Shown: positions 1 to 64,000 of the stretch, piece after piece
How the letters are laid out: each line of letters begins with the position of its first letter
Position numbering within the stretch: the first letter of the stretch is position 1
Assembly (NCBI GenBank): GCA_016296885.1
Contig: JAEDHT010000006.1
Coordinates: 150 to 64,149 of the forward strand
Reading direction: 5' to 3'
DNA length: 64,000 nucleotides
From: Clostridiaceae bacterium
GTDB lineage: Bacteria > Bacillota > Clostridia > Oscillospirales > Acutalibacteraceae
Position numbers and translations under genes: made by a program
Notes under the pieces: generated by a model
Told to the model about the DNA's origin: nothing
The model's input: only the letters and a program-made list of their open reading frames with translations
Database searches by the model: none

Positions 1-5
1 TATGA

Positions 6-1211
6 TTACATATTCTCAACGATTTCCTTTGTATCTCTTGCGATAACAAGTTCTTCGTTAGTAGGAATAACAAATACTCTGATTTTGGAATCAGGAGTGG
101 ATATCTCGTCGCACTTGCCTCTGATAGCTGCTTCGTTTTTAGCGTCGTCTATCTTCACGCCGAAGCATGATAGATATTCGCAGATTGCCTTTCTGTGTGA
201 AGCCTGGTTTTCGCCAAGTCCTGCTGTGAACACCATAACATCGCATCCACCCAAAGCTACATAATATCCACCGATAAATTTGGAAATCTGATAGCGGAGC
301 ATCTCATGAGCAAGCTTTGCTCTCTCGTTGCCTTCTGCAGCAGCCTTTGTAACATCTCTATCATCACTGCCAACGCCTGAGATACCGAGCAAGCCTGACT
401 GTTTGTTGAGCAATTGGCTCATCTCGCTTGGAGAGATGTTGTCTAGCTCTGCCATGTATGTAACAACAGATGGATCTAGTGTTCCTGAACGGCTACCCAT
501 CATAAATCCATCAAGAGGTGTGAGGCCCATGCTTGTGTCGATAACCTTGCCATCTTTAATGGCTGTAATAGAAGAACCATTACCCAAGTGGCAGCTGATC
601 ATCTTGAGATCCTTAAGATCCTTGCCAACCAGTTCAGCACACTTAGAGCTAACATATCTGTGTGATGTGCCGTGGAAGCCATATCTACGAATCTTGTTCT
701 CCTCATAATATTTGTAAGGAATTGCATACATATAAGCCTTTGGTGGCATTGTGGAATGGAAAGCTGTGTCGAAAACAACAACCTCCGGAATATCTTTGCC
801 AAATGCTTCTTGACAAGCATTAATAGCCTGAAGATGACCCTTGTTGTGAAGTGGTGCAAGCGGAATAAGAGATGCTATGCCCTCTTTTACCTTTTCGTCT
901 ACAAGCACAGACTTGCTAAATATAGCTCCGCCCTGCACAATTCTGTGACCTACAGCAGAAATCTCGTCAAGACTCTCTATAACACCAACCTCTTTGTCAA
1001 GAAGTGCAGCCTTAACCTGATTAAATGCAGCTGTGTGGTCCGGCATATCCACATTTATTTCTTTAACACGGCCATCAGCTGTCTTTTGACCAAAAAGTCC
1101 ATCTATACCGATTCTTTCGCAGTTTCCCTTTGCAAGAACAGACTCATCTTCCATATTTATCAACTGATATTTAAGTGAAGAGCTGCCTGCGTTAATAACT
1201 AAAATTTTCAT
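6..1211 (-). CDS. ackA: acetate kinase
   Basis: ORF 6..1247(-). An internal ATG (CAT at 1209-1211) gives the canonical N-terminus MKILVINAGSSSLKYQL. Acetate-kinase motifs FHGTSH, MGSRSGTLDP and FTAGLGEN are present. Confidence 0.95.
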   Translation of the reverse strand: MKILVINAGSSSLKYQLINMEDESVLAKGNCERIGIDGLFGQKTADGRVKEINVDMPDHTAAFNQVKAALLDKEVGVIESLDEISAVGHRIVQGGAIFSKSVLVDEKVKEGIASLIPLAPLHNKGHLQAINACQEAFGKDIPEVVVFDTAFHSTMPPKAYMYAIPYKYYEENKIRRYGFHGTSHRYVSSKCAELVGKDLKDLKMISCHLGNGSSITAIKDGKVIDTSMGLTPLDGFMMGSRSGTLDPSVVTYMAELDNISPSEMSQLLNKQSGLLGISGVGSDDRDVTKAAAEGNERAKLAHEMLRYQISKFIGGYYVALGGCDVMVFTAGLGENQASHRKAICEYLSCFGVKIDDAKNEAAIRGKCDEISTPDSKIRVFVIPTNEELVIARDTKEIVENM

Positions 1212-1367
1212 ATCATTCGCATATCGAAAAATATTTCCGACACACATTCCTCCTTATCCAATTTATTTTTACGTATTGCGTATTTTTCACACATAATATA
1301 TAATAGTACAATACAAAGAAAATTTCAACTGTTTTTTCTACTAACAATCAATTTGAGGTACAGAAAT

Positions 1368-2552
1368 ATGAAATCAGCCGCTGTTATATGTGAATTTAAC
1401 CCCTTGCATAAAGGGCATAAATTTTTGATAGACTCGATGCGCCAAAATGGCATAACTCATATCGTGGGGATAATGAGTGGCAACTTTGTGCAAAGGGGCG
1501 ACTGTGCTGTGATGAATAAATTTCGCAGGGCAGAATGTGCCATACGCAATGGTGTGGATATGGTGGTGGAGTTACCGGTAACAAAGGTACTATCTTCTGC
1601 AGAAGGCTTTGCAGATGGCGGAGTAGCACTTGCCGGTGCATTAGGCTGTGACGAACTGTGGTTTGGCAGTGAGAGTAATGATATAGATGTTCTGAGAAAG
1701 TTGATTGAAATTCAAAGTGATAAAAATGTAGAAAAATATATGGCACAGGAGTTAAAAAAGGGAGTTACCTCCGCAAGGGCACTTGGCAACACTGTGGCAT
1801 TCCTTTATGGTGAAAAACTTAGCAACATACTAATGTCACCTAACAACATATTAGGTATAGAATATCTCAAGGCGTTAGACAGACAAAAATCAAGAGTAAC
1901 TCCAAAAACTATAAAACGTATAGCTGTGCAACACGACAGCATGACCACATCAAACGGCTTTGCGAGTGCCAGCTGTATAAGAAACAACATCGAAAAAAAC
2001 GATCTCAAATCATGTGCCGGATTTATGGATGCATATAGCTACGGAATTCTAAATGGTGAGATTGAAAAAAAATATGCGCCGGCAAATATAAAAAATGGAG
2101 AAAGAGCCATTCTTGCCGTGCTACGCAACATGACGAGAGAGGATTTTGCAATGATTGCAGATGTAAATGAAGGCTTGGAAAACAGGATTTTCGAGGCTGT
2201 GCAAAATCTCTGCACCTTAGAAGAAATCATATCATATATCAAGAGCAAGCGATACACATTGGCGAGAGTGCGCAGAATCATAATGTGTTCATACCTTGGC
2301 ATTACAAAATCCTTGCAAAAAAAGCCCATCTCCTATATCAGACCTCTGTGCTTTAATGATCAAGGTACAAAATTTCTGTCAAGAAACACAAAATTGCCTA
2401 TAATCACCTCCACCACAAGGTCTGAGAATATGCTATCTGATGATGCCTCCGAGCTTCTAAAGCTAGAGATAAAGGCATCAGAGCTATGGGGACTACTCAC
2501 ACCGAATATCTATCCCTGTATGAGCGATCGACGGAATTTTTTGAAGAAATGA
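1368..2552 (+). CDS. tmcAL: tRNA(Met) cytidine acetate ligase (TmcAL/YlbM, DUF795 nucleotidyltransferase)
   Basis: GAGG RBS 8 nt upstream of the ATG at 1368. The N-terminus MKSAAVICEFNPLHKGHKFLI...IMSGNFVQRGDCAV...VVELP aligns with B. subtilis YlbM (EYNPFHNGH, MSGHFLQRGEPA, VVELP). Confidence 0.8.
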   Translation: MKSAAVICEFNPLHKGHKFLIDSMRQNGITHIVGIMSGNFVQRGDCAVMNKFRRAECAIRNGVDMVVELPVTKVLSSAEGFADGGVALAGALGCDELWFGSESNDIDVLRKLIEIQSDKNVEKYMAQELKKGVTSARALGNTVAFLYGEKLSNILMSPNNILGIEYLKALDRQKSRVTPKTIKRIAVQHDSMTTSNGFASASCIRNNIEKNDLKSCAGFMDAYSYGILNGEIEKKYAPANIKNGERAILAVLRNMTREDFAMIADVNEGLENRIFEAVQNLCTLEEIISYIKSKRYTLARVRRIIMCSYLGITKSLQKKPISYIRPLCFNDQGTKFLSRNTKLPIITSTTRSENMLSDDASELLKLEIKASELWGLLTPNIYPCMSDRRNFLKK

Positions 2553-2657
2553 GAACGTAAATTGTTAAAAAAATGTTAAATTCATATTGAAACTCTAACA
2601 AATTTATGTTATGATGGTTATGTAATTTTGTAGATTAATTACAAGGAGAAATTTACT

Positions 2658-3857
2658 ATGAAATATTCATTTTCACCCGCAAAAATATTATTACCAAAGG
2701 GCAATTTTGAAAAATGGGCTGTAATAGCCTGCGACCAATACACCTCTGAGCAAAAATACTGGGATGAGGTAGAAACTATTGTTGGTGATGCACCATCCAC
2801 ATTGCGTATCACATTGCCTGAGATTTATCTTGAGGGTGAAATAGAAGAACGCATTGAAAACATAAACAAAACCATGGTAGACTACATAAACAGCGGTGTT
2901 CTTGAAGAACACGATAACGCACTTATGTATGTAGAAAGAGCGTCCTCCAATGGCAAAACACGCCATGGCATCGTGGGCATTATTGATCTTGAAGATTATG
3001 ACTATCACAAAGGTAGCCATGCGCTCATCCGTGCCACAGAGCAAACTGTTATAGAAAGAATTCCTCCACGTGTAAAGATTAGAAAAGATGCAGTGCTTGA
3101 GCTTCCTCATGTTATGCTCCTTATTGATGATCCTAAGCTCAGTGTAATTGAACCACTAAAGAATAAAAAATCTGATTTTGTAAAAGCATATGATTTTGAG
3201 CTAATGCAGGGTGGAGGTCACATCGAGGGCTATCTTACAGACGAAGCTACACAAAAGCAGATTGGTGAGGCTCTTAATGCACTCGTAGCAGATAAAAAAG
3301 ATAAGCTTATGTTTGCTGTTGGCGACGGCAATCACTCCTTGGCAACTGCTAAGGAATGCTACAACCTCAATAAATCACCGGAGGCAAGATATGCACTTGT
3401 TGAGGTAGTGAATATCCATGATGCATCTATCGAGTTTGAGCCTATATATCGTGTATTATTCAATGTAGATTGTGAAAAAGTAATATCAGATATAAAAGCA
3501 GCCCTAGGCGATGGATATTCCGGTGCAGATGCTCAAATAATAGATTATGTGTCAAAATCAGTTAACGGCAAAATGAGCGTGAAGCCTTCATCAAAGCTCC
3601 CTGTGGGTACACTCCAGGCTTTCCTTGATGATTATCTCAAGTCACATCCGGAAATCAAGATAGATTATATCCATGGTGAAGACAGCGTGGCAGAGCTATG
3701 CAAGCAAGACAACACCATTGGTTTTATCTTCAAGGGTATGCAGAAGGATGAGCTTTTTGATGCAATTAAAGCAGACGGCTCGTTGCCAAGAAAAACATTT
3801 TCTATGGGTCACGCTTACGACAAGAGATATTATATCGAGTGTCGCAAGATAAAATAA
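2658..3857 (+). CDS. DUF1015-like family protein
   Basis: 399-aa ORF with AGGAGA RBS. The pattern RATEQTV..R....R......P.......DDP and GDGNHSLATAK resembles the DUF1015 HE.T / DGHHR signatures. Recognised by eye only. Confidence 0.5.
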   Translation: MKYSFSPAKILLPKGNFEKWAVIACDQYTSEQKYWDEVETIVGDAPSTLRITLPEIYLEGEIEERIENINKTMVDYINSGVLEEHDNALMYVERASSNGKTRHGIVGIIDLEDYDYHKGSHALIRATEQTVIERIPPRVKIRKDAVLELPHVMLLIDDPKLSVIEPLKNKKSDFVKAYDFELMQGGGHIEGYLTDEATQKQIGEALNALVADKKDKLMFAVGDGNHSLATAKECYNLNKSPEARYALVEVVNIHDASIEFEPIYRVLFNVDCEKVISDIKAALGDGYSGADAQIIDYVSKSVNGKMSVKPSSKLPVGTLQAFLDDYLKSHPEIKIDYIHGEDSVAELCKQDNTIGFIFKGMQKDELFDAIKADGSLPRKTFSMGHAYDKRYYIECRKIK

Positions 3858-3870
3858 GGAAGTGAAATAA

Positions 3871-4524
3871 ATGGATCCTAAAATTTTAAGAACGATAAAT
3901 TATGGAATATATGCAGTAGGTGTTAAAGGCGATAACTATCCATCCGCCTGCATAGTAAACACTGTATCACAAATAACAGCCTCTCCCCTGATGATATCTT
4001 TAAGCGTAAATCGTGATAATTACACTAACGAGATGATAAAAAAACACGGTATCTTCTCTGTTTCTGTACTATCCGAAAACACCTCAGGCACAGTGGTTGG
4101 AGCATTGGGCTTTACATCAGGCAAAGAAACTGACAAGTTAAAAAATATAGGCTACAAGGTTCTCCGTGAGGGTGTTCCTGTGCTCAGAGAAAACATATGT
4201 TGCTGGTTTTTGTGCAAGGTTGTTAGTAGTGTAGAAGCACACACGCACACCGTTTTTATAGCAGAGGTTATTGCAGGCAGTGATGAATACAAAGGCACAC
4301 CAATGACATACAGCTACTATCATCACGTGATCAAAGGCCGTGCACCTGCAAATGCTCCTACCTTCCTCATTCAGAAGGAAGACACATTTTCCCTTGCAGA
4401 AAAATACACCTGCAAAATATGCGGATATGTTTATAGCAACCCTAACAAACCTTTTGATCAACTCAATGAGGACTGGAACTGTCCTGTGTGTCGTGCATCA
4501 AAAGATGCTTTTGTGAAAAACTAA
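3871..4524 (+). CDS. flavin reductase-like domain fused to C-terminal rubredoxin (Hrb-type)
   Basis: The N-terminal ~165 aa are flavin-reductase-like (YGIYAVGVKGDN..NTVSQITASP). The C-terminus CKICGYVY...WNCPVCRASK is a rubredoxin CxxC..CPxC motif. Confidence 0.8.
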   Translation: MDPKILRTINYGIYAVGVKGDNYPSACIVNTVSQITASPLMISLSVNRDNYTNEMIKKHGIFSVSVLSENTSGTVVGALGFTSGKETDKLKNIGYKVLREGVPVLRENICCWFLCKVVSSVEAHTHTVFIAEVIAGSDEYKGTPMTYSYYHHVIKGRAPANAPTFLIQKEDTFSLAEKYTCKICGYVYSNPNKPFDQLNEDWNCPVCRASKDAFVKN

Positions 4525-4550
4525 CATAATTTTATTTACGCAAGTAGTAA

Positions 4551-4592
4551 GGCGATATGAAATCCATTTGGAAATCATATCGCCTTTTATTT
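4551..4592 (+). terminator. rho-independent terminator
   Basis: Perfect 10-bp stem GGCGATATGA (4551-4560) / TCATATCGCC (4575-4584), followed by TTTTATTTT. Confidence 0.75.
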
Positions 4593-4605
4593 TGTCTTTT
4601 TGTAA

Positions 4606-4920
4606 TTATCTTTGGTTGTCACTGTTTTCAGCAGGCTTTTGAAGCTTTTTTCTTTTCTCAATAGTTTTAGTCATTTTTATTATGGTGTAGATCACACCAG
4701 CAGAAACTATTATATATATAATACATCTGATTATATCCATCACAATATTATCGGGCCATACGCCGGAAACAATGTAGTTCACCATAGACCACACACCCTC
4801 TAAGTAAAAAGCACCGCCTAAAAATCCGGTAGGAAACATTCTTCTAATATTTGGTTTAAGCAAAAAGAAACCTGCCACAAAGCACAAAAGAACTTCAATA
4901 ACCACTAATACAAAATTCAT
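4606..4920 (-). CDS. small hydrophobic membrane protein, unknown function
   Basis: 104-aa ORF with about 3 hydrophobic segments and a charged C-terminal tail. No family recognised. Confidence 0.45.
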   Translation of the reverse strand: MNFVLVVIEVLLCFVAGFFLLKPNIRRMFPTGFLGGAFYLEGVWSMVNYIVSGVWPDNIVMDIIRCIIYIIVSAGVIYTIIKMTKTIEKRKKLQKPAENSDNQR

Positions 4921-5009
4921 AAATTCGCCCCCAAAAAAACTCTTTTTGTCTAGTTCTTTACTATCATAAATAAATTTTCCGAATAAGTCAACAGAAAACT
5001 ACAAATACC

Positions 5010-5966
5010 TCAATTAACCTTGTTAACAATCTTACCCTCAACAAAACCCTTAATATTGTTATAAACTATATCTATCAGACGTTCTCTCGTCTCTACAGGG
5101 GCCCATGCCACATGAGGGGTAAATATAATATTCTTGGCATTTTTGAGAGGGCAGTCACCTGTCATAGGCTCTTTTTGAAGAACATCCACAGCAGCTCCGG
5201 CGATTTCACCGCTGTTAAGTGCATACGCAAGCGCCTCTTCGTTTACAGTGCCACCACGTGATGTATTGATAAATATGCAGTTGCTTTTACATTTCGAAAA
5301 TGCTTCCTTGTTAAATACCTCTTTGGTATCATCAGTGAGTGGACAATGCACGGTGATAAAATCTGAGCGAGTAAGAAGCTCATCAAATCCCACATATTCC
5401 ACATCGTTATCTTTAATAGTTCTTGTTGTTGCAATCACATTCATTCCAAATGCTTTGGCAATGCGTGCTACTCTCCTGCCGATACTTCCAAACCCAAATA
5501 TACCAATTGTCTTACCCCCAAGCTCTTGCATAGAGTTATCTAATATGCAGAATATATCACTATTTTCCCATTTGCCATCTTTCACACGAATATCAAATGA
5601 TGCCACATTATTTGTGTAATACAAAATATAAGCGAACACTTGCTGTGCAACACTTGATGTAGAATATTCGCCGGCGTTGCACACTGCTATACCTCTTTCT
5701 CTTGCAGCCTTGATATCAATATTATTGTATCCTGTTGCCAACAATGTAATTAATTTAAGATTTGGCATTTTGCTGATTGTATCAGCAGTAATAACCGTCT
5801 TGTTGCATACAAGTATATCAGCATCATTAGCATAACTAGACACAAGGCTAGAATCAAGATTGTCAAACATAACAACCTCGCCGAAATCCTTAAATCTATC
5901 TAATAGAGTACTATCACCTGATGTTACAGTTTTAGTATCGGTGAAGGCAATTTTCATTCTGTTCAT
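5010..5966 (-). CDS. D-isomer-specific 2-hydroxyacid dehydrogenase (glycerate/hydroxypyruvate reductase-like)
   Basis: NAD-binding GIFGFGSIGRRVA. The HCPLTDDT..NTSRGG..D.L.....AAVDV..EP...PHVAW pattern is typical of the family. Start placed at MNRMKIAF (CAT at 5964-5966) after an AGGAAA RBS. Confidence 0.85.
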   Translation of the reverse strand: MNRMKIAFTDTKTVTSGDSTLLDRFKDFGEVVMFDNLDSSLVSSYANDADILVCNKTVITADTISKMPNLKLITLLATGYNNIDIKAARERGIAVCNAGEYSTSSVAQQVFAYILYYTNNVASFDIRVKDGKWENSDIFCILDNSMQELGGKTIGIFGFGSIGRRVARIAKAFGMNVIATTRTIKDNDVEYVGFDELLTRSDFITVHCPLTDDTKEVFNKEAFSKCKSNCIFINTSRGGTVNEEALAYALNSGEIAGAAVDVLQKEPMTGDCPLKNAKNIIFTPHVAWAPVETRERLIDIVYNNIKGFVEGKIVNKVN

Positions 5967-6081
5967 AATTTTTTTCCTTTCATAATGGTTATAAAATGTT
6001 ATAAATATGTTGTTGTATTGCACAAAAAAACCTGTATCAGCCCAAAAAAATGTTTAAATAAACAATTTTTCTGTCACAGGT

Positions 6082-6110
6082 TTGACATTAGTGACTTTTG
6101 GTTATATAAT
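6082..6110 (+). promoter_or_regulatory. consensus sigma-A-type promoter
   Basis: TTGACA (6082-6087), 17-nt spacer, TATAAT (6105-6110), about 50 nt upstream of the ATG at 6164. Confidence 0.6.
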
Positions 6111-6163
6111 AACCCTGCTGTTGATTAATAAACAAGTATCAAATTGAAAGAAGGTTCTAAAAA

Positions 6164-6454
6164 ATGCCAAAAGCAAAAAAGACAGACTCTACAACAGTAG
6201 CTAATGAAGTAGCAGTAGCAACTCCCGCAAAGAAAACTACAAGAAAGCCATCAGCCAAGGTTGAATTGTTTATCGAGCACAATGGTATTCAGGCTTCAAC
6301 AGATGTTATTGCAAAGAAAATTAAAGCTGAATACGCCGAAAAAGAGGGCGCAGCTGTTATTAAAACATTGAAAATTTATGTAAAGCCAGAAGAGAACACA
6401 GCATATTATGTTGTAAATGGTGAAGAAGAGTGCAAACTCGAAGGAATATTCTAA
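6164..6454 (+). CDS. small conserved-looking hypothetical protein (Lys/Ala-rich N-terminus, beta-rich C-terminus)
   Basis: 96-aa ORF with GAAAGAAGG RBS, its own consensus promoter and its own terminator. Confidence 0.6.
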   Translation: MPKAKKTDSTTVANEVAVATPAKKTTRKPSAKVELFIEHNGIQASTDVIAKKIKAEYAEKEGAAVIKTLKIYVKPEENTAYYVVNGEEECKLEGIF

Positions 6455-6494
6455 TAATATTCTAATTTAAAGAAAATATATCTCAATTAGAGTT

Positions 6495-6527
6495 ATCGCC
6501 GAAGTTTTTCGGCGATATTTCTTTTTA
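6495..6527 (+). terminator. rho-independent terminator
   Basis: ATCGCCGAA (6495-6503) / TTCGGCGAT (6508-6516) hairpin, followed by a T-rich run. Confidence 0.8.
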
Positions 6528-6802
6528 TCTATATCACAAATTCGAACCGGTGGAAACAATAATGGTTTAACCTATAGCGACTTATGGAAAATAGATATCT
6601 AAAATTCATTTCAAAGCTATGACTATTATTCACATATGATATATTACGCCATTTTGTTTGTTTAGTCAATGTTTTTCTATCTTGTGCAGCCACCGACCAT
6701 ACCAATATCTTTCCTGCAAAAAAACGCTTTACAACGCTTGTTGCTTGTGATAGAATATGTATGTGTTATATTAAACATATTATTTTATGGAGGTATAATC
6801 TT

Positions 6803-7057
6803 ATGAAAAAAATATTAGCTATTTTGGCATCATGTACATTAATTTTTACTACTATGGCAACATCCTATGCTCTCGATCCTATCGTTAGCCCTGTTGCTCC
6901 TGTGTATTCTGACTCTGACTCAGCAACAGACTCAGACACACATATAAATACATCACCAAACGCACCAATAACAGGCGATATTACTCCTGTGCTTCTGCTC
7001 CTTGCAGGTGGCTCCGCTGTTTGTGCATTAATTAACAGAAAAAAGACTGACAAATAA
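6803..7057 (+). CDS. 84-aa secreted protein with C-terminal sortase sorting signal (APITG + hydrophobic + RKKTDK)
   Basis: GGAGG RBS 8 nt upstream of the ATG at 6803. Signal peptide MKKILAILASCTLIFTTMATSYA. C-terminus NAPITGDITPVLLLLAGGSAVCALINRKKTDK. Confidence 0.6.
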   Translation: MKKILAILASCTLIFTTMATSYALDPIVSPVAPVYSDSDSATDSDTHINTSPNAPITGDITPVLLLLAGGSAVCALINRKKTDK

Positions 7058-7105
7058 CTCATTTTTTCTGTAAAAGCTTTATTTTCCTGAAGGGATGTAA
7101 TTATA

Positions 7106-7906
7106 ATGAATAATAAAAAATCAAAATCGCTTGTCGTTAAGCGTATTTTAAGCATAGCTTTAACGGCAAGCTTGGTCGCTTTGAGCTCTTTTGGGTTCTC
7201 CGGATGCAAATCTAATCAAACTACAGACTTTGTAAGCGATGTAAACACCGTATCTCTCGATCCTATTGTGGACACCAGCGGGGTTGATTCTGACGACACA
7301 GTGGTGCTTGTAGAAAACCCTATAAACTTCGAGGATCTACAGTCAAAGAACAGTGACCTTTATGCATGGATATATATTCCAAATACTTCTGTTGATTATC
7401 CAATAGCACAAAGTGCACCGGATGTAGATGATTCTTTCTATCTCCATCATGGCATCGATAAGAGCTACTTCTTTGCAGGCACTATCTATACTGAAAAGGC
7501 AAACAGTAAGGATTTTACCGACAAAAACACTCTGCTTTATGGCCACAATATGCTCGATGGCTCTATGTTTACAACAATCCACAAATTCGAGGATGAAAAG
7601 TTTTTTAACGAGAATGAATATATCTACATATACACACCAGGCCATATATTAACTTACAGAATCTTTGCTGCGTATGAATCTGATGATAGACATATCCTTA
7701 ATTCATACGATTTCTCAAAAGATGACGTCTGGGAAGAATATGTAAAGCAAGTATCTAAACCTGAATCAATCTATACTTGCAACTATCGTGATGTCGGTTT
7801 GTCCACAGACAACACAATCATCACACTCAGCACCTGCACAAGCTACAGATCAAACAACAGATACCTTGTGCAAGCATATCTATATAAGGACACACCCACA
7901 AAGTAA
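7106..7906 (+). CDS. class B sortase (paralog 1, lipobox-type N-terminus)
   Basis: NSDLYAWIYIPNTSVDYPIAQS, LLYGHNMLDGSMFTTIHKF and the catalytic TLSTC motif. The N-terminus ends in ...SSFGFSGC, which fits a lipoprotein lipobox. Confidence 0.85.
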   Translation: MNNKKSKSLVVKRILSIALTASLVALSSFGFSGCKSNQTTDFVSDVNTVSLDPIVDTSGVDSDDTVVLVENPINFEDLQSKNSDLYAWIYIPNTSVDYPIAQSAPDVDDSFYLHHGIDKSYFFAGTIYTEKANSKDFTDKNTLLYGHNMLDGSMFTTIHKFEDEKFFNENEYIYIYTPGHILTYRIFAAYESDDRHILNSYDFSKDDVWEEYVKQVSKPESIYTCNYRDVGLSTDNTIITLSTCTSYRSNNRYLVQAYLYKDTPTK

Positions 7907-7938
7907 TTTTTCAGATTACTTGAAAGGAAGTGGAAACA

Positions 7939-8751
7939 ATGGGTAATAACAGTAAAAATGCTAAAAAGCAAGCAAATAAAACAAACGCCAGAGTTTCAGT
8001 GGTTGTAGCATGCATATTGATAGCGTGTTGTGTTGGATTTTTTGGCTATAATGGAATAAAAAACAAACAAACTGAGGATTTTATCGACAGCGTAAAGAAC
8101 ACCTCTATGGCTCCCCTGAATGATATAAATTCTTCTGTTAACAGTGATATTAACGTTACATTTCAAAACCCTATTAACTTTGAAGATTTGCAAGAAAAAA
8201 ACAGTGATTTATACTCTTGGATATATGTTCCAAACACATCTGTAGATTATCCGGTAGCACAAAGTGCTGATGATGGCTTTTATCTGCATCGTGGCACCGA
8301 CAAAAGCTACTATTTTGCAGGCACTATCTACACAGAGAGCACCTATAACAACACTGACTACAACGACAGAAACACTGTGCTGTATGGTCACAATATGCTT
8401 GACGGCTCTATGTTTGCCACATTGCATAAGTTTGAGGATGAAGAGTTTTTCAACGATAATGAGTATTTCTATATTTACACTCCAAACCGTATCCTCACAT
8501 ACAGAATATTTGCTGCATATGAGGTGGATGATAGACATATTCTGAAAACTCATGACTTTTCAGATGATAATGTGTGGTCTGAATATCTTAATGAGATATC
8601 CAATCCCCAATCTGATTACACTTGTAACTCACGTGACATAGAACTATCTCTGGATAGCAAAATTGTAACTTTGAGCACCTGCACAAACTTTAGAGCCAAT
8701 GACAGATATATTGTCCAGGGGGTGCTTATAGATGAACAAACTACAGTTTAA
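7939..8751 (+). CDS. class B sortase (paralog 2, N-terminal TM anchor)
   Basis: Same motifs as paralog 1 (NSDLYSWIYVPNTSVDYPVAQS, VLYGHNMLDGSMF, TLSTC). ATG at 7939 lies 8 nt after an AAAGGAAG RBS. Confidence 0.85.
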   Translation: MGNNSKNAKKQANKTNARVSVVVACILIACCVGFFGYNGIKNKQTEDFIDSVKNTSMAPLNDINSSVNSDINVTFQNPINFEDLQEKNSDLYSWIYVPNTSVDYPVAQSADDGFYLHRGTDKSYYFAGTIYTESTYNNTDYNDRNTVLYGHNMLDGSMFATLHKFEDEEFFNDNEYFYIYTPNRILTYRIFAAYEVDDRHILKTHDFSDDNVWSEYLNEISNPQSDYTCNSRDIELSLDSKIVTLSTCTNFRANDRYIVQGVLIDEQTTV

Positions 8752-10282
8752 TGATTTAAACAAAACCACAGATAATTTAAAGAAAACCACGGACAACGAC
8801 GATCCTATACCACATTCTGAAAGGAAAGTAGTCAAAGTCAGGGTAGTAAAAAGAGTGACAAATTCTGAACCATCGCAAAGTCAAGCACGAATTGCAAAAG
8901 CAATGCAATTATCGTCAGATTCGCAAGCTATAGAAGATTATGAAGGTTATGTTTTCGAATCTTCGCATCACCATAGACACGAAAATAGCTCCAGGCACAG
9001 CCTGGGGCACAATTCAGTAAACAGCTTGGAAAACAGCTCAGAGAATAGTCCAGAGAAAAACTCAGGGAACAGAGAGCAAAAATCTGATTCGACTACATTG
9101 CTAAGAGGCAATGTTCAAGGTGCAACGTATGAAGAATCAGCACAGAGAGCCTCTAGTGACTATGATGATTATATATATTATAAAGAGCGCTATGACCTAT
9201 CGAAACGTGGCAAGCACAAACACAGACACAATGATAAAAATGATGATAAAAACGGCAAAGTAAAACACAAGCTTCTTAGGTCTGTTTTGATTATAATGTT
9301 GTCTTTGATAGTACTGGTTGTAGGTTGCTTTTTTTCACTAAGACAAATTGGTAAGGATGCTTTGTTAAAACAAAGTGAAAAAATAGAAACTCCTGATCTT
9401 GGCGGAGAGGTAATCTCTGAAAACAATGGTCGTATCATTAAATATAATGGTCACACCTATGAATATAACGAAAATATTACGAACATACTATTCATAGGGG
9501 TTGATAAAACCGAATTAGGTGTTATTGACGGTGTTGTTGGAAAAGGTGGACAAGCCGACGCAATTTATCTTGCAGCCATAGATATTGAAGAAGGGAGCAT
9601 TACTACCTTTGCTGTGCCTCGTGAAACAATGGCAGATATAGGTGTCTATTCAAGCACAGGCTCGTATTTGGGCATAGAAAACAAACAAATATGTCTGTCG
9701 TATGCATATGGAGATGGAAAAATAGAAAGCTGTGATAATCTTATAAGCTCACTTGAAAAAGTGTTCTTCGGAATAGAAATACAGTCATTTATTGCCATGG
9801 ACCTTATGGGCATCAACGCCATGAACGACAATATCGGAGGCGTGGATGTTACGCTGGACTATGACACCGTAATTAAAGGTTATGAATTTAAGGCAGGGGT
9901 TCCTGTTCACCTTGCAGGTAGTATGGCAGAGGCTTTTGTGAGAACAAGAAGTGCAACAGAGGTAGATGCTAATATCAAGCGTATGGAAAGACAAAAAATT
10001 TACCTTAACGCATACATTGAAAAAGCTGTTAAAATGACAAAAGAGGATATAAAAACACCTTTAAATATTTACAATGCTGCAAGCGATTATTCCATAACCA
10101 GTATAGATGCTGCATCAGTAACATATCTTGCCACACGCCTTATAGACAAAAATATTACTTTCCCAAATATTATGCGTCTGCCGGGCGAGGTAAAAATGGG
10201 AGAAGAATACGCAGAATTCTATGTAAATGAGCGAGAATTCTATGAAATGTTTCTAGAAACATATTACAACCAAATTAATTGA
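8732..10282 (+). CDS. LytR-CpsA-Psr (LCP) family cell-wall polymer ligase with long low-complexity N-terminal extension
   Basis: ILFIGVDKT...GQADAIYLAAID...FAVPRETMADI...AFVRTRS is an LCP signature. One TM segment (LLRSVLIIMLSLIVLVVGCFF). The start overlaps the sortase-2 stop by 20 nt. Confidence 0.8.
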   Translation: MNKLQFNDLNKTTDNLKKTTDNDDPIPHSERKVVKVRVVKRVTNSEPSQSQARIAKAMQLSSDSQAIEDYEGYVFESSHHHRHENSSRHSLGHNSVNSLENSSENSPEKNSGNREQKSDSTTLLRGNVQGATYEESAQRASSDYDDYIYYKERYDLSKRGKHKHRHNDKNDDKNGKVKHKLLRSVLIIMLSLIVLVVGCFFSLRQIGKDALLKQSEKIETPDLGGEVISENNGRIIKYNGHTYEYNENITNILFIGVDKTELGVIDGVVGKGGQADAIYLAAIDIEEGSITTFAVPRETMADIGVYSSTGSYLGIENKQICLSYAYGDGKIESCDNLISSLEKVFFGIEIQSFIAMDLMGINAMNDNIGGVDVTLDYDTVIKGYEFKAGVPVHLAGSMAEAFVRTRSATEVDANIKRMERQKIYLNAYIEKAVKMTKEDIKTPLNIYNAASDYSITSIDAASVTYLATRLIDKNITFPNIMRLPGEVKMGEEYAEFYVNEREFYEMFLETYYNQIN

Positions 10283-10400
10283 TTTATACTATCAATACGG
10301 TCTATTATTGTTGTAAAATTATCAAGTGTTTTGCTTGACTTATTTTAAAAATACGTGTACAATAATGATATATTAAGCATTGAAAGGATTAACTAAAACT

Positions 10401-10715
10401 ATGATGAATGATTTAGAAATGGATTTTATCAGCTTGCTTGACGATGACGGCACTGAATATCAATTTGAAATTCTTGATGTAATAAACGAAGACGGAAGAA
10501 AGTTTTATGCTCTAAGCCCTGTTATTGATGACGAAAATCAGGTTATCGAAGATAGTGGAGAGTATTACATCATGGAGGAAATCATCGAAGAAGGTGATGA
10601 CTCTCCTATGCTGGTTGATCTTGAGGATGAGAAGCTTCTTGATCACCTTGCAGAGATTTTCGAGGCTCATTTCGACGAAATGTTCGAATACGACGAGGAC
10701 GAGTCTGAGGAGTAA
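10401..10715 (+). CDS. DUF1292 family protein (YrzB-like)
   Basis: Small acidic protein: MMNDLEMDFISLLDDDGTEYQFEILDVINEDGRKFYAL...EEI..D. This is the typical DUF1292 pattern. Confidence 0.7.
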   Translation: MMNDLEMDFISLLDDDGTEYQFEILDVINEDGRKFYALSPVIDDENQVIEDSGEYYIMEEIIEEGDDSPMLVDLEDEKLLDHLAEIFEAHFDEMFEYDEDESEE

Positions 10716-10726
10716 TTTTGTTCTCT

Positions 10727-10975
10727 TTCTGCCCGATTCGCTTATTGCATTGATATAACCCTACAACTTATTTATAGGGAGCCGGACTCCTGAGATTGTG
10801 TGCAGACCTCCCGATTTTTCGGAAGAAGGGAGCCTGAGGTCAAGGGGAGGCACCCACCTGTCGATTTAGTAGGCAGGTTGTAAAAAATGCGCTACGGTCG
10901 GGCGGAATAAACATACTTTCCAAAACAAAAAGCCTTACACAGCGCTCGGAAATATCCGGGCGTTTTTCTATAAAT
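10727..10975 (+). ncRNA. candidate structured leader or small RNA with intrinsic terminator (class unresolved)
   Basis: A GC-rich island in AT-rich intergenic DNA. Closing helix CTGCCCGA (10729-10736) / TCGGGCGG (10898-10905). Nested hairpins at 10759-10779, 10805-10841 and 10856-10878. Terminator stem 10943-10962 plus T5, ending 20-30 nt before the next start codon. Confidence 0.35.
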
Positions 10976-10996
10976 TATATAAATGGGATGATAAAA

Positions 10997-13213
10997 ATGA
11001 ACAAATTAAGAAAAATCATTGCAATAGCTCTTGTTGCATCTGTGTTAGGAACAGCCGGTGTGTCTGCATCTGCTACTTCTTTTGAAGCAGGCGAAACATC
11101 ACACGCTGTAGTAAGCATTAAGAACAGTGATGCAGAAGTCAAGACAAAAACTATTGCTACAGAAAGCAACGAAGTTATCATCAGCGAAGACTCAATAACA
11201 ATCGATGGCGAAAAAGACGAAAATGACTATGATATATACATATTAAAAGGTGAATATAGCTCAGCCCTAAAGATTGTTATTGATAGTGAAACAAAGAGAG
11301 ATATAAACATTCAGCTTGAAGAATTTACTGTAGATAAAACAAACGAAGAAGCTTTGATTTCATCAGATGCATCTTGCAACATCAATATATCTCTTGCAGG
11401 CAGTGATAAAAGCACAATTAAATCATCAGCAGAAAAAGTAACAGCCTTAATCTCTGCTCCAAACGCAGCGCTCAATATACAGCCAGATATATATAGAGGT
11501 CACAATTCTACCCTCAGTGTAATCTCCACATCAGAAACAGCAGACGAAAACACCTCTGTAGGATGTATCACTGTTAAAAAACTGACATTTGTAGCAGGTG
11601 CAAAAGTAAATTTTGAGAGCAAAGCAGCTGCTGCCATAGTATCTGAAGCAGTTACTGTCAATCCAAATGTAGAAATAAATCTGGATGTAGCTTGTAGCAG
11701 AAAGATTTTCACAAACGACTATAAACAGCAAGGTGGTAAGGTTTCCTTTGGCGAAGAGAATACCGGATCACTCTTCTATCTTAACTATATAAAAGAAACA
11801 AACCACTTTGCAAATTTTAGAGTAATCAGTGGCTCTCTCACAGGCGTTACAGATGGCTATTGCGTTGAGGGCGATGTAGTAAATCAAGCATCAATTATTG
11901 GCGGAACAATACGCTTAGAGTCTAGCTCAAAACCGGTATTCTACGCTAGAAGAAAGTTTCAGGATTTCTTTATCAACGGCGGAAATGTTGAGCTGTTAAC
12001 ATCTGCAGCTCACGCAGTAGAATGTAATACAACTGAGTTTATAAAGTTCAGTAACGAATACGCTGTTATACTTAACGACGGTAATACACACATCACCTGC
12101 TCACAATATCCATTCGCAAGGAAGAATGACGACGGAGAGTTTGAGAGAATGGACGTATACAATCTTTTAAACCAAAAGGTATATCAGCATCACATAGATT
12201 TAGAGAGTGCACAAGGACATAATCTTGCTGAGTTGCTCGAAAAGAACAGTAACGATTTAGGTAGAGTTCTCTATAATGATGTACTTGTAAGCACAAACAA
12301 AAAATTTGTGCTTGAACTTGATGACCTCTATCTTTGGCTTAGTGAGCCACAAGAGGGCGACAACGGTGCACTTATATTCACTAATATTGGATTGACCTTT
12401 AAACACGTTGGAAAGTTTTCTGATTATTTGGAAAATATAGACACCGTTCCCGCTGAAATGGCATATGACAACTCATCATTGTTTGTATTTTTTGATAAAA
12501 GAAACGGCATAAATGGAACTGATAGCGTAACACAAATTACCGACTACAAGCTTCCTGCTAAAATAGATGTGCCTGAAAAAGACGAAATATATGATGATAA
12601 ATTCTTGGGTTACTATGATTCTACCGACTGGACAAAGAAGTATTATGATGAAAATGGTAATCTTGTAGCTGATGCAGATATCAGAGAAAATACATTTTTA
12701 GTTGCACAGTGGCAAACTGATGTTAAGGTTGAGGCCGATCATATGGATGTCCACTTTGTTCTCAATGGTGGCACTTGCGACTTCCATAGCAACTTTATGG
12801 ACAATGATTTTGACTCTAATATACCACTTAGAGAAGATTTCGTAATTCCTGATGCCGTAAAAGAAGGCAAAACATTCCTCGGATGGTATCTTACACCTGA
12901 TGGCAGTGGCGAAAGAATTTTAAATTCTGCTATGCTAATTGACTTGCTCGGCACAGAGAATGTTACATTGTATGCTATTTGGGAGGGCGAAACCTCCACT
13001 AACGCAAAATATGGCGACGCCAACTGTGATGGCGATATAAATATGCAAGATGTAACCACAATTCAGAAAGTTATCGCAGAGCTTATTACTCCGGAAAAGG
13101 CCGGAGATAATTATGCTATAAATTCTGATGTTACACATGATGACAAAACAACAATGGAAGATGTTGTTCTCATTCAGAAATATTTGGCTAAGCTTGTTGA
13201 TAGCCTTGATTGA
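10997..13213 (+). CDS. secreted protein of unknown function with Listeria-Bacteroides repeat and C-terminal dockerin
   Basis: Signal peptide MNKLRKIIAIALVASVLGTAGVSASA (alternative start at 10988). VHFVLNGGT...GKTFLGWY...TLYAIW repeat. Dockerin duplicated EF-hand-like tail GDANCDGDINMQDVTTIQ...DVTHDDKTTMEDVVLIQKYL. Confidence 0.8.
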   Translation: MNKLRKIIAIALVASVLGTAGVSASATSFEAGETSHAVVSIKNSDAEVKTKTIATESNEVIISEDSITIDGEKDENDYDIYILKGEYSSALKIVIDSETKRDINIQLEEFTVDKTNEEALISSDASCNINISLAGSDKSTIKSSAEKVTALISAPNAALNIQPDIYRGHNSTLSVISTSETADENTSVGCITVKKLTFVAGAKVNFESKAAAAIVSEAVTVNPNVEINLDVACSRKIFTNDYKQQGGKVSFGEENTGSLFYLNYIKETNHFANFRVISGSLTGVTDGYCVEGDVVNQASIIGGTIRLESSSKPVFYARRKFQDFFINGGNVELLTSAAHAVECNTTEFIKFSNEYAVILNDGNTHITCSQYPFARKNDDGEFERMDVYNLLNQKVYQHHIDLESAQGHNLAELLEKNSNDLGRVLYNDVLVSTNKKFVLELDDLYLWLSEPQEGDNGALIFTNIGLTFKHVGKFSDYLENIDTVPAEMAYDNSSLFVFFDKRNGINGTDSVTQITDYKLPAKIDVPEKDEIYDDKFLGYYDSTDWTKKYYDENGNLVADADIRENTFLVAQWQTDVKVEADHMDVHFVLNGGTCDFHSNFMDNDFDSNIPLREDFVIPDAVKEGKTFLGWYLTPDGSGERILNSAMLIDLLGTENVTLYAIWEGETSTNAKYGDANCDGDINMQDVTTIQKVIAELITPEKAGDNYAINSDVTHDDKTTMEDVVLIQKYLAKLVDSLD

Positions 13214-13259
13214 TAGTCACAATATTTGAAAAAAAACATAATGAAAGGAATTGATTACT

Positions 13260-13694
13260 ATGTTTAAGAAATTTGGAATTGTTATTTTTTCTGTTTTGAT
13301 CGCAACTTCACTGCTCGCAGGATGTGGTGATAAAGACGACAAAGATGTAAACAGCAATGTATCCTCCGGAACAACAAGTGAGGTAAGCTCTGATAGTTCA
13401 GCTCCTGATATAAACACAGACACTATCGAAATCGGCGGTGGTGATGACAAGGTTCTCATCCCTGATATTGTCGTTACACCGGGAGTAGAAGATAGCACAG
13501 AATCAAAGTCTGATGCTCCTTCTTCAGGAGATTCCGGAAACTCAGATACTTCATCAAAGAGCACCTCTTCCACAAGCTCAAAGGGCTCTGATAGCTCATC
13601 AAGCAAAGCTTCATCAAATTCTGAATCTGATTCAGAGTACTATGATGATTGGGAAGGCGACAATGTTATAGATTTCTCTGAGCTTTTAGGATAA
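13260..13694 (+). CDS. Ser/Asp-rich lipoprotein
   Basis: MFKKFGIVIFSVLIATSLLAGC lipobox, then a low-complexity S/D/T-rich body. AAAGGA RBS 10 nt upstream of the ATG at 13260. Confidence 0.7.
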   Translation: MFKKFGIVIFSVLIATSLLAGCGDKDDKDVNSNVSSGTTSEVSSDSSAPDINTDTIEIGGGDDKVLIPDIVVTPGVEDSTESKSDAPSSGDSGNSDTSSKSTSSTSSKGSDSSSSKASSNSESDSEYYDDWEGDNVIDFSELLG

Positions 13695-13713
13695 TCGAAT
13701 TGAGGTACACACT

Positions 13714-14418
13714 GTGGGCATATATAAAATAGCGGATTTGTATATTGATATCGACCCAAAATATGAATATACTAAAGAAAGATTAAAAGACTATATTTCT
13801 AATGATGAGGTCGCACCGGATTTTTCGGTGCGACTCACCAGGGATTTGATTTTGCAAGAAGTTTCTTATGCTCCGGGGCTTCCGGAGTCATGCTATGAAA
13901 GCACAGCAATCTATAGGCAGATTTGTCTTAAAATACTTGAAAAATACAATGGTTTCTTTTTCCATTGCTCTGCCCTCTCGGTAGATAATCAAGCGTATTT
14001 GTTTACAGCACAAAGTGGCACCGGCAAATCTACACATACACGTATGTGGCGTGAGGTTTTTGGTGATAAGGTCGTTATGATTAACGATGACAAACCACTT
14101 GTTCGCCTTATAGATGGAAAATTCTATGTATATGGTACTCCATGGGATGGAAAACACGCTATTAGCAACAACATAAAAGTGCCTCTTAAGGCTATTTGCT
14201 TTTTGCATCGTGGCGAGGAAAATAAAATCTCTAAGGTGGTTGGAATAGACCATTTGCATGATATTCTAAATCAAACTATTATGCCAAAGAGTTCTACTTC
14301 TATGATAAATCTGCTTGACATCTTGGAAAAAATGCTCACCGATATTCCTACCTATGAGTTATACTGCAACATTTCACAGGAAGCAGCAAAAGTTTCATAT
14401 AAGGGTATGATTGAATAA
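13714..14418 (+). CDS. HPr-kinase-C-like P-loop protein (HprK-related, RiPP-cluster type)
   Basis: FFHCSALSVDNQAYLFTAQSGTGKSTHT...INDD...YGTPWDGKH resembles the HprK-like kinases and ATP-binding proteins found next to PqqD proteins. GTG start after a GAGG RBS. Confidence 0.55.
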   Translation: MGIYKIADLYIDIDPKYEYTKERLKDYISNDEVAPDFSVRLTRDLILQEVSYAPGLPESCYESTAIYRQICLKILEKYNGFFFHCSALSVDNQAYLFTAQSGTGKSTHTRMWREVFGDKVVMINDDKPLVRLIDGKFYVYGTPWDGKHAISNNIKVPLKAICFLHRGEENKISKVVGIDHLHDILNQTIMPKSSTSMINLLDILEKMLTDIPTYELYCNISQEAAKVSYKGMIE

Positions 14419-14436
14419 ACGAAAGGACTGATAAAA

Positions 14437-14706
14437 GTGATAAAGTCTAAAGAAGGACTTCTCGTAAGAAAATTTGGGGACAAATACGTAATCGTGGCTA
14501 TTGACGATATGGCAGATGAGTTTCATAGCCTTATAACATTGAATGACACAGGTCTCTTTATTTGGAAGCTTATCGAGAAAGGTACCGATGCTGATAAAAT
14601 TTTGGAAAATATTCTTTCTACATATGATATTGATGAGGAAACAGCAAAAGCCGATATACAAAACTTTATTGAAAGTGCAAGAAAAGCAGGTATATTAGAT
14701 GAGTGA
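14437..14706 (+). CDS. PqqD family protein (RiPP recognition element-like)
   Basis: 89 aa. The pattern LLVRKFGDKYVIVA...SLITLNDTGLFIWKLIEKGTDADKILENILSTYDIDEETAKADIQNFIESARKAGIL is typical of PqqD. Confidence 0.7.
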   Translation: MIKSKEGLLVRKFGDKYVIVAIDDMADEFHSLITLNDTGLFIWKLIEKGTDADKILENILSTYDIDEETAKADIQNFIESARKAGILDE

Positions 14707-15160
14707 TCTGCTATGCATAAAGGATATAATTGAACGTGACGGTGAGTACATCGGAACACCGCATGGTGATAGTATGTGGCCTTTGTTGCATAATAAACGT
14801 GACACTATACACGTTGTAAAAAAGACAGATAAGCTAAACAAACATGATGTAGCATTATACATACGCAAAAATGGCCAATATGTGCTTCATCGCATAATGA
14901 AAATTGAAAATAACAGCTACACCATGTGTGGCGATAGTCAATATGTTTTGGAGAAGGGCATACAGGAAGATCAGATTATCGGGGTTTTAAAAAGCTTTTA
15001 TAGAAATGACAGATATTGTGACACAAATAAAATACGTTACAAAATTTACGTCTTTATATGGTGTCTTTCCCCAAAGGTCAGAAGATTTCTAATGCACTTT
15101 GTTGCATATGCAGAAAACAAAAAGAACAAGATTAAAGCAAAAGGAAAAGCCAAACGATGA
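14699..15160 (+). CDS. S24/S26 family serine peptidase-like protein
   Basis: GDSMWPLL motif followed by the ...HDVALYIRKNGQYVLHRI... core. The start overlaps the PqqD stop (ATGAGTGA). Confidence 0.6.
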   Translation: MSDLLCIKDIIERDGEYIGTPHGDSMWPLLHNKRDTIHVVKKTDKLNKHDVALYIRKNGQYVLHRIMKIENNSYTMCGDSQYVLEKGIQEDQIIGVLKSFYRNDRYCDTNKIRYKIYVFIWCLSPKVRRFLMHFVAYAENKKNKIKAKGKAKR

Positions 15161-15537
15161 AGAAATGTGACTATTGTGGCAAACAAATATCATATAGTGA
15201 ACAATATTGCTGTGATGAATGTAGCCAGAAAGCATTGAAATATTATCACTTTGAAAGAAAATATAAAAATATTTTTGGTTTTTTCAATATTATCTGTGCG
15301 ATATCCGTTATGGCTGCTTGCTTCCTATCTCTGCTCTTGTCTGCTAAAATTGGATATATAGTATCAGGAGCAGCTCTCACGCTTTTGGGAGCGGCTGTGG
15401 TTGCTTTTCCAATGCCTACTCTAAATCAGATAAAAAAGCAAAAAATTCAAAAAGCGGTGTTTTCTACCAGAATTATTGGTGGGATAATTTCCTTTTCAGG
15501 TATTTGTTTGTTAATTGTAGGCTTGTTTGTCGTTTAA
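15157..15537 (+). CDS. zinc-ribbon N-terminus + 3-4 TM membrane protein
   Basis: CDYCGKQI...CCDEC N-terminal Cys4, then hydrophobic segments. ATGA start/stop overlap with the peptidase gene. Confidence 0.6.
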   Translation: MKKCDYCGKQISYSEQYCCDECSQKALKYYHFERKYKNIFGFFNIICAISVMAACFLSLLLSAKIGYIVSGAALTLLGAAVVAFPMPTLNQIKKQKIQKAVFSTRIIGGIISFSGICLLIVGLFVV

Positions 15538-15599
15538 ATGAATAATTGATCTCCTTTTTGTCAATGATAAGATTGAAAAAACAAAAAGGAGGTTTTTTT

Positions 15600-15830
15600 A
15601 TGCTTGATAAATTAGCACTTACATTATTGATCATCGGTGGTATCAACTGGGGATCAGTAGGTATATTTCAATTTGACCTTGTAGCATGGATATGCGGTGG
15701 TCAAACAGGCATTGTAAGCAGAATAATCTACACTCTTGTTGGATTATCTGCTATCTGGTGTATTTCTCTTTTATTTAGAGATACAAGCGATGAACATGTC
15801 GATCGACTTGAAACAGGAAGCACAATGTAA
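15600..15830 (+). CDS. DUF378 family membrane protein
   Basis: LLIIGGINWGSVGIFQFDLVAWICGG...IIYTLVGLSAIW is the DUF378 signature. AAGGAGG RBS 7 nt upstream of the ATG at 15600. Confidence 0.7.
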   Translation: MLDKLALTLLIIGGINWGSVGIFQFDLVAWICGGQTGIVSRIIYTLVGLSAIWCISLLFRDTSDEHVDRLETGSTM

Positions 15831-15864
15831 ACTATTTGCAATTAATTTTTCCTAATAATTAAAA

Positions 15865-15909
15865 GAACGCTCTGTGATAAAATTTGTGTCACAGAGTGTT
15901 CCTCTTTTT
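15865..15909 (+). terminator. rho-independent terminator
   Basis: 13-bp stem GAACGCTCTGTGA (15865-15877) / TCACAGAGTGTTC (15889-15901) with one G-T pair, followed by CTCTTTTT. Confidence 0.75.
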
Positions 15910-16152
15910 GCAGTGAATATTCTTACTCTGCCATTCATATGCTATTAAGGTGTATTAATGAAATAGACTTGTAGCAAATTTTAAGGAAAAAATATCTAAT
16001 ATATTATAAATATACATTAACATTTTCACCGAAATTAAGAATTATTTTATTAACAATTCCGTATTTTTGAAAAAATACTATTTTGTCTTTACATGGCAAT
16101 TTTATTGGTGTATTATATATTTATTATATTGTTAAACTGAGAGGCGATATAC

Positions 16153-17952
16153 TTGAAGAAAGTACGTGGCAACACCTTACCACAGGAAAAGAAATCCGGT
16201 GACAAGGATAAAAATGATATTAGTTCCAATTCTAAATTGGGTAAAAAAAAGATAATAATATTAAGTGTTTGTTCAGTAATAGCAATAATTATTGCTATTC
16301 TTCTGATAACATTTACACAATCACAAAATAATCCATATATCAATAACAAAACAGACTCTGCCAGCTCTGAAGTTGACTTCTATAGCGAGCTTGGTAAGAC
16401 CGATCTTTCCAAAATTAATATAACCGATAAATCAAAAAGCTTTGTTAAGGGAATTAAAATTTCCGGTTATGACTTGAGCAGCAAGACATACAACGAGGTT
16501 TATTCACATTTTGAAGCTAATATAAAGGACTTTGTGGAAGATATTTCATACATAATCGACTGTGAGGGCACACAGAAAACCCTTACAAAAGAGGACTTTG
16601 TCTTTAACGCCGATTATGCTTCCGTAGTAGACAAGGCATATGCTATCAGCACACTTGCCAGAAGTCTACAAATAACCCAGCTTCCAAAAGACACAGACTT
16701 GGAGCTGGAATATGAGATGGAAGAGGAATCTATCTCTATGGCTATTGATAAAATCGCTGAGCTTGTAGACGATGAAGCAACAGGCGTGGAGCTTGTTTCT
16801 TTTGATCCTTCTGCATCCGAAGGCAAACAATTCGTGTTTAAGGACAACGGCGGAGGAAAAGCCCTCGATAGGGAAGATGCTATAGCGAAGCTTACAAAGC
16901 TTATAAAATCCGGAGAGAAGGAAGGCACAGTATCGTGCGTAAAATCTGTTCCCGAAGGCGGACTTATAGCCAATGACCTCAATCAGAAGATGAAGCTTAT
17001 ATCTACCTTTAGCACAACATCAACTAATAATTCTAACGCAAACCATAATATGGAACTTGCATTATCTTCTGTAAACGGAACTCTTTTAAACCCTGGTGAT
17101 ACATTCTCTTTTAATGCTTGTACAGGTGATAGTAACCTCACATCATTAGGTTATCTACCTGCAGGTGTAATAATGAACGGAAGAAGTGCTGTTGGTATTG
17201 GCGGTGGTATATGCCAAGCTTCCACAACTATTTATAATGCCGGTCTGCGTGCAGGCCTTACAATAGTCGAGAGATATGCTCACGCATGGCCTTCAACATA
17301 TGCACAGCAGGGTCTTGATGCTACAATCGACTATCCTAATCTTGACCTAAAAATGAAGAACAATGGCAGTTATCCTGTATATATAAACTGTTATATGTCA
17401 GGTGTTACTCTCACTTGCAATATGTATAGTGTACCATCCACTGAATGGGATGAAATCACCTGTGATTCTTGGACCTCCGGTTATGGCGCCGGAGGTAGCT
17501 GGACAGTAGCCGCTTCAAGAACATTTTGGTTAAATGGCAAAGAAGTGAAGACCGAGGCACTGAAATCCTCCAGCTACTGTTATCCATCATCCTCGTCAGA
17601 GGACGACGATGAAAGCTCATCATCAAAATCCTCTTCTAAGAAATCATCCAGCTCAAAACCAAATTCCAGCTCGGAAAGCAGTTCTGATTTAACATCTTCT
17701 GCCACATCATCGGTAGATGTGCCCGCAAGCTCAGCTCCTGATAATAATACTTCTTCTATCGTTGATATCACCAGCGATCCTATTTCATTTGAGAGCGATG
17801 CACCATCCTCTTCAGAAGCACCAATTACAAGTAGCAGGGAGCCTATAGAAAGCAGTTCAAGCTCAAATACAAGCTCAAATACAAGCTCAAATACAAATTC
17901 AGATAGAAGTTCAGATACTAGTTCAAATAATACAAGTGCAGATGCACCATAA
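16153..17952 (+). CDS. VanW family protein with Ser-rich C-terminal tail
   Basis: N-terminal TM segment. VanW core GDTFSFN...GGGICQASTTIYNA...ERYAH. The last ~130 aa are Ser-rich low complexity. TTG start after a GAGAGG RBS. Confidence 0.8.
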   Translation: MKKVRGNTLPQEKKSGDKDKNDISSNSKLGKKKIIILSVCSVIAIIIAILLITFTQSQNNPYINNKTDSASSEVDFYSELGKTDLSKINITDKSKSFVKGIKISGYDLSSKTYNEVYSHFEANIKDFVEDISYIIDCEGTQKTLTKEDFVFNADYASVVDKAYAISTLARSLQITQLPKDTDLELEYEMEEESISMAIDKIAELVDDEATGVELVSFDPSASEGKQFVFKDNGGGKALDREDAIAKLTKLIKSGEKEGTVSCVKSVPEGGLIANDLNQKMKLISTFSTTSTNNSNANHNMELALSSVNGTLLNPGDTFSFNACTGDSNLTSLGYLPAGVIMNGRSAVGIGGGICQASTTIYNAGLRAGLTIVERYAHAWPSTYAQQGLDATIDYPNLDLKMKNNGSYPVYINCYMSGVTLTCNMYSVPSTEWDEITCDSWTSGYGAGGSWTVAASRTFWLNGKEVKTEALKSSSYCYPSSSSEDDDESSSSKSSSKKSSSSKPNSSSESSSDLTSSATSSVDVPASSAPDNNTSSIVDITSDPISFESDAPSSSEAPITSSREPIESSSSSNTSSNTSSNTNSDRSSDTSSNNTSADAP

Positions 17953-17970
17953 AATAGTAAAAAATATTTA

Positions 17971-18007
17971 TACCCACGTAGGACCTATCTCCTGCGTGGG
18001 TATTTTT
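17971..18007. terminator. bidirectional rho-independent terminator
   Basis: TACCCACG (17971-17978) / CGTGGGTA (17995-18002), A-rich (mixed A/T) before and a T-run after, between convergent genes. Confidence 0.8.
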
Positions 18008-18956
18008 AGTTGTTTTCGGTTTTTATTTGAAATTCTGAATAAAACTCCTTTGTCTCGCTATTTCTTGTCACTGTAGATTGATGTTCATTTAACAATTTTG
18101 TTAGCGAATACAGATTTATCCATATTTCATTATTTCCCTCTTTTTGGCTTTCATCAAAAATGAGTTGCACACCAAAGTGCAGATGACTGCTTTCTATCCC
18201 ATTTGTGTTTTCGGTGGAACTATATCCTGTTCTCCCCACATAGCCTATCACATCACCAGCATTAACCTTTTTCCCTTCATAGAGATCGCAGTGGTATGGT
18301 CTGTTTTGGCGTAAATGGGCATAGTAGTAGTATCTTTTGGTGTCATTACTTCTTATACCCACTCTCCATCCGCCATACTGGTTCCATCCCAACACCTCTA
18401 CAACACCGGATTCTATTGCAATTACAGGTGTGCCCGTGAGTGCCATAAGATCATGGCCCAGATGCTGTCTCTTGTAACCATATGTCCTTGATGCTCCAAA
18501 ATCGTCATAATCATTATAATAGAATCCCGATGCAATAGGCGAATAAACCTTTAGTCCATATGTACCATCTTCTCTTTCTCCTAAATACTCAGACAGCACT
18601 GCTGAATATACTTCACGATAATATCTATAATATTTCATAGATCGTGTTATGTCGCTCATTTTTTCTCCTTTATTAAGCGAGTCTATCAATTTATCAAGAT
18701 CGCCGGAGCGATATTTAGAAAAATCACCTCCGTATTTTGCACCCAAATATGCCAGAAGATCTATCCAGTTTTTCTTGATTTTTTGATCGTGCGAGTCTAT
18801 GTCATATTTCATTGTATCTTTTAATGCATTGTAGGTCACATTGAATTCTGCATACTTTATATAGTCTTTATTATCATTTGTAGTAAGCCCAAGCATAGCA
18901 AATATGGTGCCTATAAAGAGAAACGTACAAAAAGCTGAGATTACTCTTCTTTTCAT
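18006..18956 (-). CDS. M23 family metallopeptidase
   Basis: HLGHDL...GTPV.A...G.V and GYVGRTGYS...HLHFGV are M23 zinc-site motifs. N-terminal TM segment. Start at MKRRVISAF (CAT at 18954-18956). Confidence 0.85.
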   Translation of the reverse strand: MKRRVISAFCTFLFIGTIFAMLGLTTNDNKDYIKYAEFNVTYNALKDTMKYDIDSHDQKIKKNWIDLLAYLGAKYGGDFSKYRSGDLDKLIDSLNKGEKMSDITRSMKYYRYYREVYSAVLSEYLGEREDGTYGLKVYSPIASGFYYNDYDDFGASRTYGYKRQHLGHDLMALTGTPVIAIESGVVEVLGWNQYGGWRVGIRSNDTKRYYYYAHLRQNRPYHCDLYEGKKVNAGDVIGYVGRTGYSSTENTNGIESSHLHFGVQLIFDESQKEGNNEIWINLYSLTKLLNEHQSTVTRNSETKEFYSEFQIKTENN

Positions 18957-19093
18957 TTTTCTATCACCTCTTCCCCTTTGAATATATGGAGATAGCAATA
19001 TAAAATATTCCACAAAAATGATGACAACTCTATTTTTTTATGATATAATATTTCGATAATAGATAATTAGACTCTTACTAAGAAGGTTGAAAA

Positions 19094-19450
19094 ATGTTAA
19101 TTAATCCACTTGTTTTGCTTATCACAACTGCATTTATTGTGTTAATTATAATGTATTGCATTGTAAAAAAACCGGATTTTCCGTTGCTTACGTTGTCATC
19201 AATACTGCTGTTTGGTATATATGTCTTTTTTGCATATTCAATCAATAGCTTAATGTATTCTAAAGACTATGTGTTGAGCGATAATTCTGCATACACAATT
19301 ATAAAAATCATTACAACTGTTTATGATTTCTCTTATACAAAGCTGGAATCAGCCTTTTCTCAATATATGATTATTATGATGATACTTGCTGTATTGAGCA
19401 TTATTTCAATTTGTATTGACATTAATAGAATATTCTTTAAAAACAAATAA
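19094..19450 (+). CDS. hypothetical membrane protein
   Basis: 118-aa ORF with 3 hydrophobic segments and a GAAGG RBS. No family recognised. Confidence 0.45.
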   Translation: MLINPLVLLITTAFIVLIIMYCIVKKPDFPLLTLSSILLFGIYVFFAYSINSLMYSKDYVLSDNSAYTIIKIITTVYDFSYTKLESAFSQYMIIMMILAVLSIISICIDINRIFFKNK

Positions 19451-19466
19451 TTAAGGAAAAAAATAA

Positions 19467-20405
19467 ATGAAGATTATAAATAAAATTACGTCACTAGGCT
19501 CACCAGCTACTGTTGCCTTAGGTTTTTTTGACGGTGTCCATCTGGGGCATCAAAAGGTGATAACCTCTGCAATAAAATGTGCAAAGAAAAATAATTTAAA
19601 ATCAGTTGTCCTGACTTTTGACAAAAGTCCATCTATATTCTTAAATTTGCCTGAAAAAGAGCTTATTACAGAAAATCAGGAAAAATGCGAGCTTTTTGAA
19701 GAGCTTGGCGTTGATGCCACCTATCTGTTGCCATTTGAGGAGTTAATTGACCTTACACCCGATGATTTTGTAAAAAAAATATTGATAAAAACTCTTAATG
19801 TAAAGCATATTTTTTGCGGATTCAACTATCGTTTTGGAAAAGATGGCAAGGGTACTTGTGAAGACCTTGCAAGAATCTGCAATGAGTGCGGAATAGAACT
19901 CACAATCGTGGCACCGGTGTCGTACGATGGTGAAATAATAAGCTCCTCCCGAATCAGAGTAGCCCTCGAAAAAGGCGATATCTTATCAGCCAATGCAATG
20001 CTTGGCCATCCCGTAGCAATAGATGCCAGAGTCAATACAGGCAGAAAGCTGGGAAAACGTCTTGGCTTTCCTACTGTAAATCAAAATATGTCAAAAAGTC
20101 ATGTTTTGCCACTATTTGGAGTTTATGCTTCGGTTTTAGTCTATAAAGACAAAAAATATCCTGCTATCACTAACATCGGTATCAAACCCACCGTGGGAGC
20201 AGATGGTCCTGTAGCAGAAACTTGGGCATTTGACACTGATTTGGGTAGCCTTTACAATAAACGAGTGCTTGTTCAGCTGATAGATTTTGTGCGAATGGAA
20301 AAGAAATTTTCAAGTCTGGATGAGCTTAAAGCTAATGTTATAAGCGATGCAGAAAATGTCAAAAAAATGTTCAAAGAGCATTACTATCATTATATAGGGG
20401 ATTAA
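19467..20405 (+). CDS. ribF: bifunctional riboflavin kinase / FMN adenylyltransferase
   Basis: ALGFFDGVHLGHQKV, then the C-terminal riboflavin kinase pattern GRKLGFPT.N...GVYA. Confidence 0.9.
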   Translation: MKIINKITSLGSPATVALGFFDGVHLGHQKVITSAIKCAKKNNLKSVVLTFDKSPSIFLNLPEKELITENQEKCELFEELGVDATYLLPFEELIDLTPDDFVKKILIKTLNVKHIFCGFNYRFGKDGKGTCEDLARICNECGIELTIVAPVSYDGEIISSSRIRVALEKGDILSANAMLGHPVAIDARVNTGRKLGKRLGFPTVNQNMSKSHVLPLFGVYASVLVYKDKKYPAITNIGIKPTVGADGPVAETWAFDTDLGSLYNKRVLVQLIDFVRMEKKFSSLDELKANVISDAENVKKMFKEHYYHYIGD

Positions 20406-20408
20406 ATT

Positions 20409-22088
20409 ATGACTATAAAAAACAGAGATAGAGAAACAATTAAATGGATTATATCGGTCAGTAAAAAGTTTTTGCCACATATGATTATTCTAACCATAAT
20501 AACTATGGTTTCTTCCTGTTTTGGCGCTATATTTGCATTATTATCAAAAAACTTTATAAACGCCGCTACAGCAAGAGATAAAGATGAGATGATAATGACA
20601 TTTATAGAAATTGTGTCATTGGTACTGATACTTCTTTTGATAAGGATAGTGATAATGTACCTTCGTGATTACATATCATCTCGACTTAATATAGCGTATA
20701 AAACATATTTGTTTGATAATATTATAAGAAAAAAATATGCATTAATTTCACCTTATCACAGTGGAGATCTACTAAATAGAATAACAAGTGACATCGGTGT
20801 TGCATCCGGCACTGTAGCCACCTTTATACCATCAGTTGGTGCGTTAATAACGCAAATGGTGTCTGCTTTAATCGTTATCTATTCTATAGATTCCACGTTT
20901 GCAATTGTTTTTGTTGTGGGTGGTATATTAGTATTCCTTTTAAGCAGAATATTCAAAAATTATTCTAAAAAGCTTTATAAGCAAGGACAAGAAACAGACG
21001 GCAAAACACGCTCTTTTATACAAGAAGCAATAGAAAATATGCTTGTAATAAAAACTTTTTCGGGCGAAGATAAAATAACTAAAAAAGCCGAAGAATTTCA
21101 AGAAGAAAACTATAAAATAAAAGTTAAACGTCGTTATTTGGCAATATTCAGAAAAACCAGCATGAACCTTTTGATGCAGGGTGGATTTATATATGCGCTC
21201 ACATGGGGTGTAATAGGAATATATAATGGAATGGACTATGGTACAGTGATTGCACTTACACAGCTTGTAGGTCAGGTTCAAACACCTTTTTCCGGTCTTT
21301 CCTCCTTGGTTTCAAGTTGGTTTAACCTATCAGCATCCGTAGAAAGAATACTCGATATATGCAACCTGAGTGAAGAAAGTAAAGATGGTAAGCTGATGAC
21401 TAAAGAAGACGTAACAAAAGTCTATAACGACCTTGATAAAATTGAATTTAAAAACATTTCATTTAAATATGATAGAAACAGCATATTTGAAGATGCTAAT
21501 CTCACAATCAACAAAGGCGATTTTGTTACAATAATGGGAATATCAGGAATTGGTAAAAGCACTCTGATGAAATTGCTCTTAGGAGTTTATGACTGCGAGG
21601 GTGAAATCAAATTTAAGCTCAAAAATGAAGATTTAAATGCAAACTATTGTACAAGACCTCTATTCTCATATGTTCCTCAGGGCAATATGCTGTTATCAGG
21701 CACAATAAGAGAAAATATTGTTTTTACAAGTGAAAATATTACCGAAGATGATATTAACGAAGCAATACGTCTAAGCTGTGCAGACGACTTTATCAAAGAT
21801 TTCCCGCAAGGTCTTGATACAGTAATTGGCGAAAAGGGTACCGGACTCTCAGAAGGTCAAACTCAACGTATTGCAATCGCACGTGCGCTTGTTACTAAGG
21901 CACCGATAATTCTTCTCGACGAAGCCACCTCAGCATTAGATGAATACACAGAGGACAAGCTTCTCAAAAATCTGAAAAATCTAAACAATATGACCTGCAT
22001 AATAATAAGCCACAAGAGAGCTGCACTAGACATCTGCAACAGACACATCGCCATAGAAGATAAGATAATTGTTGAGGTTGAGGATTAA
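20409..22088 (+). CDS. ABC exporter, fused permease/ATPase (type I, homodimeric half-transporter)
   Basis: About 6 TM segments, then Walker A GISGIGKST, signature LSEGQTQR and Walker B ILLDEATSALD. Confidence 0.9.
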   Translation: MTIKNRDRETIKWIISVSKKFLPHMIILTIITMVSSCFGAIFALLSKNFINAATARDKDEMIMTFIEIVSLVLILLLIRIVIMYLRDYISSRLNIAYKTYLFDNIIRKKYALISPYHSGDLLNRITSDIGVASGTVATFIPSVGALITQMVSALIVIYSIDSTFAIVFVVGGILVFLLSRIFKNYSKKLYKQGQETDGKTRSFIQEAIENMLVIKTFSGEDKITKKAEEFQEENYKIKVKRRYLAIFRKTSMNLLMQGGFIYALTWGVIGIYNGMDYGTVIALTQLVGQVQTPFSGLSSLVSSWFNLSASVERILDICNLSEESKDGKLMTKEDVTKVYNDLDKIEFKNISFKYDRNSIFEDANLTINKGDFVTIMGISGIGKSTLMKLLLGVYDCEGEIKFKLKNEDLNANYCTRPLFSYVPQGNMLLSGTIRENIVFTSENITEDDINEAIRLSCADDFIKDFPQGLDTVIGEKGTGLSEGQTQRIAIARALVTKAPIILLDEATSALDEYTEDKLLKNLKNLNNMTCIIISHKRAALDICNRHIAIEDKIIVEVED

Positions 22089-23230
22089 TGAACCTTTATA
22101 ATGAAGTAAAAGAATGTCTTGCTGATATATTACCGATTAGAGATAAAATTCACTCTAATCCGGAATTAAGCTTTGAAGAACATAATACTACAAAAATAAT
22201 TAAAGATTTTCTTTTGGATATTGGTATTGATGTAATAGACCTCGGTACTGATACCGGTGTGGTGGGTGTGTTGCGCTGTAAAAATAAAAACTCAAAAAAA
22301 ATTGCTCTGCGTGCTGATATAGATGCCATTGCCACAGATAATGGAGCTATGCATTTATGCGGACATGACTATCACACTTCTGCGCTTTTGTGCTGTGCTA
22401 AATATGCATCACAGAATATTGATAAAATCAAAAATAATGCCATATTTATTTTTCAGCCGGCAGAAGAAACCACCACTGGTGCTAAATATCTCATAAACAA
22501 TGGTCTTTGGGATAAGTTTCCATTTGCACCCGATATGATGTTCGGTATACATAATCGCCCGGAGATGGCAGATGGTACTGTGAGAGTGCAAAGTGGTCCA
22601 TTGATGTCGTCTAAAAGCGATTTTACAATTACTGTAAAGGGAAAGACAGGTCATAGCGGTTCGCCACATCAGTGTATAGACCCTATAACCGCTAGTGCAA
22701 GTATAGTGCAGGCAGTGCAAACTATAATCAGTAGAAATACTGATCCTTTCCAACCATGTGTATGTGCCATATGTTCCATTCACGGTGGCTCTCCCTCAAA
22801 CTTTGCCCCTGAAAGCGTGACAATGACCGGAAGCATACGCTCTCTCGACAAAGATACTCACATTAATTGTGAAAGAAGACTAAGAGAAATTGTAGCTAAC
22901 ACTTGTAGCGCTTATGGTTGCACTTGCGATATTGATATAAAATCACTTGTGCCGGTGCTAAATAACACAGAAGCGATGACAGAAAAAGCTTTAAAAATAG
23001 CTCAAAACGCTGTATCAGATGATAAAATTGTGACCTCTACCCCATGCATGGGCAGTGAAGATTTTTCAGTATATGGCGAGTATATTCCGTATTATTTTTA
23101 TTGGATAGGCAGTGGCAAGGCAGGATATGATAATGCACCTTGGCATAGTGCCGACTTTTCAATTGGAGAAGAATTTTTGCCTACGGCATCTTCTATATTC
23201 GTAAGCGCCCTGATGACAGAGCTTAATTAA
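22088..23230 (+). CDS. M20D family amidohydrolase (N-acyl-amino-acid amidohydrolase-like)
   Basis: IHSNPELSFEE..T, LRADIDA, CGHD.H, FQPAEE and GKTGHSGSPH. The start overlaps the ABC stop (TAATG). Confidence 0.85.
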   Translation: MNLYNEVKECLADILPIRDKIHSNPELSFEEHNTTKIIKDFLLDIGIDVIDLGTDTGVVGVLRCKNKNSKKIALRADIDAIATDNGAMHLCGHDYHTSALLCCAKYASQNIDKIKNNAIFIFQPAEETTTGAKYLINNGLWDKFPFAPDMMFGIHNRPEMADGTVRVQSGPLMSSKSDFTITVKGKTGHSGSPHQCIDPITASASIVQAVQTIISRNTDPFQPCVCAICSIHGGSPSNFAPESVTMTGSIRSLDKDTHINCERRLREIVANTCSAYGCTCDIDIKSLVPVLNNTEAMTEKALKIAQNAVSDDKIVTSTPCMGSEDFSVYGEYIPYYFYWIGSGKAGYDNAPWHSADFSIGEEFLPTASSIFVSALMTELN

Positions 23231-23251
23231 TAAAAAATTTTTGGTGATCGT

Positions 23252-24136
23252 ATGAAAATAATTACTGTAAATGACTATGTAAAACAAAAGTACGGCAAAA
23301 AAATGTATAAGCTTGCGCTTAGTTGTTCAACCACCTGCCCGAACAGAGATGGAACTATCGGCACAGGTGGTTGTATTTTTTGCCCAAATGGTGCATCTGA
23401 CGGATTCGCACAGCTTGCAGATGTGCCTATATCCGAGCAAATTGAAAAAGCTAAAGCTCTGGTGGAATCGAAGAATAAAGGCGGTGGGTATATTGCTTAT
23501 TTTCAGACCTTCACCATCACTTATGCCCCGATATCACATTTACGCAAAGTCTTCTTTGAGACCATAAACAGAAACGATATAGACATACTTTCAATGGCCA
23601 CACGTCCTGATTGTCTGGATGATGATGTGTTATCTCTGATAGCAGAGCTAAACAAAATCAAACCTGTATGGGTTGAGCTTGGACTTCAAACTATCCACAA
23701 AAAGACTGCAGATTACATAAGGCGTGGATATGAGCTTGATGTATATGACCATGCAATTAAGAAATTAAAAGACATTGGTGTGCATACAATAGTTCATCTT
23801 ATAATCGGACTTCCCGGCGAGAGTGAACAGGATATGATATCTTCTGCAAAATATGTAGGTCAAAGTGGCGCTGATGGCATCAAGCTTCAGCTTTTGCACA
23901 TACTAAGAGGATGCGACCTGGAAAACGAATATAACAACGGTAAAATTCACGTGCTCGAACTTGAAGAATACACCAATATTCTATGTAAATGTATAGCTGT
24001 CTTGCCCGAAGATATTGTTATACATCGTCTTACAGGTGATGGTGCCAAATCTCAACTGATAGCTCCTCTCTGGAGTGGTGACAAGAAGCGTGTTATGAAC
24101 TATGTAAACAGAGCTATAGCCGAATATAAACCTTAA
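23252..24136 (+). CDS. TIGR01212 (YhcC-like) radical SAM protein
   Basis: CPNRDGTIGTGGCIFC cluster and overall YhcC-like length and pattern. Confidence 0.8.
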   Translation: MKIITVNDYVKQKYGKKMYKLALSCSTTCPNRDGTIGTGGCIFCPNGASDGFAQLADVPISEQIEKAKALVESKNKGGGYIAYFQTFTITYAPISHLRKVFFETINRNDIDILSMATRPDCLDDDVLSLIAELNKIKPVWVELGLQTIHKKTADYIRRGYELDVYDHAIKKLKDIGVHTIVHLIIGLPGESEQDMISSAKYVGQSGADGIKLQLLHILRGCDLENEYNNGKIHVLELEEYTNILCKCIAVLPEDIVIHRLTGDGAKSQLIAPLWSGDKKRVMNYVNRAIAEYKP

Positions 24137-24167
24137 GATACTTAAAACCCACACACAATACAAAAAA

Positions 24168-24210
24168 GCGAGTATTTGCAATCAATTAAATGCAAATACT
24201 CGCTTTCTAT
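24168..24210. terminator. bidirectional rho-independent terminator
   Basis: Perfect 13-bp stem GCGAGTATTTGCA (24168-24180) / TGCAAATACTCGC (24191-24203), flanked by A6 and a T-rich run, between convergent genes. Confidence 0.8.
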
Positions 24211-24318
24211 TTATTGTTTTTTTATGTGCGTATTAAAATGTACCTTTTAGCAAAAACCATTCGCTTTTTCTCTATCCTTACTTCCTTGTGAAAAAAGGAA
24301 GTAAGGAATAGAAAGTAA

Positions 24319-27300
24319 TCATGGATAGTTTCCGCCGTTTATAGGGCCATTAGTTGCAGGGAAGGTCTTGTCGTCAATGACTTCGTCGTTCAAAATGGCG
24401 TTTATATATCTCTCCAAATACTCACTCTGAGCTACTGCGCTGGAGTTGTGGGTGAGAATATAGTCTGCCACGTTCTTGAGGTTAGCTTTGTAGCCATATC
24501 CACAAGCCTTAGAACCTGTTTCTGTTACGTAATGATAACGCTCTATGCCACTAGCATCAGTGTAATTAACGTATGTTCTAGCAGCAAAGTCTGTGGAATA
24601 ATCAGGAACCGCGATGTTATTGATAACGGTTGAGAATACGTTGTAATTTGTACCTGCATAAAGCTTGTTTACAGCAGGTGACTTAATAACTTCATATTTG
24701 CCGTTAGCATCCGGAACGCATCTTTCTGCCACAAGACCGCCATTCTCTGCTACATCTGCATATGCAAGTAGGTGACCATAAGTTACTGTTGTTGATGATA
24801 CAGATTGAAGCTCACTTACAAGTGATTTGCTTATTCTTGATACAAATCTCAAGCCTGTGCCACCATATGTAGGTGAATATACAGCTCTGATCTGGACACC
24901 CATAAGCTCAAGTCCGCTAAGCTCTTTGCTTACATCTCCAAAACGAACAATTGTATCGTTTGGCTCCTGAGTTACTGTGTTTATCTTAGCCCAGCCAGCA
25001 TAGAGAACCGTATCTGAGCTTAGCACATCAGTACTCTTGTAAGCATTATTCTTATCATTGCTCTGAGCTGCACTTGCTGTCTTATACCAACCTGTAAATA
25101 CGTATCCATCTTTTTGTGGATAGATTGGCTTATCGCCACTATCTTTGAACACTGATGAATTAAGTGTGATGTTATCAGCAGAGTTGCACTCTATATCACT
25201 CAAGACAACAGTATTGTTTGTTAATGAATCAACATAAGAAATGCTAGACCCATCAGGATTTTTAAATGAAACAGTGAATACATCTTCTTCCCATACTGCA
25301 TAAAGAGTTACTGTTCCGTTGTTAGTAGCTGTTAGATTTGATACAGACTGCTTATCTGTGTATACAGCCTTTGTTGCTGTGCTTGCTGTATCCCATCCCT
25401 TGAATGAGTAACCACTCTTTGTAAATGCGTTAGCTGTGAGCACCTTGTATACATCATATGTAAAGCTTTCGTCGCTCATAGTTCCTGAGCCACCATTTGC
25501 ATCAAACTTTACTGTATAAGTATGTGCTGTCCAGATTGCATACAATGTATGTGCACTTTCATTTGTCACGCTTGTTGAAGATGTTACTGCTGTGCCATCT
25601 GTCTTTGCTGTTGACCAGTTCTCAAATGTATAGCCTGTACGTGTTGGTGTTGGAAGTGTGCCATAGGTTGAACCATAAGTAACAGCCTTACTCTGGGCCT
25701 CACATGAGCCACCGTTTGCATCGAATGAAACTATGATATCACCCTTGGCTGTCCACACAGCATAGAGAGTTACTGTTCCATTGTTAGTAGCTGTGAGATT
25801 TGATACAGACTGTTTATCTGTGTAAACAACTTTTGTTGCTGTGCTTGCTGTATCCCATCCTGCGAATGTATAACCACTCTTTGTAAATGCGTTGGCTGGG
25901 AGTACCTTATACACATCATATGTGAAGCTCTCGTCGCTCATAGTACCTGAGCCACCATTTGCATCAAACTTTACTGTATAGGTGTTTGGTGTCCAATGGG
26001 CATATACGGTAAGATTATTAGCATATATCCATTTTTCTTCTGAGTTGAAGTATGATGTATCCGGTACACATTTATAATTAGAACCATAAACCTGTGTTCC
26101 ACCTGATGTTGCTGTGTACCAGCCATCAAATGTATAGCCGTTACGTGATGGCTTGTAATCAGCACCTTGAAGAGAATGATACTCTGATGAGTCGTATCTC
26201 ATGGTTACCGATGTTATTTTACTATAATTACCACCATTTGGATCGAGTGTGAGCGTGTAGGTTTTTGCTGTCCAATGGGCATATACCTTCAAATCATTAT
26301 CATATATCCATTTTTCTTCTGAGTTGAAGTATGATGTATCTGGTATACATTTATAATCAGAACCATAAACCTGTGTTCCACCTGATGCTGCTGTGTACCA
26401 GCCATCAAATGTATAGCCGTTACGTGATGGCTTATAATCAGTACCTTGAAGAGAATGATACCCTGATGAGTTGTATGTCATAGTAACTGATGTTACTTTG
26501 CTATAGTTGCCACCATTTGGATCAAGTGTGAGTGTGTATGTTTTTGCTGTCCAAATTGCATACAATGTATGTGCACTCTCATTTGTCACGCTTGTTGAAG
26601 ATGTCACTGCTGTGCCGTTTGTTTTTGCTGTTGACCAGTTCTTGAATGTATATCCTGTGAGTGTTGGTGTTGGAAGTGTGCCATAGGTTGAACCATAAGT
26701 AACAGTCTTACTTTCGGTTTCACATGAACCACCATTTGCATCAAACTTTACTGTATAAGTGTTTGGTATCCACTGGGCTGTTAGTGTGGTGTCAGTTGAA
26801 AGCTCATACATTGCGACATCACACCAATGATCGGATGCAATATATGTTGTATCGTCTTTCTTATAACCATTGAACACATATCCTGTTCTAGTTGGTAAAT
26901 CTTCTACATATCCATCTTCATCGAGGATAGTATTACATACACTATCGCTATAGATAGCATAGTCCTTTTTATCATTGACGCTGTTATAGACAAACCAAAA
27001 TTCGTCTGGGCCACCTGTTCCGCCGTTTTTATCAAGCGTGATATGAATTTTACTTACTGTCCAAACGGCATATGCTGTAGCATCATTACCACAGCCTGCG
27101 TCGTTTGCAATACCTTGGAATCCACTACGAAAGCTCGTTCCACCTGGCCAAGTAGCCTGTTTATCTTCATCTGTGGTGTCTGGTTCTCTAAAATATCCAA
27201 CAAATGTATAACCTTTCTTTGTTGGTGGTGTTATACTGTATTCGTTATTTTCATTATGTGGATATGCTATCGTACATTCTTCATCCTGATACCAAGTTAA

Positions 27301-30300
27301 ATCAAGATCGTATTTAGCGTTCCACTTGAAATAAACAACATCGTCACCATCTGTACCGCCTTGCTTATCAAGAGTAATCTTTGAAACACCTTTACCCCAT
27401 TGTGCATACAATACATTGGCAGGTGCACTGGAATATACTGTGCTTGATGTCACCTTTTCTCCGCCATCCGGTCTGGTGTACCATCCTTTAAAGATATATC
27501 CCTCACGCACAGGATCTTCCGGCAAGCTGTAATTAGCTGAGTAGCCTGCCTTTCTTGGAGCAGGTGTGTATACTTCGGAAGAAGAGTCTGTTCTCTCTAT
27601 TTTAACCTTAAACTGAAGGTTATTATAAACATCTGTGCCGTTCTTCCATGACCAAATTGTAAGGTGATCCACAGCTTTTGCCTGATCAGCAGAGAGCTTA
27701 AATGTTTTAGAAACACTGGTTCCATAATAATCCATTGATGTGCGGTTGTTAGTAGCATTTGAAATCATTTCCTGATTAGAATTATGCAACTCGAAAGCTA
27801 TGCAGCCGTTACCGCTTATCTTAGAACCGCCTACAGTAGTTACAGATAGAGTATAAGTACCTTTGCCAAGGTTCAATGGAATCTTCTTTATATCTCCACC
27901 TGTGCCTGTTACTGTACCATTGAGTGTGTGTACCTCAGTTGTAGCGTTATAATAATATTGTAATCCTGCTACAGTTGTAGAGGCTGTGTCCGGCACATAC
28001 TCGTTTATACCAATATCATCATAGTTTACATCGAAGAAAACATTATATGTTCTGCTTGCATTAAAGTTTTTAACGCTTTGTACTATTGGTTTCTCTTTAA
28101 ATCCATGGGCTTCATCCATATATAGACCCAAATTACCGTCATAAGAAGGGTCGTACATCTTGTAGATGAAGAGTACATCCAGATATGGCAAGGTCTTTGC
28201 GTCTTCAAGCTCCCATGCCATCTGCTCTGCAGCGCTGTTTAACGATGCCTGAGTCGGTTCGGTATTTACAGCTGAATCTTCAAATCCTGTTTCAGTCATA
28301 AACAGAGGCTTGCCATCGTCACCATGTCTTTGTGCCACTGCATAGATGTCGTTATTCATTTGTATCCACCCTGTATCTGATGCAGAGGAGATTTTGTGTG
28401 CATGGCTTACAGAGTATGGGTGCCAGTTGAGAACCTGGAAATAATCATCTGAGTTCATGCTCTTTGTTCTTGCACCAAATGGATGTGCTCCTGATTCAAT
28501 AGCGTTATACACTGCGTCAAGCATATAAACTGAATTAGGAATATAGTTTGAGGAGTTACCGAATTTTAGTCCGGGAACACCATTTGCGTCGCTACCGTTG
28601 TTAGCATCATAAATACAGCAAAGGGATGGCAAAAGAATCTTCGCTTCTGAATTCACCCTGCGGACTGCATCTGTAAAGTAGTAACAAAGGTCAGCAAAAA
28701 TCTTGCCTTTTTCCTCAGTAGTATAAGTGTTATCAATGTTGTATACTTCTTCTGACCAACCTGGTCTTGGGCAGTTTGCGTCTGCATCAAATTCATTAAA
28801 TGGTTCTACATAGTCAATCTCTGGGAACTCCTCTAGGATCATACCTATTGCAGTTGAGTTAATCTCAAGCCAGAGCTTGTAATTTTCAGGGTCTACCGTA
28901 AAATCAGGAACTTCTTTCCAGTGTGTATATACATAACCATTAGGGAAGAGCAGTGCGTCAAGTGTCAGAAGATATTCCTTTATGTTTGTATCGTCTTTAT
29001 AATAATTACTCAATACTCCCCTGATTAATTCCTTTGCGCCCTCTTTCCATACCACAGTATTATCGGGACGAACATTAAATGCTGTACTAAGACCAAAACC
29101 ATTTCTAAATACTTCTATATTAAGCTCTTTAGTATGCTTGATATGATTTGTGGAGTTCAAATGTGGCCATAAGGCTGCTCCAGCTTCAGAATACTCAGTA
29201 GCCTGATCAGAAATACCAAATGTGAAGTTTCCGTCTATTCTGTCATAGCCTTCTTCCACGTTTTCGATGCTTATAGTATTTCCACTTATGGAAAGCACCT
29301 TATACATTGTGTGACCAATATAGAAAGTTTCGCCTACTTTGACGGAGGAAGTAGTAGTTTTTGTTTCAGTAATATTTTTAAATGTGAAAGCCGTAAAGTT
29401 GTGTGAACCACTAACTGTGAGTGTGCATGGATCACCTAATGCAAATGTAGCACCTGTAAATGTTTGTGTAGATTTGGTGTAGGTGATATCTGCTACCTGT
29501 GCATATTTTGAATGACTTGATGTCATAAGGCTGTATGCAGATGTGGCACACAATTCGGAATAAATCACACGTGTTTCATTATTTTCATCTTTATAAGCTA
29601 TATACCCCACCGCCATATATGTTGTGGCTAAATCAGAGTCACCTACATTGACGGTTGCAGTGTATTCTGCATCACGAGAGGTGCGCACGATCTTCTGAGC
29701 ATTTGGGTCTAGTGAATCTAACCTTAAGTTAGATTCATCACTATAAACATCATTGCTTGGCAGGATGAGTGTGCCCATCTCTGTTATGCTGTCGCCAAGA
29801 GTAGTGTATATGTATGGGTCTACAGTAAAACTAAAGTCTATGGCAACTTGTGAGCCGGTGTGAAGCTTCATTTCGTTTTTGTAGATAAATTCATCGTGTG
29901 TTTCATACAAAGGTGCATTATGTAAATTTTTATTTACATGTCCTGTTGGGTAATATACCTTGTATGACGGAGAAACTTTAACATCGTTATATCCTATGTA
30001 GCCACCGCTTGTCTGGTAAAAGTCGGTATAGAAAGGCTCAAACATATATTCGTCATTAATTTTGACGTATACACAGTCTTTGCCGGCGTTAGGACCTGCT
30101 ACCACACGTATCCTAGCCATCTCTACCTTAGAATATTTATCTGAAGCCAATCTGGAGCCTGTCTTATGCATCTCACTCTTACGGGAAGACTCTACTTCCC
30201 AGCCAAAGTGAGAGCCATCATCTCTTAACCATAGCGCAAAGCCTGAGCTCCAGTATGCATCAAAGGCTACTCTAAATCCAGATTGATCACCATCATTTAG

Positions 30301-31014
30301 TCTGGTATAGAAGGTATATATTACAGAGTAATACTGGCTTTTTCCTTCATATGAGAATGAATTTTCGCTCACATATTCAAGATCATTAGGAGTGATGCGA
30401 TCTACTTCCTTTGTAAAGCCATTGTCGGAGTATATACCATTTTCAAAGCTACCTGAGTTAGAATAAACGCAGTTTGATGGGAAGGTAACTTCTTCATCTT
30501 CAGCATTTGCCATATATCCGTTTTCTACATCAAACAAATCTGTATAGAACGAATCTTTCAGCTCGTCATCCATCTTGAAGTATACATAATACTTACCCGC
30601 GTTAGGTCCTGATTCTACATAGAGACGTCCTATTTCAACTAGAGTAGTAGTCGTAACTGCTGCAAACTTGTTGCCCTTGTTATCGCTATTTTCGTGGCAG
30701 AAAAATGTTCCATCAGAACGGAACCATATACCAAAAGGCATTCTCCAAGTGTGGTCAAATGACAACTGATATGACATATCGGTTGTTGGCACCACAAGGC
30801 ACTTAAACTTTACAGAATATGTAGGTGAAGTGCTCTCATATGTCGTATTTTGTCTATCGGCACTATTGGGTGCAAATTTTAGATCAGATACAGTAATCTC
30901 ATCCACCTTATCCGTGAAGACATCTTCTGCTGCGCTTGCGCTTATCGTGGTTGGGACAATCACAGATGTGATTATCATAACCATTGATAAAAACAACGAA
31001 AGCATTTTTTTCAT
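24319..31014 (-). CDS. giant secreted multidomain protein: clan GH-A-like glycoside hydrolase core + ~10 Listeria-Bacteroides repeats + shared C-terminal module
   Basis: AGGGGG RBS, start [28 protein letters not shown] (signal peptide). EPFNEFD (~28795), NWHPY and FMTETGF (~28290) are typical of (beta/alpha)8 clan GH-A. The FDANGG...GYTF.GW...LYA.W units repeat. Confidence 0.85.
25280..26770 (-). repeat. segmental duplication block A1-B1-B2-C1-A2-C2 of repeat modules
   Basis: Modules A (FDANGGSCE...LYAIWTA, ~26545-26770 and ~25519-25722) and C ([18 protein letters not shown]...LYAVW, ~25723-25986 and ~25280-25518) are near-identical pairs in both protein and DNA. Confidence 0.85.
25987..26544 (-). 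repeat. intragenic tandem duplication, 2 x 279 bp (93-aa module [12 protein letters not shown]...YAHWTA)
   Basis: The marker CCACCATTTGG recurs at 26231 and 26510 (offset 279). The two copies differ at only scattered positions. Confidence 0.9.
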
Positions 31015-31150
31015 AGTAATACCCCCTGTAATTACAGCTGTTTCAAACATAAACCTGAAACACCTTATAATTCATTTAATCTTACCATACATTATAATCT
31101 ATTTATTATAGAATAGTCAAGCCTAACTCTAAATTTATATTACATTTAGA

Positions 31151-31190
31151 CAAAAAACAGCCTCAAGGCTTTTTATAACCTTGAGGCTGT
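31151..31190 (-). terminator. rho-independent terminator (minus strand)
   Basis: Perfect 12-bp stem ACAGCCTCAAGG (31158-31169) / CCTTGAGGCTGT (31179-31190). The minus-strand transcript continues into TTTTTT (complement of 31152-31157). Confidence 0.85.
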
Positions 31191-31218
31191 TCATTATGAA
31201 ATCAGTTTATGAAAAATC

Positions 31219-31374
31219 TTATCTCAACGCACTGAAAGCTCTGAATGAGTTATCAACATCCACTACAGTATCTGTGTCAGATGTTTCAGAATCTGTATCG
31301 CCAGATGCTGCCATAACGTCTTGTGCGAGAAGCATTTCATCAATTAATTCCGGAGTATTATATAATTTTTTCAT
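31219..31374 (-). CDS. 51-aa acidic small protein (absent from the supplied ORF track)
   Basis: GGAGG (complement of 31385-31389) lies 10 nt upstream of the ATG (31374). It translates to MKKLYNTPELIDEMLLAQDVMAASGDTDSETSDTDTVVDVDNSFRAFSALR*. It starts 21 nt after the stop of the 1673-aa gene and ends just before the terminator. Confidence 0.5.
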   Translation of the reverse strand: MKKLYNTPELIDEMLLAQDVMAASGDTDSETSDTDTVVDVDNSFRAFSALR

Positions 31375-31395
31375 TGTAAAAATACCTCCTTAAAA

Positions 31396-34300
31396 TCAAG
31401 CTACTTTAGCAAGTGCATCGTAAGCTTGGCTAACTGCTGACCAAGCACTATCAAAGCTTGTGCGGCAACCGCCTGCGAATTTACTGTCTGAATATGTGTG
31501 GTATCCACGACGTCCAAATCCGTTAGCGTCTGTGTAATCAACATATGCTCTTGCCTCTACAAGGTCACCCTTGTAAGCTGAATCTGCGCCATCATATTTG
31601 ATAACGAGTGTTGACAAGCGATAGTCGTCGAACATTCTGTGGTTCTGATCGCCTTCTTTTGTACAATCAATATCTACAGCGCCTGTTGTCTTCTTGTTAA
31701 GCTTTGTAAGATTTGCTATATCGGTCTTAGCATATGCTGTGTAACCATAAGATACGCTCTTGCCGTTCAAGCCCTGAAGCTCTTCGAGCATACCGTTGCG
31801 ATATACTGTTACGAAACGAAGTGCGTCTTGATCTGTGTTGCTCATACCTGGCTGATACTTATCTGCAACTTCTTTGCTTCTGATCTGAACACCCTCGAGG
31901 CTAAAGCCCTTAAGTGATGAAGCGCCATAGCTGTTCTTATCGTTACCGTCCTTAGTAACTGTACCTACAGGTACCCATGCAGCATAGAGATTGAGGTTGC
32001 CATCTGCATCGGCATAATCTGCAATTGTGATGTTCTGTGGGAATGCTGTACCGTTTGTTGTACCTAGTGTAAGGTTAGTGGTGTACCATCCACCAAACAG
32101 ATAACCGTTTCTAACTGGTAAGCCTTCTTCTGCAGAAGCGATAGGTGTTTCTGTAAGCTTATGAGTTGTTTCGCCATCATTGATTACTGTTTCTTGTAAT
32201 AATGTTGAGCCATCATAATAACGAATGTAAGAGGTCTTTTGTGGAACTGCTTCCCACTTAGCATATAGTTGAACAGTGGCACCATTTGTTGAAGCAAGAT
32301 TTATTACACTCTGCTTGTCAGTGTAACTTGTTCCTGTGCCATCTTCTTTTGTGTTCCAACCTGTGAATGTGTAGCCATCTCTTGTGAAGCCGTTAGTTGT
32401 GAGAGCTTTTGCAACATCATAGGTATGGGTACTGTTTGCTGTTCTACCTGTACCGCCGTTTGCATTATAAGCTACTGTATAAGTGATTGGTGTCCAATTA
32501 GCTGTCATTGTGGCATCTTCATCGCCCATGATAAACAGTTTTACATCGCCTGACATAGAAGCAAGGCTTGAACCTTCGCCTACTACTGTCCAATTATCAA
32601 ATGTATATCCTGTTCTTGACGGAGGATTAACTGAGAAACTACCGTTATACTTTAATGATATATCAGTATCTGTTGTGTAGTTTGTGCCACCATAATTCCA
32701 TGTACCGCCATTTGGCTTAACTGTAACTTTATATGTGTTTATTGTCCACTGGGCTACTATTTGATGGCTGTATGCTTTACTAACTGTAGTGCTAGATGTT
32801 ACAGCAAAGCTACCTGTCATATCTGATCTTTCAAGCCTAAATTTATCCTTGTCATATCTGTAGTTACCAGCTAATGTAACAACAGAGACATAAACATACG
32901 ATGCAGTTGCTGGTGTTGTGAATGTAATTGTTCCTCTGCTGTTGTAGGCTTCTCCTGCTACCTTCTGATTACTTGAGTTGTATATTACATATGAAGGAGT
33001 CCCTGACATACCACTATTTACAAGTGTATATTGTGTATTAGGACTAACATTAATCTTATAAACAGAAAATTCTGCATTAACCACTTTGTTACCGTTAACA
33101 TCTATATAGTAACCCGGATATATAGCTGTTTGATTCATATCAAACAGGTTGGGCTTTCCAAGCCATCCTGTAAGTGTATAACCTGTGCGTGATACTGTTG
33201 GCAATGTGCCGTAAGTTGAGCCGTAGGTAATTGACTTTGTGGAAGTTGTACCTGTGCCGGTCCAACCTGTTGTAGAACTAATAGAACCGCCATTTGCATT
33301 AGCTGTGAGTGTGTATGTAACTTCTTCCCACTGAGCATAAAGGTGAACTCTGTCCGCCGATTCGGTAGTAAGGTTTATTACACTTTGTTTATCTAAGTAT
33401 TTTGTGCCTGTGCCATCTGGGTCGGTGTTCCAATTTACAAATCTGTAGCCAGGTCTTGTGTAACCGTTAGGTGTAAGTTCTTTAGCTACATCATAAGTGT
33501 GGCTTGAATTTGCTGTATCGCCTTCTACTCCTGATCCGTTAGGATTGTAATATACTGTATAACCAATTGGAGTCCACTCTGCTGTTAGTGTGGTCTCAGA
33601 TGGAAGTGTATACATATCATCTTCACATATACCATTGTGGCTAATATATGTTGTGCCGTCTTTTTTATAGCCATTGCACACATATCCTGTTTTTGTTGGT
33701 GCATCTATAAATCCATCTGCATTAAGTAGATCGGCACATGCGCTATCATTATAGATTGCATAATCGTCTTGCTGGAACCAAAACTCATCTACAGAGTTTG
33801 TTCCGCCATTATGGTCAAGAATAATATGAATAATGTTAACCGGTGTCCACTGAGCATAAAGGTGAACTTTGTCAGCCCATTTGGTAGTAAGGTTTATTAC
33901 ACTTTGTTTATCAAAGTATTTTGTTCCTGTGCCATCTGGTTGGGTATTCCAGCTTGAGAATGTGTAACCACTTCTTGTGTAACCGTTAGGTGTAAGTTCT
34001 TTAGCTACGTCATATTCGTGAGTTGAATTTGCTGTATCGCCTTCTACTCCTGATCCGTTAGGATTGTAATATACTGTATAACCAATTGGAGTCCACTCTG
34101 CTGTTAGTGTGGTCTCAGATGGAAGTGTATACATATCATCTTCACATATACCATTGTGGCTAATATATGTTGTGCCGTCTTTTTTATAGCCATTGCACAC
34201 ATATCCTGTTTTTGTTGGTGCATCTATATATCCATCTGCATCAAGTAGATCGGCACATGCGCTATCATTATAGATTGCATAATCGCCTTGCTGGAACCAA

Positions 34301-36417
34301 AACTCATCTACAGAGTTTGTTCCGCCGTTATGGTCAAGAAGGATGTGAACCGGTGGGGTTGGTAGTTCACTATCCATAGTAAGCACTGGTGAATCGATTG
34401 TGTTAACAACCATATCGTTTGACTTATTCATAACAGAGGCAATGCTATTTCCCTCTAATGATGTTGGGAAAGTGTAGCTTGCGCCTCTTGGTCCGCCTGA
34501 TACAGGATTGCTAACAAGCTGTATTGGTAGAGTGATATAATACTGTGTATCTGGAGAAAGTGATGAAACATCCCATGTAATTACATTATCGCTGATTGTT
34601 ACAGATGAACCAGCGTAAGAACCACCAGATGGTGCTGTAGCAGAAGTTGTAAAACGCTGTGTATCAAGATTAACTTTAATCTTATAATCACGCATTGCAG
34701 TTGCTTTAAACAAGTTGCTAAAAGTTGTTGCAAAATCACTTGGATTAGTTAATTCGATGTACAAATCAGGAGATGAAACAACTCTATTAAAGGCTTCCTG
34801 AGTGGAAGAAGATATAGGAGTTCCATCAGTCATAAGTGCAATTTGTGCACCGGTTGTCTGTAAATTTGCTAAATTTTCTTGTGACCAAACAATATGAGAG
34901 GCATTCACAGGAACAAGATAAATACACATAGGATCACGTGATTTATCTGTTCTATTCTCAAATTGATTGTATGCATTTAGTAACTGACAAATTCCATATG
35001 CGGTGTATGCAGGTTCCTTCTCTTCAGCTACGTAATCAAGCACATCATCAAAATCAGTTAACCATCCTGATCCTAGGTGGACATTTTCATCAGTCTGACC
35101 ACAGATATATACTCTGTTATTACTGAATTCTTTTAATATAGATCCTGCCAAAGAAGCTATGTAGTTTGTTGGGTTTGGAGTGAAACCATCACAATAGTAT
35201 AAAAATACATCTCTTGATTTCAAAACGCTATCGCTTCTATAAGAAAAGTCTACACGAAGCTCTGCATTACCTGTTGAAGAGTTAATCCACTTAGCAGACT
35301 GCTTAGCCCATGTGCCTGAAAGTCCGTTATCATTTTCTGTTTTTGTGTCTGAGTATCCTGAAACAGCATTGCTATCACCAGAATATGTTGAATTGGTTAA
35401 CTCTGGTGCAGAAAAGATTTTTGGATTCCATATAGCATATAATGTAGATGCATTCTTATCATATGCATATTTTCTGTCCATATCATCTGCATTAGCATCG
35501 CTTGTTAATGCCCAACCACAGAAGAAGTATCCTGATCTTGTAGGAATGTATTCTGAAGTTCTTGGAAGAGTTAAATCAGAATCAAATGTTTTGTTGATAG
35601 TTTTAGTTGTGCTACTATCCGGGAACGAACCACCATTTGTATTAAGTGTTACAGTTTGTGTTGTTCCATGTGTAACATAATCCAAACCGTTTTCACTAAA
35701 ATATGTCTGCATAGTTGATCCTGAAGGGCACATTACAGACAAATTATCTATAGTAGAATTAACTATATCTTGTTCAAGAGTTGCAGAAGTAGAATTACAA
35801 GTTAATCTTAGTCTTTCAAGAGGATCGAAAGCATAAAATGCCCTTTCTCCAATAGATGTTACGGTGCTTGGAATTGTGATATGTGTTATACGTGGACTAT
35901 CACAGAAAGCTCGACTTCCTATGGTTTTAACACCCTCAGGAATAACAAGTTTTCCTGTTATATCACAGTTCGCAAAAGCATCTGCGCCTATGGACTCAAC
36001 ACTTGCTGGTATATTAATCGAGGTTAGCTTTACACAACCATCAAAAGCACCCTCTCCTATTACTTTAATAGTATCAGGCAGTGTTACAGATGTTAATTCT
36101 TCACAATTTGGAAATGCACGAAAGCTAACACTTGTTATACCTGATCCAATAACTAGAGAAGTTAAGTCAAAGTCGAGATAATCAATAAATCCTACAGATC
36201 CACTTACGTTAGGCATTTCGCCCGTTCCTGTAATGGTAAGCACGCCATTATCATATGACCACTGGAGACTTTCCCATGTGCCAGAGTCACTTGCACCACG
36301 TGCTGAAACACTTTCAGCTTTTGTGCTGAAAACATCTCTGATTCCTTCTGCATTAACAGCTACTGCACTGGATAAAGCCAGCATAGCTACTAATAGCAGG
36401 CTGATTATTTTTTTCAT
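31396..36417 (-). CDS. giant secreted multidomain protein: BspA-type leucine-rich repeats + unknown central domain + ~9 Listeria-Bacteroides repeats + shared C-terminal module
   Basis: AAAGGAAG RBS 6 nt before the ATG at 36417. Signal peptide MKKIISLLLVAMLALSSAVAVNA. LRR units LTSVTLPDTIKVIGEGAFDGCVKLTSINIPASVESIG. Repeated NGG...GYTF..W...LYA.W units. Confidence 0.85.
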   Translation of the reverse strand: MKKIISLLLVAMLALSSAVAVNAEGIRDVFSTKAESVSARGASDSGTWESLQWSYDNGVLTITGTGEMPNVSGSVGFIDYLDFDLTSLVIGSGITSVSFRAFPNCEELTSVTLPDTIKVIGEGAFDGCVKLTSINIPASVESIGADAFANCDITGKLVIPEGVKTIGSRAFCDSPRITHITIPSTVTSIGERAFYAFDPLERLRLTCNSTSATLEQDIVNSTIDNLSVMCPSGSTMQTYFSENGLDYVTHGTTQTVTLNTNGGSFPDSSTTKTINKTFDSDLTLPRTSEYIPTRSGYFFCGWALTSDANADDMDRKYAYDKNASTLYAIWNPKIFSAPELTNSTYSGDSNAVSGYSDTKTENDNGLSGTWAKQSAKWINSSTGNAELRVDFSYRSDSVLKSRDVFLYYCDGFTPNPTNYIASLAGSILKEFSNNRVYICGQTDENVHLGSGWLTDFDDVLDYVAEEKEPAYTAYGICQLLNAYNQFENRTDKSRDPMCIYLVPVNASHIVWSQENLANLQTTGAQIALMTDGTPISSSTQEAFNRVVSSPDLYIELTNPSDFATTFSNLFKATAMRDYKIKVNLDTQRFTTSATAPSGGSYAGSSVTISDNVITWDVSSLSPDTQYYITLPIQLVSNPVSGGPRGASYTFPTSLEGNSIASVMNKSNDMVVNTIDSPVLTMDSELPTPPVHILLDHNGGTNSVDEFWFQQGDYAIYNDSACADLLDADGYIDAPTKTGYVCNGYKKDGTTYISHNGICEDDMYTLPSETTLTAEWTPIGYTVYYNPNGSGVEGDTANSTHEYDVAKELTPNGYTRSGYTFSSWNTQPDGTGTKYFDKQSVINLTTKWADKVHLYAQWTPVNIIHIILDHNGGTNSVDEFWFQQDDYAIYNDSACADLLNADGFIDAPTKTGYVCNGYKKDGTTYISHNGICEDDMYTLPSETTLTAEWTPIGYTVYYNPNGSGVEGDTANSSHTYDVAKELTPNGYTRPGYRFVNWNTDPDGTGTKYLDKQSVINLTTESADRVHLYAQWEEVTYTLTANANGGSISSTTGWTGTGTTSTKSITYGSTYGTLPTVSRTGYTLTGWLGKPNLFDMNQTAIYPGYYIDVNGNKVVNAEFSVYKINVSPNTQYTLVNSGMSGTPSYVIYNSSNQKVAGEAYNSRGTITFTTPATASYVYVSVVTLAGNYRYDKDKFRLERSDMTGSFAVTSSTTVSKAYSHQIVAQWTINTYKVTVKPNGGTWNYGGTNYTTDTDISLKYNGSFSVNPPSRTGYTFDNWTVVGEGSSLASMSGDVKLFIMGDEDATMTANWTPITYTVAYNANGGTGRTANSTHTYDVAKALTTNGFTRDGYTFTGWNTKEDGTGTSYTDKQSVINLASTNGATVQLYAKWEAVPQKTSYIRYYDGSTLLQETVINDGETTHKLTETPIASAEEGLPVRNGYLFGGWYTTNLTLGTTNGTAFPQNITIADYADADGNLNLYAAWVPVGTVTKDGNDKNSYGASSLKGFSLEGVQIRSKEVADKYQPGMSNTDQDALRFVTVYRNGMLEELQGLNGKSVSYGYTAYAKTDIANLTKLNKKTTGAVDIDCTKEGDQNHRMFDDYRLSTLVIKYDGADSAYKGDLVEARAYVDYTDANGFGRRGYHTYSDSKFAGGCRTSFDSAWSAVSQAYDALAKVA
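33313..34350 (-). repeat. intragenic tandem duplication, 2 x 519 bp (173-aa two-repeat module)
   Basis: (V/I)HI(L/I)LDHNGGTNSVDEFWFQQ begins at 34350 and again at 33831 (offset 519). The copies are near-identical in DNA. Confidence 0.9.
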
Positions 36418-36704
36418 ATACATCTTCCTTTCTAAAATTAATTAGATAAATTTTTAAGGATATTTGCTAATGATTATTTTAAAACTGCCCTCCTTTGCGT
36501 TAGTCAACTGCGCTTAAAATGAGAAAACATGCCGTTTATGCTATTAAGCACAGTATTACTATGGTCATTATACAAAATCATTCATAAAATAGCAAGATTA
36601 TCATATGTAGAATTATTTTTTCTACGTTTTGCACAAATTGAAAGGTTTTTTATTAGGCATATTATCGTTATAAGTTATACTTTTTGACTCATTCTTATCA
36701 AAAA

Positions 36705-36865
36705 CAGCTCCCTCTGACGAGGGAGCTGTCGAGTGAAACGAACTGAGGGAGAGAAAACCTGCATTTTTGCAGAATTTTTGCCTTTTCTCTCCCTCCGTCA
36801 AAACTTCCTCAGCCTCCCTTGTGTAAAGGGAGGTGGATTTTGCGAAGCAAAAGACGGAGGGATTG
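36705..36865 (+). repeat. hairpin-rich intergenic repeat element, copy 1 (with extended 3' module)
   Basis: Core CAGCTCCCTCTGACGAGGGAGCTGTCGAGTGAAACGAACTGAGGGAGAGAAAA...TTTTCTCTCCCTCCGTCAAAACTTC (36705-36807), plus CCTCCCTTGTGTAAAGGGAGG and GACGGAGGG pairing with CCCTCCGTC. Confidence 0.8.
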
Positions 36866-36911
36866 TATAGTGAATATATCATAAAAACAACCCCTCAGTC
36901 AGCGTTGCTGA

Positions 36912-37017
36912 CAGCTCCCTCTGACGAGGGAGCCTGTCGAGTGAAACGAGACTGAGGGAGAGAAAAAACTGCCTTTTTGCAGAATTTTTGCCTTTTCTCT
37001 CCCTCCGTCAAAACTTC
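36912..37017 (+). repeat. hairpin-rich intergenic repeat element, copy 2
   Basis: Same ~105-bp core as copy 1 with a few substitutions and 1-2 nt indels. Same orientation. Confidence 0.8.
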
Positions 37018-37050
37018 GTACATTTTTATTAAATTATATACATCAAATCA

Positions 37051-37989
37051 TCAATCAAGACGCTGGCTCCATTCACGCCAGCCCTCGCCTGTGACCTCAT
37101 GTGCATCAGAAACCACTGTGAAAGCTCTGCTATCCACACTGTTTACTATTTTATAAACAGTGTTCACCTGATTAGGCTTAACAGCGCACATCAGAGTGAT
37201 CATATCAGCATTGCTATATCCACCTCTGGATTCAAACACAGTCACACTGCGGTCTATCTTTTTGAAGATTTCTGTTTTTATGCTGTTTTCATGCTCCTGC
37301 TTTGTGACTATAAACATAATCTTTCCTGTGCCCGAATCGGTTATATACATTATTGCATCTATCATCTTAGTATAGATAAACAGCACGATTATAGCATACA
37401 TCGGGCTTTCTACACTGTGAAATACAAAAGCCGATGCAAGCACCACAAAGCCATCCACAGCCATCAACAGCTTTCCTATAGAAAAATGCGGAAACGATTT
37501 GTTTACCATTCGTGCCACAATATCTGTACCACCGGTGGTGGCGTTCCTCGTGAGCACCAGCGCAAGACCTGCACCACCAATTACACCGCCAAACAATGCC
37601 GCAAGAAGTGGATCTTGCTTGTAATACCACTCGACGGGTATGACAGCCGGATTTTCAAAAATCGTAATCGCAACCGAAGTTACCAATGTGGCATATATGG
37701 TCTTTGCCAAAAACTTAAATCCCAACCCGATAGTTGCCCAAATAAGCAAAGGCAGGTTAAATATAAGCACAAGAGTACCGGTGCTAAGCACAGGGAAAAG
37801 CTTGTTTACTAATATAGATATACCCGTCACTCCGCCCGGCGCCATATTGTTAGGATCAATAAATATTGCGATTGATATCGAATAAAGCAACGAGCCTATC
37901 GTCAACAATCCAACTTCCTTAAAAAAACTAAACACAGTTTTTATCGTTAACGGAGTTTTAGGCGTTTTATTCTGTTTTAATTTACTCAT
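37051..37989 (-). CDS. YitT family membrane protein (DUF2179 C-terminal domain)
   Basis: The start MSKLKQNK (CAT at 37987-37989) overlaps the mrnC stop. The IDPNNMAPGGVTGISIL and ATTGGTDI motifs and the C-terminal DUF2179-like soluble domain are present. Confidence 0.85.
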   Translation of the reverse strand: MSKLKQNKTPKTPLTIKTVFSFFKEVGLLTIGSLLYSISIAIFIDPNNMAPGGVTGISILVNKLFPVLSTGTLVLIFNLPLLIWATIGLGFKFLAKTIYATLVTSVAITIFENPAVIPVEWYYKQDPLLAALFGGVIGGAGLALVLTRNATTGGTDIVARMVNKSFPHFSIGKLLMAVDGFVVLASAFVFHSVESPMYAIIVLFIYTKMIDAIMYITDSGTGKIMFIVTKQEHENSIKTEIFKKIDRSVTVFESRGGYSNADMITLMCAVKPNQVNTVYKIVNSVDSRAFTVVSDAHEVTGEGWREWSQRLD

Positions 37990-38389
37990 CAGTCTCACCA
38001 TCATTATTTTTGGAGTAAGAATACAGCTCACGTATTCTCTCGATATTATTTTGCAGATAAAGATACCCAAACAGTGCTTCCAAACCCGTTGCGCTGTGAT
38101 AATCAGCGTTCGAGGCATTTTTTGGAGCCTTCACATGGGCGTTGCGACCACATTTATACACTTTAATTTCGTCCTCGGTCAAAATATTCTCTATAACGTG
38201 GAGCATCTCTGCCTGTGCCTTACAGCACACTCTTGATATTTTTTCTTTGTTCAGCTCTGCCACCGGACGATTACCGGCACACACCAGCTCTTCCCTTACA
38301 AGCAACTCAAACACGCTATCGCCAATAAAAGCAAGATTTAGCGGGCTGTATTCACGCACATTGCAGGGCAAATTAAGCAATCTTTCCAT
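37982..38389 (-). CDS. mrnC: Mini-ribonuclease 3
   Basis: LNLAFIGDSVFELLVRE...YHSATGLEALFGYLYL is the Mini-III signature. Start at MERLLN (CAT at 38387-38389). Confidence 0.85.
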   Translation of the reverse strand: MERLLNLPCNVREYSPLNLAFIGDSVFELLVREELVCAGNRPVAELNKEKISRVCCKAQAEMLHVIENILTEDEIKVYKCGRNAHVKAPKNASNADYHSATGLEALFGYLYLQNNIERIRELYSYSKNNDGETDE

Positions 38390-38457
38390 ATGCGATATGT
38401 ATAGGCATTGCACCTCGAAAAATTCAATGTGCAATATCCTTTCCTTTCTATGACGGA

Positions 38458-39729
38458 TTATTCTACGAAGTCAAATTCTATATCGTAAATTACCACCGAG
38501 TCACCCTCGCCACAACCTCTTCTGCGTAACTCATCTATGACACCGCCGGTGATAAGCATTCTCTGGAAATACTGCATTGACTCATAATCATCAAAATTAA
38601 CAGATTTCATTATCTTAAGCAGCCATTCACCCTCAACGAAATAAACATTATCGTTGTTTGTGATCTTAACTGCATATTTTTCGGTTCTATCCGGAATCAC
38701 AACAGGCTCAGGATCAGGCTCATATTGCTTAATCGGTGGAAGCTTTGATAGCATCTCGACTATTTTGTTGAGCAGTGGGTCTACATCATATCTTATAGCC
38801 GCCATTATCGGGAAGAAGTGATAGCCTTTGCTTTCTACATAATTTTTGAAATTCTCTATCTGCTCATCAGTGGCAAGATCGCACTTATTACCTGCTACAA
38901 GCATTGGGCGTTTGCTTAGTTCTTCGTTAAACTTTGCCAGCTCGTTGTTAATTATATTAAAATCTTCAATAGGATCTCTGCCCTCACTGCCTGATATATC
39001 TACTATATGCACTAACATTCTGCATCTATCCACATGACGAAGGAATTGATGTCCTAATCCAACGCCCTGCCATGCGCCCTCGATGAGTCCCGGTATATCG
39101 GCAATTACAAACGAATTACCCTCTCCCATATTAACTACACCAAGGTTAGGTGTGATAGTAGTAAAATGATAATTAGCGATAACAGGCTTTGCCTCACTCA
39201 CAACAGAAACAAGTGTTGATTTGCCCACATTAGGGAATCCGACAAGTCCCACATCTGCCAAAAGTTTTAGCTCCAAAGTAACGTCAAATTCCTCACCTGG
39301 CATACCCGGCTTAGAAAACCTAGGTGTCTGCCTTGTGGATGTGGAAAAGTGGGTGTTACCCCAGCCGCCCTTGCCTCCTCGTGCAACTATCACAGGCTCT
39401 TTGCCTGAGATATCTGCAATCAATCTGCCGGTTTCGGTTTCTTTGATGATAGTACCAATCGGCACGTGTATCACAAGGTCTTTTGCACTTTTTCCTGTGC
39501 AGCGAGCAGCCTTACCATTTTCACCATTTGGTGCAACATATTTTCTTTTGTATCTAAAATCAGCCAATGTGGAGAGGTTGGAGTCTGCCACGAAAACTAT
39601 GTTTCCGCCTTTGCCTCCGTCACCACCATCAGGGCCACCTGATGCCACATATTTTTCACGGTGAAACGACACTGCTCCGTCGCCACCATCACCGGCTTTT
39701 ATCTTAATTTTTGCTATGTCAACAAACAT
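38458..39729 (-). CDS. obg: GTPase Obg/CgtA
   Basis: MFVDIAKIKIKAGDGGDGAVSFHREKYV Gly-rich Obg fold. G1 GFPNVGKST, DIPGLIEGA, NKCD and a C-terminal OCT-like domain. Confidence 0.95.
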   Translation of the reverse strand: MFVDIAKIKIKAGDGGDGAVSFHREKYVASGGPDGGDGGKGGNIVFVADSNLSTLADFRYKRKYVAPNGENGKAARCTGKSAKDLVIHVPIGTIIKETETGRLIADISGKEPVIVARGGKGGWGNTHFSTSTRQTPRFSKPGMPGEEFDVTLELKLLADVGLVGFPNVGKSTLVSVVSEAKPVIANYHFTTITPNLGVVNMGEGNSFVIADIPGLIEGAWQGVGLGHQFLRHVDRCRMLVHIVDISGSEGRDPIEDFNIINNELAKFNEELSKRPMLVAGNKCDLATDEQIENFKNYVESKGYHFFPIMAAIRYDVDPLLNKIVEMLSKLPPIKQYEPDPEPVVIPDRTEKYAVKITNNDNVYFVEGEWLLKIMKSVNFDDYESMQYFQRMLITGGVIDELRRRGCGEGDSVVIYDIEFDFVE

Positions 39730-39818
39730 TTTTATTCCTCCTTGCTGTCACATCCTCTGTAAAATCAGATGTGCAAAGAAAAAGTCCTTTTTGCCTTTAT
39801 AATGCAAATCTGCTACTA

Positions 39819-40907
39819 TTATTTATCGGCTAACTCGTAACCAAGCAATTCTTTTGGTAGCTTTGCGAAATTGTGGTAGCCGTCCTTTGTAACAAGCACC
39901 ATATCCTCTATTCTCACACCAAACTCGCCAGGAAGATAGATTCCCGGCTCGATTGTGATCACCATGCCCTCTTCGAGAACAGTGTCGCATGATGGTGACA
40001 CACCCGGCTTCTCGTGGATCTCAATACCTACACCATGGCCTGTGGAATGACGGAAATAGTCGCCATATCCTGCCTCGGTGATAATATCACGTGCGGCTTT
40101 GTCTATATCACTGCACTTTACGCCAGCCTTTACCATTTCAAGCGCTGTGAGCTGTGCCTCTAATACAATACTATATATATCACACATTTTTTGGTTTACT
40201 TCGCCGATAGCTACTGTGCGTGTCATATCACTGTGATATCCATCATACACAGCGCCTATGTCCATTGTGAAAAATGAGTTATCCTCTATCACGCTTTCGT
40301 CAGGCTCGCCATGTGGCATTGATGTCTTTTTGCCACTGATTGTGATCAAATCGAAAGATACCTCAGATGCACCCAGCTTTTTCATTTCATATTCGAGTTC
40401 TAGTGCAAACTCACGCTCTGTCATGCCTTTGTGAAGCTTTTCGAGAGTTTTGAGCATAGCTTCCTCTGAGATTTCCTGTGCTTTTTGTATTTTTAATTTT
40501 TCGTTTTCGTCTTTGATTAGTCTTAGCTCAGACAAAAGCTTGTCGAGAGTATTATCCGACACAGCCTTCACTCCTGCTTCCTCAAGCTTTGCACAAAACG
40601 CATTTGATGCACTCACGCAGAGATTATCCTGCTCAAGATAAACAGTAGTAATATTATCTGATTTTATTATTTCATTTATGCCCTCAAAAAGTCTTGAAAA
40701 GCACACCACCTTGCAGTGCTTTACAGCAAGCTCGCAAGCCTCTATATATCTGGAATCTACCAACAGATAGGCATTGTTTTTATCAATTAGCAATGCACCA
40801 TCAGTAGACTTGAATCCAGTGAGATAAAAGTTGTGCAATTCTGATATAATCAAGTATGCACTGCCATCTGCCAAACTGTTTTGTAGCTTTTTTATTTTAT
40901 TTATCAT
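39819..40907 (-). CDS. Xaa-Pro aminopeptidase / M24B family peptidase
   Basis: FFTMDIGAVYDGYHSDMTRT, HSTGHGVGIEIHE and ITIEPGIY...GVRIED are pita-bread metal ligand motifs. Start at MINKIKK after a GGAGG RBS. Confidence 0.85.
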   Translation of the reverse strand: MINKIKKLQNSLADGSAYLIISELHNFYLTGFKSTDGALLIDKNNAYLLVDSRYIEACELAVKHCKVVCFSRLFEGINEIIKSDNITTVYLEQDNLCVSASNAFCAKLEEAGVKAVSDNTLDKLLSELRLIKDENEKLKIQKAQEISEEAMLKTLEKLHKGMTEREFALELEYEMKKLGASEVSFDLITISGKKTSMPHGEPDESVIEDNSFFTMDIGAVYDGYHSDMTRTVAIGEVNQKMCDIYSIVLEAQLTALEMVKAGVKCSDIDKAARDIITEAGYGDYFRHSTGHGVGIEIHEKPGVSPSCDTVLEEGMVITIEPGIYLPGEFGVRIEDMVLVTKDGYHNFAKLPKELLGYELADK

Positions 40908-40948
40908 AAATTTCAATCCTCCGATCAAAATACAACATTGCAATTACA

Positions 40949-41452
40949 TTAAAAAGGATTACTTCGGCTCATATTTTTATTATGAAAGCGTTTGAAAAGT
41001 CGTCTTCTAAACCCTACAGTGCCTGCCTCGTTAGATGTATCTATAGGCTCTATCAAAGCTGATTTTAAAAAGCTGATATTAGCACCGAGTATATCGGTGA
41101 AAATCTGATCACCGCACACAAGCACATTTTTTCGTTTTGATTTCGACTTTATAAGTGCTCTGGTATAGCCAAATGGCGATGGCTTGAGGCACATATGCAC
41201 AAAGTCGATATCTACACGCTTTGCAAATGGCTCCACATTTCTTTTATAATTATTTGAACACAAAATGATTTTAAACCCATCACTTTTGATATCATCAAGC
41301 CACAGTAGCACATCTTCGCTCACATTATCATCCGAAAACCTTTTGATAGTGTTGTCAATATCTAAAAACAAAGTGTCTATATTCATTTTGCGAAGAATAT
41401 CGGGTGTGATGTCTGTAACCTTATTAAAATGACAATACGAGCGAAAAATCAT
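40949..41452 (-). CDS. YqeG family HAD-IIIA phosphatase
   Basis: LFLDIDNTI (DxDxT), CSNN and GDQIFTDILG. Size and the position upstream of the obg region fit the yqeG family. Confidence 0.75.
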   Translation of the reverse strand: MIFRSYCHFNKVTDITPDILRKMNIDTLFLDIDNTIKRFSDDNVSEDVLLWLDDIKSDGFKIILCSNNYKRNVEPFAKRVDIDFVHMCLKPSPFGYTRALIKSKSKRKNVLVCGDQIFTDILGANISFLKSALIEPIDTSNEAGTVGFRRRLFKRFHNKNMSRSNPF

Positions 41453-41583
41453 TGTGTCATCCCTTTTTTAGCTTCGATTGGTGATACGGACTGCATAAAG
41501 TTCAAAAGGAGCAACACAAAACCGTATGCGATCTTGCACTGCTCCCTTTTAATCCAAATCAATCCGAATAGATAAGAAGTCGA

Positions 41584-41760
41584 TTATTTAAATTTTCTCT
41601 TACGAGCTGCTTCAGACTTCTTTTTACGCTTTACAGAAGGCTTCTCATAAGCTTGTCTTTTGCGAACTTCTGCAATAACGCCTTCTCTTGCATACTGTCT
41701 TTTAAATCTTCTCAAAGCACTTTCAAGAGACTCGTTGTCTTTAACTTTTACTTCAGCCAT
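41584..41760 (-). CDS. rpsU: 30S ribosomal protein S21
   Basis: [68 protein letters not shown]. Confidence 0.95.
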
Positions 41761-41818
41761 TATAATTTCCCTCCCATCCGCCGTACGGCAGGGGTTTAAT
41801 TGCAAAACTGCTTTGCTG

Positions 41819-41848
41819 ATTATACTACTAAAGATATAGTTTTGTCAA
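41819..41848 (-). promoter_or_regulatory. consensus sigma-A-type promoter for rpsU
   Basis: Minus strand: TTGACA (41848-41843), 18-nt spacer, TATAAT (41824-41819). The ~50-nt leader contains a CUGCC-GUAC-GGCGG hairpin next to the SD. Confidence 0.55.
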
Positions 41849-41980
41849 TAGCAAAAAGTGAAAAATGACGAAAAAATATTTATTTTTCTAATTATTTTGC
41901 CAAATCACGTATTATTTGTTTGCTAAAAGGTGTAAAAATATATTTTTTCTCCCATACACAAATATATTTTACTAAATATA

Positions 41981-42008
41981 TTGAAAATATGCAAGTTTTT
42001 GGTATAAT
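41981..42008 (+). promoter_or_regulatory. sigma-A-type promoter with extended -10 for gltX
   Basis: TTGAAA (41981-41986), 16-nt spacer ending in TGg, TATAAT (42003-42008). Confidence 0.55.
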
Positions 42009-42058
42009 AATTAGGTATGTATAAAAAACAAAGGAGGAAAGATGCGTTTTTTAAGCGC

Positions 42059-43525
42059 ATGAAAAGTATGAGCGAAAAAACAGTAAGAACCAGATATGCA
42101 CCAAGCCCAACAGGCTTTATGCACGTAGGAAACCTTAGAACAGCATTATATGAATACCTTACCGCAAAATCACAAGGCGGAAAGTTTATTTTGAGAATAG
42201 AAGACACTGACCGTGAGAGATATGTGGATGGTGCTGTAGATATCATTTATAACACCCTTAATCAAGCAGGATTAAAGCATGATGAAGGTCCTGATATCGG
42301 CGGTGACTTTGGGCCATATGTGCAGAGTGAGCGCAAAGATATGTATTTGCCATATGCTATGAAGCTGATTGAGGATGGCAAGGCTTATCGTTGCTTCTGT
42401 AGCAAAGAAAGACTCGAACAGCTTCGTGAGAGTGAAGAGTTTGCTGCCGGTGGATATGATAGAAAGTGCCGTGATCTCTCTGAAGAAGAAATTCAGAAGT
42501 TGCTCGATGCCGGCACACCATATGTTATTCGCCAAAAGATGCCAATAGATGGCGAAACATCTTTCACAGATTCTGTGTTTGGCACAATCACAGTAGACAA
42601 TAAAGAGTTACAGGACCAAATCCTGATAAAAGAAGACGGCTACCCTACCTATAACTTTGCAAATGTTATTGACGACCACACAATGGGCATAACCCACGTG
42701 GTAAGAGGTTGTGAGTACCTCTCCTCCACCCCAAAATACAATCTGCTTTATGAGGCATTTGGCTGGGATATCCCCACCTATATTCACCTGCCACTTATCA
42801 TGGGCAAGGATGCAGAAGGCACAGTTTCTAAGCTATCTAAAAGACATGGCTCCACAGGCTTTGAAGACCTTGTTAGAGAAGGCTATCTGCCGGAGGCTAT
42901 TATAAACTACATTGCTTTGTTGGGCTGGTGTCCTAAAGACAACCAAGAGATATTTACAATAGAAGAGCTTGAAAAGGCTTTCTTTATCGGTGGCATAAGT
43001 AAGTCACCATCTATATTTGACTATGACAAGCTGGCATGGTTTAACTCAGAATATATCAAAAATATGGAGCTTGAAAAATTCGCAGAGCTATGCGCTCCTT
43101 ACTTTGAGCAGGCAGGCTGTGGCAACCTTGATAAGGTAAAGCTTGCGTCTATACTGCAAAAGAGAGTATCTAAGCTTACAGAGATACCTGAAATGGTAGA
43201 GTTTTTTGCAAACATACCGGATTATGACATAGAGCTTTTTGTAAACAAAAAGAGCAAAACCACACTCGAAAATGCACCTGTAATTCTCGGCAACGTTACA
43301 GAAGCACTCAGAGCTTTGGAGAGCTGGGATAGCGAGACTATTCATGACTGCTTTATGAAGCTTGCAGAGAAATACGAGCTCAAAAACGGCACAGTGATGT
43401 GGCCTGCAAGAATAGCTGTTTCGGGCAAAACTGTAACACCTGGTGGCGCTGTTGAAATACTTGATATTCTCGGAAGAGATGAGTCACTCAAAAGACTGGA
43501 AGCAGGTCTTGCAAAATTAGGATAA
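42059..43525 (+). CDS. gltX: glutamate--tRNA ligase
   Basis: RTRYAPSPTGFMHVGNLRTALYEYL (HIGH-type) and KLSKRHG (KMSKS-type). The start is ambiguous among 42017, 42059 and 42068. Confidence 0.9.
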   Translation: MKSMSEKTVRTRYAPSPTGFMHVGNLRTALYEYLTAKSQGGKFILRIEDTDRERYVDGAVDIIYNTLNQAGLKHDEGPDIGGDFGPYVQSERKDMYLPYAMKLIEDGKAYRCFCSKERLEQLRESEEFAAGGYDRKCRDLSEEEIQKLLDAGTPYVIRQKMPIDGETSFTDSVFGTITVDNKELQDQILIKEDGYPTYNFANVIDDHTMGITHVVRGCEYLSSTPKYNLLYEAFGWDIPTYIHLPLIMGKDAEGTVSKLSKRHGSTGFEDLVREGYLPEAIINYIALLGWCPKDNQEIFTIEELEKAFFIGGISKSPSIFDYDKLAWFNSEYIKNMELEKFAELCAPYFEQAGCGNLDKVKLASILQKRVSKLTEIPEMVEFFANIPDYDIELFVNKKSKTTLENAPVILGNVTEALRALESWDSETIHDCFMKLAEKYELKNGTVMWPARIAVSGKTVTPGGAVEILDILGRDESLKRLEAGLAKLG

Positions 43526-43548
43526 TAATTAAAAAGGAATGATAAAAT

Positions 43549-45213
43549 ATGGCAGATGAAATTTTCAGCAATTTTATAGAAGATTTTGTAAAAGAAGATA
43601 TCGCCGAGGGTGGCAGAGTAGCAGGACAACAGGTGCATACACGTTTTCCGCCTGAGCCAAACGGATATCTCCACATTGGCCATGCAAAGGCTATCTGCAT
43701 AGATTTTGGCATAGCAGAAAAGTTTAACGGCATATGCAATCTGCGCATGGACGATACCAACCCAACTAAAGAAGACGTGGAATATGTGGATGCTATCAAA
43801 GAAGACATCAAATGGCTTGGCTTCACTTGGGATGACAGATTTTATTTTGCATCAGAATATTTTGATAAGATGTATGAATGTGCTGTAGAGCTGATAAAAA
43901 AAGGTCTCGCATATGTGTGCGAGCTTAGCCCTGAGGAAATGCGCTTAAACAGAGGCGACCTCTCTCATCCTGCTGTTAGTCCATATCGTGATAGACCAAT
44001 GGAAGAGAGCCTAGACCTCTTCGAAAGAATGAAAAACGGTGAATTTGAAGACGGAAAAATGACTCTCCGTGCAAAAATAGACCTCAACTCAGGCAACTTT
44101 AATATGCGTGATCCTGTAATCTACAGAATCAACAGAATCAGGCATCACCGCACAGGTGACAAGTGGTGCATATATCCTATGTATGACTTTGCTCATCCTA
44201 TCGAAGATGCTATGGAGTGTATCACTCACTCTCTCTGTTCACTGGAGTTTGAGGACCACCGTCCACTTTATGATTGGGTAGTAAACAATGTAACATTGCC
44301 ATCAAGACCACGACAGATAGAGTTTGCCAGACTTGGCATAAACAACACTGTAATGAGTAAGAGAAAGCTGAGAAAGCTTGTGGAGGAAGGCTATGTAGAT
44401 GGTTGGGACGATCCTAGAATGCCTACTCTTTGCGGACTTAGAAGACGTGGCTACACACCAACTTCTATTCGCAACTTCTGCGAGAGAATCGGCGTTTCTA
44501 AGGTAAACAGTATTGTAGAATACAGCTTTTTGGAGCACTGCTTGCGTGAAGACCTCAACGATAACGCAAAAAGAACAATGGCTGTAATAAACCCAATCAA
44601 GCTTATTCTTACCAACTATCCTGAAGACCTCACAGAGGAATTTGAGGTAGAGAACAATCCAAACAGACCCGAAGACGGCACTCGCACTGTAACTTTCTCC
44701 AGAGAAAGCTATATCGAAGCCGACGACTTTATGGAAGAGCCTATTAAGGGTTATCACCGTTTTTATGTTGGAAATGAGGTTAGACTAAAGACAACATATG
44801 TTGTAAAATGCACAGGCTTCAAAAAAGATGAAAACGGAAAAGTTGTTGAAGTTTATGCTGAGTATGATCCGGAAACAAGAGGCGGAAACACTCCTGACGG
44901 CAGAAAGGTAAGAGGTACAGTTCACTGGGTAGATGCTAAAAACTGTCTTGACGCAGAAGTGAGATTGTATAACAATCTGTTTACAGTGCCGGACCCAGAC
45001 ACAGGTGACAAAGACTTCCTTGATTATCTCAACGATGAATCACTCGTAGTAATCAAAAACTGTAAGGTAGAAAAATCTATGCGTGATGATGATGTAACAT
45101 CATATCAGTTTATGAGATTGGGATATTTCTGCCGTGATAGCAAACACAGCACACCTGATCACCTCGTTTATAACAGAAGCGTATCGTTAAAAGACGGCTT
45201 TAAAAAGAAATAA
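43549..45213 (+). CDS. glnS: glutamine--tRNA ligase
   Basis: [30 protein letters not shown] and the C-terminal anticodon-binding beta-barrels pattern typical of GlnRS. Confidence 0.95.
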
Positions 45214-45224
45214 TACAAAACTAT

Positions 45225-45277
45225 AAAGTCTTAAATGTCGTGTTTTATACCAAAGCGACTTTAAGACTTTGTTTTTT
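45225..45277 (+). terminator. rho-independent terminator
   Basis: AAAGTCTTAAA-GTCG ... CGACTTTAAGACTTT hairpin followed by GTTTTTT. Confidence 0.8.
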
Positions 45278-45296
45278 AGGAGGCTGACTTAAAAAG

Positions 45297-46184
45297 ATGA
45301 ACAAAAAAAGCGTGCAGGTGAAGGCGCCTGCTAAAATTAACCTCACCCTTAACATAGAAGAAAAGCGTGCCGATGGCTATCACAATGTGGATATGATTAT
45401 GCAGGCGGTGGATCTATACGATATTATCACTGTCACACCAAATGATAGTGGTGATATAACTATAAGCTGTAATGTGCAGGGTGTGCCTCTTAATGAAAGC
45501 AACCTTGTGCATAAGGCTGCGGTAGGTTTTTTTGAGATGAATCCGGAGCTTTTTAACGGAGTGCATATAGACATAGAGAAGCACATACCTATGCAGGCAG
45601 GGCTTGCAGGTGGCAGCACCGACTGTGCAGCTGCACTGTTGGGGCTTAATTTTGCCTATGGCGAACCATTGATGATAGATGAGCTGATGATAATAGGAGC
45701 AAAGCTTGGAGCAGATGTGCCGTTTTGCTTTAATGGTGCCACAGCGTATGCCACAGGCATCGGCACAACTCTCGAAAAGATAAACGATATGCCTGGGTGT
45801 CACATCATTCTGATCAAGCCTGAGATAAATGTTTCTACAAAAGAGGCGTATCAAAAGTCGGATGCCCGCACAAAATTTTATCCCAGAGCCAGCATTAAGA
45901 TGATATCTGCGATAAAAAGTGAGGATTTTGATGGTGTGTGTGATGCACTCCACAACGATTTTCAGCAAATTCTAAAAATTGATGAAGTAGAAGAAATTGT
46001 AGAAAACCTAAAAGGTGCAGGAGCAAGAAATGCTTGTATGAGCGGAAGCGGACCTAGCGTATTTGGTCTTTTTAATGACAAGTCTGTTGCTGTGAGAGCT
46101 TTTGATAAGCTTAAAAGCAAATATAACAACATTTTTATATGCAACCCTATAAAATCCGGTTGTGAAATCGTTCTTGATGAATAA
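45297..46184 (+). CDS. ispE: 4-(cytidine 5'-diphospho)-2-C-methyl-D-erythritol kinase
   Basis: APAKINLTLNI and the GHMP kinase motif PMQAGLAGGSTDCAA. Confidence 0.9.
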   Translation: MNKKSVQVKAPAKINLTLNIEEKRADGYHNVDMIMQAVDLYDIITVTPNDSGDITISCNVQGVPLNESNLVHKAAVGFFEMNPELFNGVHIDIEKHIPMQAGLAGGSTDCAAALLGLNFAYGEPLMIDELMIIGAKLGADVPFCFNGATAYATGIGTTLEKINDMPGCHIILIKPEINVSTKEAYQKSDARTKFYPRASIKMISAIKSEDFDGVCDALHNDFQQILKIDEVEEIVENLKGAGARNACMSGSGPSVFGLFNDKSVAVRAFDKLKSKYNNIFICNPIKSGCEIVLDE

Positions 46185-46243
46185 ACTTAAGAAAATCAGC
46201 CCATTATGTGATTATAAAAAATTACATAGTGGAGCTGATTTTT

Positions 46244-46852
46244 TTGAAAAGGACAGATAGACTGATAAAATCACTGGCGTGTGCATTTATATTTACATTA
46301 ATTTTTCAATCACTTAGCCTTTATGGTGAATGTCTTGGGATAGAGAAAAATACTTTCAGGCTACATATTCTTGCAAACTCTGATAGCGAAGAAGATCAAG
46401 CACTCAAGCTTCAGCTAAGAGATGCTGTGCTAAAATACACAGAAAATATGTTTCAAAGTGCTGATACCTCACACAATGCCGAGATGCTTGTGAAAAAAAA
46501 GATGGCTGAGATATCATGTTTTTCGCAAAAATTCATATATTCAAAGGGATATAATTATAAAGTGAATTTACAAATCACAAATATGTATTTCAACACAAGG
46601 GTTTATGAGAATTTTACCCTACCTGCCGGCTACTATGATGCATTGAGAATTGTAATTGGTAGTGGAGATGGCCATAACTGGTGGTGTGTTATGTTTCCTC
46701 AGCTATGCTTGCCATCAGCAGAGAACAAATCTGACGAAATTTACACTGATGGGCAAAAAGAGCTTATAAAAGGCGGTGTAAAATACGAATATAAATTTAA
46801 GATTGTGGAATGGTATCAAAATATTGTGAACCTATTTAACGGTAACAGATAA
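46244..46852 (+). CDS. spoIIR: stage II sporulation protein R
   Basis: FRLHILANSDSEEDQALKLQLRD and GDGHNWWCVMFPQLC are SpoIIR signatures. The start is uncertain (TTG at 46244 after GGAG, or GTG at 46208). Confidence 0.8.
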   Translation: MKRTDRLIKSLACAFIFTLIFQSLSLYGECLGIEKNTFRLHILANSDSEEDQALKLQLRDAVLKYTENMFQSADTSHNAEMLVKKKMAEISCFSQKFIYSKGYNYKVNLQITNMYFNTRVYENFTLPAGYYDALRIVIGSGDGHNWWCVMFPQLCLPSAENKSDEIYTDGQKELIKGGVKYEYKFKIVEWYQNIVNLFNGNR

Positions 46853-46855
46853 TTC

Positions 46856-46892
46856 CTACCCGGAGCTTTAACTAGGCTTCGGGTAGTCTTTT
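46856..46892 (+). terminator. rho-independent terminator
   Basis: CTACCCGGAGC (46856-46866) / GCTTCGGGTAG (46876-46886), followed by TCTTTTG. Confidence 0.7.
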
Positions 46893-47085
46893 GTAATCTA
46901 TTTTCAATTAGTTTTAATTAATTTATTAGTCCAAAAATACGGATTTAGCACTTTTTTAGATAACGCTTAGAGGTGGCGTTTATCCTCCTTCGCAAAGAAA
47001 AGATTAAGAATTCTAACCAGCATATATTAAACTATAAATATAAATTTATTAAAAACATAGGTATAAGCTAAATTTTAAAAACTCC

Positions 47086-47114
47086 TTGACAAATTCATAC
47101 AAAAGGGTTACAAT
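47086..47114 (+). promoter_or_regulatory. consensus sigma-A-type promoter for rnpB
   Basis: TTGACA (47086-47091), 17-nt spacer, TACAAT (47109-47114), 7-8 nt upstream of the predicted RNA 5' end. Confidence 0.65.
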
Positions 47115-47121
47115 CAATCTA

Positions 47122-47473
47122 TATGACCGGGTCGGACAGTCGCGGATGCAATGCCTAAAGGCAGTATTCCGAGGAAAGTCCGAGCTTCACAGAGCAAAAT
47201 AGCGGCTAACCGCCGCCGAGGGCGACCTTAGGGAAAGTGCAACAGAAATAAACCGCCTGTTTTTTGCAGGTAAGGATGGAAAGGCGAGGTAAGAGCTCAC
47301 CACCGACGAGGGAACTCTGTCGGTCTGTAAACCCTATTTGAAGCAACACCGTGGTACGGAGCATATATACGCTTGCTCGGCGTGCTCCAGGAGGTGGCAC
47401 CGAGCATTGGTGGCAACACCATGCCAAGATAGATGACTGTTCAAGACAAAACTCGGCTTACAGACCCGATCAT
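47122..47473 (+). ncRNA. rnpB: RNase P RNA (bacterial)
   Basis: Universally conserved GAGGAAAGTCCGAGC (P4 5' strand), ACAGAAA, GTAAGAGC and ACAAAACTCGGCTTACAG (P4 3' strand). P1 pairs ATGACCGGGTC with GACCCGATCAT. About 352 nt. Confidence 0.9.
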
Positions 47474-47501
47474 TAATTTTATTATGAAATGAGGACTTGC
47501 T

Positions 47502-47864
47502 TTGCATAAAAACAAAGACAAAAAAACACAAAAGAATGCGCAAAAGCATTTCAACTGGCGTTTTGCAGTGTTGGGCGCATTATTTGCGGTATTTGCAGTG
47601 TACTCCTTTTTCACAATAGTCAATCAGCAAGCTCAAATAACCATAAAAACAGACAATCTGGACGAGATACAGCAAAACATTGAGGTTCAGGATGATAAAA
47701 ACGAGAATTTAAAAAATGTATATGAGATTGTTTCACATATTGATGGTTCTTCAAACCTGGAGAATTATCAGGCAGGGCTAAAGTATATCGAGCGTGTAGC
47801 ACGTGACGAGTACGATTATGCCTACAAGGGTGAAAGAATTTTTATAAATATTGCCGGTGATTGA
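47502..47864 (+). CDS. divIC: septum formation initiator (FtsB/DivIC family)
   Basis: N-terminal TM segment, coiled coil, then the conserved C-terminal YIERVARDEYDYAYKGERIF. It sits next to a yabR-like gene, as in Bacillus. Confidence 0.75.
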   Translation: MHKNKDKKTQKNAQKHFNWRFAVLGALFAVFAVYSFFTIVNQQAQITIKTDNLDEIQQNIEVQDDKNENLKNVYEIVSHIDGSSNLENYQAGLKYIERVARDEYDYAYKGERIFINIAGD

Positions 47865-47897
47865 TATCAAATTACAAAAAGGAGAAAAAAACAATTT

Positions 47898-48341
47898 ATG
47901 CAATTAGAAGCTGGAATGATAGTAAGCGGAAAAGTGTCGGGTATCACAAAATTTGGCGCATTTATTGATCTTGACAAGGGCAAATCCGGAATGGTACATA
48001 TTTCTGAAATTGCCTCAGAGTATGTGGAGGATGTAAATCAGCATCTCACAATCGGTCAAGAGGTTAAGGTTAAAGTGCTATCTATAGACGAAAACGGCAA
48101 AATAGCTCTTTCTATAAAAAAAGCACTGCCAAGGTCACCAAAAAGAGCTCCAGCAAGAACAAATTCTAATAAATCAGGTCTGACAAGCTATGAATGGTCT
48201 CCAAGCAACTCAGGTGCATCAAGCTTTGAGGATATGATGTCTAAGTTCAAGCAGTCTAGCGATGAAAAAATGGCAAGTCTTAAAAAAAATGACGGTTTTC
48301 AACGCAAGCAAAGACGTGGCAACAGCAAGCCAGTGAAATAA
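47898..48341 (+). CDS. S1 domain RNA-binding protein (YabR-like)
   Basis: GMIVSGKVSGITKFGAFIDLDKGKSGMVHISEIASEYVEDV...V.VKVLSIDENGKIALSIK is a single S1 domain followed by a basic tail. Confidence 0.8.
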   Translation: MQLEAGMIVSGKVSGITKFGAFIDLDKGKSGMVHISEIASEYVEDVNQHLTIGQEVKVKVLSIDENGKIALSIKKALPRSPKRAPARTNSNKSGLTSYEWSPSNSGASSFEDMMSKFKQSSDEKMASLKKNDGFQRKQRRGNSKPVK

Positions 48342-48353
48342 TTTATTTGACTA

Positions 48354-48397
48354 CAAAAAAGTCTACCGCAGATTTTAGCTGTGGTAGACTCTTTTTA
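48354..48397. terminator. bidirectional rho-independent terminator
   Basis: AGTCTACCGCAG (48360-48371) / CTGTGGTAGACT (48379-48390), flanked by an A-run and a T-run, between convergent genes. Confidence 0.8.
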
Positions 48398-48427
48398 TGT
48401 TTTAATTAAATTCTATTTCTATTGCGA

Positions 48428-48952
48428 TTATTGCAGATTTAGCCTCACATCTGCCCTTAGACCTCTGTTGATAGTCTTTAACATCTTTTCGTTTGGAGAG
48501 AAGATCAACATACATAGACCCTTTTGTTTGGAAGTTTTGAATGCAATCATATATGCATTTTGTTCACTTTCTGCACACTCGTATATTTTTTCGTATCCAT
48601 TACCTTCGTATTTCTGGTTTTGATATATTTCAATATTTTCTACCATACGCAAATCCAGCTTGAGCACTTCTTTTCTCTTTCTATTTGCGACAACCTTGCT
48701 AATAGAAAGCTCACCTGAAAAAACAGCGTATTCAAACTCAATATTAAGCTCAGACCAAAAAAACCATACACCGTATATGCAAAAAAGGGCCACAAATGCT
48801 GCCACAATAAAACAATAATACACCTGTGTTATCATTCCGCTTGCGACAATAATTGCCGGTATGGCAAGTGCTAAAAGCAAAATCAACAGCTTATATATTA
48901 TTTTTTTTGTTCCCAAATTACAGCGCACAACTTGCTCACACATAAAATCCAT
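48428..48952 (-). CDS. hypothetical 2-TM membrane protein
   Basis: 174-aa ORF with GAGGAAA RBS. Two adjacent TM helices, then a soluble C-terminal domain. Family not recognised. Confidence 0.5.
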   Translation of the reverse strand: MDFMCEQVVRCNLGTKKIIYKLLILLLALAIPAIIVASGMITQVYYCFIVAAFVALFCIYGVWFFWSELNIEFEYAVFSGELSISKVVANRKRKEVLKLDLRMVENIEIYQNQKYEGNGYEKIYECAESEQNAYMIAFKTSKQKGLCMLIFSPNEKMLKTINRGLRADVRLNLQ

Positions 48953-48978
48953 TTATATTTTCCTCATTCTATTTTTTA

Positions 48979-50136
48979 TTATAAATCTGATGCCAAAAAA
49001 ACACTATCTACAAAATCTTCATACTTTAAAAAAGATTGGTAGTCCCTTTTAACTTTTTTTCTGTCAACGGTGCTACATTTTATTATTCTGTGAATAAAGC
49101 ACAATGGCAGAAGCGCATAGTTTTTTTTAAGTATAGGATAATTTTTATATCTTCTTTCTTGAAATAAATACTTGTACCAAATATAGTAAAAATATTTCAA
49201 ATGTCGGGCATTTTGTGATTTTTTCTTTATAGAACTCAATATATTACCCGACTCGCTCCCAAAGCAACCCTGCATATACATATATTTGCATATCAGGCTC
49301 TCTCCCTCATTTAATTCGTGGGGTGCTTCACTATCAAATAGCTTGTATGCAAGCGACTTCATCTTTTTATAAAAATTATATAAATTCATCTTGCGCATGG
49401 AATTAAATAATTCTGCCTTGTCAATCCGGTCAAATAATGCCTTATCCATAAAATACAAATCAAGCAAAAACCTGATTCCGGCACCGCCTCCCACAAAATG
49501 CTTATGAAAATGCAAGAGCGTATAGATATACAAATCTTCCTTTGTCATACGGTGGATAGTTTTGTAATTATTGTCCAGTGGGGAACGCATTAGGATATCG
49601 TGAAATTGATCATAAGATATCTGATCTTTGGCAGATATATATTTGTGAAACTCATAGTAAAAGAAAGGGGGCTTATAATATGATAAATCTTTTTCGCCCT
49701 CACACTCCAAAACATATCCCTCTCGTGCCATTAATTCCTTTATTTTATCAGTCTTGTCATCATCAAAAATTATGTCTATATCCAGACTTCGCCGAAAAAA
49801 GCCGTCGGGATAATACTGCTCCAATTCATAACCTTTTATCGGCATAACATCGATATTTTCCTTATCAAATAAATCTAATATTCTATTGTTCTCTTGTTTT
49901 AGTGAATCACTCTGTATTTTTAGAGATATATATTCCTCTTCAAGCCTTGTAAGCACAGCTTCATCGTCACAAACACTCTTGATAACATCATACAAAGAGG
50001 CTGAGATAAGATGACGTCTTAAAAATGAATATAACTCTTTAAAATCAAATTTTTCAGGGAACTCCGGCAGAGTGCTACCATGAATTGCACATCTAATAAG
50101 CCTGATAGCGATCTCACCAAGTGCACTTATATCCAT
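48979..50136 (-). CDS. uncharacterised nucleotidyltransferase family protein (NTP_transf_5-like)
   Basis: About 385 aa. The N-terminal helical region (AIRLIRCAIHGSTLPE...ELYSFLRRHLISASLY) and the central SLDIDI..D...... segment resemble PF14907-type proteins. Start at 50136 or 50151. Confidence 0.55.
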   Translation of the reverse strand: MDISALGEIAIRLIRCAIHGSTLPEFPEKFDFKELYSFLRRHLISASLYDVIKSVCDDEAVLTRLEEEYISLKIQSDSLKQENNRILDLFDKENIDVMPIKGYELEQYYPDGFFRRSLDIDIIFDDDKTDKIKELMAREGYVLECEGEKDLSYYKPPFFYYEFHKYISAKDQISYDQFHDILMRSPLDNNYKTIHRMTKEDLYIYTLLHFHKHFVGGGAGIRFLLDLYFMDKALFDRIDKAELFNSMRKMNLYNFYKKMKSLAYKLFDSEAPHELNEGESLICKYMYMQGCFGSESGNILSSIKKKSQNARHLKYFYYIWYKYLFQERRYKNYPILKKNYALLPLCFIHRIIKCSTVDRKKVKRDYQSFLKYEDFVDSVFLASDL

Positions 50137-50174
50137 CTCTATCCCACCCATCTTATAAAGGTCATTAACATAAA

Positions 50175-50203
50175 TCAGCCCTCTCTTACAAAGAGAAGGC
50201 TGA
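50175..50203. terminator. hairpin, probable terminator
   Basis: TCAGCCCTCTCTT (50175-50187) / AAGAGAAGGCTGA (50191-50203) with one mismatch. T-rich on both sides. Confidence 0.5.
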
Positions 50204-50285
50204 AATTATTTTGTTATACGTTATCTATACGGAATAAAACAAAATGACATTATTCTACTCACACGTTACCTGATATTTTAGATGA

Positions 50286-50438
50286 TTAAAGAATAGAGCA
50301 ATCAAGATACTCTTCTAAATCTTGTTCCTCTTTCTTTAGCTTATCTCTATACATCAAAAAAGCTGTTATAGCTGCTGTAAGTGAAGCAACCACACCAATT
50401 AATGTGATAATGCGACCTAAGTTATTCTTTTTCATCAT
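50286..50438 (-). CDS. 50-aa single-pass membrane peptide (absent from the supplied ORF track)
   Basis: GGAGG (complement of 50447-50451) lies 8 nt upstream of the ATG (50438). It translates to MMKKNNLGRIITLIGVVASLTAAITAFLMYRDKLKKEEQDLEEYLDCSIL*. Confidence 0.5.
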   Translation of the reverse strand: MMKKNNLGRIITLIGVVASLTAAITAFLMYRDKLKKEEQDLEEYLDCSIL

Positions 50439-50548
50439 AATATGCACCTCCAAGCAAATTTAGAAACAGCGTTCTCATATAAGTATGATAAACAATTTTT
50501 CAAAAAAAGTCAATAGTTTTTTGTTACCTTTCAATCAAATATCATATT

Positions 50549-51643
50549 TCAAACTTTGGCATCAGACTTATTTTTACCAAACAGCCTCGAAACAGCATTA
50601 AACACAAGCTGACGAAGAAGTTCTATTGTCATACATACTGCAAAAACAAGCAGAGAAATCCCTATTATTTTTATAACACATTGAAAAACTGAGCCATCAT
50701 ATTGTTTAAAGCTAAACACGCTCCATAAAAAGTTTCTCAAATATGTAAACTCATGTATCATATACACTGCAAAGGTGGTTGATGCGATTTTATTAACAAT
50801 GTTGCTATAAAAATTCAAGCTCAAAAAGAACATAAATATCGCTATGCTACTAAAAATCACAAAGGGATTAGAAAACCACCCAAACGCACCTGAGTATGCA
50901 CTATCTGCTCCGGAAAACAGCTTAATAATAAAGTTTATGCTACATATGCCTATATATGCAAGCAAAAAACGAATATTAATTTTTTGAGGTTTTTTAACAA
51001 AGCGCTTAAGATATCCGCCAAGACAATACATAAAAATAAAGCTATATAGGCTTTTGCCTTCGTTTGCATCTATTATGTCATCTATGTTCACCCAAATTCT
51101 TGCAACCGGCACTTTTTCGAGCAAAGGGAATATTGAGGTTATGAAAAACATCACACCTAAGAGAATCAAATACTGCTTCTTCTCTAGCTTTTGCAACACT
51201 ATATTGATAAACGGCGCCAATGCACTCAGCACTAGGAAGAGTGTTAAAAAATACCACGTTCTGCTGGTAAATGGAAAGAGGCCTCTTAAAATAATCTCAG
51301 CCATTGACTTGTCTTCAGGAATTTTATCAGGAAAGAGTATCAGCGATGCCGCTGTAAGACACACCGAATAAAACACCATCATGCCATATGTTGTAAAAAC
51401 ACGCTTTGCTGTCTTTTTAAGATCAAATCTACTATCAACAAGAAAATAACCTGTAATCATGATGTAGACATTTACACAGCAACGTGTAAAAATCCATATA
51501 AAGTCCATACCGGCATCAAAAGAGCCTCCCAGCTCGTTAGCACGATGTGTAAGCCCTCCAAAATTATAGATATGGACAACAATAATCATTAGCATAGCAA
51601 TAATTCTAAGTAACTCTATACCAGAAGAACGCATCTTTACCAT
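50549..51643 (-). CDS. acyltransferase family 3 membrane protein (O-acyltransferase)
   Basis: The N-terminus RSSGIELLRIIAMLMIIVVH is typical of the Acyl_transf_3 family. About 10 TM segments. Confidence 0.8.
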   Translation of the reverse strand: MVKMRSSGIELLRIIAMLMIIVVHIYNFGGLTHRANELGGSFDAGMDFIWIFTRCCVNVYIMITGYFLVDSRFDLKKTAKRVFTTYGMMVFYSVCLTAASLILFPDKIPEDKSMAEIILRGLFPFTSRTWYFLTLFLVLSALAPFINIVLQKLEKKQYLILLGVMFFITSIFPLLEKVPVARIWVNIDDIIDANEGKSLYSFIFMYCLGGYLKRFVKKPQKINIRFLLAYIGICSINFIIKLFSGADSAYSGAFGWFSNPFVIFSSIAIFMFFLSLNFYSNIVNKIASTTFAVYMIHEFTYLRNFLWSVFSFKQYDGSVFQCVIKIIGISLLVFAVCMTIELLRQLVFNAVSRLFGKNKSDAKV

Positions 51644-51807
51644 ATTATAACCTCTCTTTTCTACCTATATTCACGGCGTGTAGTATTATATAACCTAAAA
51701 AAAGTATTGTCAACACTAACCAATTCATACTCCAAAATAGAAAGCACATCTTCAAACCAATTTACTTAGTCTGAAAATGTGCTTATTATGTTTTTCAAAT
51801 AAATATG

Positions 51808-53862
51808 TCAATCAAGTGATTTGATGATATTTGCAAGATACTTTTGAATAGTTGTTACATCCAGCATTGTCACATAGCCATCATGCGAGCAATCAGCATT
51901 TTTCTTTGATGCTTTGCCATAATCATCATATGATGCCAGGCTGGCCAATATTTTTTGAAGAATTGTAACATCTTCGATTGTTACAGTACCATCGCAATTC
52001 ACGTCTCCATGCATTGTATTATCATCTGCAGAAACAGGTGGTATATATTCGCTTCTTTCAAATCCACAAGCTATACAGATATTATCCTCATATATACATT
52101 CCTCATCCTCTGTGTGACCACACTCTTTACAAACACAGCTATGAGTTCCGTCATTGTTTGAGATAGACACGCATTTATGGTTTTCGCCTGAACATTCACT
52201 CTCGTTTATTCCATAAAACTGCATTAGGAACAGCGAATGTTGGTTCTCATTCATTCTATATGATGTAAAATCATCATAGCACTCAATATATTGTAAGAGT
52301 GTCTCCTCTTGTCCATTTACATATTTTGAACTTAGGTTGACTATATAGAATGAATCGTGACCTGCGTCCTCAATATACCATTTAATGTAGTCATCATCTC
52401 TATCAGATAGATATAATCCGCTTCCCTTTTCAGTGCAAGTGAGATACATTCCCTTGCCGAGAAAGCTATAGGTTCCGTCATCATTTTCTATAACTGTGAA
52501 CAGTGCCATATCATCAGAAAGTGTTAAAGCTCCATTGGTGTCAAGCTGAGTAGGAATAGACTTCATTCTTTGTTTTTCCGTGGTTGTGCTTCCCATAGCC
52601 TTGCCTACGCTCGGACAGTAAATAACTACAGAATCACCGTCATTCAAAGTTTTTGTTGAATACAAATATTTAATAATTTCATACTTGTGGCAAACATTAC
52701 AGTAATAAATATTAAGGTTTTCATCCACACATTCAAAACTATGTCCTGTGGCGTGTACCTTTTCTACATAAGAATAATTGCAGTTTTGGCACTCATACTT
52801 ATTGTAGCCATCGGCTGTGCAAGTAGCATTTTGTGATGTTACATGGTAATCATGCTTGCAACCTGGCTCAGTTTCCTCAAAGGTAAGAGCATAACCGGAT
52901 GGTGTCTGCATATCGCTTGGTATAGCCTCGTCAAAGAGCATCCATGTAAGCTCAGGATAATCAATAAATACATTTCTATTACCTTGAATCTGCTCTACAA
53001 GGTCGTTCCTTCTCATTTCCCAAGTGTCTACAGGGTCTTGCTCCATCCACTCTAACAATGTATCTAGACTTTCAAAAATTGGTTTTCCGTCGTTCTGGCT
53101 GTCATCGGCATCCATCTCAGGCAGATTTCTGCCGGTAACCTGCTCAAGCAGATTTGGCTGTTGCCAACGCACATAAACATACATAATTATTCTTGCTACG
53201 TCGCCCTTAACGTTGTCTGCAACCTCTACGAGGTTATCAGCTTTGCTATACCATATAACATCTGTATCATTTGCAACAGCAGTGTCATAATTTTTCAAAA
53301 CACCTTTCACATTGCCAAACATATAGTTGCTTCTGGAGGAGTTTACATAATCCACAGCAGGACGAAGATGATGCAAATCAGATCCACCATTCTTCTGATA
53401 GAATGATGCGTTGCTCTTTGCCCACACGTGCTCTCTATTCATTGTATATTTATCATTTTTTTTGCAATCGGTATAAAAATAATAGTAACCGGGCTCACCA
53501 TCAGCGGCATCGGTGTATTCCCAATAATGCGCCAGGCTGTTTTTTGTATAGCCGGCATACTTTGGATAGTAACTCTGAGTGTCACTCATAAGCCCATAAA
53601 GCGACTCAAACAGCTCGCTTTCCATTGCCGTGAGCGAACTACCGGAATCATTTCCTTCCATAAGCTTTAGATTATCAAAGGAATATTTGCCACTGTAATA
53701 CTCATCAGCATTCTTGCTAAATGATGTGCAAACCTCATGTCTCACACCGTCATTATATGTAAGCTTGGTTGCAGCTGATGCAGAGCCAGCAAATGCGACA
53801 GTGCTTAATATAAGCATCATTGCCAGCATTATAGAAACGGTCATCTTAAATCTTTTCTTCAT
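51808..53862 (-). CDS. secreted endonuclease I family nuclease with Cys-rich modules and C-terminal dockerin
   Basis: GGAGG RBS and signal peptide MKKRFKMTVSIMLAMMLILSTVAFAGSASA. NREHVWAKS...DLHHLRP...N..RSN is the endonuclease-1 signature. Dockerin GDVNCDGTVTIEDVTILQ...SHDGYVTMLDVTTIQKYL. Confidence 0.85.
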   Translation of the reverse strand: MKKRFKMTVSIMLAMMLILSTVAFAGSASAATKLTYNDGVRHEVCTSFSKNADEYYSGKYSFDNLKLMEGNDSGSSLTAMESELFESLYGLMSDTQSYYPKYAGYTKNSLAHYWEYTDAADGEPGYYYFYTDCKKNDKYTMNREHVWAKSNASFYQKNGGSDLHHLRPAVDYVNSSRSNYMFGNVKGVLKNYDTAVANDTDVIWYSKADNLVEVADNVKGDVARIIMYVYVRWQQPNLLEQVTGRNLPEMDADDSQNDGKPIFESLDTLLEWMEQDPVDTWEMRRNDLVEQIQGNRNVFIDYPELTWMLFDEAIPSDMQTPSGYALTFEETEPGCKHDYHVTSQNATCTADGYNKYECQNCNYSYVEKVHATGHSFECVDENLNIYYCNVCHKYEIIKYLYSTKTLNDGDSVVIYCPSVGKAMGSTTTEKQRMKSIPTQLDTNGALTLSDDMALFTVIENDDGTYSFLGKGMYLTCTEKGSGLYLSDRDDDYIKWYIEDAGHDSFYIVNLSSKYVNGQEETLLQYIECYDDFTSYRMNENQHSLFLMQFYGINESECSGENHKCVSISNNDGTHSCVCKECGHTEDEECIYEDNICIACGFERSEYIPPVSADDNTMHGDVNCDGTVTIEDVTILQKILASLASYDDYGKASKKNADCSHDGYVTMLDVTTIQKYLANIIKSLD

Positions 53863-53930
53863 GGCAATATCCTCCAATTTTATTTTTAAAAATTTTTTCC
53901 TTTTTTAAGTTTACATCTGTTTATTTAAAT

Positions 53931-54359
53931 TTAATTATTGTTTAAATGGTTTTTTCTATAATCCATATAATTTTGAAGAATTATAGTAGCGGCCACGCTA
54001 TCCACAACACCTTTACGTTTTTTCCCTCTTACGTTTGTATCGTTGAGATAGCTATGTGCTGTAATAGTAGTGCATCTCTCATCATATAGGCACACCTGCA
54101 ATGACGTTTTTTCTTCTATTGCAGTGGCAAGCAATCGTGCATTTTGAGCACTCTCTCCCTCGGTACCGTCCATATTTCTCGGCAAACCAACCACAATCAT
54201 CTCGCATCTATTTTCGGTTGCCTTCTTTGCTATCTTATCTGATAAAACAGAAAAATCAGACTCATTTATCACACAAAGAGGAGAAGCAAGCATCTCGCTT
54301 TTGTCACATATTGCAAGGCCTGTGCGCACTTTGCCATAATCCACGCCAAGTATTATCAT
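53931..54359 (-). CDS. ruvX: Holliday junction resolvase-like RuvX (YqgF)
   Basis: MIILGVDYGKVRTGLAICD...VVGLPRNMDGTEG...DER.TT. Confidence 0.9.
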   Translation of the reverse strand: MIILGVDYGKVRTGLAICDKSEMLASPLCVINESDFSVLSDKIAKKATENRCEMIVVGLPRNMDGTEGESAQNARLLATAIEEKTSLQVCLYDERCTTITAHSYLNDTNVRGKKRKGVVDSVAATIILQNYMDYRKNHLNNN

Positions 54360-54383
54360 TCGATTTACCTCTTATTTTTTCAA

Positions 54384-54935
54384 TTACCAGCTACAGAGCC
54401 TCTCGCCCTTAACCTTTTGAGAAAATTCGGAAATTCTCACTAATGGCATATCTGACTCAGAATCAGAATAAAACTCGTCTATCTTTTTATCTCCAAACAC
54501 TTCACGGTATCTTCTCACTTTTTCTTCTCCACTACAATTAACACCTGTGTATTTTCCTGTGTGTGGATCTACTCTGGATGCCATAAGGTTCTTAATTTTC
54601 AATCTATCGCAAGCAGGCTTCAGCAAAAATTCGGGTGATGCACTTATAATAACATCATTTTCACACTGTTTTTGCAGATACCATGCTTTAATATTTTTTA
54701 TATGTGAATCCCAAAAGTCAGGCAAATCAGTATCTATATCTACGTATTTCAGAAACTCATACATACTTTCTTTAAACTGAGTTTTTGTAATCTTCTTTAC
54801 TTTGAAAAGAAAAAAATTCTTAGCAAGTTTTGGTGTTAACTTTAATATTATTTTATGTCTTTTGAGACAAAAAAGATAAAAATGAAAGGTGCTGTCCCCA
54901 TTGTATATCGTTTTATCAAAATCATAGACATTCAT
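54384..54935 (-). CDS. HAD-IB family hydrolase
   Basis: MNVYDFDKTIY (DxDxT) and C-terminal FYSDSESDMPL. Start at CAT 54933-54935. Confidence 0.7.
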   Translation of the reverse strand: MNVYDFDKTIYNGDSTFHFYLFCLKRHKIILKLTPKLAKNFFLFKVKKITKTQFKESMYEFLKYVDIDTDLPDFWDSHIKNIKAWYLQKQCENDVIISASPEFLLKPACDRLKIKNLMASRVDPHTGKYTGVNCSGEEKVRRYREVFGDKKIDEFYSDSESDMPLVRISEFSQKVKGERLCSW

Positions 54936-55213
54936 AAACCCAGCAGCACCCCAAAAATATATGTTATTTGGTGAAAAACATAACACCAAATCGATTTTTC
55001 ACTATTATAGCATAACACATAATATAAATCAATAAATATTTAGTAAATTTATGCTAAATTTACTATAGAAGCAAATAATAACTATCAATGATGTATAAAA
55101 TTAATCTCTAATTGTTTTTTCTAAAAGTTGGTTGAAAAATATTGCTAATTAGTGTTATAATTTATAGCAGAATATTGATATAATGATATTTGGAAGAAAG
55201 GATTGATATAAAA

Positions 55214-56086
55214 ATGACAAAATCAAATTATACTATAATGGCAGATTGCGCTTGTGATATATCAGCAGAGCTATGCGAGAAATGGAATGTAAGATCTGTG
55301 CCCATGGAATTCACTTTTGAGGGAGACGACAAAGCCTATGTAAGCGGTGATATGACCTCTTCTGAATTTTACAACAAGATGCGTAATGGTGAATCTCCAA
55401 GCACTACCGCTGTTAACGTGGATATATACAGAGAGCTTTTTGAAGAAGAGGCAAAGCAAGGTCATGATGTTTTGCATCTCGCTTTTTCTAGCGGACTTAG
55501 TGCTACTTGCAATTTTGCAACAATGGCTGCAAAAGAAATTATGGAAAAATATCCTGATGTAAAAATCTCTGTGGTAGATAGTCTAAGTGCATCTGCAGGA
55601 TACGGTCTACTACTTTATCTTCTCACAAAGAAGCGTGATGACGGAGCAAGTATGGATGAAGCTGTGCAATACGCATTAGAAACCAGAATGCACTTGTGTC
55701 ACTGGTTTACTGTGGACGATCTTGTATATCTAAAAAGAGGCGGAAGAATAAGCGCCAGTGCAGCATTTGTTGGCGGTATACTCGGTATCAAGCCTGTGCT
55801 TCATATGGATAATGAAGGTCACCTCATAAATATGCTGAAAGTAAGAGGAAGAAAGGCATCTTTAAAGGCTATAATAGATAAATATGATGAGTTGGCACAG
55901 ACACCAAGAGAAGGAACTGTATTTATCTCTCATGGCGATTGCATAGACGATGCAAAGGAGCTTGACGATATGCTCTTCGAAAAATACGGAGTCCGTGCCG
56001 AAATTATCACACATATTGGCCCTATCATAGGATCTCACTCAGGACCAGGTACGATAGCATTTTTCTTTATTGGTAAAGAAAGATAA
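55214..56086 (+). CDS. DegV family fatty-acid-binding protein
   Basis: ADCACDIS..L......V.MEF.F, SPSTTAVN, VDSLSASAGYGLL, GGRIS and GPIIGSHSGPGT. Confidence 0.9.
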   Translation: MTKSNYTIMADCACDISAELCEKWNVRSVPMEFTFEGDDKAYVSGDMTSSEFYNKMRNGESPSTTAVNVDIYRELFEEEAKQGHDVLHLAFSSGLSATCNFATMAAKEIMEKYPDVKISVVDSLSASAGYGLLLYLLTKKRDDGASMDEAVQYALETRMHLCHWFTVDDLVYLKRGGRISASAAFVGGILGIKPVLHMDNEGHLINMLKVRGRKASLKAIIDKYDELAQTPREGTVFISHGDCIDDAKELDDMLFEKYGVRAEIITHIGPIIGSHSGPGTIAFFFIGKER

Positions 56087-56107
56087 TCTATAAATATTGC
56101 AAAATTC

Positions 56108-56150
56108 ACGCCCGATATCAAGGTTTTTTCTCGATATCGGGCGTATTATT
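56108..56150. terminator. bidirectional rho-independent terminator
   Basis: Perfect 12-bp stem ACGCCCGATATC (56108-56119) / GATATCGGGCGT (56133-56144), with T-rich sequence after it. Confidence 0.8.
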
Positions 56151-57821
56151 TTATTCTATAAGACCTGCCACCATTAACTGCATAGATGTAACGTCAGACA
56201 TTTTTATCCTGCCATCTTTGTCCACATCGCAACAATAAAACATATCGCTGTTTCTTATCGGCATTTCGCTAATGCACGCTATAATTCTTTGTAATAAAAC
56301 TACATCCTGCATAGTCACCTTGCCATCTGCATCAATATCACCACGCAACAATCTCTCATAACCGTTCATTCCAAGCGATTTTACCATATCGGGATAATTC
56401 ACAAAGGCAACATCCAAATCCACATTACCGGATATACCGGGAATTTTTCCTTTTGAGGTGTATTGCCATAAGCCATAATAAGTATCTGTGGTCTTATTGC
56501 TTTCTGTCCAATGTGCCATCCAAATTTCTCCGTTCTCGTCAATTTTATCTCTATCCAGCATATGGTTATACCAATACAGCGATGAATATGTTCCCGCCAA
56601 AAATCCTGCATCTGCCAAAGTCTGCATAAAGGTGACACAAATCTCTGTGCGAACCTCATTATCAAGCTTCTGCTGATTTGCATCCTCTATATCTATATAC
56701 ACGGGGTATTCAAATTTTTTGTCTTGTATGAGGTTTATCAGATCATCAGCATCCTTTTTTGCCTCTTCAGCACTAACAGCGTATGTGTAAAAATAGCATC
56801 CCAAATCCAATCCGGCTTTTCGGGCCTTTTCATAATATTCCTCAAATCGGTTATCCACTCCATCGGTAAAACCGGCACGGAGTATCGCAAAATCCACACC
56901 ACCGGATGCCACCTTATCCCAATCTATACTTCCTTGCCAGCTAGACACATCTATACCATATGCAAATATAGGAGTGTAACTTTTCTCTGTTTTGAATGTT
57001 TGTTTCTTTGTTGTGATTTTTTGACTGTCTATCACTACATAGAACGAATACATATATGTGGTGTCCGGCGATAGCAAGATATCTAGCGTTTTTTGTGTGT
57101 CATAGCAAAGCGAAACAAATGAATCATACGTGCTGTTTTTCTCGCTGTATCCTTTAATTTTATTTTTATCTTTATCAAATAGTACAAATCCCATTTCTGT
57201 GATTTCTTTATTATTTGGATTAAAAGCGGTTGCGTTAATGGTAGCATTTGTATCGTTTATCGTATTAAGTGTAGTGTATGTGGTAAGCGTTTCTTTACCT
57301 GTTGTTCTCTCAAAGCTCCATAATATATTCTCGTCATTGGCTTTATCAGTCATTTTTGCATTGCCTTTTTCGTCAACAGTTACAAAACAATCAATATTAT
57401 TCGAGTTATGTATGATATAGGCATCTCCCTGTTTGCTTAATTTCCACATCATTGTGTTTTCGGCAAAAAAATTGAATATGTTAACATTATTTCCGCTTTT
57501 CACGTTGTCTGCATCTGCATTTAGCACCCTACCGCTCACTACACTCGATTCAGGGCGTAAATATACGCCCTCCGGTGCATCATATAGCATAAACTTTTGG
57601 CTATCAGCATCGGCTTTTTCACTTACAGACACATTTTGTTGGTTGTTGTCCTCACCCATATCCACTGTGAGATAAAAACCTGTATTTATATTTTTAATAT
57701 AGTAACATCCACTCTCTATGCTGACATAATCATATTTTTCATCAGCATATGAGGCAACTATGCCAATCCGAAAAATTACAGAAAGACATACTGCAAAGCT
57801 TATACATTGTCGTAGCCTCAT
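56151..57821 (-). CDS. secreted GH25 muramidase with N-terminal ricin-like lectin region and C-terminal dockerin
   Basis: YGIDVSSWQGSIDWDKVASGGVDFAILRAG...LGCYFY is the GH25 signature. Dockerin GDIDADGKVTMQDVVLLQ...DVDKDGRIKMSDVTSMQ. N-terminal signal-like MRLRQCISFAVCLSVIFRIGIVASYA. Confidence 0.85.
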   Translation of the reverse strand: MRLRQCISFAVCLSVIFRIGIVASYADEKYDYVSIESGCYYIKNINTGFYLTVDMGEDNNQQNVSVSEKADADSQKFMLYDAPEGVYLRPESSVVSGRVLNADADNVKSGNNVNIFNFFAENTMMWKLSKQGDAYIIHNSNNIDCFVTVDEKGNAKMTDKANDENILWSFERTTGKETLTTYTTLNTINDTNATINATAFNPNNKEITEMGFVLFDKDKNKIKGYSEKNSTYDSFVSLCYDTQKTLDILLSPDTTYMYSFYVVIDSQKITTKKQTFKTEKSYTPIFAYGIDVSSWQGSIDWDKVASGGVDFAILRAGFTDGVDNRFEEYYEKARKAGLDLGCYFYTYAVSAEEAKKDADDLINLIQDKKFEYPVYIDIEDANQQKLDNEVRTEICVTFMQTLADAGFLAGTYSSLYWYNHMLDRDKIDENGEIWMAHWTESNKTTDTYYGLWQYTSKGKIPGISGNVDLDVAFVNYPDMVKSLGMNGYERLLRGDIDADGKVTMQDVVLLQRIIACISEMPIRNSDMFYCCDVDKDGRIKMSDVTSMQLMVAGLIE

Positions 57822-57925
57822 AATAAGTTCTTCTCCTTTTCTAAATACTCAACCCGATAAAAGCATAATGGAGCTATCGCATTAAAGTTAATATGCACAA
57901 ACAAACGAAATTGTTATCACAATCG

Positions 57926-58057
57926 GCTCCCTCTGACGAGGGAGCTGTCGAGTGAAACGAGACTGAGGGAGAGAAAAAACTGCTTTTTGCAGAATTTTTA
58001 CCTTTTCTCTCCCTCCGTCAAAACTTCGTTTTGCCACCTCCCTCATCAGAGGGAGGC
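57926..58057 (+). repeat. hairpin-rich intergenic repeat element, copy 3 (full length with palindromic hairpins at both ends)
   Basis: Same core as 36705-36807. 5' hairpin GCTCCCTCTGACGAGGGAGC (57926-57945) and 3' hairpin CCTCCCTCATCAGAGGGAGG (58037-58056). These are near reverse complements of each other (17 of 20). Confidence 0.8.
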
Positions 58058-58106
58058 AAATTGTGCAAATTTCCTCTATTGCAACAGCCCCATCTTACTT
58101 TTTTAA

Positions 58107-61100
58107 TTATTCATTAATAGCATTTGGGTAACGGTATAATTCATAGTCTGTACCTGACAGCATTTCACACTCCGGCAGTGGCTCAATTTCCCTTATTATG
58201 ATTTTAGCATTCTTGTAAGGCTTGCCTAATTTATATAGTCCTTCAAATACAACTTCACCAAATTCGTTGTATTCCCTGCCCATACCATTGGACACGCCAT
58301 CACGCACAGAACCTTCATACACAAGATACTTGCCATCATTGGAATATCGCCTCATAAATACGCAGGCATCGTTTTTGAATATACACTCAGCGATTACTAT
58401 TCCATTTTGAATAAGATTAACTCTTCCGTCGGGCTTACCATTTGTGAAGCAACCCACATAGCCCTCTTTATTGCTATTCAAGTATAATCCTATACCGTTG
58501 TAAACGTCGTTTTCCCATAAACCTGTGTAGACAGAATCTAAATCCACCTGTGTACCAAAACCACTTCTGATTCCATTTACGAGTTCTCCGCTATATACCA
58601 ATTCTCCGCTTTTATAGAGGTTTCCGGTTCCGTTTTTGATACCATTCTCAAACTCTCCGTCGTAGATCAACACACCGTTCTCATATAATCTACCTTTTCC
58701 GTGTTTGACCCCATCTCTTAGCTCGCCTATGTAGTAAGGTTCGCCGTTTGAGCTTATGCATCTGCAGAATCCGGAGGATTTTCCGTTATTGAAGTTGCCC
58801 TCTATCACTTCTCCATTTTCTTTGCATAGTCTTCCCTCGCCATGATAGATGCCGTCTTTCCACATTCCGCTATATTCTATTGTTCCGTCATCTCTGAACG
58901 AGATACCAAATCCGTTTTTCTCTCCGCCCTTGATTGCACCATTATATACAAGCTTACCGTTTCGATCAAAAATTGCACTTGTATCCATAGCAACATCATC
59001 TTTGTATCTGCTAACCTCAAAGCCACCGTCAGATGTAACTGTCAATCCGGCACCGTTCTTGATTCCGTCTTCCTTATAGCCTGCAAAAAGCATATTGCCC
59101 TCTGCATCAAACACTGTTTCCATGCCTACAAGCTCGTTGTTTTCCCATCTTCCTATACGCATCATATCATGAGTATTATTAAGCGCTACACCAAAACCAT
59201 TGCGTTTATTTTTCTTCCAACTTCCCATGTGGCACAGCTTACCGGACTTGTAATAGTACACACCAAATCCGTTACGCTTATCGTCTTTATATTCACCCTC
59301 ATAAGCTGTTCTGCCCGATGCCATGAAGGTTCTTCCGAAGCCGTCTCTGTTGCCTTGACTTAGGTCACCTATATAGTAATAAGACTTTGTAGGAGAAACA
59401 GATATGATTTTATCTACAATGTATCCTATATTATTATCAGGCTCCTCCATAGGCTGTTCTAACAGAGCTTGTTCTGTAGGAATGTCATATTGTGATGGTT
59501 CAACATTTGTTTCGTCTATTTTTTCATCTATCATTTCATCATTATTTTCCGGAATAACAAATTGTTGACTTTCATCAATCGCATTATCATATGGCACATC
59601 AACATCCTGCATAAATTGACCAAACATATCGTCATCATTGGTATCCGGAGTGTCGTTCCATATGCCATTGTCAAATAGATTGTCCTGTGTGTCAATGTTA
59701 TTTTCTGTTTCGATATTGTCAGTTGAGGTATCCTCTATCCTATCACCCAGCAAATCAAAATCATCAACCATATTGTCAGGCTCTTCTTGATACTGAGTCA
59801 TATCTACCTGAGGGACTTCTCCAACCTGATATTCATTTACATCAGCTTGGCCATAATAATCATCAGCCATAGGCATATCAATATCATTATAGGGCTGATC
59901 CTGATAGAGCATATCATCAATATAGTCACCTTGCGTATCCATCATACCATACTCCGGCATTGGAACATCTTCGGTGTTCAGGTATTGTTCATCATATGGG
60001 TAATCTGCATACTCTTGAGCAAACTGATCACCATTGTCATATTCAGGCATATCTTGCCCAAACTGCCCGTCGTTGTCATACTCAGACATATCTTGAGCAA
60101 ACTGACCTCTGTTGTCATATTCAGGCATATCTTGCCCAAACTGCTCGCCATCATCATACCCATACATATCTTGACCAAACTGCTCGCCGTTGTCATATTC
60201 AGGCATATCCTGATAGCCCAGATTATTATCATAACCGAAAGCATACTCATCAGAATTATCATAAATATCATTGAGCATATCATTATAATAATTATCAGGA
60301 ACATTTGTACCGTTTGAGACATTCTCATCAGGTCTGTTCTTAGCAATTATACGAGGTGTTTCATAATTACCACTGTTTTTAGGTTTTACACGGCCTATAT
60401 CTACACTCTCGTATTCCTCATCAAACCTTGCTTCCAGCTCCCCGGCATTCATAGGAATGTTTATTTTATACTCGCCATTTAGGTTTTCCACCGCATCGAT
60501 ATCAACGTAAAATCCATTTTCACGGTCTACATTCTTGTCATAGCTTTCCGGTTCAGCTCTAAACTCTGACTTCAATTTTAGCAGAGTTCTGCCCCAGTTA
60601 ATGGCTTCTTCATATGGTGCATAGTAAAAATAACCATCTGTAGTGTGTGCAGATACTTCCGGCACTTGAGTTAGATCCCTCATTTTTTGCATTTCCAACT
60701 CACTGTCAGGCATAAGGCAGGGATATAGTATGGTTTCTACTCCCTTTTCTATTAAAAGCAGATTGATGTTATTTGATGAGAAGTGGCATTTTACCGTCTT
60801 TGCAGGCCCAACCTGATCCCACGTAAAATACTCTGTTTTCATCCAGTCATGTTCTCTGGAAAAATATGTCTTTTTCTGCGCAAAAAAGTCAACAGAATTT
60901 ATAGTTTCTATAATATAGTGATCGCTCGAAATATTTATAGACTCTACCAGGACATTCTTCTCATATTTTCTCCATCTTAGGGGCAGGTTTTTTGAAAGGC
61001 TGTATAGATATTTGCACTTTGAGCCTCCCCAGGTTTCTGTAACCTTGCCTTGTGGAACATATCCCTTTTCATAATATTGCTTACGCACATTTGCAAGAAC

Positions 61101-61196
61101 ATTGGAATTTGGTCTTTCAATGTCAAATGGTGTTACCGATACAAGCAATATGTGAGTATTTGTTCGATCAAAAGTCTTGATATATTGTTCATTCAT
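58107..61196 (-). CDS. 1029-aa cytoplasmic MORN-repeat protein with unknown N-terminal domain and D/Q/Y-rich central repeats
   Basis: GAGGGG RBS and no signal peptide. The C-terminal ~430 aa hold about 17 MORN-like units (YEGEYKDDKRNGFGVYYY, YIGELRDGVKHGKGRLY and others). The centre has 13-aa repeats DMPEYDNGEQFGQ. Confidence 0.8.
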   Translation of the reverse strand: MNEQYIKTFDRTNTHILLVSVTPFDIERPNSNVLANVRKQYYEKGYVPQGKVTETWGGSKCKYLYSLSKNLPLRWRKYEKNVLVESINISSDHYIIETINSVDFFAQKKTYFSREHDWMKTEYFTWDQVGPAKTVKCHFSSNNINLLLIEKGVETILYPCLMPDSELEMQKMRDLTQVPEVSAHTTDGYFYYAPYEEAINWGRTLLKLKSEFRAEPESYDKNVDRENGFYVDIDAVENLNGEYKINIPMNAGELEARFDEEYESVDIGRVKPKNSGNYETPRIIAKNRPDENVSNGTNVPDNYYNDMLNDIYDNSDEYAFGYDNNLGYQDMPEYDNGEQFGQDMYGYDDGEQFGQDMPEYDNRGQFAQDMSEYDNDGQFGQDMPEYDNGDQFAQEYADYPYDEQYLNTEDVPMPEYGMMDTQGDYIDDMLYQDQPYNDIDMPMADDYYGQADVNEYQVGEVPQVDMTQYQEEPDNMVDDFDLLGDRIEDTSTDNIETENNIDTQDNLFDNGIWNDTPDTNDDDMFGQFMQDVDVPYDNAIDESQQFVIPENNDEMIDEKIDETNVEPSQYDIPTEQALLEQPMEEPDNNIGYIVDKIISVSPTKSYYYIGDLSQGNRDGFGRTFMASGRTAYEGEYKDDKRNGFGVYYYKSGKLCHMGSWKKNKRNGFGVALNNTHDMMRIGRWENNELVGMETVFDAEGNMLFAGYKEDGIKNGAGLTVTSDGGFEVSRYKDDVAMDTSAIFDRNGKLVYNGAIKGGEKNGFGISFRDDGTIEYSGMWKDGIYHGEGRLCKENGEVIEGNFNNGKSSGFCRCISSNGEPYYIGELRDGVKHGKGRLYENGVLIYDGEFENGIKNGTGNLYKSGELVYSGELVNGIRSGFGTQVDLDSVYTGLWENDVYNGIGLYLNSNKEGYVGCFTNGKPDGRVNLIQNGIVIAECIFKNDACVFMRRYSNDGKYLVYEGSVRDGVSNGMGREYNEFGEVVFEGLYKLGKPYKNAKIIIREIEPLPECEMLSGTDYELYRYPNAINE
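60009..60210 (-). repeat. intragenic 39-nt tandem repeat, ~5 units
   Basis: Units starting CATATCTTG(C/A)(C/G)CAAACTG... at 60048, 60087, 60126 and 60165, plus a degenerate unit at ~60011. Confidence 0.8.
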
Positions 61197-61496
61197 GGCA
61201 TCAGCCCCTCTACATTTGTATACAAAATGATTATATTATAAAACAGTTCTTTTTTCAATAAAGATTAAGAACTTTTTTGCATATTTTGTTACAATAAAAA
61301 AATAATTTAAGCGATATAACAAATCTTTTCTAAAACATACGATAAAAGAGTAATAACAGCCAACATAAAAGGGGGCTGGATTTACAAAAAATTCTCCTTG
61401 CATTGCACTTCACAATGTGTTGCAAATCAAAGGAGAATTAATTTTAAATAAAATTTCATATTTAATTATGCTCGTGAGGTTTAGCATATAGATTAT

Positions 61497-62141
61497 TTAT
61501 CTGTTATTCAGATTTTCTATTAGTTCTTCAAGCTTTTCTGCAAATTTACCTATATGTATTCCATCTATAAATTTATGATTAACTTCTAACGAAATGTTTA
61601 ATTTTACGCTTTCGCTCTGTTTTGTATATTTGCCCCATGCAATTCTTGGTATAGAATCATCAAGTGCATCCTTTGAGATCATATCACGTTCATTTGTAAG
61701 CGCTGTTAGTTCTATCCAAGGCAATGAGGATATGTATATTAGATTGTCGCCCTCCTCCGCCATATCAATAAAATGAGCTTGATTTTTACTCTTTTGGGAG
61801 GCTTCTGAACAAAATGACCTTATATCGTGCCCACAGCATGGCATGGTAACAATATGAAAATTTTCACTATCCTTATGCATATCAGTGAAACTTGGGAGTC
61901 TTTCATCATAATATATTATTTCGCCATTCATGGCACCATAATGAAAAGCCTCTACTTCATTTATTGCCCTTGTGCAGATATAAACCATAGAATAATAAAA
62001 AGATAGCTTATTTTCTTTTACAAATTTATATAGTTTTGTAATATCTACCGTAAATGTAATCATATAAAATGGATGTGATATTTCGGAGAAAAAATCATAT
62101 ATTTCCCGTCTGTTCCATTCCTCTTTATTTATGATCTTCAT
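61497..62141 (-). CDS. CatA-like (type A chloramphenicol acetyltransferase family) O-acetyltransferase
   Basis: 214 aa. The W.RREIYDFF N-terminus, SLPWI and the catalytic-region VNHKFIDGIHIGKF (compare HHAVCDGFH in CAT). GAGGGG RBS. Confidence 0.75.
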   Translation of the reverse strand: MKIINKEEWNRREIYDFFSEISHPFYMITFTVDITKLYKFVKENKLSFYYSMVYICTRAINEVEAFHYGAMNGEIIYYDERLPSFTDMHKDSENFHIVTMPCCGHDIRSFCSEASQKSKNQAHFIDMAEEGDNLIYISSLPWIELTALTNERDMISKDALDDSIPRIAWGKYTKQSESVKLNISLEVNHKFIDGIHIGKFAEKLEELIENLNNR

Positions 62142-62177
62142 TTATAAAATCCCCTCACGCTGAATTGTTAAAAAACA

Positions 62178-62214
62178 GGCGACTGAAAGGAAATCTCTCA
62201 GCCGCCATTTTTTT
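62178..62214. terminator. bidirectional rho-independent terminator
   Basis: GGCGACTGA (62178-62186) / TCAGCCGCC (62198-62206) with one mismatch, flanked by A5 and T7. Confidence 0.7.
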
Positions 62215-62222
62215 AGTATAAA

Positions 62223-64000
62223 TTAGCCTATTTTTGCAATCATTCTTTGTATCATTACAACGTCCTCAAGAGTAATCTCTCCATCGCCATTAATATCTGC
62301 ATTTACCATGCCAAGATCAGACAATGTTTTTACAAGCTTTGCTATATACTTTTGAGTTAGAACTACATCTTCCATATCAACCTTTGAATCACAGTTTACG
62401 TCGCCCGGTAAAGATATGGTTGGTCTGTCCTGATTGTCACTGTCAATATCTGTATCCACATCAGATTCTGTGTTTACATCATTTTCTGTGTCATCATTAT
62501 TATCCAAATCGCTGTCAAGATTGGATTCGCTATCTGTTGTAACATCAGAGTCTGTTGTAGGCTCTTCAGGATCAACTTCCTCATCGCTGTCGGTATCTAC
62601 AGCATCTCCTATAAAATAGTCAGAGGAAGATGAAACTCTAACCTGAACAGTATTGCTATAGATATATGGCACACAGCAAACATTTACAACATCCCCTGCG
62701 CTAATACCATCAGGATACTCTGCAGGCTTAAAGCAGTTAAGCTCATTGCCATCCTCATCTGTTAGGGTAATATTTGAGCTGTCATATTCACCCAGAGTTA
62801 CATCCCTTAGCACTACAACTGTAGAAAGGTTATCCTTTAAATTGTAAAAATCACATTCTACTGCTGGGATAGGTTTGTTATTTCTAGAAATAGTTTTCAC
62901 AGTGGAAGGCATTTTAATCTGTCGAACACTTTGATGCTCTGACACAGCACCATACACCTCAACAACTGAATTCATCTCATATTTGCCGGCTAAAACACCC
63001 GACTGATCATATAACTGGAAGCTATGCACTTCGCCGTCTTCGTCTACTTCTTCAAGAATAACAGTGCTATCACCATAAATATAAGCAACCTGTCCTCTAG
63101 TGGTTATCACTTTGCCTACACGAGTATTCTTTGCCTCTTCAAGAGTAATATAGTTCGCAGGCTCTGTATCAGATGTTGGTGTGTTATCAGTATCAGGAGA
63201 TGGCTTTTCTGTACCGGAATTATCGTCGCTATCAGTATCGTAGATAATATCACCCGATGTACCATTACCCCAGATAACATTGATAAGATCTGGACAGTCT
63301 ATATATGGATTGCGGTTGCCCTGATAATCATGTGCAACATTGTTTCTGTTGATTTCATAATCATCAACAGGATCAATGGCATTCCACTTTACAAGTGTGT
63401 CATATCCGCCAACCATAACTTTATCTATCAGATTGTATAATGATCCATAATGCGTTACCATATAGGCATAAATACGAGCTATATCGCCTTTGTATTCATC
63501 TACAACCTCCATAGTATGATCATCGCCAATATAAGCCACTACATAACTACTACAGTTGTCGTTGCAATAATATGGTTCTCCACCTTTTGCATCACCATAT
63601 GGAAAACTACCATGAACAGAATTATCATCATTATAGGTAGGCCTAATATGGTGGAGATCATTTCCTCCGCCTGATTTGCCATATAAACCGCCGGACTTTG
63701 ACTGTGGCCAAACGTGCTCACGGTTCCAATTGCTAGACGTTGTATAATCGTTTGTATAGAAGAGCCTAAAACCCGAATTTGTGTCATTTGCCAGTCTCTC
63801 TGACTTCTTATACATAGCTGCAAGAGAGCTACTGCCCGTGCCTGAATAGCTTGGGTGCTTAGCGTCTGTACCCCTTACGGTTTTACCATTAGAAATGGTT
63901 GTCGAAGAGGTTGTATAATTTATCAATGCACGCAAGTCTTCGATGACAGTTTTAGGATCATCCCTATTAACAAGATCCTCTAAACCGCCAAGAACATCAT
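62223..64000 (-). CDS. secreted endonuclease I family nuclease with OB-fold-like region, acidic linker and C-terminal dockerin (N-terminus outside window)
   Basis: NREHVWPQSKSG...DLHHIRP...N and GNRNPYID. Dockerin GDVNCDSKVDMEDVVLTQ...DINGDGEITLEDVVMIQ. The reading frame stays open upstream of the listed TTG to the window edge. Confidence 0.85.
   Translation of the reverse strand, partial: DVLGGLEDLVNRDDPKTVIEDLRALINYTTSSTTISNGKTVRGTDAKHPSYSGTGSSSLAAMYKKSERLANDTNSGFRLFYTNDYTTSSNWNREHVWPQSKSGGLYGKSGGGNDLHHIRPTYNDDNSVHGSFPYGDAKGGEPYYCNDNCSSYVVAYIGDDHTMEVVDEYKGDIARIYAYMVTHYGSLYNLIDKVMVGGYDTLVKWNAIDPVDDYEINRNNVAHDYQGNRNPYIDCPDLINVIWGNGTSGDIIYDTDSDDNSGTEKPSPDTDNTPTSDTEPANYITLEEAKNTRVGKVITTRGQVAYIYGDSTVILEEVDEDGEVHSFQLYDQSGVLAGKYEMNSVVEVYGAVSEHQSVRQIKMPSTVKTISRNNKPIPAVECDFYNLKDNLSTVVVLRDVTLGEYDSSNITLTDEDGNELNCFKPAEYPDGISAGDVVNVCCVPYIYSNTVQVRVSSSSDYFIGDAVDTDSDEEVDPEEPTTDSDVTTDSESNLDSDLDNNDDTENDVNTESDVDTDIDSDNQDRPTISLPGDVNCDSKVDMEDVVLTQKYIAKLVKTLSDLGMVNADINGDGEITLEDVVMIQRMIAKIG

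Follow-up and report, generated by a model that had tools for sequence, protein, structure and literature searches.

What does a PqqD-type peptide-binding protein do in a gene cluster that encodes neither a RiPP core enzyme nor a visible precursor? The question is raised by a locus within a 64,000-nucleotide stretch of DNA, here called the window, in the genome of an uncultured gut or rumen Clostridia. The initial annotation had described an orphan four-gene cassette, and had proposed either a new RiPP-like class or a module that acts on an exported protein. Our analysis favours both proposals, which seem to be one and the same thing. In the best explanation, to which we assign a probability of about 0.5, the six genes at 13260..15830 form a single transcription unit and represent a lineage-specific version of a large RiPP-like maturation system, as yet undescribed, that occurs in Clostridia of gut and rumen. 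The substrate of the system is here probably the exported lipoprotein encoded upstream.

A compact unit of six genes

The unit encodes, in this order, a lipoprotein, a P-loop protein of the ScmC family, PqqD, an S26-like peptidase, a zinc-ribbon membrane protein and a DUF378 protein (Table 1). A re-check of the coordinates confirmed the reading frames, the gap and the overlaps given in the initial annotation, all of them exact; the conserved unit, however, consists of six genes rather than four. The lipoprotein gene is followed after 19 nt by the ScmC-like gene (GTG start at 13714) and this after 18 nt by PqqD (GTG start at 14437). The PqqD and peptidase reading frames share a ATGAGTGA overlap, the peptidase and zinc-ribbon genes meet in an ATGA overlap, and the ATG of DUF378 at 15600 is preceded by AAAGGAGG. 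Packing is tight throughout, with overlapping stops and starts and with ribosome-binding sites, and the first terminator is found only at 15865.

Table 1 Features of the unit and of its surroundings in the window
Feature	Position	Strand	Basis or remark
Secreted dockerin / Flg_new-repeat protein	10997..13213	+	Pfam; not a conserved part of the module
Ser-rich lipoprotein, 144 aa, candidate substrate or display scaffold	13260..13694	+	Signal peptide, lipobox LLAGC
Conserved C-terminal tail of the lipoprotein, SDSEYYDDWEGDNVIDFSELLG	13626..13691	+	Comparison with relatives
ScmC-family P-loop protein, 234 aa, HprK/PEPCK fold (predicted)	13714..14418	+	Motifs, fold, Pfam annotation of homologues
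PqqD-type peptide-binding domain (RiPP recognition element), 89 aa	14437..14706	+	PF05402
S26-like (ER/SipW-type Ser/His) peptidase, predicted cytoplasmic, 153 aa	14699..15160	+	Fold, motifs
Membrane protein with N-terminal Cys4 zinc ribbon (predicted cytoplasmic) and three hydrophobic helices	15157..15537	+	CDYCG...YCCDEC
DUF378 small membrane protein, final gene of the unit	15600..15830	+	PF04070, E 6e-27
Strong intrinsic terminator, closes the unit	15865..15901	+	15-bp stem and T-run
Fused ABC exporter	20409..22088	+	ABC_membrane and ABC_tran
NTP_transf_5 nucleotidyltransferase	48979..50151	-	PF14907, E 1.7e-35

All six genes and the terminator were found again in three related loci (L098, L004 and L084), each of which has a hairpin with a T-run or T-rich stretch 3' of DUF378 and DUF378 itself in unchanged position. 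The zinc-ribbon protein, whose Cys4 motif and transmembrane helices were borne out, is limited to these window-type modules and gave a weak DUF2116 match. Over the five genes scored, dN/dS ranged from 0.03 to 0.20 (lipoprotein 0.20, ScmC-like protein 0.06, PqqD 0.03, peptidase 0.06, zinc-ribbon protein 0.10); the unit is under purifying selection. PADLOC models for known anti-phage defence matched none of the six proteins.

The dockerin gene upstream is separated from the lipoprotein gene by a 46-nt gap without terminator, and is probably co-transcribed with the unit; the terminator 5' of it is part of a 6S RNA gene. It is present in L098 and L004 but missing in L084, where the module has a promoter-like site of its own, and we therefore place the dockerin protein outside the conserved unit.

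PqqD, a P-loop protein and an S26-like peptidase

PqqD was identified by PF05402 well above the gathering threshold (64.3 versus 23.4 bits, E 1.3e-17), in agreement with the initial annotation, and its best sub-threshold NCBIfam matches are lasso B1 models. The ScmC-like protein contains the motifs SGTGKST, FFHCSAL and YGTPWDGKH. It matched no family in the local Pfam set at E ≤ 0.1, Hpr_kinase_C (PF07475) included, and no PDB chain by sequence; the ScmC model TIGR04249 remained sub-threshold (28.2 bits, cutoff 125). Its AlphaFold model (pLDDT 91.5) matched ATP-PEPCK and HprK/P in Foldseek searches (PEPCK 1j3b, E 3.5e-6; HprK/P 1kkl, E 5e-6). The Walker A motif SGTGKST is intact, the H84-x-S86 and N124-D-D-K-P motifs are HprK-like, and SGTGKST, H84, S86 and N124-D125-D126 are invariant. 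As judged from this model, the protein is HprK/PEPCK-like in fold. The earlier HprK-like assignment thus stands as regards the PEPCK/HprK fold, the P-loop and the acidic motif, but not as a sequence match to Hpr_kinase_C. P0001, which is 96% identical, and most of 120 listed homologues are annotated with Pfam PF27840 ('ScmC'), whose more than 6,000 members are unnamed proteins of Clostridia; this family is absent from the local Pfam set, and membership of the window protein was read from these precomputed annotations.

The peptidase had no match in Pfam and stayed below all NCBIfam cutoffs (sod_Ni_protease, 21 versus 63; sigpep_I_arch, 18.6 versus 51.85). Its predicted structure (pLDDT 93.6) matched SpsB, SipA, SEC11 and LexA, with a Foldseek probability of 1.0 but E-values of only 3e-3 to 1e-2. 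It carries HGDSMWP, and Ser25 (in G-x-S-M-x-P), His64-Arg65 and Gly78-Asp79 are invariant. Modelled fold and motifs support the proposed membership in clan SF (S24/S26), although no Pfam or NCBIfam sequence match rose above cutoff. The N-terminus MSDLLCIKDIIERDGEYIG is not hydrophobic and provides no membrane anchor; the sole hydrophobic or amphipathic helices lie in the basic, helical C-terminus.

We scanned the window with Pfam, covering the roughly 45 ORFs that reach 110 aa and were accepted as genuine genes. As the initial annotation had stated, no lasso cyclase, B2 protease, SPASM radical SAM enzyme, YcaO or LanM was found among them; the sole radical SAM protein encoded in the window, at 23252..24136, belongs to the Radical_SAM_C type.

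Related cassettes accompany small precursors or tail-bearing proteins

PqqD adjoins the ScmC-like gene in 68 of 99 related loci and is fused to it in one (L077), and an S26-like peptidase gene accompanies the ScmC-like gene in 36. The initial annotation had asked for a conserved four-gene order; this is found in the window, L098, L004 and L084, close relatives to which the complete gene order is limited, but beyond them the broad core is the pair of ScmC and PqqD.

Fuller relatives combine the cassette with an ABC exporter and an NTP_transf_5 enzyme, and encode an unnamed family of small precursors in which the leader MKEKYETPEMEVVEFETEDIITTS is conserved while the core is hypervariable. A profile search with these small peptides found at least 1,394 clusters, and a reverse search from peptide P0230 led back to the same cassette. 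One to five such ORFs were present in 13 loci, every one of them with an S26-like gene, i.e., in 13 of 36 loci with this gene versus none of 63 without it; in an unbiased species set the ratio was 6/25 versus 0/55 (p = 5.9e-4). The precursors sit up to 4 kb away on either strand, and their leaders hold a Y-x-x-P-x-hydrophobic motif, which we take to be lasso-like. Simple hydroxyl phosphorylation within the core is disfavoured, because some cores, e.g., EGGHDD, are free of Ser, Thr and Tyr. As fuller relatives carry this large precursor family, the cassette type is not an orphan, but the description as an orphan without precursor holds for the window variant: the whole 64-kb window contains no leader-type small peptide, and no ORF in it resembles a lasso-type small precursor (YxxPxL leader) near PqqD.

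Variants without a linked exporter, the window included, encode directly upstream a low-complexity protein with a signal peptide and a conserved C-terminal tail. Signal peptide and low complexity were combined in 15 of 25 immediately upstream co-directional genes, compared with 70 of 493 in the background (p = 4.5e-7). In seven species the tail reads [DE]G[WY]..[HKE]I[YFIV][QRK]P, and its stop codon either overlaps the ScmC-like start codon or lies immediately next to it. The anchor varies by locus (lipobox, signal anchor or dockerin), but the layout of anchor, spacer and tail is constant. Tails of five loci (L065, L076, L081, L099 and L039) match small-peptide cores, ranking within the top 0.2-1.1% of 626 control C-termini. 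Together, the comparable loci, about 100 in number, suggest a large, apparently undescribed family of systems, which probably tailors small peptides as well as surface protein tails.

The lipoprotein as candidate substrate

The lipoprotein of the window consists of a signal peptide with a lipobox of the L-x-x-C type at its end (MFKKFGIVIFSVLIATSLLAGC), a low-complexity spacer, the internal motif DDKVLIPDIVVTPG, and the tail. Its Cys-containing signal region is kept in L098, L004 and L084, and each of the four window-type loci has its gene directly 5' of the ScmC-like one. The tail of L098 is identical to SDSEYYDDWEGDNVIDFSELLG, and counterparts are YYDDWEDDNVIYFSELLGG in L004, EYEEDDGLGDNIISFDDLL in L084 and YYDDWEGDNVIDFSDLINGNIGG in P0281. 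Outside the tail the protein is variable, and apart from the signal peptide region the tail is its best conserved part. Homologues are rare, with only about 4 clusters among 1.84 billion representatives. Since variants without a linked exporter carry a comparable protein directly upstream, and since several of their tails match small-peptide cores, the lipoprotein is by synteny and analogy the most likely substrate in the window. Similarity of the window tail to sampled small-peptide cores was not significant (p about 0.17) and the small-peptide profile gave no match to it; its link to the cassette hence depends on analogy and on the synteny seen in four or five related MAGs.

A working maturation cassette might instead serve an unlinked small peptide or another protein, with the lipoprotein as an accessory, e.g., a surface receptor, an immunity factor or a decoy that mimics the product. 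The bona fide precursors of relatives, with their distance and variable strand, are compatible with this, as is L090, which is without an adjacent tail-bearing protein. Moreover, an ABC exporter and an NTP_transf_5 enzyme, families that are cassette partners in relatives, are encoded elsewhere in the window. The exporter shares 34% identity (E 6e-121), a level that is not specific, with the L074 exporter located after the S26-like gene, and the NTP_transf_5 protein shares 26% identity (E 2e-32) with its cassette-linked counterpart in L074; both are possible dispersed partners of the cassette. Three loci (L065, L076 and L081) hold both small precursors and a tail-bearing protein, and a tail that mimics a peptide core would fit a decoy or receptor as well as a substrate. 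We nevertheless consider an unlinked substrate rather unlikely, given the absence of a leader-type peptide from the window and the upstream stop codon that often overlaps the ScmC-like start in relatives. In L084, furthermore, the lipoprotein stays with the module despite a different position relative to ribF and the missing dockerin gene.

Comparison with known systems

SipW processes TasA and TapA in Bacillus, SodX is a cytoplasmic protease that matures nickel superoxide dismutase, and SipA is a streptococcal pilus chaperone. With these dedicated S26 peptidases the cassette peptidase has in common the S26 fold and a gene beside the presumed substrate. Its Ser, His-Arg and GD(N/S) boxes are as in SipW, archaeal or ER-type enzymes, and its weak NCBIfam matches, below cutoffs, point to the SipW/SodX/SipA families. 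It lacks the membrane anchor of SipW and SipA, and it alone is linked to PqqD and a P-loop enzyme. Could the locus then be an envelope-biogenesis device, in which the S26-like protein processes or chaperones the dockerin protein and the lipoprotein in the manner of SipW or SipA, regulated by the P-loop protein and PqqD? In predicted structure the protein comes closest to SpsB, the pilus chaperone SipA and SEC11; the surroundings encode several dockerin proteins as well as two sortases, an LCP protein and VanW; and the ScmC-PqqD pair is linked to CpsC/D/B-like capsule genes in L027, L032 and L040. Signal peptidases, however, act on the trans side of the membrane, which the S26-like protein cannot reach because it has neither a signal peptide nor an N-terminal anchor. 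In L084 the sortase and LCP genes are unlinked to the module, and the S26-like gene co-occurs with small cytoplasmic leader peptides, so that we regard an envelope device as improbable.

The ScmC-like gene stands alone in 26 of 83 loci, among them relatives of about 55% identity located between ThiF and DegV, and S26-like genes likewise occur standalone. It follows that the substrate of the cassette enzymes need not be encoded beside them. The ScmC-like protein might even be a small-molecule or housekeeping kinase with incidental neighbours, as would fit the high conservation of such standalone copies, further arrangements in which it is followed by a YjeF_N gene or the ScmC-PqqD pair by DUF1846, and the presence of PEPCK, a small-molecule enzyme, among the closest solved structures. 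We give this reading little credence, however, in view of the peptide-binding-type PqqD that so frequently adjoins it or, in L077, is fused to it, and of its repeated linkage to precursor peptides, exporter and peptidase.

The SynChlorMet cassette comprises ScmC, the PqqD-like ScmD and the radical SAM/SPASM proteins ScmE and ScmF (TIGR04248-04251); to our knowledge it is itself without known function (TIGRFAMs description). The likeness lies in an ScmC-like P-loop protein beside a PqqD homologue and in PF27840 on the homologues. Matches to the SynChlorMet models were weak (TIGR04249, 28 versus cutoff 125; TIGR04248, 26 versus 100), and the two SPASM radical SAM enzymes are absent from unit and window.

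Paeninodin and pseudomycoidin lasso clusters encode a precursor A, a cyclase C, a PqqD-like B1, a protease B2, an HPr-kinase homologue K, a nucleotidyltransferase N and an ABC exporter D. Like the cassette, these clusters have a stand-alone PqqD-type protein for recognition together with a P-loop enzyme of the HprK fold; the relatives of the cassette also have the NTP_transf_5 enzyme, the fused ABC exporter and, in their precursors, the leader motif. In contrast, the cyclase and the transglutaminase-like B2 protease are found neither in the window nor among the recurrent neighbour families of 83 loci. An S26-like serine peptidase fills the protease slot instead of B2, the P-loop enzyme is assigned, through its homologues, to ScmC (PF27840) and not to Hpr_kinase_C, and the substrate, a small peptide in lasso systems, is in the window likely a 144-aa lipoprotein. 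Lasso systems use their kinase to phosphorylate the linear precursor at its C-terminal Ser, and this phosphate then receives a hexose from the nucleotidyltransferase (PMC8498205).

That the cassette is what remains of a lasso-peptide or radical-SAM RiPP cluster, decaying after the loss of its core enzyme, is largely refuted: although the enzymes of relatives resemble the Firmicutes lasso set minus cyclase and B2 protease, the leaders hold the Y-x-x-P-x-hydrophobic motif and one relative has an adjacent rSAM/SPASM maturase (L068), the enzyme genes of the unit have dN/dS of 0.03-0.10 with all reading frames and catalytic motifs intact, the core-less architecture is seen again in dozens of species, an adjacent rSAM occurs in only 1 of 25 S24-containing species loci, and the recurrent neighbour families include no cyclase-like protein. 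The homologues are thus not always beside a core enzyme, the situation that the initial annotation would have read as decay.

Some RiPP pathways have the core peptide at the C-terminus of a large protein (e.g., borosins), and others use follower recognition sequences. Borosin-like RiPPs and the window have in common a much larger polypeptide in which a short stretch at the C-terminus is conserved and is presumably the part recognised or modified. The carrier here differs in being a low-complexity surface protein exported by the Sec/lipoprotein route, and the enzymes in being a PqqD-guided P-loop protein and an S26-like peptidase. Neither this combination nor a description of the system was found in the literature searched.

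Proposed mechanism and implications

In the mechanism that we propose, the PqqD domain would bind a short peptide segment and present it to the ScmC-family P-loop enzyme with its predicted HprK/PEPCK fold. This enzyme may use ATP to phosphorylate the substrate, with a Ser or Thr hydroxyl as the most likely acceptor, although a carboxylate might be activated instead; kinase activity, and especially phosphorylation of the Ser-rich region of the lipoprotein, is purely our conjecture. The S26-like Ser/His peptidase would make a single specific cut in the cytoplasm. In fuller relatives, the substrates would be peptides of 30-50 aa that combine the leader MKEKYETPEMEVVEFETEDIITTS with a short acidic core; cleavage by the peptidase would follow TTS, and the ABC exporter, often together with NTP_transf_5, would finish the pathway. 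In the window, which has neither a small precursor nor a linked exporter, the Ser-rich lipoprotein immediately upstream would take the place of these peptides. The cassette proteins would recognise its tail and modify the lipoprotein while it is still in the cytoplasm, ahead of Sec export and lipidation, since modification by cytoplasmic enzymes must come before translocation of an exported substrate. The outcome would be a tailored C-terminal tag on the cell surface, at the tip of a flexible spacer. A speculative role for the zinc-ribbon membrane protein and DUF378 would be to keep the enzymes at the membrane near the export site.

Tentatively, and with somewhat less than even confidence, we extend this reading to the ScmC-PqqD-S26-like cassettes as a whole: they may represent an undescribed RiPP class, widespread in gut and rumen Clostridia, that also tailors tags on surface proteins. 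If so, the class would span at least 1,394 precursor clusters and more than 6,000 ScmC-like proteins, and core-like C-terminal tags would be tailored on proteins anchored by lipid, signal anchor or dockerin. The window would then contain a variant that keeps only the protein-borne substrate, and in which Sec export replaces the dedicated ABC transporter.

Organization and conservation of the six-gene unit

ORF inspection placed the four cassette genes, the lipoprotein gene and the dockerin gene where the initial annotation had put them, with the same junctions. The lipoprotein stop is followed after a 19-nt gap by the GTG start of the ScmC-like gene at 13714, and the PqqD gene, also with a GTG start, begins at 14437 after a gap of 18 nt. 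A ATGAGTGA overlap joins the PqqD and S26-like genes (14699/14706) and an ATGA overlap the S26-like and zinc-ribbon genes (15157/15160); a purine-rich ribosome-binding site is found at every start of the unit. In the fifth protein, three hydrophobic helices come after a zinc ribbon.

In L098, the locus of a 96%-identical strain, gene order is the same as in the window. Between the two, dN/dS was 0.03 for PqqD; both the ScmC-like and the S26-like gene gave 0.06, the zinc-ribbon gene 0.10 and the lipoprotein gene 0.20. The more distant loci L004 (69% identity) and L084 (63% identity) retain all six genes and a terminator; in L084 the block lies on the opposite side of ribF, with a promoter-like site of its own and no dockerin gene. 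We therefore conclude that the conserved module runs from the lipoprotein through DUF378, i.e., the lipoprotein belongs to it and the initial grouping of four genes plus the dockerin gene falls away. The 6S RNA terminator ends about 25–30 nt before the dockerin start codon, and because of this proximity dockerin transcription may rely on read-through or on a promoter within the 6S RNA gene.

Features of the window with their coordinates
Feature	Position	Strand	Remarks
Two tandem sortase genes	7106..8751	+	directly 5' of the LCP gene, with a slight overlap
LCP gene	8732..10282		
6S RNA (SsrS) gene	10723..10912	+	between DUF1292 and dockerin genes; Rfam RF00013, 58.3 bits, full length
Terminator of 6S RNA gene	10941..10964	+	upstream of dockerin gene
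DUF378 gene	true ATG at 15600	+	sixth gene of the unit; PF04070, E 6e-27
Terminator	15865..15901	+	3' of DUF378; sole strong terminator of the region
ABC exporter, fused	20409..22088	+	downstream of ribF; 34% identical to the cassette-linked exporter of related locus L074
ABC exporter, M20 peptidase, Radical_SAM_C-type rSAM	20409..24136	+	3' of ribF
Two giant proteins	24319..36423	-	2,243 and 1,675 aa; multiple Flg_new (Listeria-Bacteroides) repeats; BspA-type leucine-rich repeats in one of them
174-aa membrane protein	48428..48952	-	no Pfam match; adjoins NTP_transf_5 gene
NTP_transf_5 nucleotidyltransferase	48979..50151	-	PF14907; distance to the cassette 34 kb
Two Endonuclease I proteins and GH25 lysozyme with ricin-type lectin domain	51808..53877, 62223..63935, 56151..57821	-	C-terminal dockerin domain in all three

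Enzymes of the cassette

The PqqD assignment is secure (PF05402, 64 bits), and lasso-type B1 chaperones were its best sub-threshold NCBIfam matches. The ScmC-like P-loop protein matched nothing in the local Pfam copy and scored 28 bits against TIGR04249 ScmC (NCBIfam cutoff 125). Its 6,091 homologues all come from Clostridia MAGs and none has a name; the newer Pfam family PF27840 'ScmC' is assigned to most of them. In a fold search its AlphaFold model (pLDDT 91.5) matched ATP-dependent PEPCK and HprK/P with E values of 3.5e-6 to 5e-6; the ScmC profile found nothing meaningful among PDB sequences. Walker A SGTGKST, H84-x-S86 and N124-D-D-K-P are invariant. Because of the structural match and these motifs, the earlier label 'HprK-like' is right for fold and motifs; it does not belong to Hpr_kinase_C.

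The S26-like peptidase had no Pfam match, and its weak NCBIfam matches were SodX, archaeal signal peptidase and SipW. Its model (pLDDT 93.6) matched SpsB, SipA, SEC11 and LexA. The invariant boxes G-x-S25-M-x-P, L-H64-R65 and G78-D79 match the box pattern of S26 enzymes of the ER/SipW type, which work with a Ser/His pair. Since any N-terminal anchor is absent, the protein should be cytoplasmic, as judged from its sequence. A metagenome scan with this single protein returned one short contig.

Genomic contexts of the ScmC-like family

We collected 80 species-representative loci via the ScmC-like protein, which together with three found earlier gave 83; 99 loci were examined overall. PqqD directly followed the ScmC-like gene in 57 of the 83 loci (68/99 overall), and an S26-like gene was present in 25 (36/99 overall). 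In L077 (259..1278), residues 13-249 of one ORF form a ScmC-like domain and residues 256-338 a PqqD domain fused to it. Three contexts recurred: the ScmC-like gene stood alone, for example between ThiF and DegV or before a YjeF_N gene; in Christensenellaceae, DUF1846 came after a ScmC-PqqD pair; and a ScmC-PqqD-S26-like set had genes for a fused ABC exporter and an NTP_transf_5 enzyme behind it.

Standalone S26-like genes also occur. Homologues 45-47% identical to that of the window lie directly upstream of an aldehyde dehydrogenase gene in L094 (5001..5453) and L096 (5001..5480), with no ScmC-like or PqqD gene nearby. In L027, L032 and L040 (about 5500..11700), lipoprotein, ScmC and PqqD genes are followed by capsule-type genes replacing the S26-like gene, namely Wzz/CpsC-like, CpsD-like, PHP phosphatase, APH-family kinase and LCP. 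L068 was the sole cassette seen with an adjacent rSAM/SPASM maturase. There (681..2342), a small precursor (…AKYVEAELEIIAFDAEDVITTSCTGDAEPE) precedes the maturase gene, whose stop overlaps the ScmC-like gene; the maturase scored below all NCBIfam cutoffs, with TIGR04463 as best match.

Small precursor peptides co-occur with the S26-like gene

One to five small ORFs were found in 13 loci, with five tandem copies in L070. They share a conserved 24-residue leader and end in a short, acidic, variable core. Their profile found a large family of 30-60-aa peptides (L065, L068, L070, L075, L076, L081, L082, L090/L091, L097 and L099-L102; proteins P0160-P0279) that comprises at least 1,394 clusters, none of them named; its consensus leader is MKEKYETPEMEVVEFETEDIITTS, and its acidic cores are hypervariable and 6-22 residues long. 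No Pfam or NCBIfam model and no match in the literature searched covers these peptides. A reverse search from one of them, P0230 (296 indexed blocks of the assembly collection), led back to ScmC-PqqD-S26-like-ABC-NTP_transf_5. Upstream of standalone ScmC-like genes, L046 alone gave a weak candidate.

Precursors were confined to loci bearing the S26-like gene, i.e., 13/36 compared with 0/63 lacking it (99 loci); in the unbiased species set the counts were 6/25 and 0/55 (p=5.9e-4). This exclusive co-occurrence points to the S26-like protein as leader peptidase. Type I signal peptidases require small residues at -3/-1, a rule that the T-T-S before the variable core would suit by analogy.

Exported proteins with conserved C-terminal tails

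Of the same-strand genes that end no more than 60 nt before the ScmC-like gene, 15/25 encode low-complexity proteins with a signal peptide, versus 70/493 in the background (p=4.5e-7, uncorrected for phylogeny). The anchor of these proteins varies (lipobox, signal anchor or dockerin domain) in a constant layout of anchor, flexible spacer and short conserved C-terminal tail. The tail [DE]G[WY]..[HKE]I[YFIV][QRK]P is common to seven species, and its stop codon overlaps or abuts the ScmC-like start. The tails of L065, L081 and L099, which read 'IELPF[VI]PA', and those of L076 and L039 match small-peptide cores; against 626 control C-termini they rank in the top 0.2-1.1%. For L065, L076 and L081, the locus itself encodes the matching peptide. 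In the abundant gut cassette L099, the precursor is MKERYETPEMEIVEFETEDIITTSGNDDLPGMPIS and the 240-aa upstream protein terminates with ATIELPFVPAEGTE. Variants with a tail-bearing upstream protein often have no linked ABC exporter, as would be expected if Sec export took its place; L065, L076, L081 and L099 have both.

The family of the window lipoprotein is rare (about four clusters in 1.84 billion representatives). L098 shares the lipoprotein's final 22 residues, SDSEYYDDWEGDNVIDFSELLG, unchanged, and the tail is recognisable in L004, L084 and P0281, a further homologue from a representative-library search, while the Ser-rich body drifts. An internal motif, DDKVLIPDIVVTPG (13434..13475, residues about 59-72), is conserved amid low complexity and reads D[DE]K[VI][LI]G.DI[YI] in the latter three. 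In a profile-profile comparison, just a 16-residue internal stretch aligned, pairing it weakly with the L027-type lipoprotein motif 'SDNVIDFGAFTTP' (hhalign E 0.003, probability 11%); we regard kinship of the two lipoproteins as unproven. Against 114 small-peptide cores, the window tail had no significant similarity (Smith-Waterman, p about 0.17), and the peptide-leader profile did not match it. On both counts we dropped 'DNVIDFS' as a copy of 'EDVITTS' or of a core. Because the tail matches neither cores nor leader profile, the proposal that the lipoprotein would be the substrate draws on its tight, conserved synteny and on the analogy of the other subfamilies.

Proposed mechanism and alternatives

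From the conserved gene set we infer each of the following steps. PqqD would present a peptide segment to the ScmC-like phosphotransferase, and the S26-like peptidase would make one cut. The product would leave through the ABC exporter in relatives and through Sec with lipoprotein processing in the window, to end as a tailored tag displayed on the spacer. The nearest characterised chemistry is that of Firmicutes lasso clusters, where the C-terminal Ser of the linear precursor receives a phosphate from an HPr-kinase homologue and, on that phosphate, a hexose from a nucleotidyltransferase (PMC8498205; PMC7533575). The target residue in our cassettes is uncertain, since some small-peptide cores, e.g., EGGHDD, contain no hydroxyl residues.

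There is some chance, albeit a small one, that the substrate is unlinked and the lipoprotein an accessory or decoy. An envelope-biogenesis role of SipW or SipA type is improbable, as the S26-like protein has no membrane anchor. We likewise doubt that the ScmC-like protein is a housekeeping small-molecule kinase, given its adjacency and fusion to PqqD. Purifying selection and recurrence across species make a decayed remnant very hard to credit. A defence system was discarded, PADLOC giving no matches.

Candidate partners elsewhere in the window

A Pfam scan of window ORFs of at least 110 aa judged real genes agreed with the initial annotation that cyclase, B2 protease, SPASM rSAM, YcaO and LanM are absent. 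The NTP_transf_5 gene had not been listed there. Both this family and the ABC exporter sit within the cassette in relatives, and NTP_transf_5 is also a partner in phosphoglycosylated lasso clusters. An M20 peptidase gene, as found beside the window exporter, lies directly upstream of the ScmC-like gene in related locus L067. The C-terminal dockerin domains of the Endonuclease I proteins and the lysozyme suggest display on a cohesin scaffold.

Novelty and significance

Neither NCBIfam nor the local Pfam copy has a model that names the peptides, the S26-like protein or the cassette. Searches of the literature on the gene combination, SynChlorMet/ScmC, Pfam accessions and peptide motifs yielded lasso-peptide work and unrelated papers only. 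We rate the cassette as maturation guided by a RiPP recognition element, which is of a known kind, with a substantial probability of its being a new RiPP class whose substrates are protein-borne.

Should our reading hold, gut and rumen Clostridia would have a new kind of ribosomal peptide maturation, encoded by a very common but unnamed gene set and relying on a kinase-fold enzyme of ScmC type together with a leader protease that is soluble and signal-peptidase-like. The ScmC family (PF27840) and the long-unexplained ScmC/PqqD pairing would thereby become accessible to functional study for the first time. RiPP-type enzymes would then act on C-terminal tails of exported surface proteins, blurring the boundary between natural-product biosynthesis and protein post-translational modification, and their products could matter in cell-surface recognition or signalling in gut communities.

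Follow-up and report, generated by a model that had tools for sequence, protein, structure and literature searches.

Endonuclease I enzymes have been linked to biofilm control, NET escape or transformation control, and the Gram-negative members Vvn, Dns and EndA are single-domain proteins of about 210 amino acids with several disulfides. Extracellular nucleic acids are also used by other surface or secreted systems. In Bacillus subtilis, the sortase-anchored nuclease YhcR combines OB-folds with a 5'-nucleotidase domain, and in Shewanella the ExeM, ExeS and UshA proteins allow DNA to be used as a phosphorus source. Dockerin-like modules that lack cohesin partners are widespread outside cellulosomes. 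In ruminococci, cohesin-dockerin systems carry varied cargo: Sca2 of Ruminococcus bromii binds peptidase and LRR dockerins and was assigned a "more general" role in surface anchoring (PMC4611034), the dockerin proteins of R. flavefaciens FD-1 include those of protease, serpin, LRR and transglutaminase type (PMC2930009), and GH25 lysozyme activity in the R. champanellensis cellulosome is attributed to Morais 2016 (Environ Microbiol 18:5112) as cited in PMC13463774. A preliminary description of the DNA analysed here proposed that its dockerin enzymes go beyond polysaccharide breakdown; this is correct but not new as an idea, since non-CAZyme cargo, GH25 included, had already been published. A literature search found no paper describing a nuclease as dockerin cargo.

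The window, a stretch of 64,000 nucleotides from an uncultured gut relative of the starch degrader R. bromii, contains three ORFs, encoding the nucleases Nuc1 and Nuc2 and a GH25 muramidase, that lie on the minus strand where the preliminary description had placed them. Their features are as follows:

51742..51784, minus strand: terminator-like hairpin after Nuc1, 19-bp stem
51808..53862, minus strand: Nuc1 gene, 684 aa (ORF and Pfam)
51835..52011, minus strand: Nuc1 dockerin, residues 618-676 (PF00404)
52207..52671, minus strand: Nuc1 beta-trefoil (lectin-like) module, residues ~398-552 (AF2 and Foldseek)
52903..53760, minus strand: Nuc1 Endonuclease I (His-Me finger) domain, residues ~35-320 (PF04231)
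56151..57821, minus strand: GH25 muramidase gene, 556 aa (ORF and Pfam)
56184..56342, minus strand: GH25 dockerin (PF00404 and dockerin clustering)
62178..62206, minus strand: terminator-like hairpin after Nuc2, 12-bp stem
62223..64000 (part within the window), minus strand: Nuc2 gene, 640 aa (ORF and Pfam)
62238..62408, minus strand: Nuc2 dockerin (PF00404 and dockerin clustering)
62601..63155, minus strand: Nuc2 accessory module, residues ~331-515, a mobile domain of ~180 aa (homologue matches)

A signal peptide and a C-terminal Dockerin_1 match were found in each protein, in agreement with the earlier view of three secreted enzymes ending in duplicated-segment dockerins; two Ca-loop segments are present in every dockerin. 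The Pfam scan proposed at that stage (PF04231, PF01183, PF00404) returned the nuclease, GH25 and dockerin domains, and the Pfam matches of the three proteins all exceed gathering cut-offs. The catalytic residues, whose possible degeneration had been raised, are intact in Nuc1, Nuc2 and the GH25 protein. Purifying selection acts on all folded domains, the dockerins among them (omega, i.e., dN/dS, 0.04-0.18), with dN/dS of ~0.1 for the enzymes and relaxed linkers. Judged by sequence, Nuc1, the GH25 protein and Nuc2 look like genuine secreted, active enzymes. As to their cohesin binding, substrates and physiological role, the best reading that we infer, with a probability of roughly 0.55, is surface-tethered nucleic-acid salvage by the dockerin nucleases.

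Nuc1 consists of a signal peptide, the Endonuclease I domain, a Cys/His motif, a beta-trefoil, a Cys motif and a Cys-loop dockerin, an architecture common to 22 homologues of 35-89% identity. Its assignment as an endonuclease-1 protein holds (PF04231, Endonuclease_1, residues 122-304, E 1.6e-29; Dockerin_1, 618-676). The catalytic pair E144-H145 (NREHVW) and the Mg-ligand N174 (DYVN), which aligns with the Mg-ligand Asn of Vvn, are invariant in the homologue alignment, and dN/dS against the congener is 0.12. The trefoil, flanked by conserved Cys/His motifs (residues 335-392 and ~560-600), is modelled with AF2 pLDDT of ~87-94, matches beta-trefoils and ricin-B-like lectins in Foldseek (TM ~0.77, E ~1e-5) and RicinB_lectin_2 weakly (E 0.015). 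The dockerin (Ca-loops GDVNCDG and ADCSHDG; omega 0.09) belongs to a "Cys-loop / long-linker" subtype (GDVNCDG...YDDYG...ADCSHDG) and groups with 14 other dockerins of the same genome, none of them on starch-active proteins.

The 5' end of Nuc2 lies 145 nt past the end of the window (whole gene, G000:C19:62375-64294). The protein begins with the signal peptide MKFFKK...AFA|Q, followed by the Endonuclease I domain, an acidic linker, an OB-like module of ~185 aa, a D/T/S-rich linker and a main-group dockerin. Its endonuclease-1 call stands (Endonuclease_1, E 2.1e-30, together with Dockerin_1); E143, H144 and N175 are invariant among homologues, and the AF2 model of the nuclease domain matches Vvn/EndA (E 2e-6, TM 0.6). 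The "OB-fold-like region" described earlier is recovered only indirectly, through homologues of the accessory module that match PF01336 (OB-fold) and DUF5689 (PF18942) over the homologous stretch; the module itself gave no direct Pfam or PDB match, and AF2 pLDDT is below 50 over the accessory half of the protein. This module (omega 0.096) is present in 109 representative clusters, often in 2-6 copies. Binding of nucleic acid is not a necessary function of this module, given its presence in dockerin proteases and in nuclease-free proteins as well. The dockerin (GDVNCDS, ADINGDG; omega 0.036) falls into the main group, which also holds those of CBM26 proteins and the 5'-nucleotidase discussed below.

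The third protein carries a signal peptide, a ricin-type beta-trefoil (35-153), a module of ~110 aa without a family (175-285), the GH25 domain (290-463) and the dockerin (494-546; Ca-loops GDIDADG and CDVDKDG). Matches to RicinB_lectin_2 (35-87), Glyco_hydro_25 (290-463, E 5.8e-31) and Dockerin_1 (494-546) confirm its description as a GH25 muramidase with a ricin-like N-terminus. It can be aligned with LytC (2WW5), D291, D377 and E379 being kept, and dN/dS is 0.10 for the gene and 0.047 for the GH25 domain. The enzyme would cleave peptidoglycan, either of its own wall or of the wall of neighbouring or dead cells, and about eight proteins of the genome, this one included, pair a dockerin with peptidoglycan hydrolysis or binding. 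In a different, rather doubtful explanation, the tethered GH25 protein and further wall hydrolases break open bacteria that are nearby or dead, as feeding or antagonism. The released contents would then be digested by lipases, nucleases, phosphoesterases and papain-type proteases, all likewise tethered, and the system would mainly serve to digest microbial biomass. The dockerin census is indeed dominated by enzymes for all classes of cell polymer: three GH25 proteins, Phage_lysozyme2, amidases and PG_binding and SH3 arrays for the wall, seven Peptidase_C1 and two Lipase_3 proteins for protein and lipid, and two nucleases with three Metallophos proteins for nucleic acids and phosphoesters, while only two amylases carry a dockerin. 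The lectin-like trefoils of the GH25 protein and Nuc1 could target foreign surfaces, and the small, auxotrophic genome fits such a diet. However, nothing favours foreign over self peptidoglycan for GH25, a family in which autolysins are frequent; no immunity gene, toxin-delivery system or regulation indicates attack; and the other hydrolases are encoded away from these three genes. The enzymes might also serve to kill competitors.

The idea of a functional "arsenal" within 12 kb was not borne out. With ~70 dockerin ORFs in the genome, almost all of which encode a signal peptide, three dockerin genes in 12 kb are expected by chance: at least one triplet within 12.2 kb occurred in 98.5% of random-placement simulations, and 10 such triplet positions were observed. 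Between the three come housekeeping and other genes (RuvX, HAD, DegV, a MORN protein and a CAT-like gene), and Nuc1 and Nuc2 each have their own terminator-like hairpin. The GH25 gene is not adjacent in a 55% relative, and the two nucleases sit on separate contigs in genome G152. Nuc1 and Nuc2 are the genome's sole PF04231 genes, and their spacing of only 10 kb is non-random.

Three single-cohesin proteins were found in the genome. Two of them have a TM anchor at the C-terminus and the third bears a sortase-type signal, APVTG; such proteins number 2-3 per genome in all four genomes of the genus. A search of the genome detected no multi-cohesin scaffoldin; a larger one may be hidden, since divergent cohesins may evade sequence searches (PMC13463774). 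The display on a scaffold proposed earlier is plausible as far as cohesin-dockerin display is concerned, with cohesins present and dockerins under selection, but the finding of anchored single-cohesin proteins only points to surface tethering rather than to a multi-enzyme scaffold. The enzymes are probably held on the producer's own surface by cohesin-dockerin pairing. Their C-terminal dockerins would plug into these single-cohesin proteins, themselves fixed to the membrane or wall, an arrangement akin to that of Sca2 in the R. bromii amylosome but not to a multi-enzyme scaffoldin. Kinship with that amylosome is seen in L032, which matches R. bromii Amy10 over its full length (E 2e-294), and in CBM26- and GH13-dockerin proteins of the genome. 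It is quite improbable that the dockerins are instead Ca-binding stabilising or linker modules on enzymes released into the medium. Cohesin-less dockerin-like modules do occur widely outside cellulosomes, three cohesins face ~70 dockerins, and the GH25 dockerin stands apart in sequence from the others of the genome, with no obvious partner. Against this, surface-anchored cohesins are present in all four genomes of the genus, few parts of the proteins are more constrained than the dockerins (omega 0.036-0.135), unrelated cargos within the genome have common dockerin subtypes, as expected under co-evolution with shared cohesins, and R. bromii dockerins of like kind bind cohesins experimentally (PMC4611034).

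Under the preferred reading of tethered salvage, Nuc1 and Nuc2 would cut extracellular DNA and RNA beside the cell, with the Nuc1 trefoil and the Nuc2 OB-like module probably keeping the enzymes on substrate or matrix. Two dockerin-tethered Metallophos proteins and a UshA/CD73-type 5'-nucleotidase would turn the fragments into nucleosides and phosphate, and a Bmp-type nucleoside ABC system would import the nucleosides, covering a need for purines and pyrimidines whose synthesis the genus apparently lacks. In Pfam six-frame searches of the MAGs, PurE and PyrF were each detected in 0/4 genomes of the genus, and PurH and PurD in 0/2, with positive controls found in 12-14 of 14 genomes. Of the functions suggested initially, nucleotide scavenging is specifically supported by this genus-wide absence of PurE and PyrF; with nucleotide synthesis apparently missing from the genus, the most likely task of the nucleases is to obtain nucleotides from nucleic acid outside the cell. 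Both nuclease paralogues and a dockerin-bearing UshA-type 5'-nucleotidase (L060) are kept in all four genomes. The two Metallophos proteins have the dockerin subtype of Nuc1, the Nuc1 orthologue of the 55% relative has a Metallophos-dockerin gene at a distance of 5 kb, and a Bmp nucleoside-binding protein is encoded in both genomes searched for it (this one and congener G022). Family-wide, PurE is absent in 2/5 other nuclease-bearing genomes vs ~20% overall, with no clear link between Endonuclease_1 presence and PurE absence. Alternatively, the nucleases might trim eDNA for biofilm remodelling or escape on starch granules or feed particles, or, like V. cholerae Dns, restrict transformation by degrading incoming DNA. 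Nuc1 and Nuc2 share a family with V. cholerae Dns and Vvn, enzymes that control biofilm eDNA and transformation (PMC3212620), and the Nuc1 trefoil could bind matrix glycans. We regard such management of DNA as unlikely; it leaves unexplained the conserved dockerin 5'-nucleotidase, the phosphoesterases and the retention of the enzymes in a nucleotide-auxotrophic genus.

Compared with the R. bromii amylosome (Ze et al. 2015, PMC4611034; Amy10 structure 9QF8), the present system likewise has dockerin GH13/CBM26 proteins, single-cohesin anchors and peptidase/LRR dockerins. It differs in its number of dockerins (~70 vs 26 in R. bromii L2-63), its mostly non-amylolytic cargo, and the nucleases and 5'-nucleotidase among that cargo, which are not reported in the R. 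bromii papers searched; a cohesin-bearing amylase of the Amy4/Sca1 type was not detected here. A GH25 muramidase within a ruminococcal cohesin-dockerin system is shared with the R. champanellensis cellulosome, where PMC13463774 describes the ScaK-like protein as a GH25-fused scaffoldin with a cohesin; the GH25 protein here has a ricin-type trefoil and the 110-aa module instead, and no detectable cohesin.

Among nucleases, V. vulnificus Vvn (1OUO/1OUP), V. cholerae Dns/EndA (2G7E) and E. coli EndA also belong to PF04231 and share the Glu-His pair and the Mg-ligand Asn with Nuc1 and Nuc2, and the model of Nuc2 can be overlaid on the solved structures. The nucleases here, from a Gram-positive anaerobe, are larger (640-684 aa), reach ~18% identity to them in structural alignment, and have, in addition, a dockerin, accessory modules and an extension at the N-terminus. 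YhcR and the Shewanella scavengers similarly combine a surface-bound nuclease with a 5'-nucleotidase and OB-type accessory domains, whereas here the nuclease family is another one, the activities reside on separate polypeptides, and anchoring would be by non-covalent cohesin-dockerin pairing rather than by sortase or secretion. Among the best 120 Nuc1 relatives from a database search, Endonuclease_1 is combined with a dockerin in 33, with SLH repeats in 57 and with neither in 30, and the anchor module of Nuc1-type nucleases thus appears to be swappable between dockerin and SLH. The uncharacterised SLH-anchored proteins of other Clostridia belong to the same nuclease clade and often have the same Cys-motif and trefoil region, with SLH repeats that directly bind the wall polymer in the place of the dockerin, which here needs a cohesin partner.

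Three secreted enzymes of the window, all encoded on the minus strand, end in a dockerin, as the preliminary description had read them. Two are nucleases of the Endonuclease_1 family, referred to here as Nuc1 and Nuc2, and the third is a GH25 muramidase. The domains were assigned with Pfam.

51808-53862, minus strand: Nuc1, 684 aa, with Endonuclease_1 at residues 122-304 (E 1.6e-29) and Dockerin_1 at 618-676
56151-57821, minus strand: GH25 protein, 556 aa, with an N-terminal ricin-type lectin, Glyco_hydro_25 at 290-463 (E 5.8e-31), and Dockerin_1 at 494-546
From 62223 on, minus strand: Nuc2, with Endonuclease_1 and Dockerin_1

The open reading frames are present, and every match to the three families proposed for checking exceeds the curated cut-off. 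PF04231 gives 103.7 bits for Nuc1 and 106.7 for Nuc2 (cut-off 25), PF01183 gives 108.6 bits for the GH25 protein (cut-off 27), and PF00404 gives 37.2, 35.4, and 29.1 bits for the three dockerins (cut-off 22.9), each of which contains two Ca-binding loop/helix segments. Nuc2 overruns the window end by 145 nt; its whole gene (G000:C19:62375-64294, where G000 is the genome of the window and C19 a contig) encodes a protein of 640 aa with a clear signal peptide.

Reading these proteins as displayed enzymes could be escaped if they were degenerate and inactive. This is unlikely because the catalytic residues are kept, Nuc2 matches the expected fold, and dN/dS is purifying; the degenerate residues that the preliminary description had considered as a counterargument were not seen in any of the three. 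In an alignment of Nuc1 with 21 homologues (35-89% identity), R143, E144, H145, W147, the DLHHLRP motif, N174, and the GNRN motif are invariant, as are R142, E143, H144, N175, and other residues among 17 homologues of Nuc2. Alignments to the crystal sequence of Vvn pair its Mg-ligand Asn (chain N109, precursor N127) with N174 of Nuc1 and N175 of Nuc2; the equivalence of the Glu-His pair to Vvn E79/H80 is based on the Pfam match and the motif. The AlphaFold2 (AF2) model of the Nuc2 nuclease domain (pLDDT 75-92) has a Vvn-like fold, matching 1OUP, 2G7E, and 2PU3 (E 2e-6 to 1e-5, TM ~0.6). In the Nuc1 model, the active-site loops 140-177 have a pLDDT below 50, and the top structural matches come from a trefoil domain alone. 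With only ~30% identity between their catalytic domains, Nuc1 and Nuc2 are, by their sequences, old paralogues. The GH25 protein retains the catalytic acids D291, D377, and E379 (N-terminal Asp and DxE motif), and in an alignment with pneumococcal LytC, E379 pairs with the Glu that is changed to Gln in the inactive mutant entry 2WWC. This muramidase may serve either in remodelling of the cell's own wall or in lysis of other cells.

Selection was estimated by the Nei-Gojobori method on a single genome pair, G000 and its congener G022 (89-93% protein identity). Whole-gene dN/dS was 0.12 for Nuc1, 0.10 for the GH25 protein, and 0.14 for Nuc2; the folded modules of all three, dockerins included, gave 0.04-0.18, and the acidic linkers were relaxed (0.34-0.49). 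High-affinity, Ca-dependent cohesin binding by the three dockerins is predicted, with indirect support from the purifying selection on these modules (omega 0.036-0.135).

Both nucleases carry an accessory module. In Nuc1, two conserved Cys/His motifs flank a region of ~155 aa that is modelled with a pLDDT of ~90 as a beta-trefoil, resembles trefoil lectins (Foldseek TM ~0.77), and leaves a weak RicinB echo in Pfam; homologue alignment shows the full architecture to be that of a conserved family. The OB-fold-like region previously proposed in Nuc2 gained transitive support, while direct proof failed. Residues ~331-515 have no direct Pfam match at E<=10 and no PDB profile match, and the AF2 model of the region (pLDDT <50) gives only faint matches to EF-P and RPA32 (probability <=0.12); homologous modules in P0269, P0264, and P0250 match PF01336 (25.5-40.9 bits, cut-off 27) and DUF5689 within the homologous stretch. 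A scan of 1.84 billion representatives identified this stretch of ~180 aa as a mobile module that occurs in 109 clusters, often as 2-6 copies within proteins of ~2,000 aa, and is present also in dockerin proteins without a nuclease. The metagenomic proteins P0243 and P0249-P0263 (~2,000-2,500 aa), which hold 2-6 copies and in some cases add PHP phosphoesterase, FIVAR, DUF5689, or dockerin modules, form an uncharacterised class of giant surface proteins.

The three genes had been presented as an arsenal within 12 kb, a grouping that did not hold. Housekeeping and other genes lie between them (RuvX, HAD hydrolase, DegV, a MORN-repeat protein, and a CAT-like acetyltransferase), and each of the two nuclease genes has a terminator to itself. 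When the dockerin genes of G000 were placed at random, at least one dockerin triplet within 12.2 kb arose in 98.5% of simulations. The adjacency is not conserved either: in genome G152, another congener, the counterparts of Nuc1 and Nuc2 lie on separate contigs, and GH25 is absent beside the Nuc1 orthologue in a relative at 55% identity. A functional island is thus rejected. What stays constant around Nuc1 is the neighbourhood DegV-HAD-RuvX, which relatives at 89% and 55% identity share. At 53931-54989 (minus strand) and at L075, the order and orientation HAD-RuvX-(BioY)-Nuc1 are conserved down to the 55% relative. Since just 53 nt separate RuvX from Nuc1, the nuclease may share a transcript with housekeeping genes. 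The stretch 58107-61196 (minus strand), which separates GH25 from Nuc2, encodes the MORN protein, 1,029 aa without a signal peptide, with C-terminal MORN repeats and a long, acidic region of low complexity made up of degenerate 'DMPEYDNGEQFGQ' repeats.

The genome itself is a 1.83-Mb MAG, 83% complete. Its locus L032 (G000:C17:40971-44678), a GH13/CBM26/dockerin protein of 1,236 aa, is matched end to end, in the manner of an orthologue, by Amy10 of R. bromii (E 2e-294), and because of this full-length match we infer that G000 is an amylosome-type relative of R. bromii. About 70 dockerin open reading frames were found, nearly all with signal peptides. A Pfam census of their cargo counted 7 Peptidase_C1, 7 Flg_new, 6 BspA-type LRR, 5 Lectin_like, 5 CBM26, 4 SH3 arrays, 3 GH25, 3 PG_binding_1, 3 Metallophos, 2 Endonuclease_1, 2 alpha-amylases, 2 lipases, and one each of 5'-nucleotidase, Amidase_6, Phage_lysozyme2, and polysaccharide deacetylase. 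Only a few of the ~70 proteins are starch-related, the rest including enzymes that act on protein, peptidoglycan, lipid, and nucleic acid; thus, non-CAZyme cargo is the rule in this genome.

Clustering of 69 dockerin segments of G000 separated a distinct subtype (15 of the 69) with the pattern GDVNCDG...H.DYG...NSDCNHDG, in which each Ca loop bears one Cys and the 'H.DYG' linker is 3 residues longer. This Cys-loop group comprises the loci L027, L039, L012, L062, L035, L050, L014, L033, L059, L057, L063, L048, L029, L022, and L061. Its members are Nuc1, both plain Metallophos proteins, two papain proteases, an LRR protein, a Cleaved_Adhesin protein, an SH3 array, VWA/Flg_new proteins, and four proteins without a Pfam domain besides the dockerin; a starch module occurs in none of the 15. 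The main group takes in Nuc2, the CBM26 proteins, and the 5'-nucleotidase, and the GH25 dockerin is an outlier. The existence of the Cys-loop subtype suggests that these proteins have a cohesin partner of their own and that a sorting code operates. The window holds a fourth dockerin protein at 10988-13210 (plus strand), of 741 aa, which combines a Flg_new repeat with a long-linker dockerin.

More distant Nuc1 orthologues bear other dockerin subtypes. Dockerin-nuclease proteins are common in sequence databases: of the best 120 relatives of Nuc1, 33 carry a dockerin and 57 SLH repeats, the other 30 lacking an anchor. The anchor is therefore swapped to suit the surface system of the host, which argues that surface retention is the selected property.

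The genome encodes three small cohesin proteins of 223-251 aa, in each of which a signal peptide is followed by a single cohesin and a C-terminal anchor.

G000:C50:12817-13569: cohesin protein with a C-terminal transmembrane (TM) helix and a basic tail
G000:C50:13588-14256: cohesin protein with a C-terminal TM helix and a basic tail
G000:C55:17979-18686: cohesin protein ending in APVTG, a hydrophobic stretch, and KKRA, a sortase-type signal

All four genomes of the genus (G000, G022, G151, and G152) have 2-3 such small cohesin frames. Neither Pfam nor an iterative HMM derived from these three cohesins revealed others in this 83% complete MAG, and a multi-cohesin scaffoldin, or a cohesin-bearing enzyme that would allow multimerisation, was not found. 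Divergent ruminococcal cohesins are known to evade sequence searches (PMC13463774), and further ones may be hidden in G000. The APVTG of the third protein is a non-canonical (A/S)PxTG sorting motif, as in a mini sortase substrate near two sortases at ~6.8 kb of the window. The two TM-anchored proteins close a sca-like cluster (G000:C50:7409-14256) that begins with three dockerin proteins of 695, 687, and 282 aa without other Pfam domains; the latter could conceal divergent cohesins or adaptor functions.

The strongest new clue to function comes from metabolism. In Pfam six-frame searches of the MAGs, PurE and PyrF were found in none of the four congeneric genomes (two of them 99-100% complete), and PurH and PurD in neither of the two tested, with controls positive in 12-14 of 14 genomes; the genus is apparently auxotrophic for purines and pyrimidines. 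Each of the four genomes has exactly two Endonuclease_1 genes and a dockerin-bearing 5'-nucleotidase of the UshA/CD73 type (E 8e-32 to 1USH), and a Bmp-type nucleoside-binding lipoprotein was found in G000 and G022, the two genomes searched. In G000, the 5'-nucleotidase (locus L060, G000:C23:2499-4775) has its dockerin, residues 187-241, inside the Metallophos domain. Its counterparts in G151 and G152 carry the dockerin-bearing segment ahead of the N-terminal part of Metallophos, a permuted module order, and its dockerin region is similar to internal dockerin regions of R. bromii Amy10 and Amy16 (9QF8, 9QF9). The Nuc1 orthologue of the 55% relative has a Metallophos-dockerin gene 5 kb away; a PDB search with the Metallophos-dockerin protein L039 of G000 gave no substrate assignment.

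The missing nucleotide genes and the conserved nucleases, 5'-nucleotidase, and Bmp lipoprotein fit a surface-tethered chain that would convert extracellular nucleic acid to nucleosides and phosphate for uptake. The two tethered nucleases would act first, followed by the Metallophos phosphoesterases and the UshA-type 5'-nucleotidase, with nucleosides entering through Bmp, and this line would stand in for lost de novo purine and pyrimidine synthesis. Cargo of the Cys-loop type (Nuc1, phosphoesterases, proteases, and adhesins) and of the main type (Nuc2, 5'-nucleotidase, and CBM26 proteins) would be sorted to different single-cohesin anchors. Taken jointly, lost nucleotide synthesis, a complete tethered salvage line, subtype sorting, and an 'amylosome' that mainly feeds on microbial biomass and nucleic acid instead of acting as a polysaccharide machine form a tentative reading, to which we give about one chance in three. 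The tethered proteases, lipases, and wall hydrolases make a broader feeding on microbial biomass possible. Across the wider family, Endonuclease_1 occurs in 5 of 150 other genera and PurE is missing in 30 of 150, with no clear association between nuclease presence and PurE absence: two of the five carriers lack PurE, compared with ~20% overall, in a small sample of related genomes.

If tethered nucleases and the 5'-nucleotidase do feed salvage, this would explain the survival of such reduced gut and rumen Clostridia and would extend the known work of amylosome-type systems to nucleic-acid turnover. With at least two dockerin subtypes and three cohesins, it would also give surface-display engineering a natural set of orthogonal dockerin-cohesin pairs.

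Cohesin-dockerin systems are still mostly portrayed as polysaccharide-degrading machines. No description of a natural dockerin-bearing nuclease was found in the open-access papers searched. A specialist would be moderately surprised, since each component taken singly is familiar: the enzyme family and the tag are known, and the principle has been published for proteases and GH25. Dockerins on proteins other than CAZymes are well documented in R. bromii (PMC4611034), R. flavefaciens FD-1 (PMC2930009), and Limousia (PMC12632915), and a cellulosomal GH25 lysozyme has been published for R. champanellensis (Morais 2016, as cited in PMC13463774). The preliminary description had placed the enzymes on a scaffold; cohesin proteins with TM or sortase-type ends were found, all of them single-cohesin ones. 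Judged by what the Pfam and HMM searches of the incomplete MAG recovered, the system of G000 is neither a cellulosome nor an amylosome in the strict sense, which asks for a multi-cohesin scaffoldin. It does have cell-surface anchoring cohesin proteins, and surface anchoring of the Sca2 type (PMC4611034) would be the better analogy.
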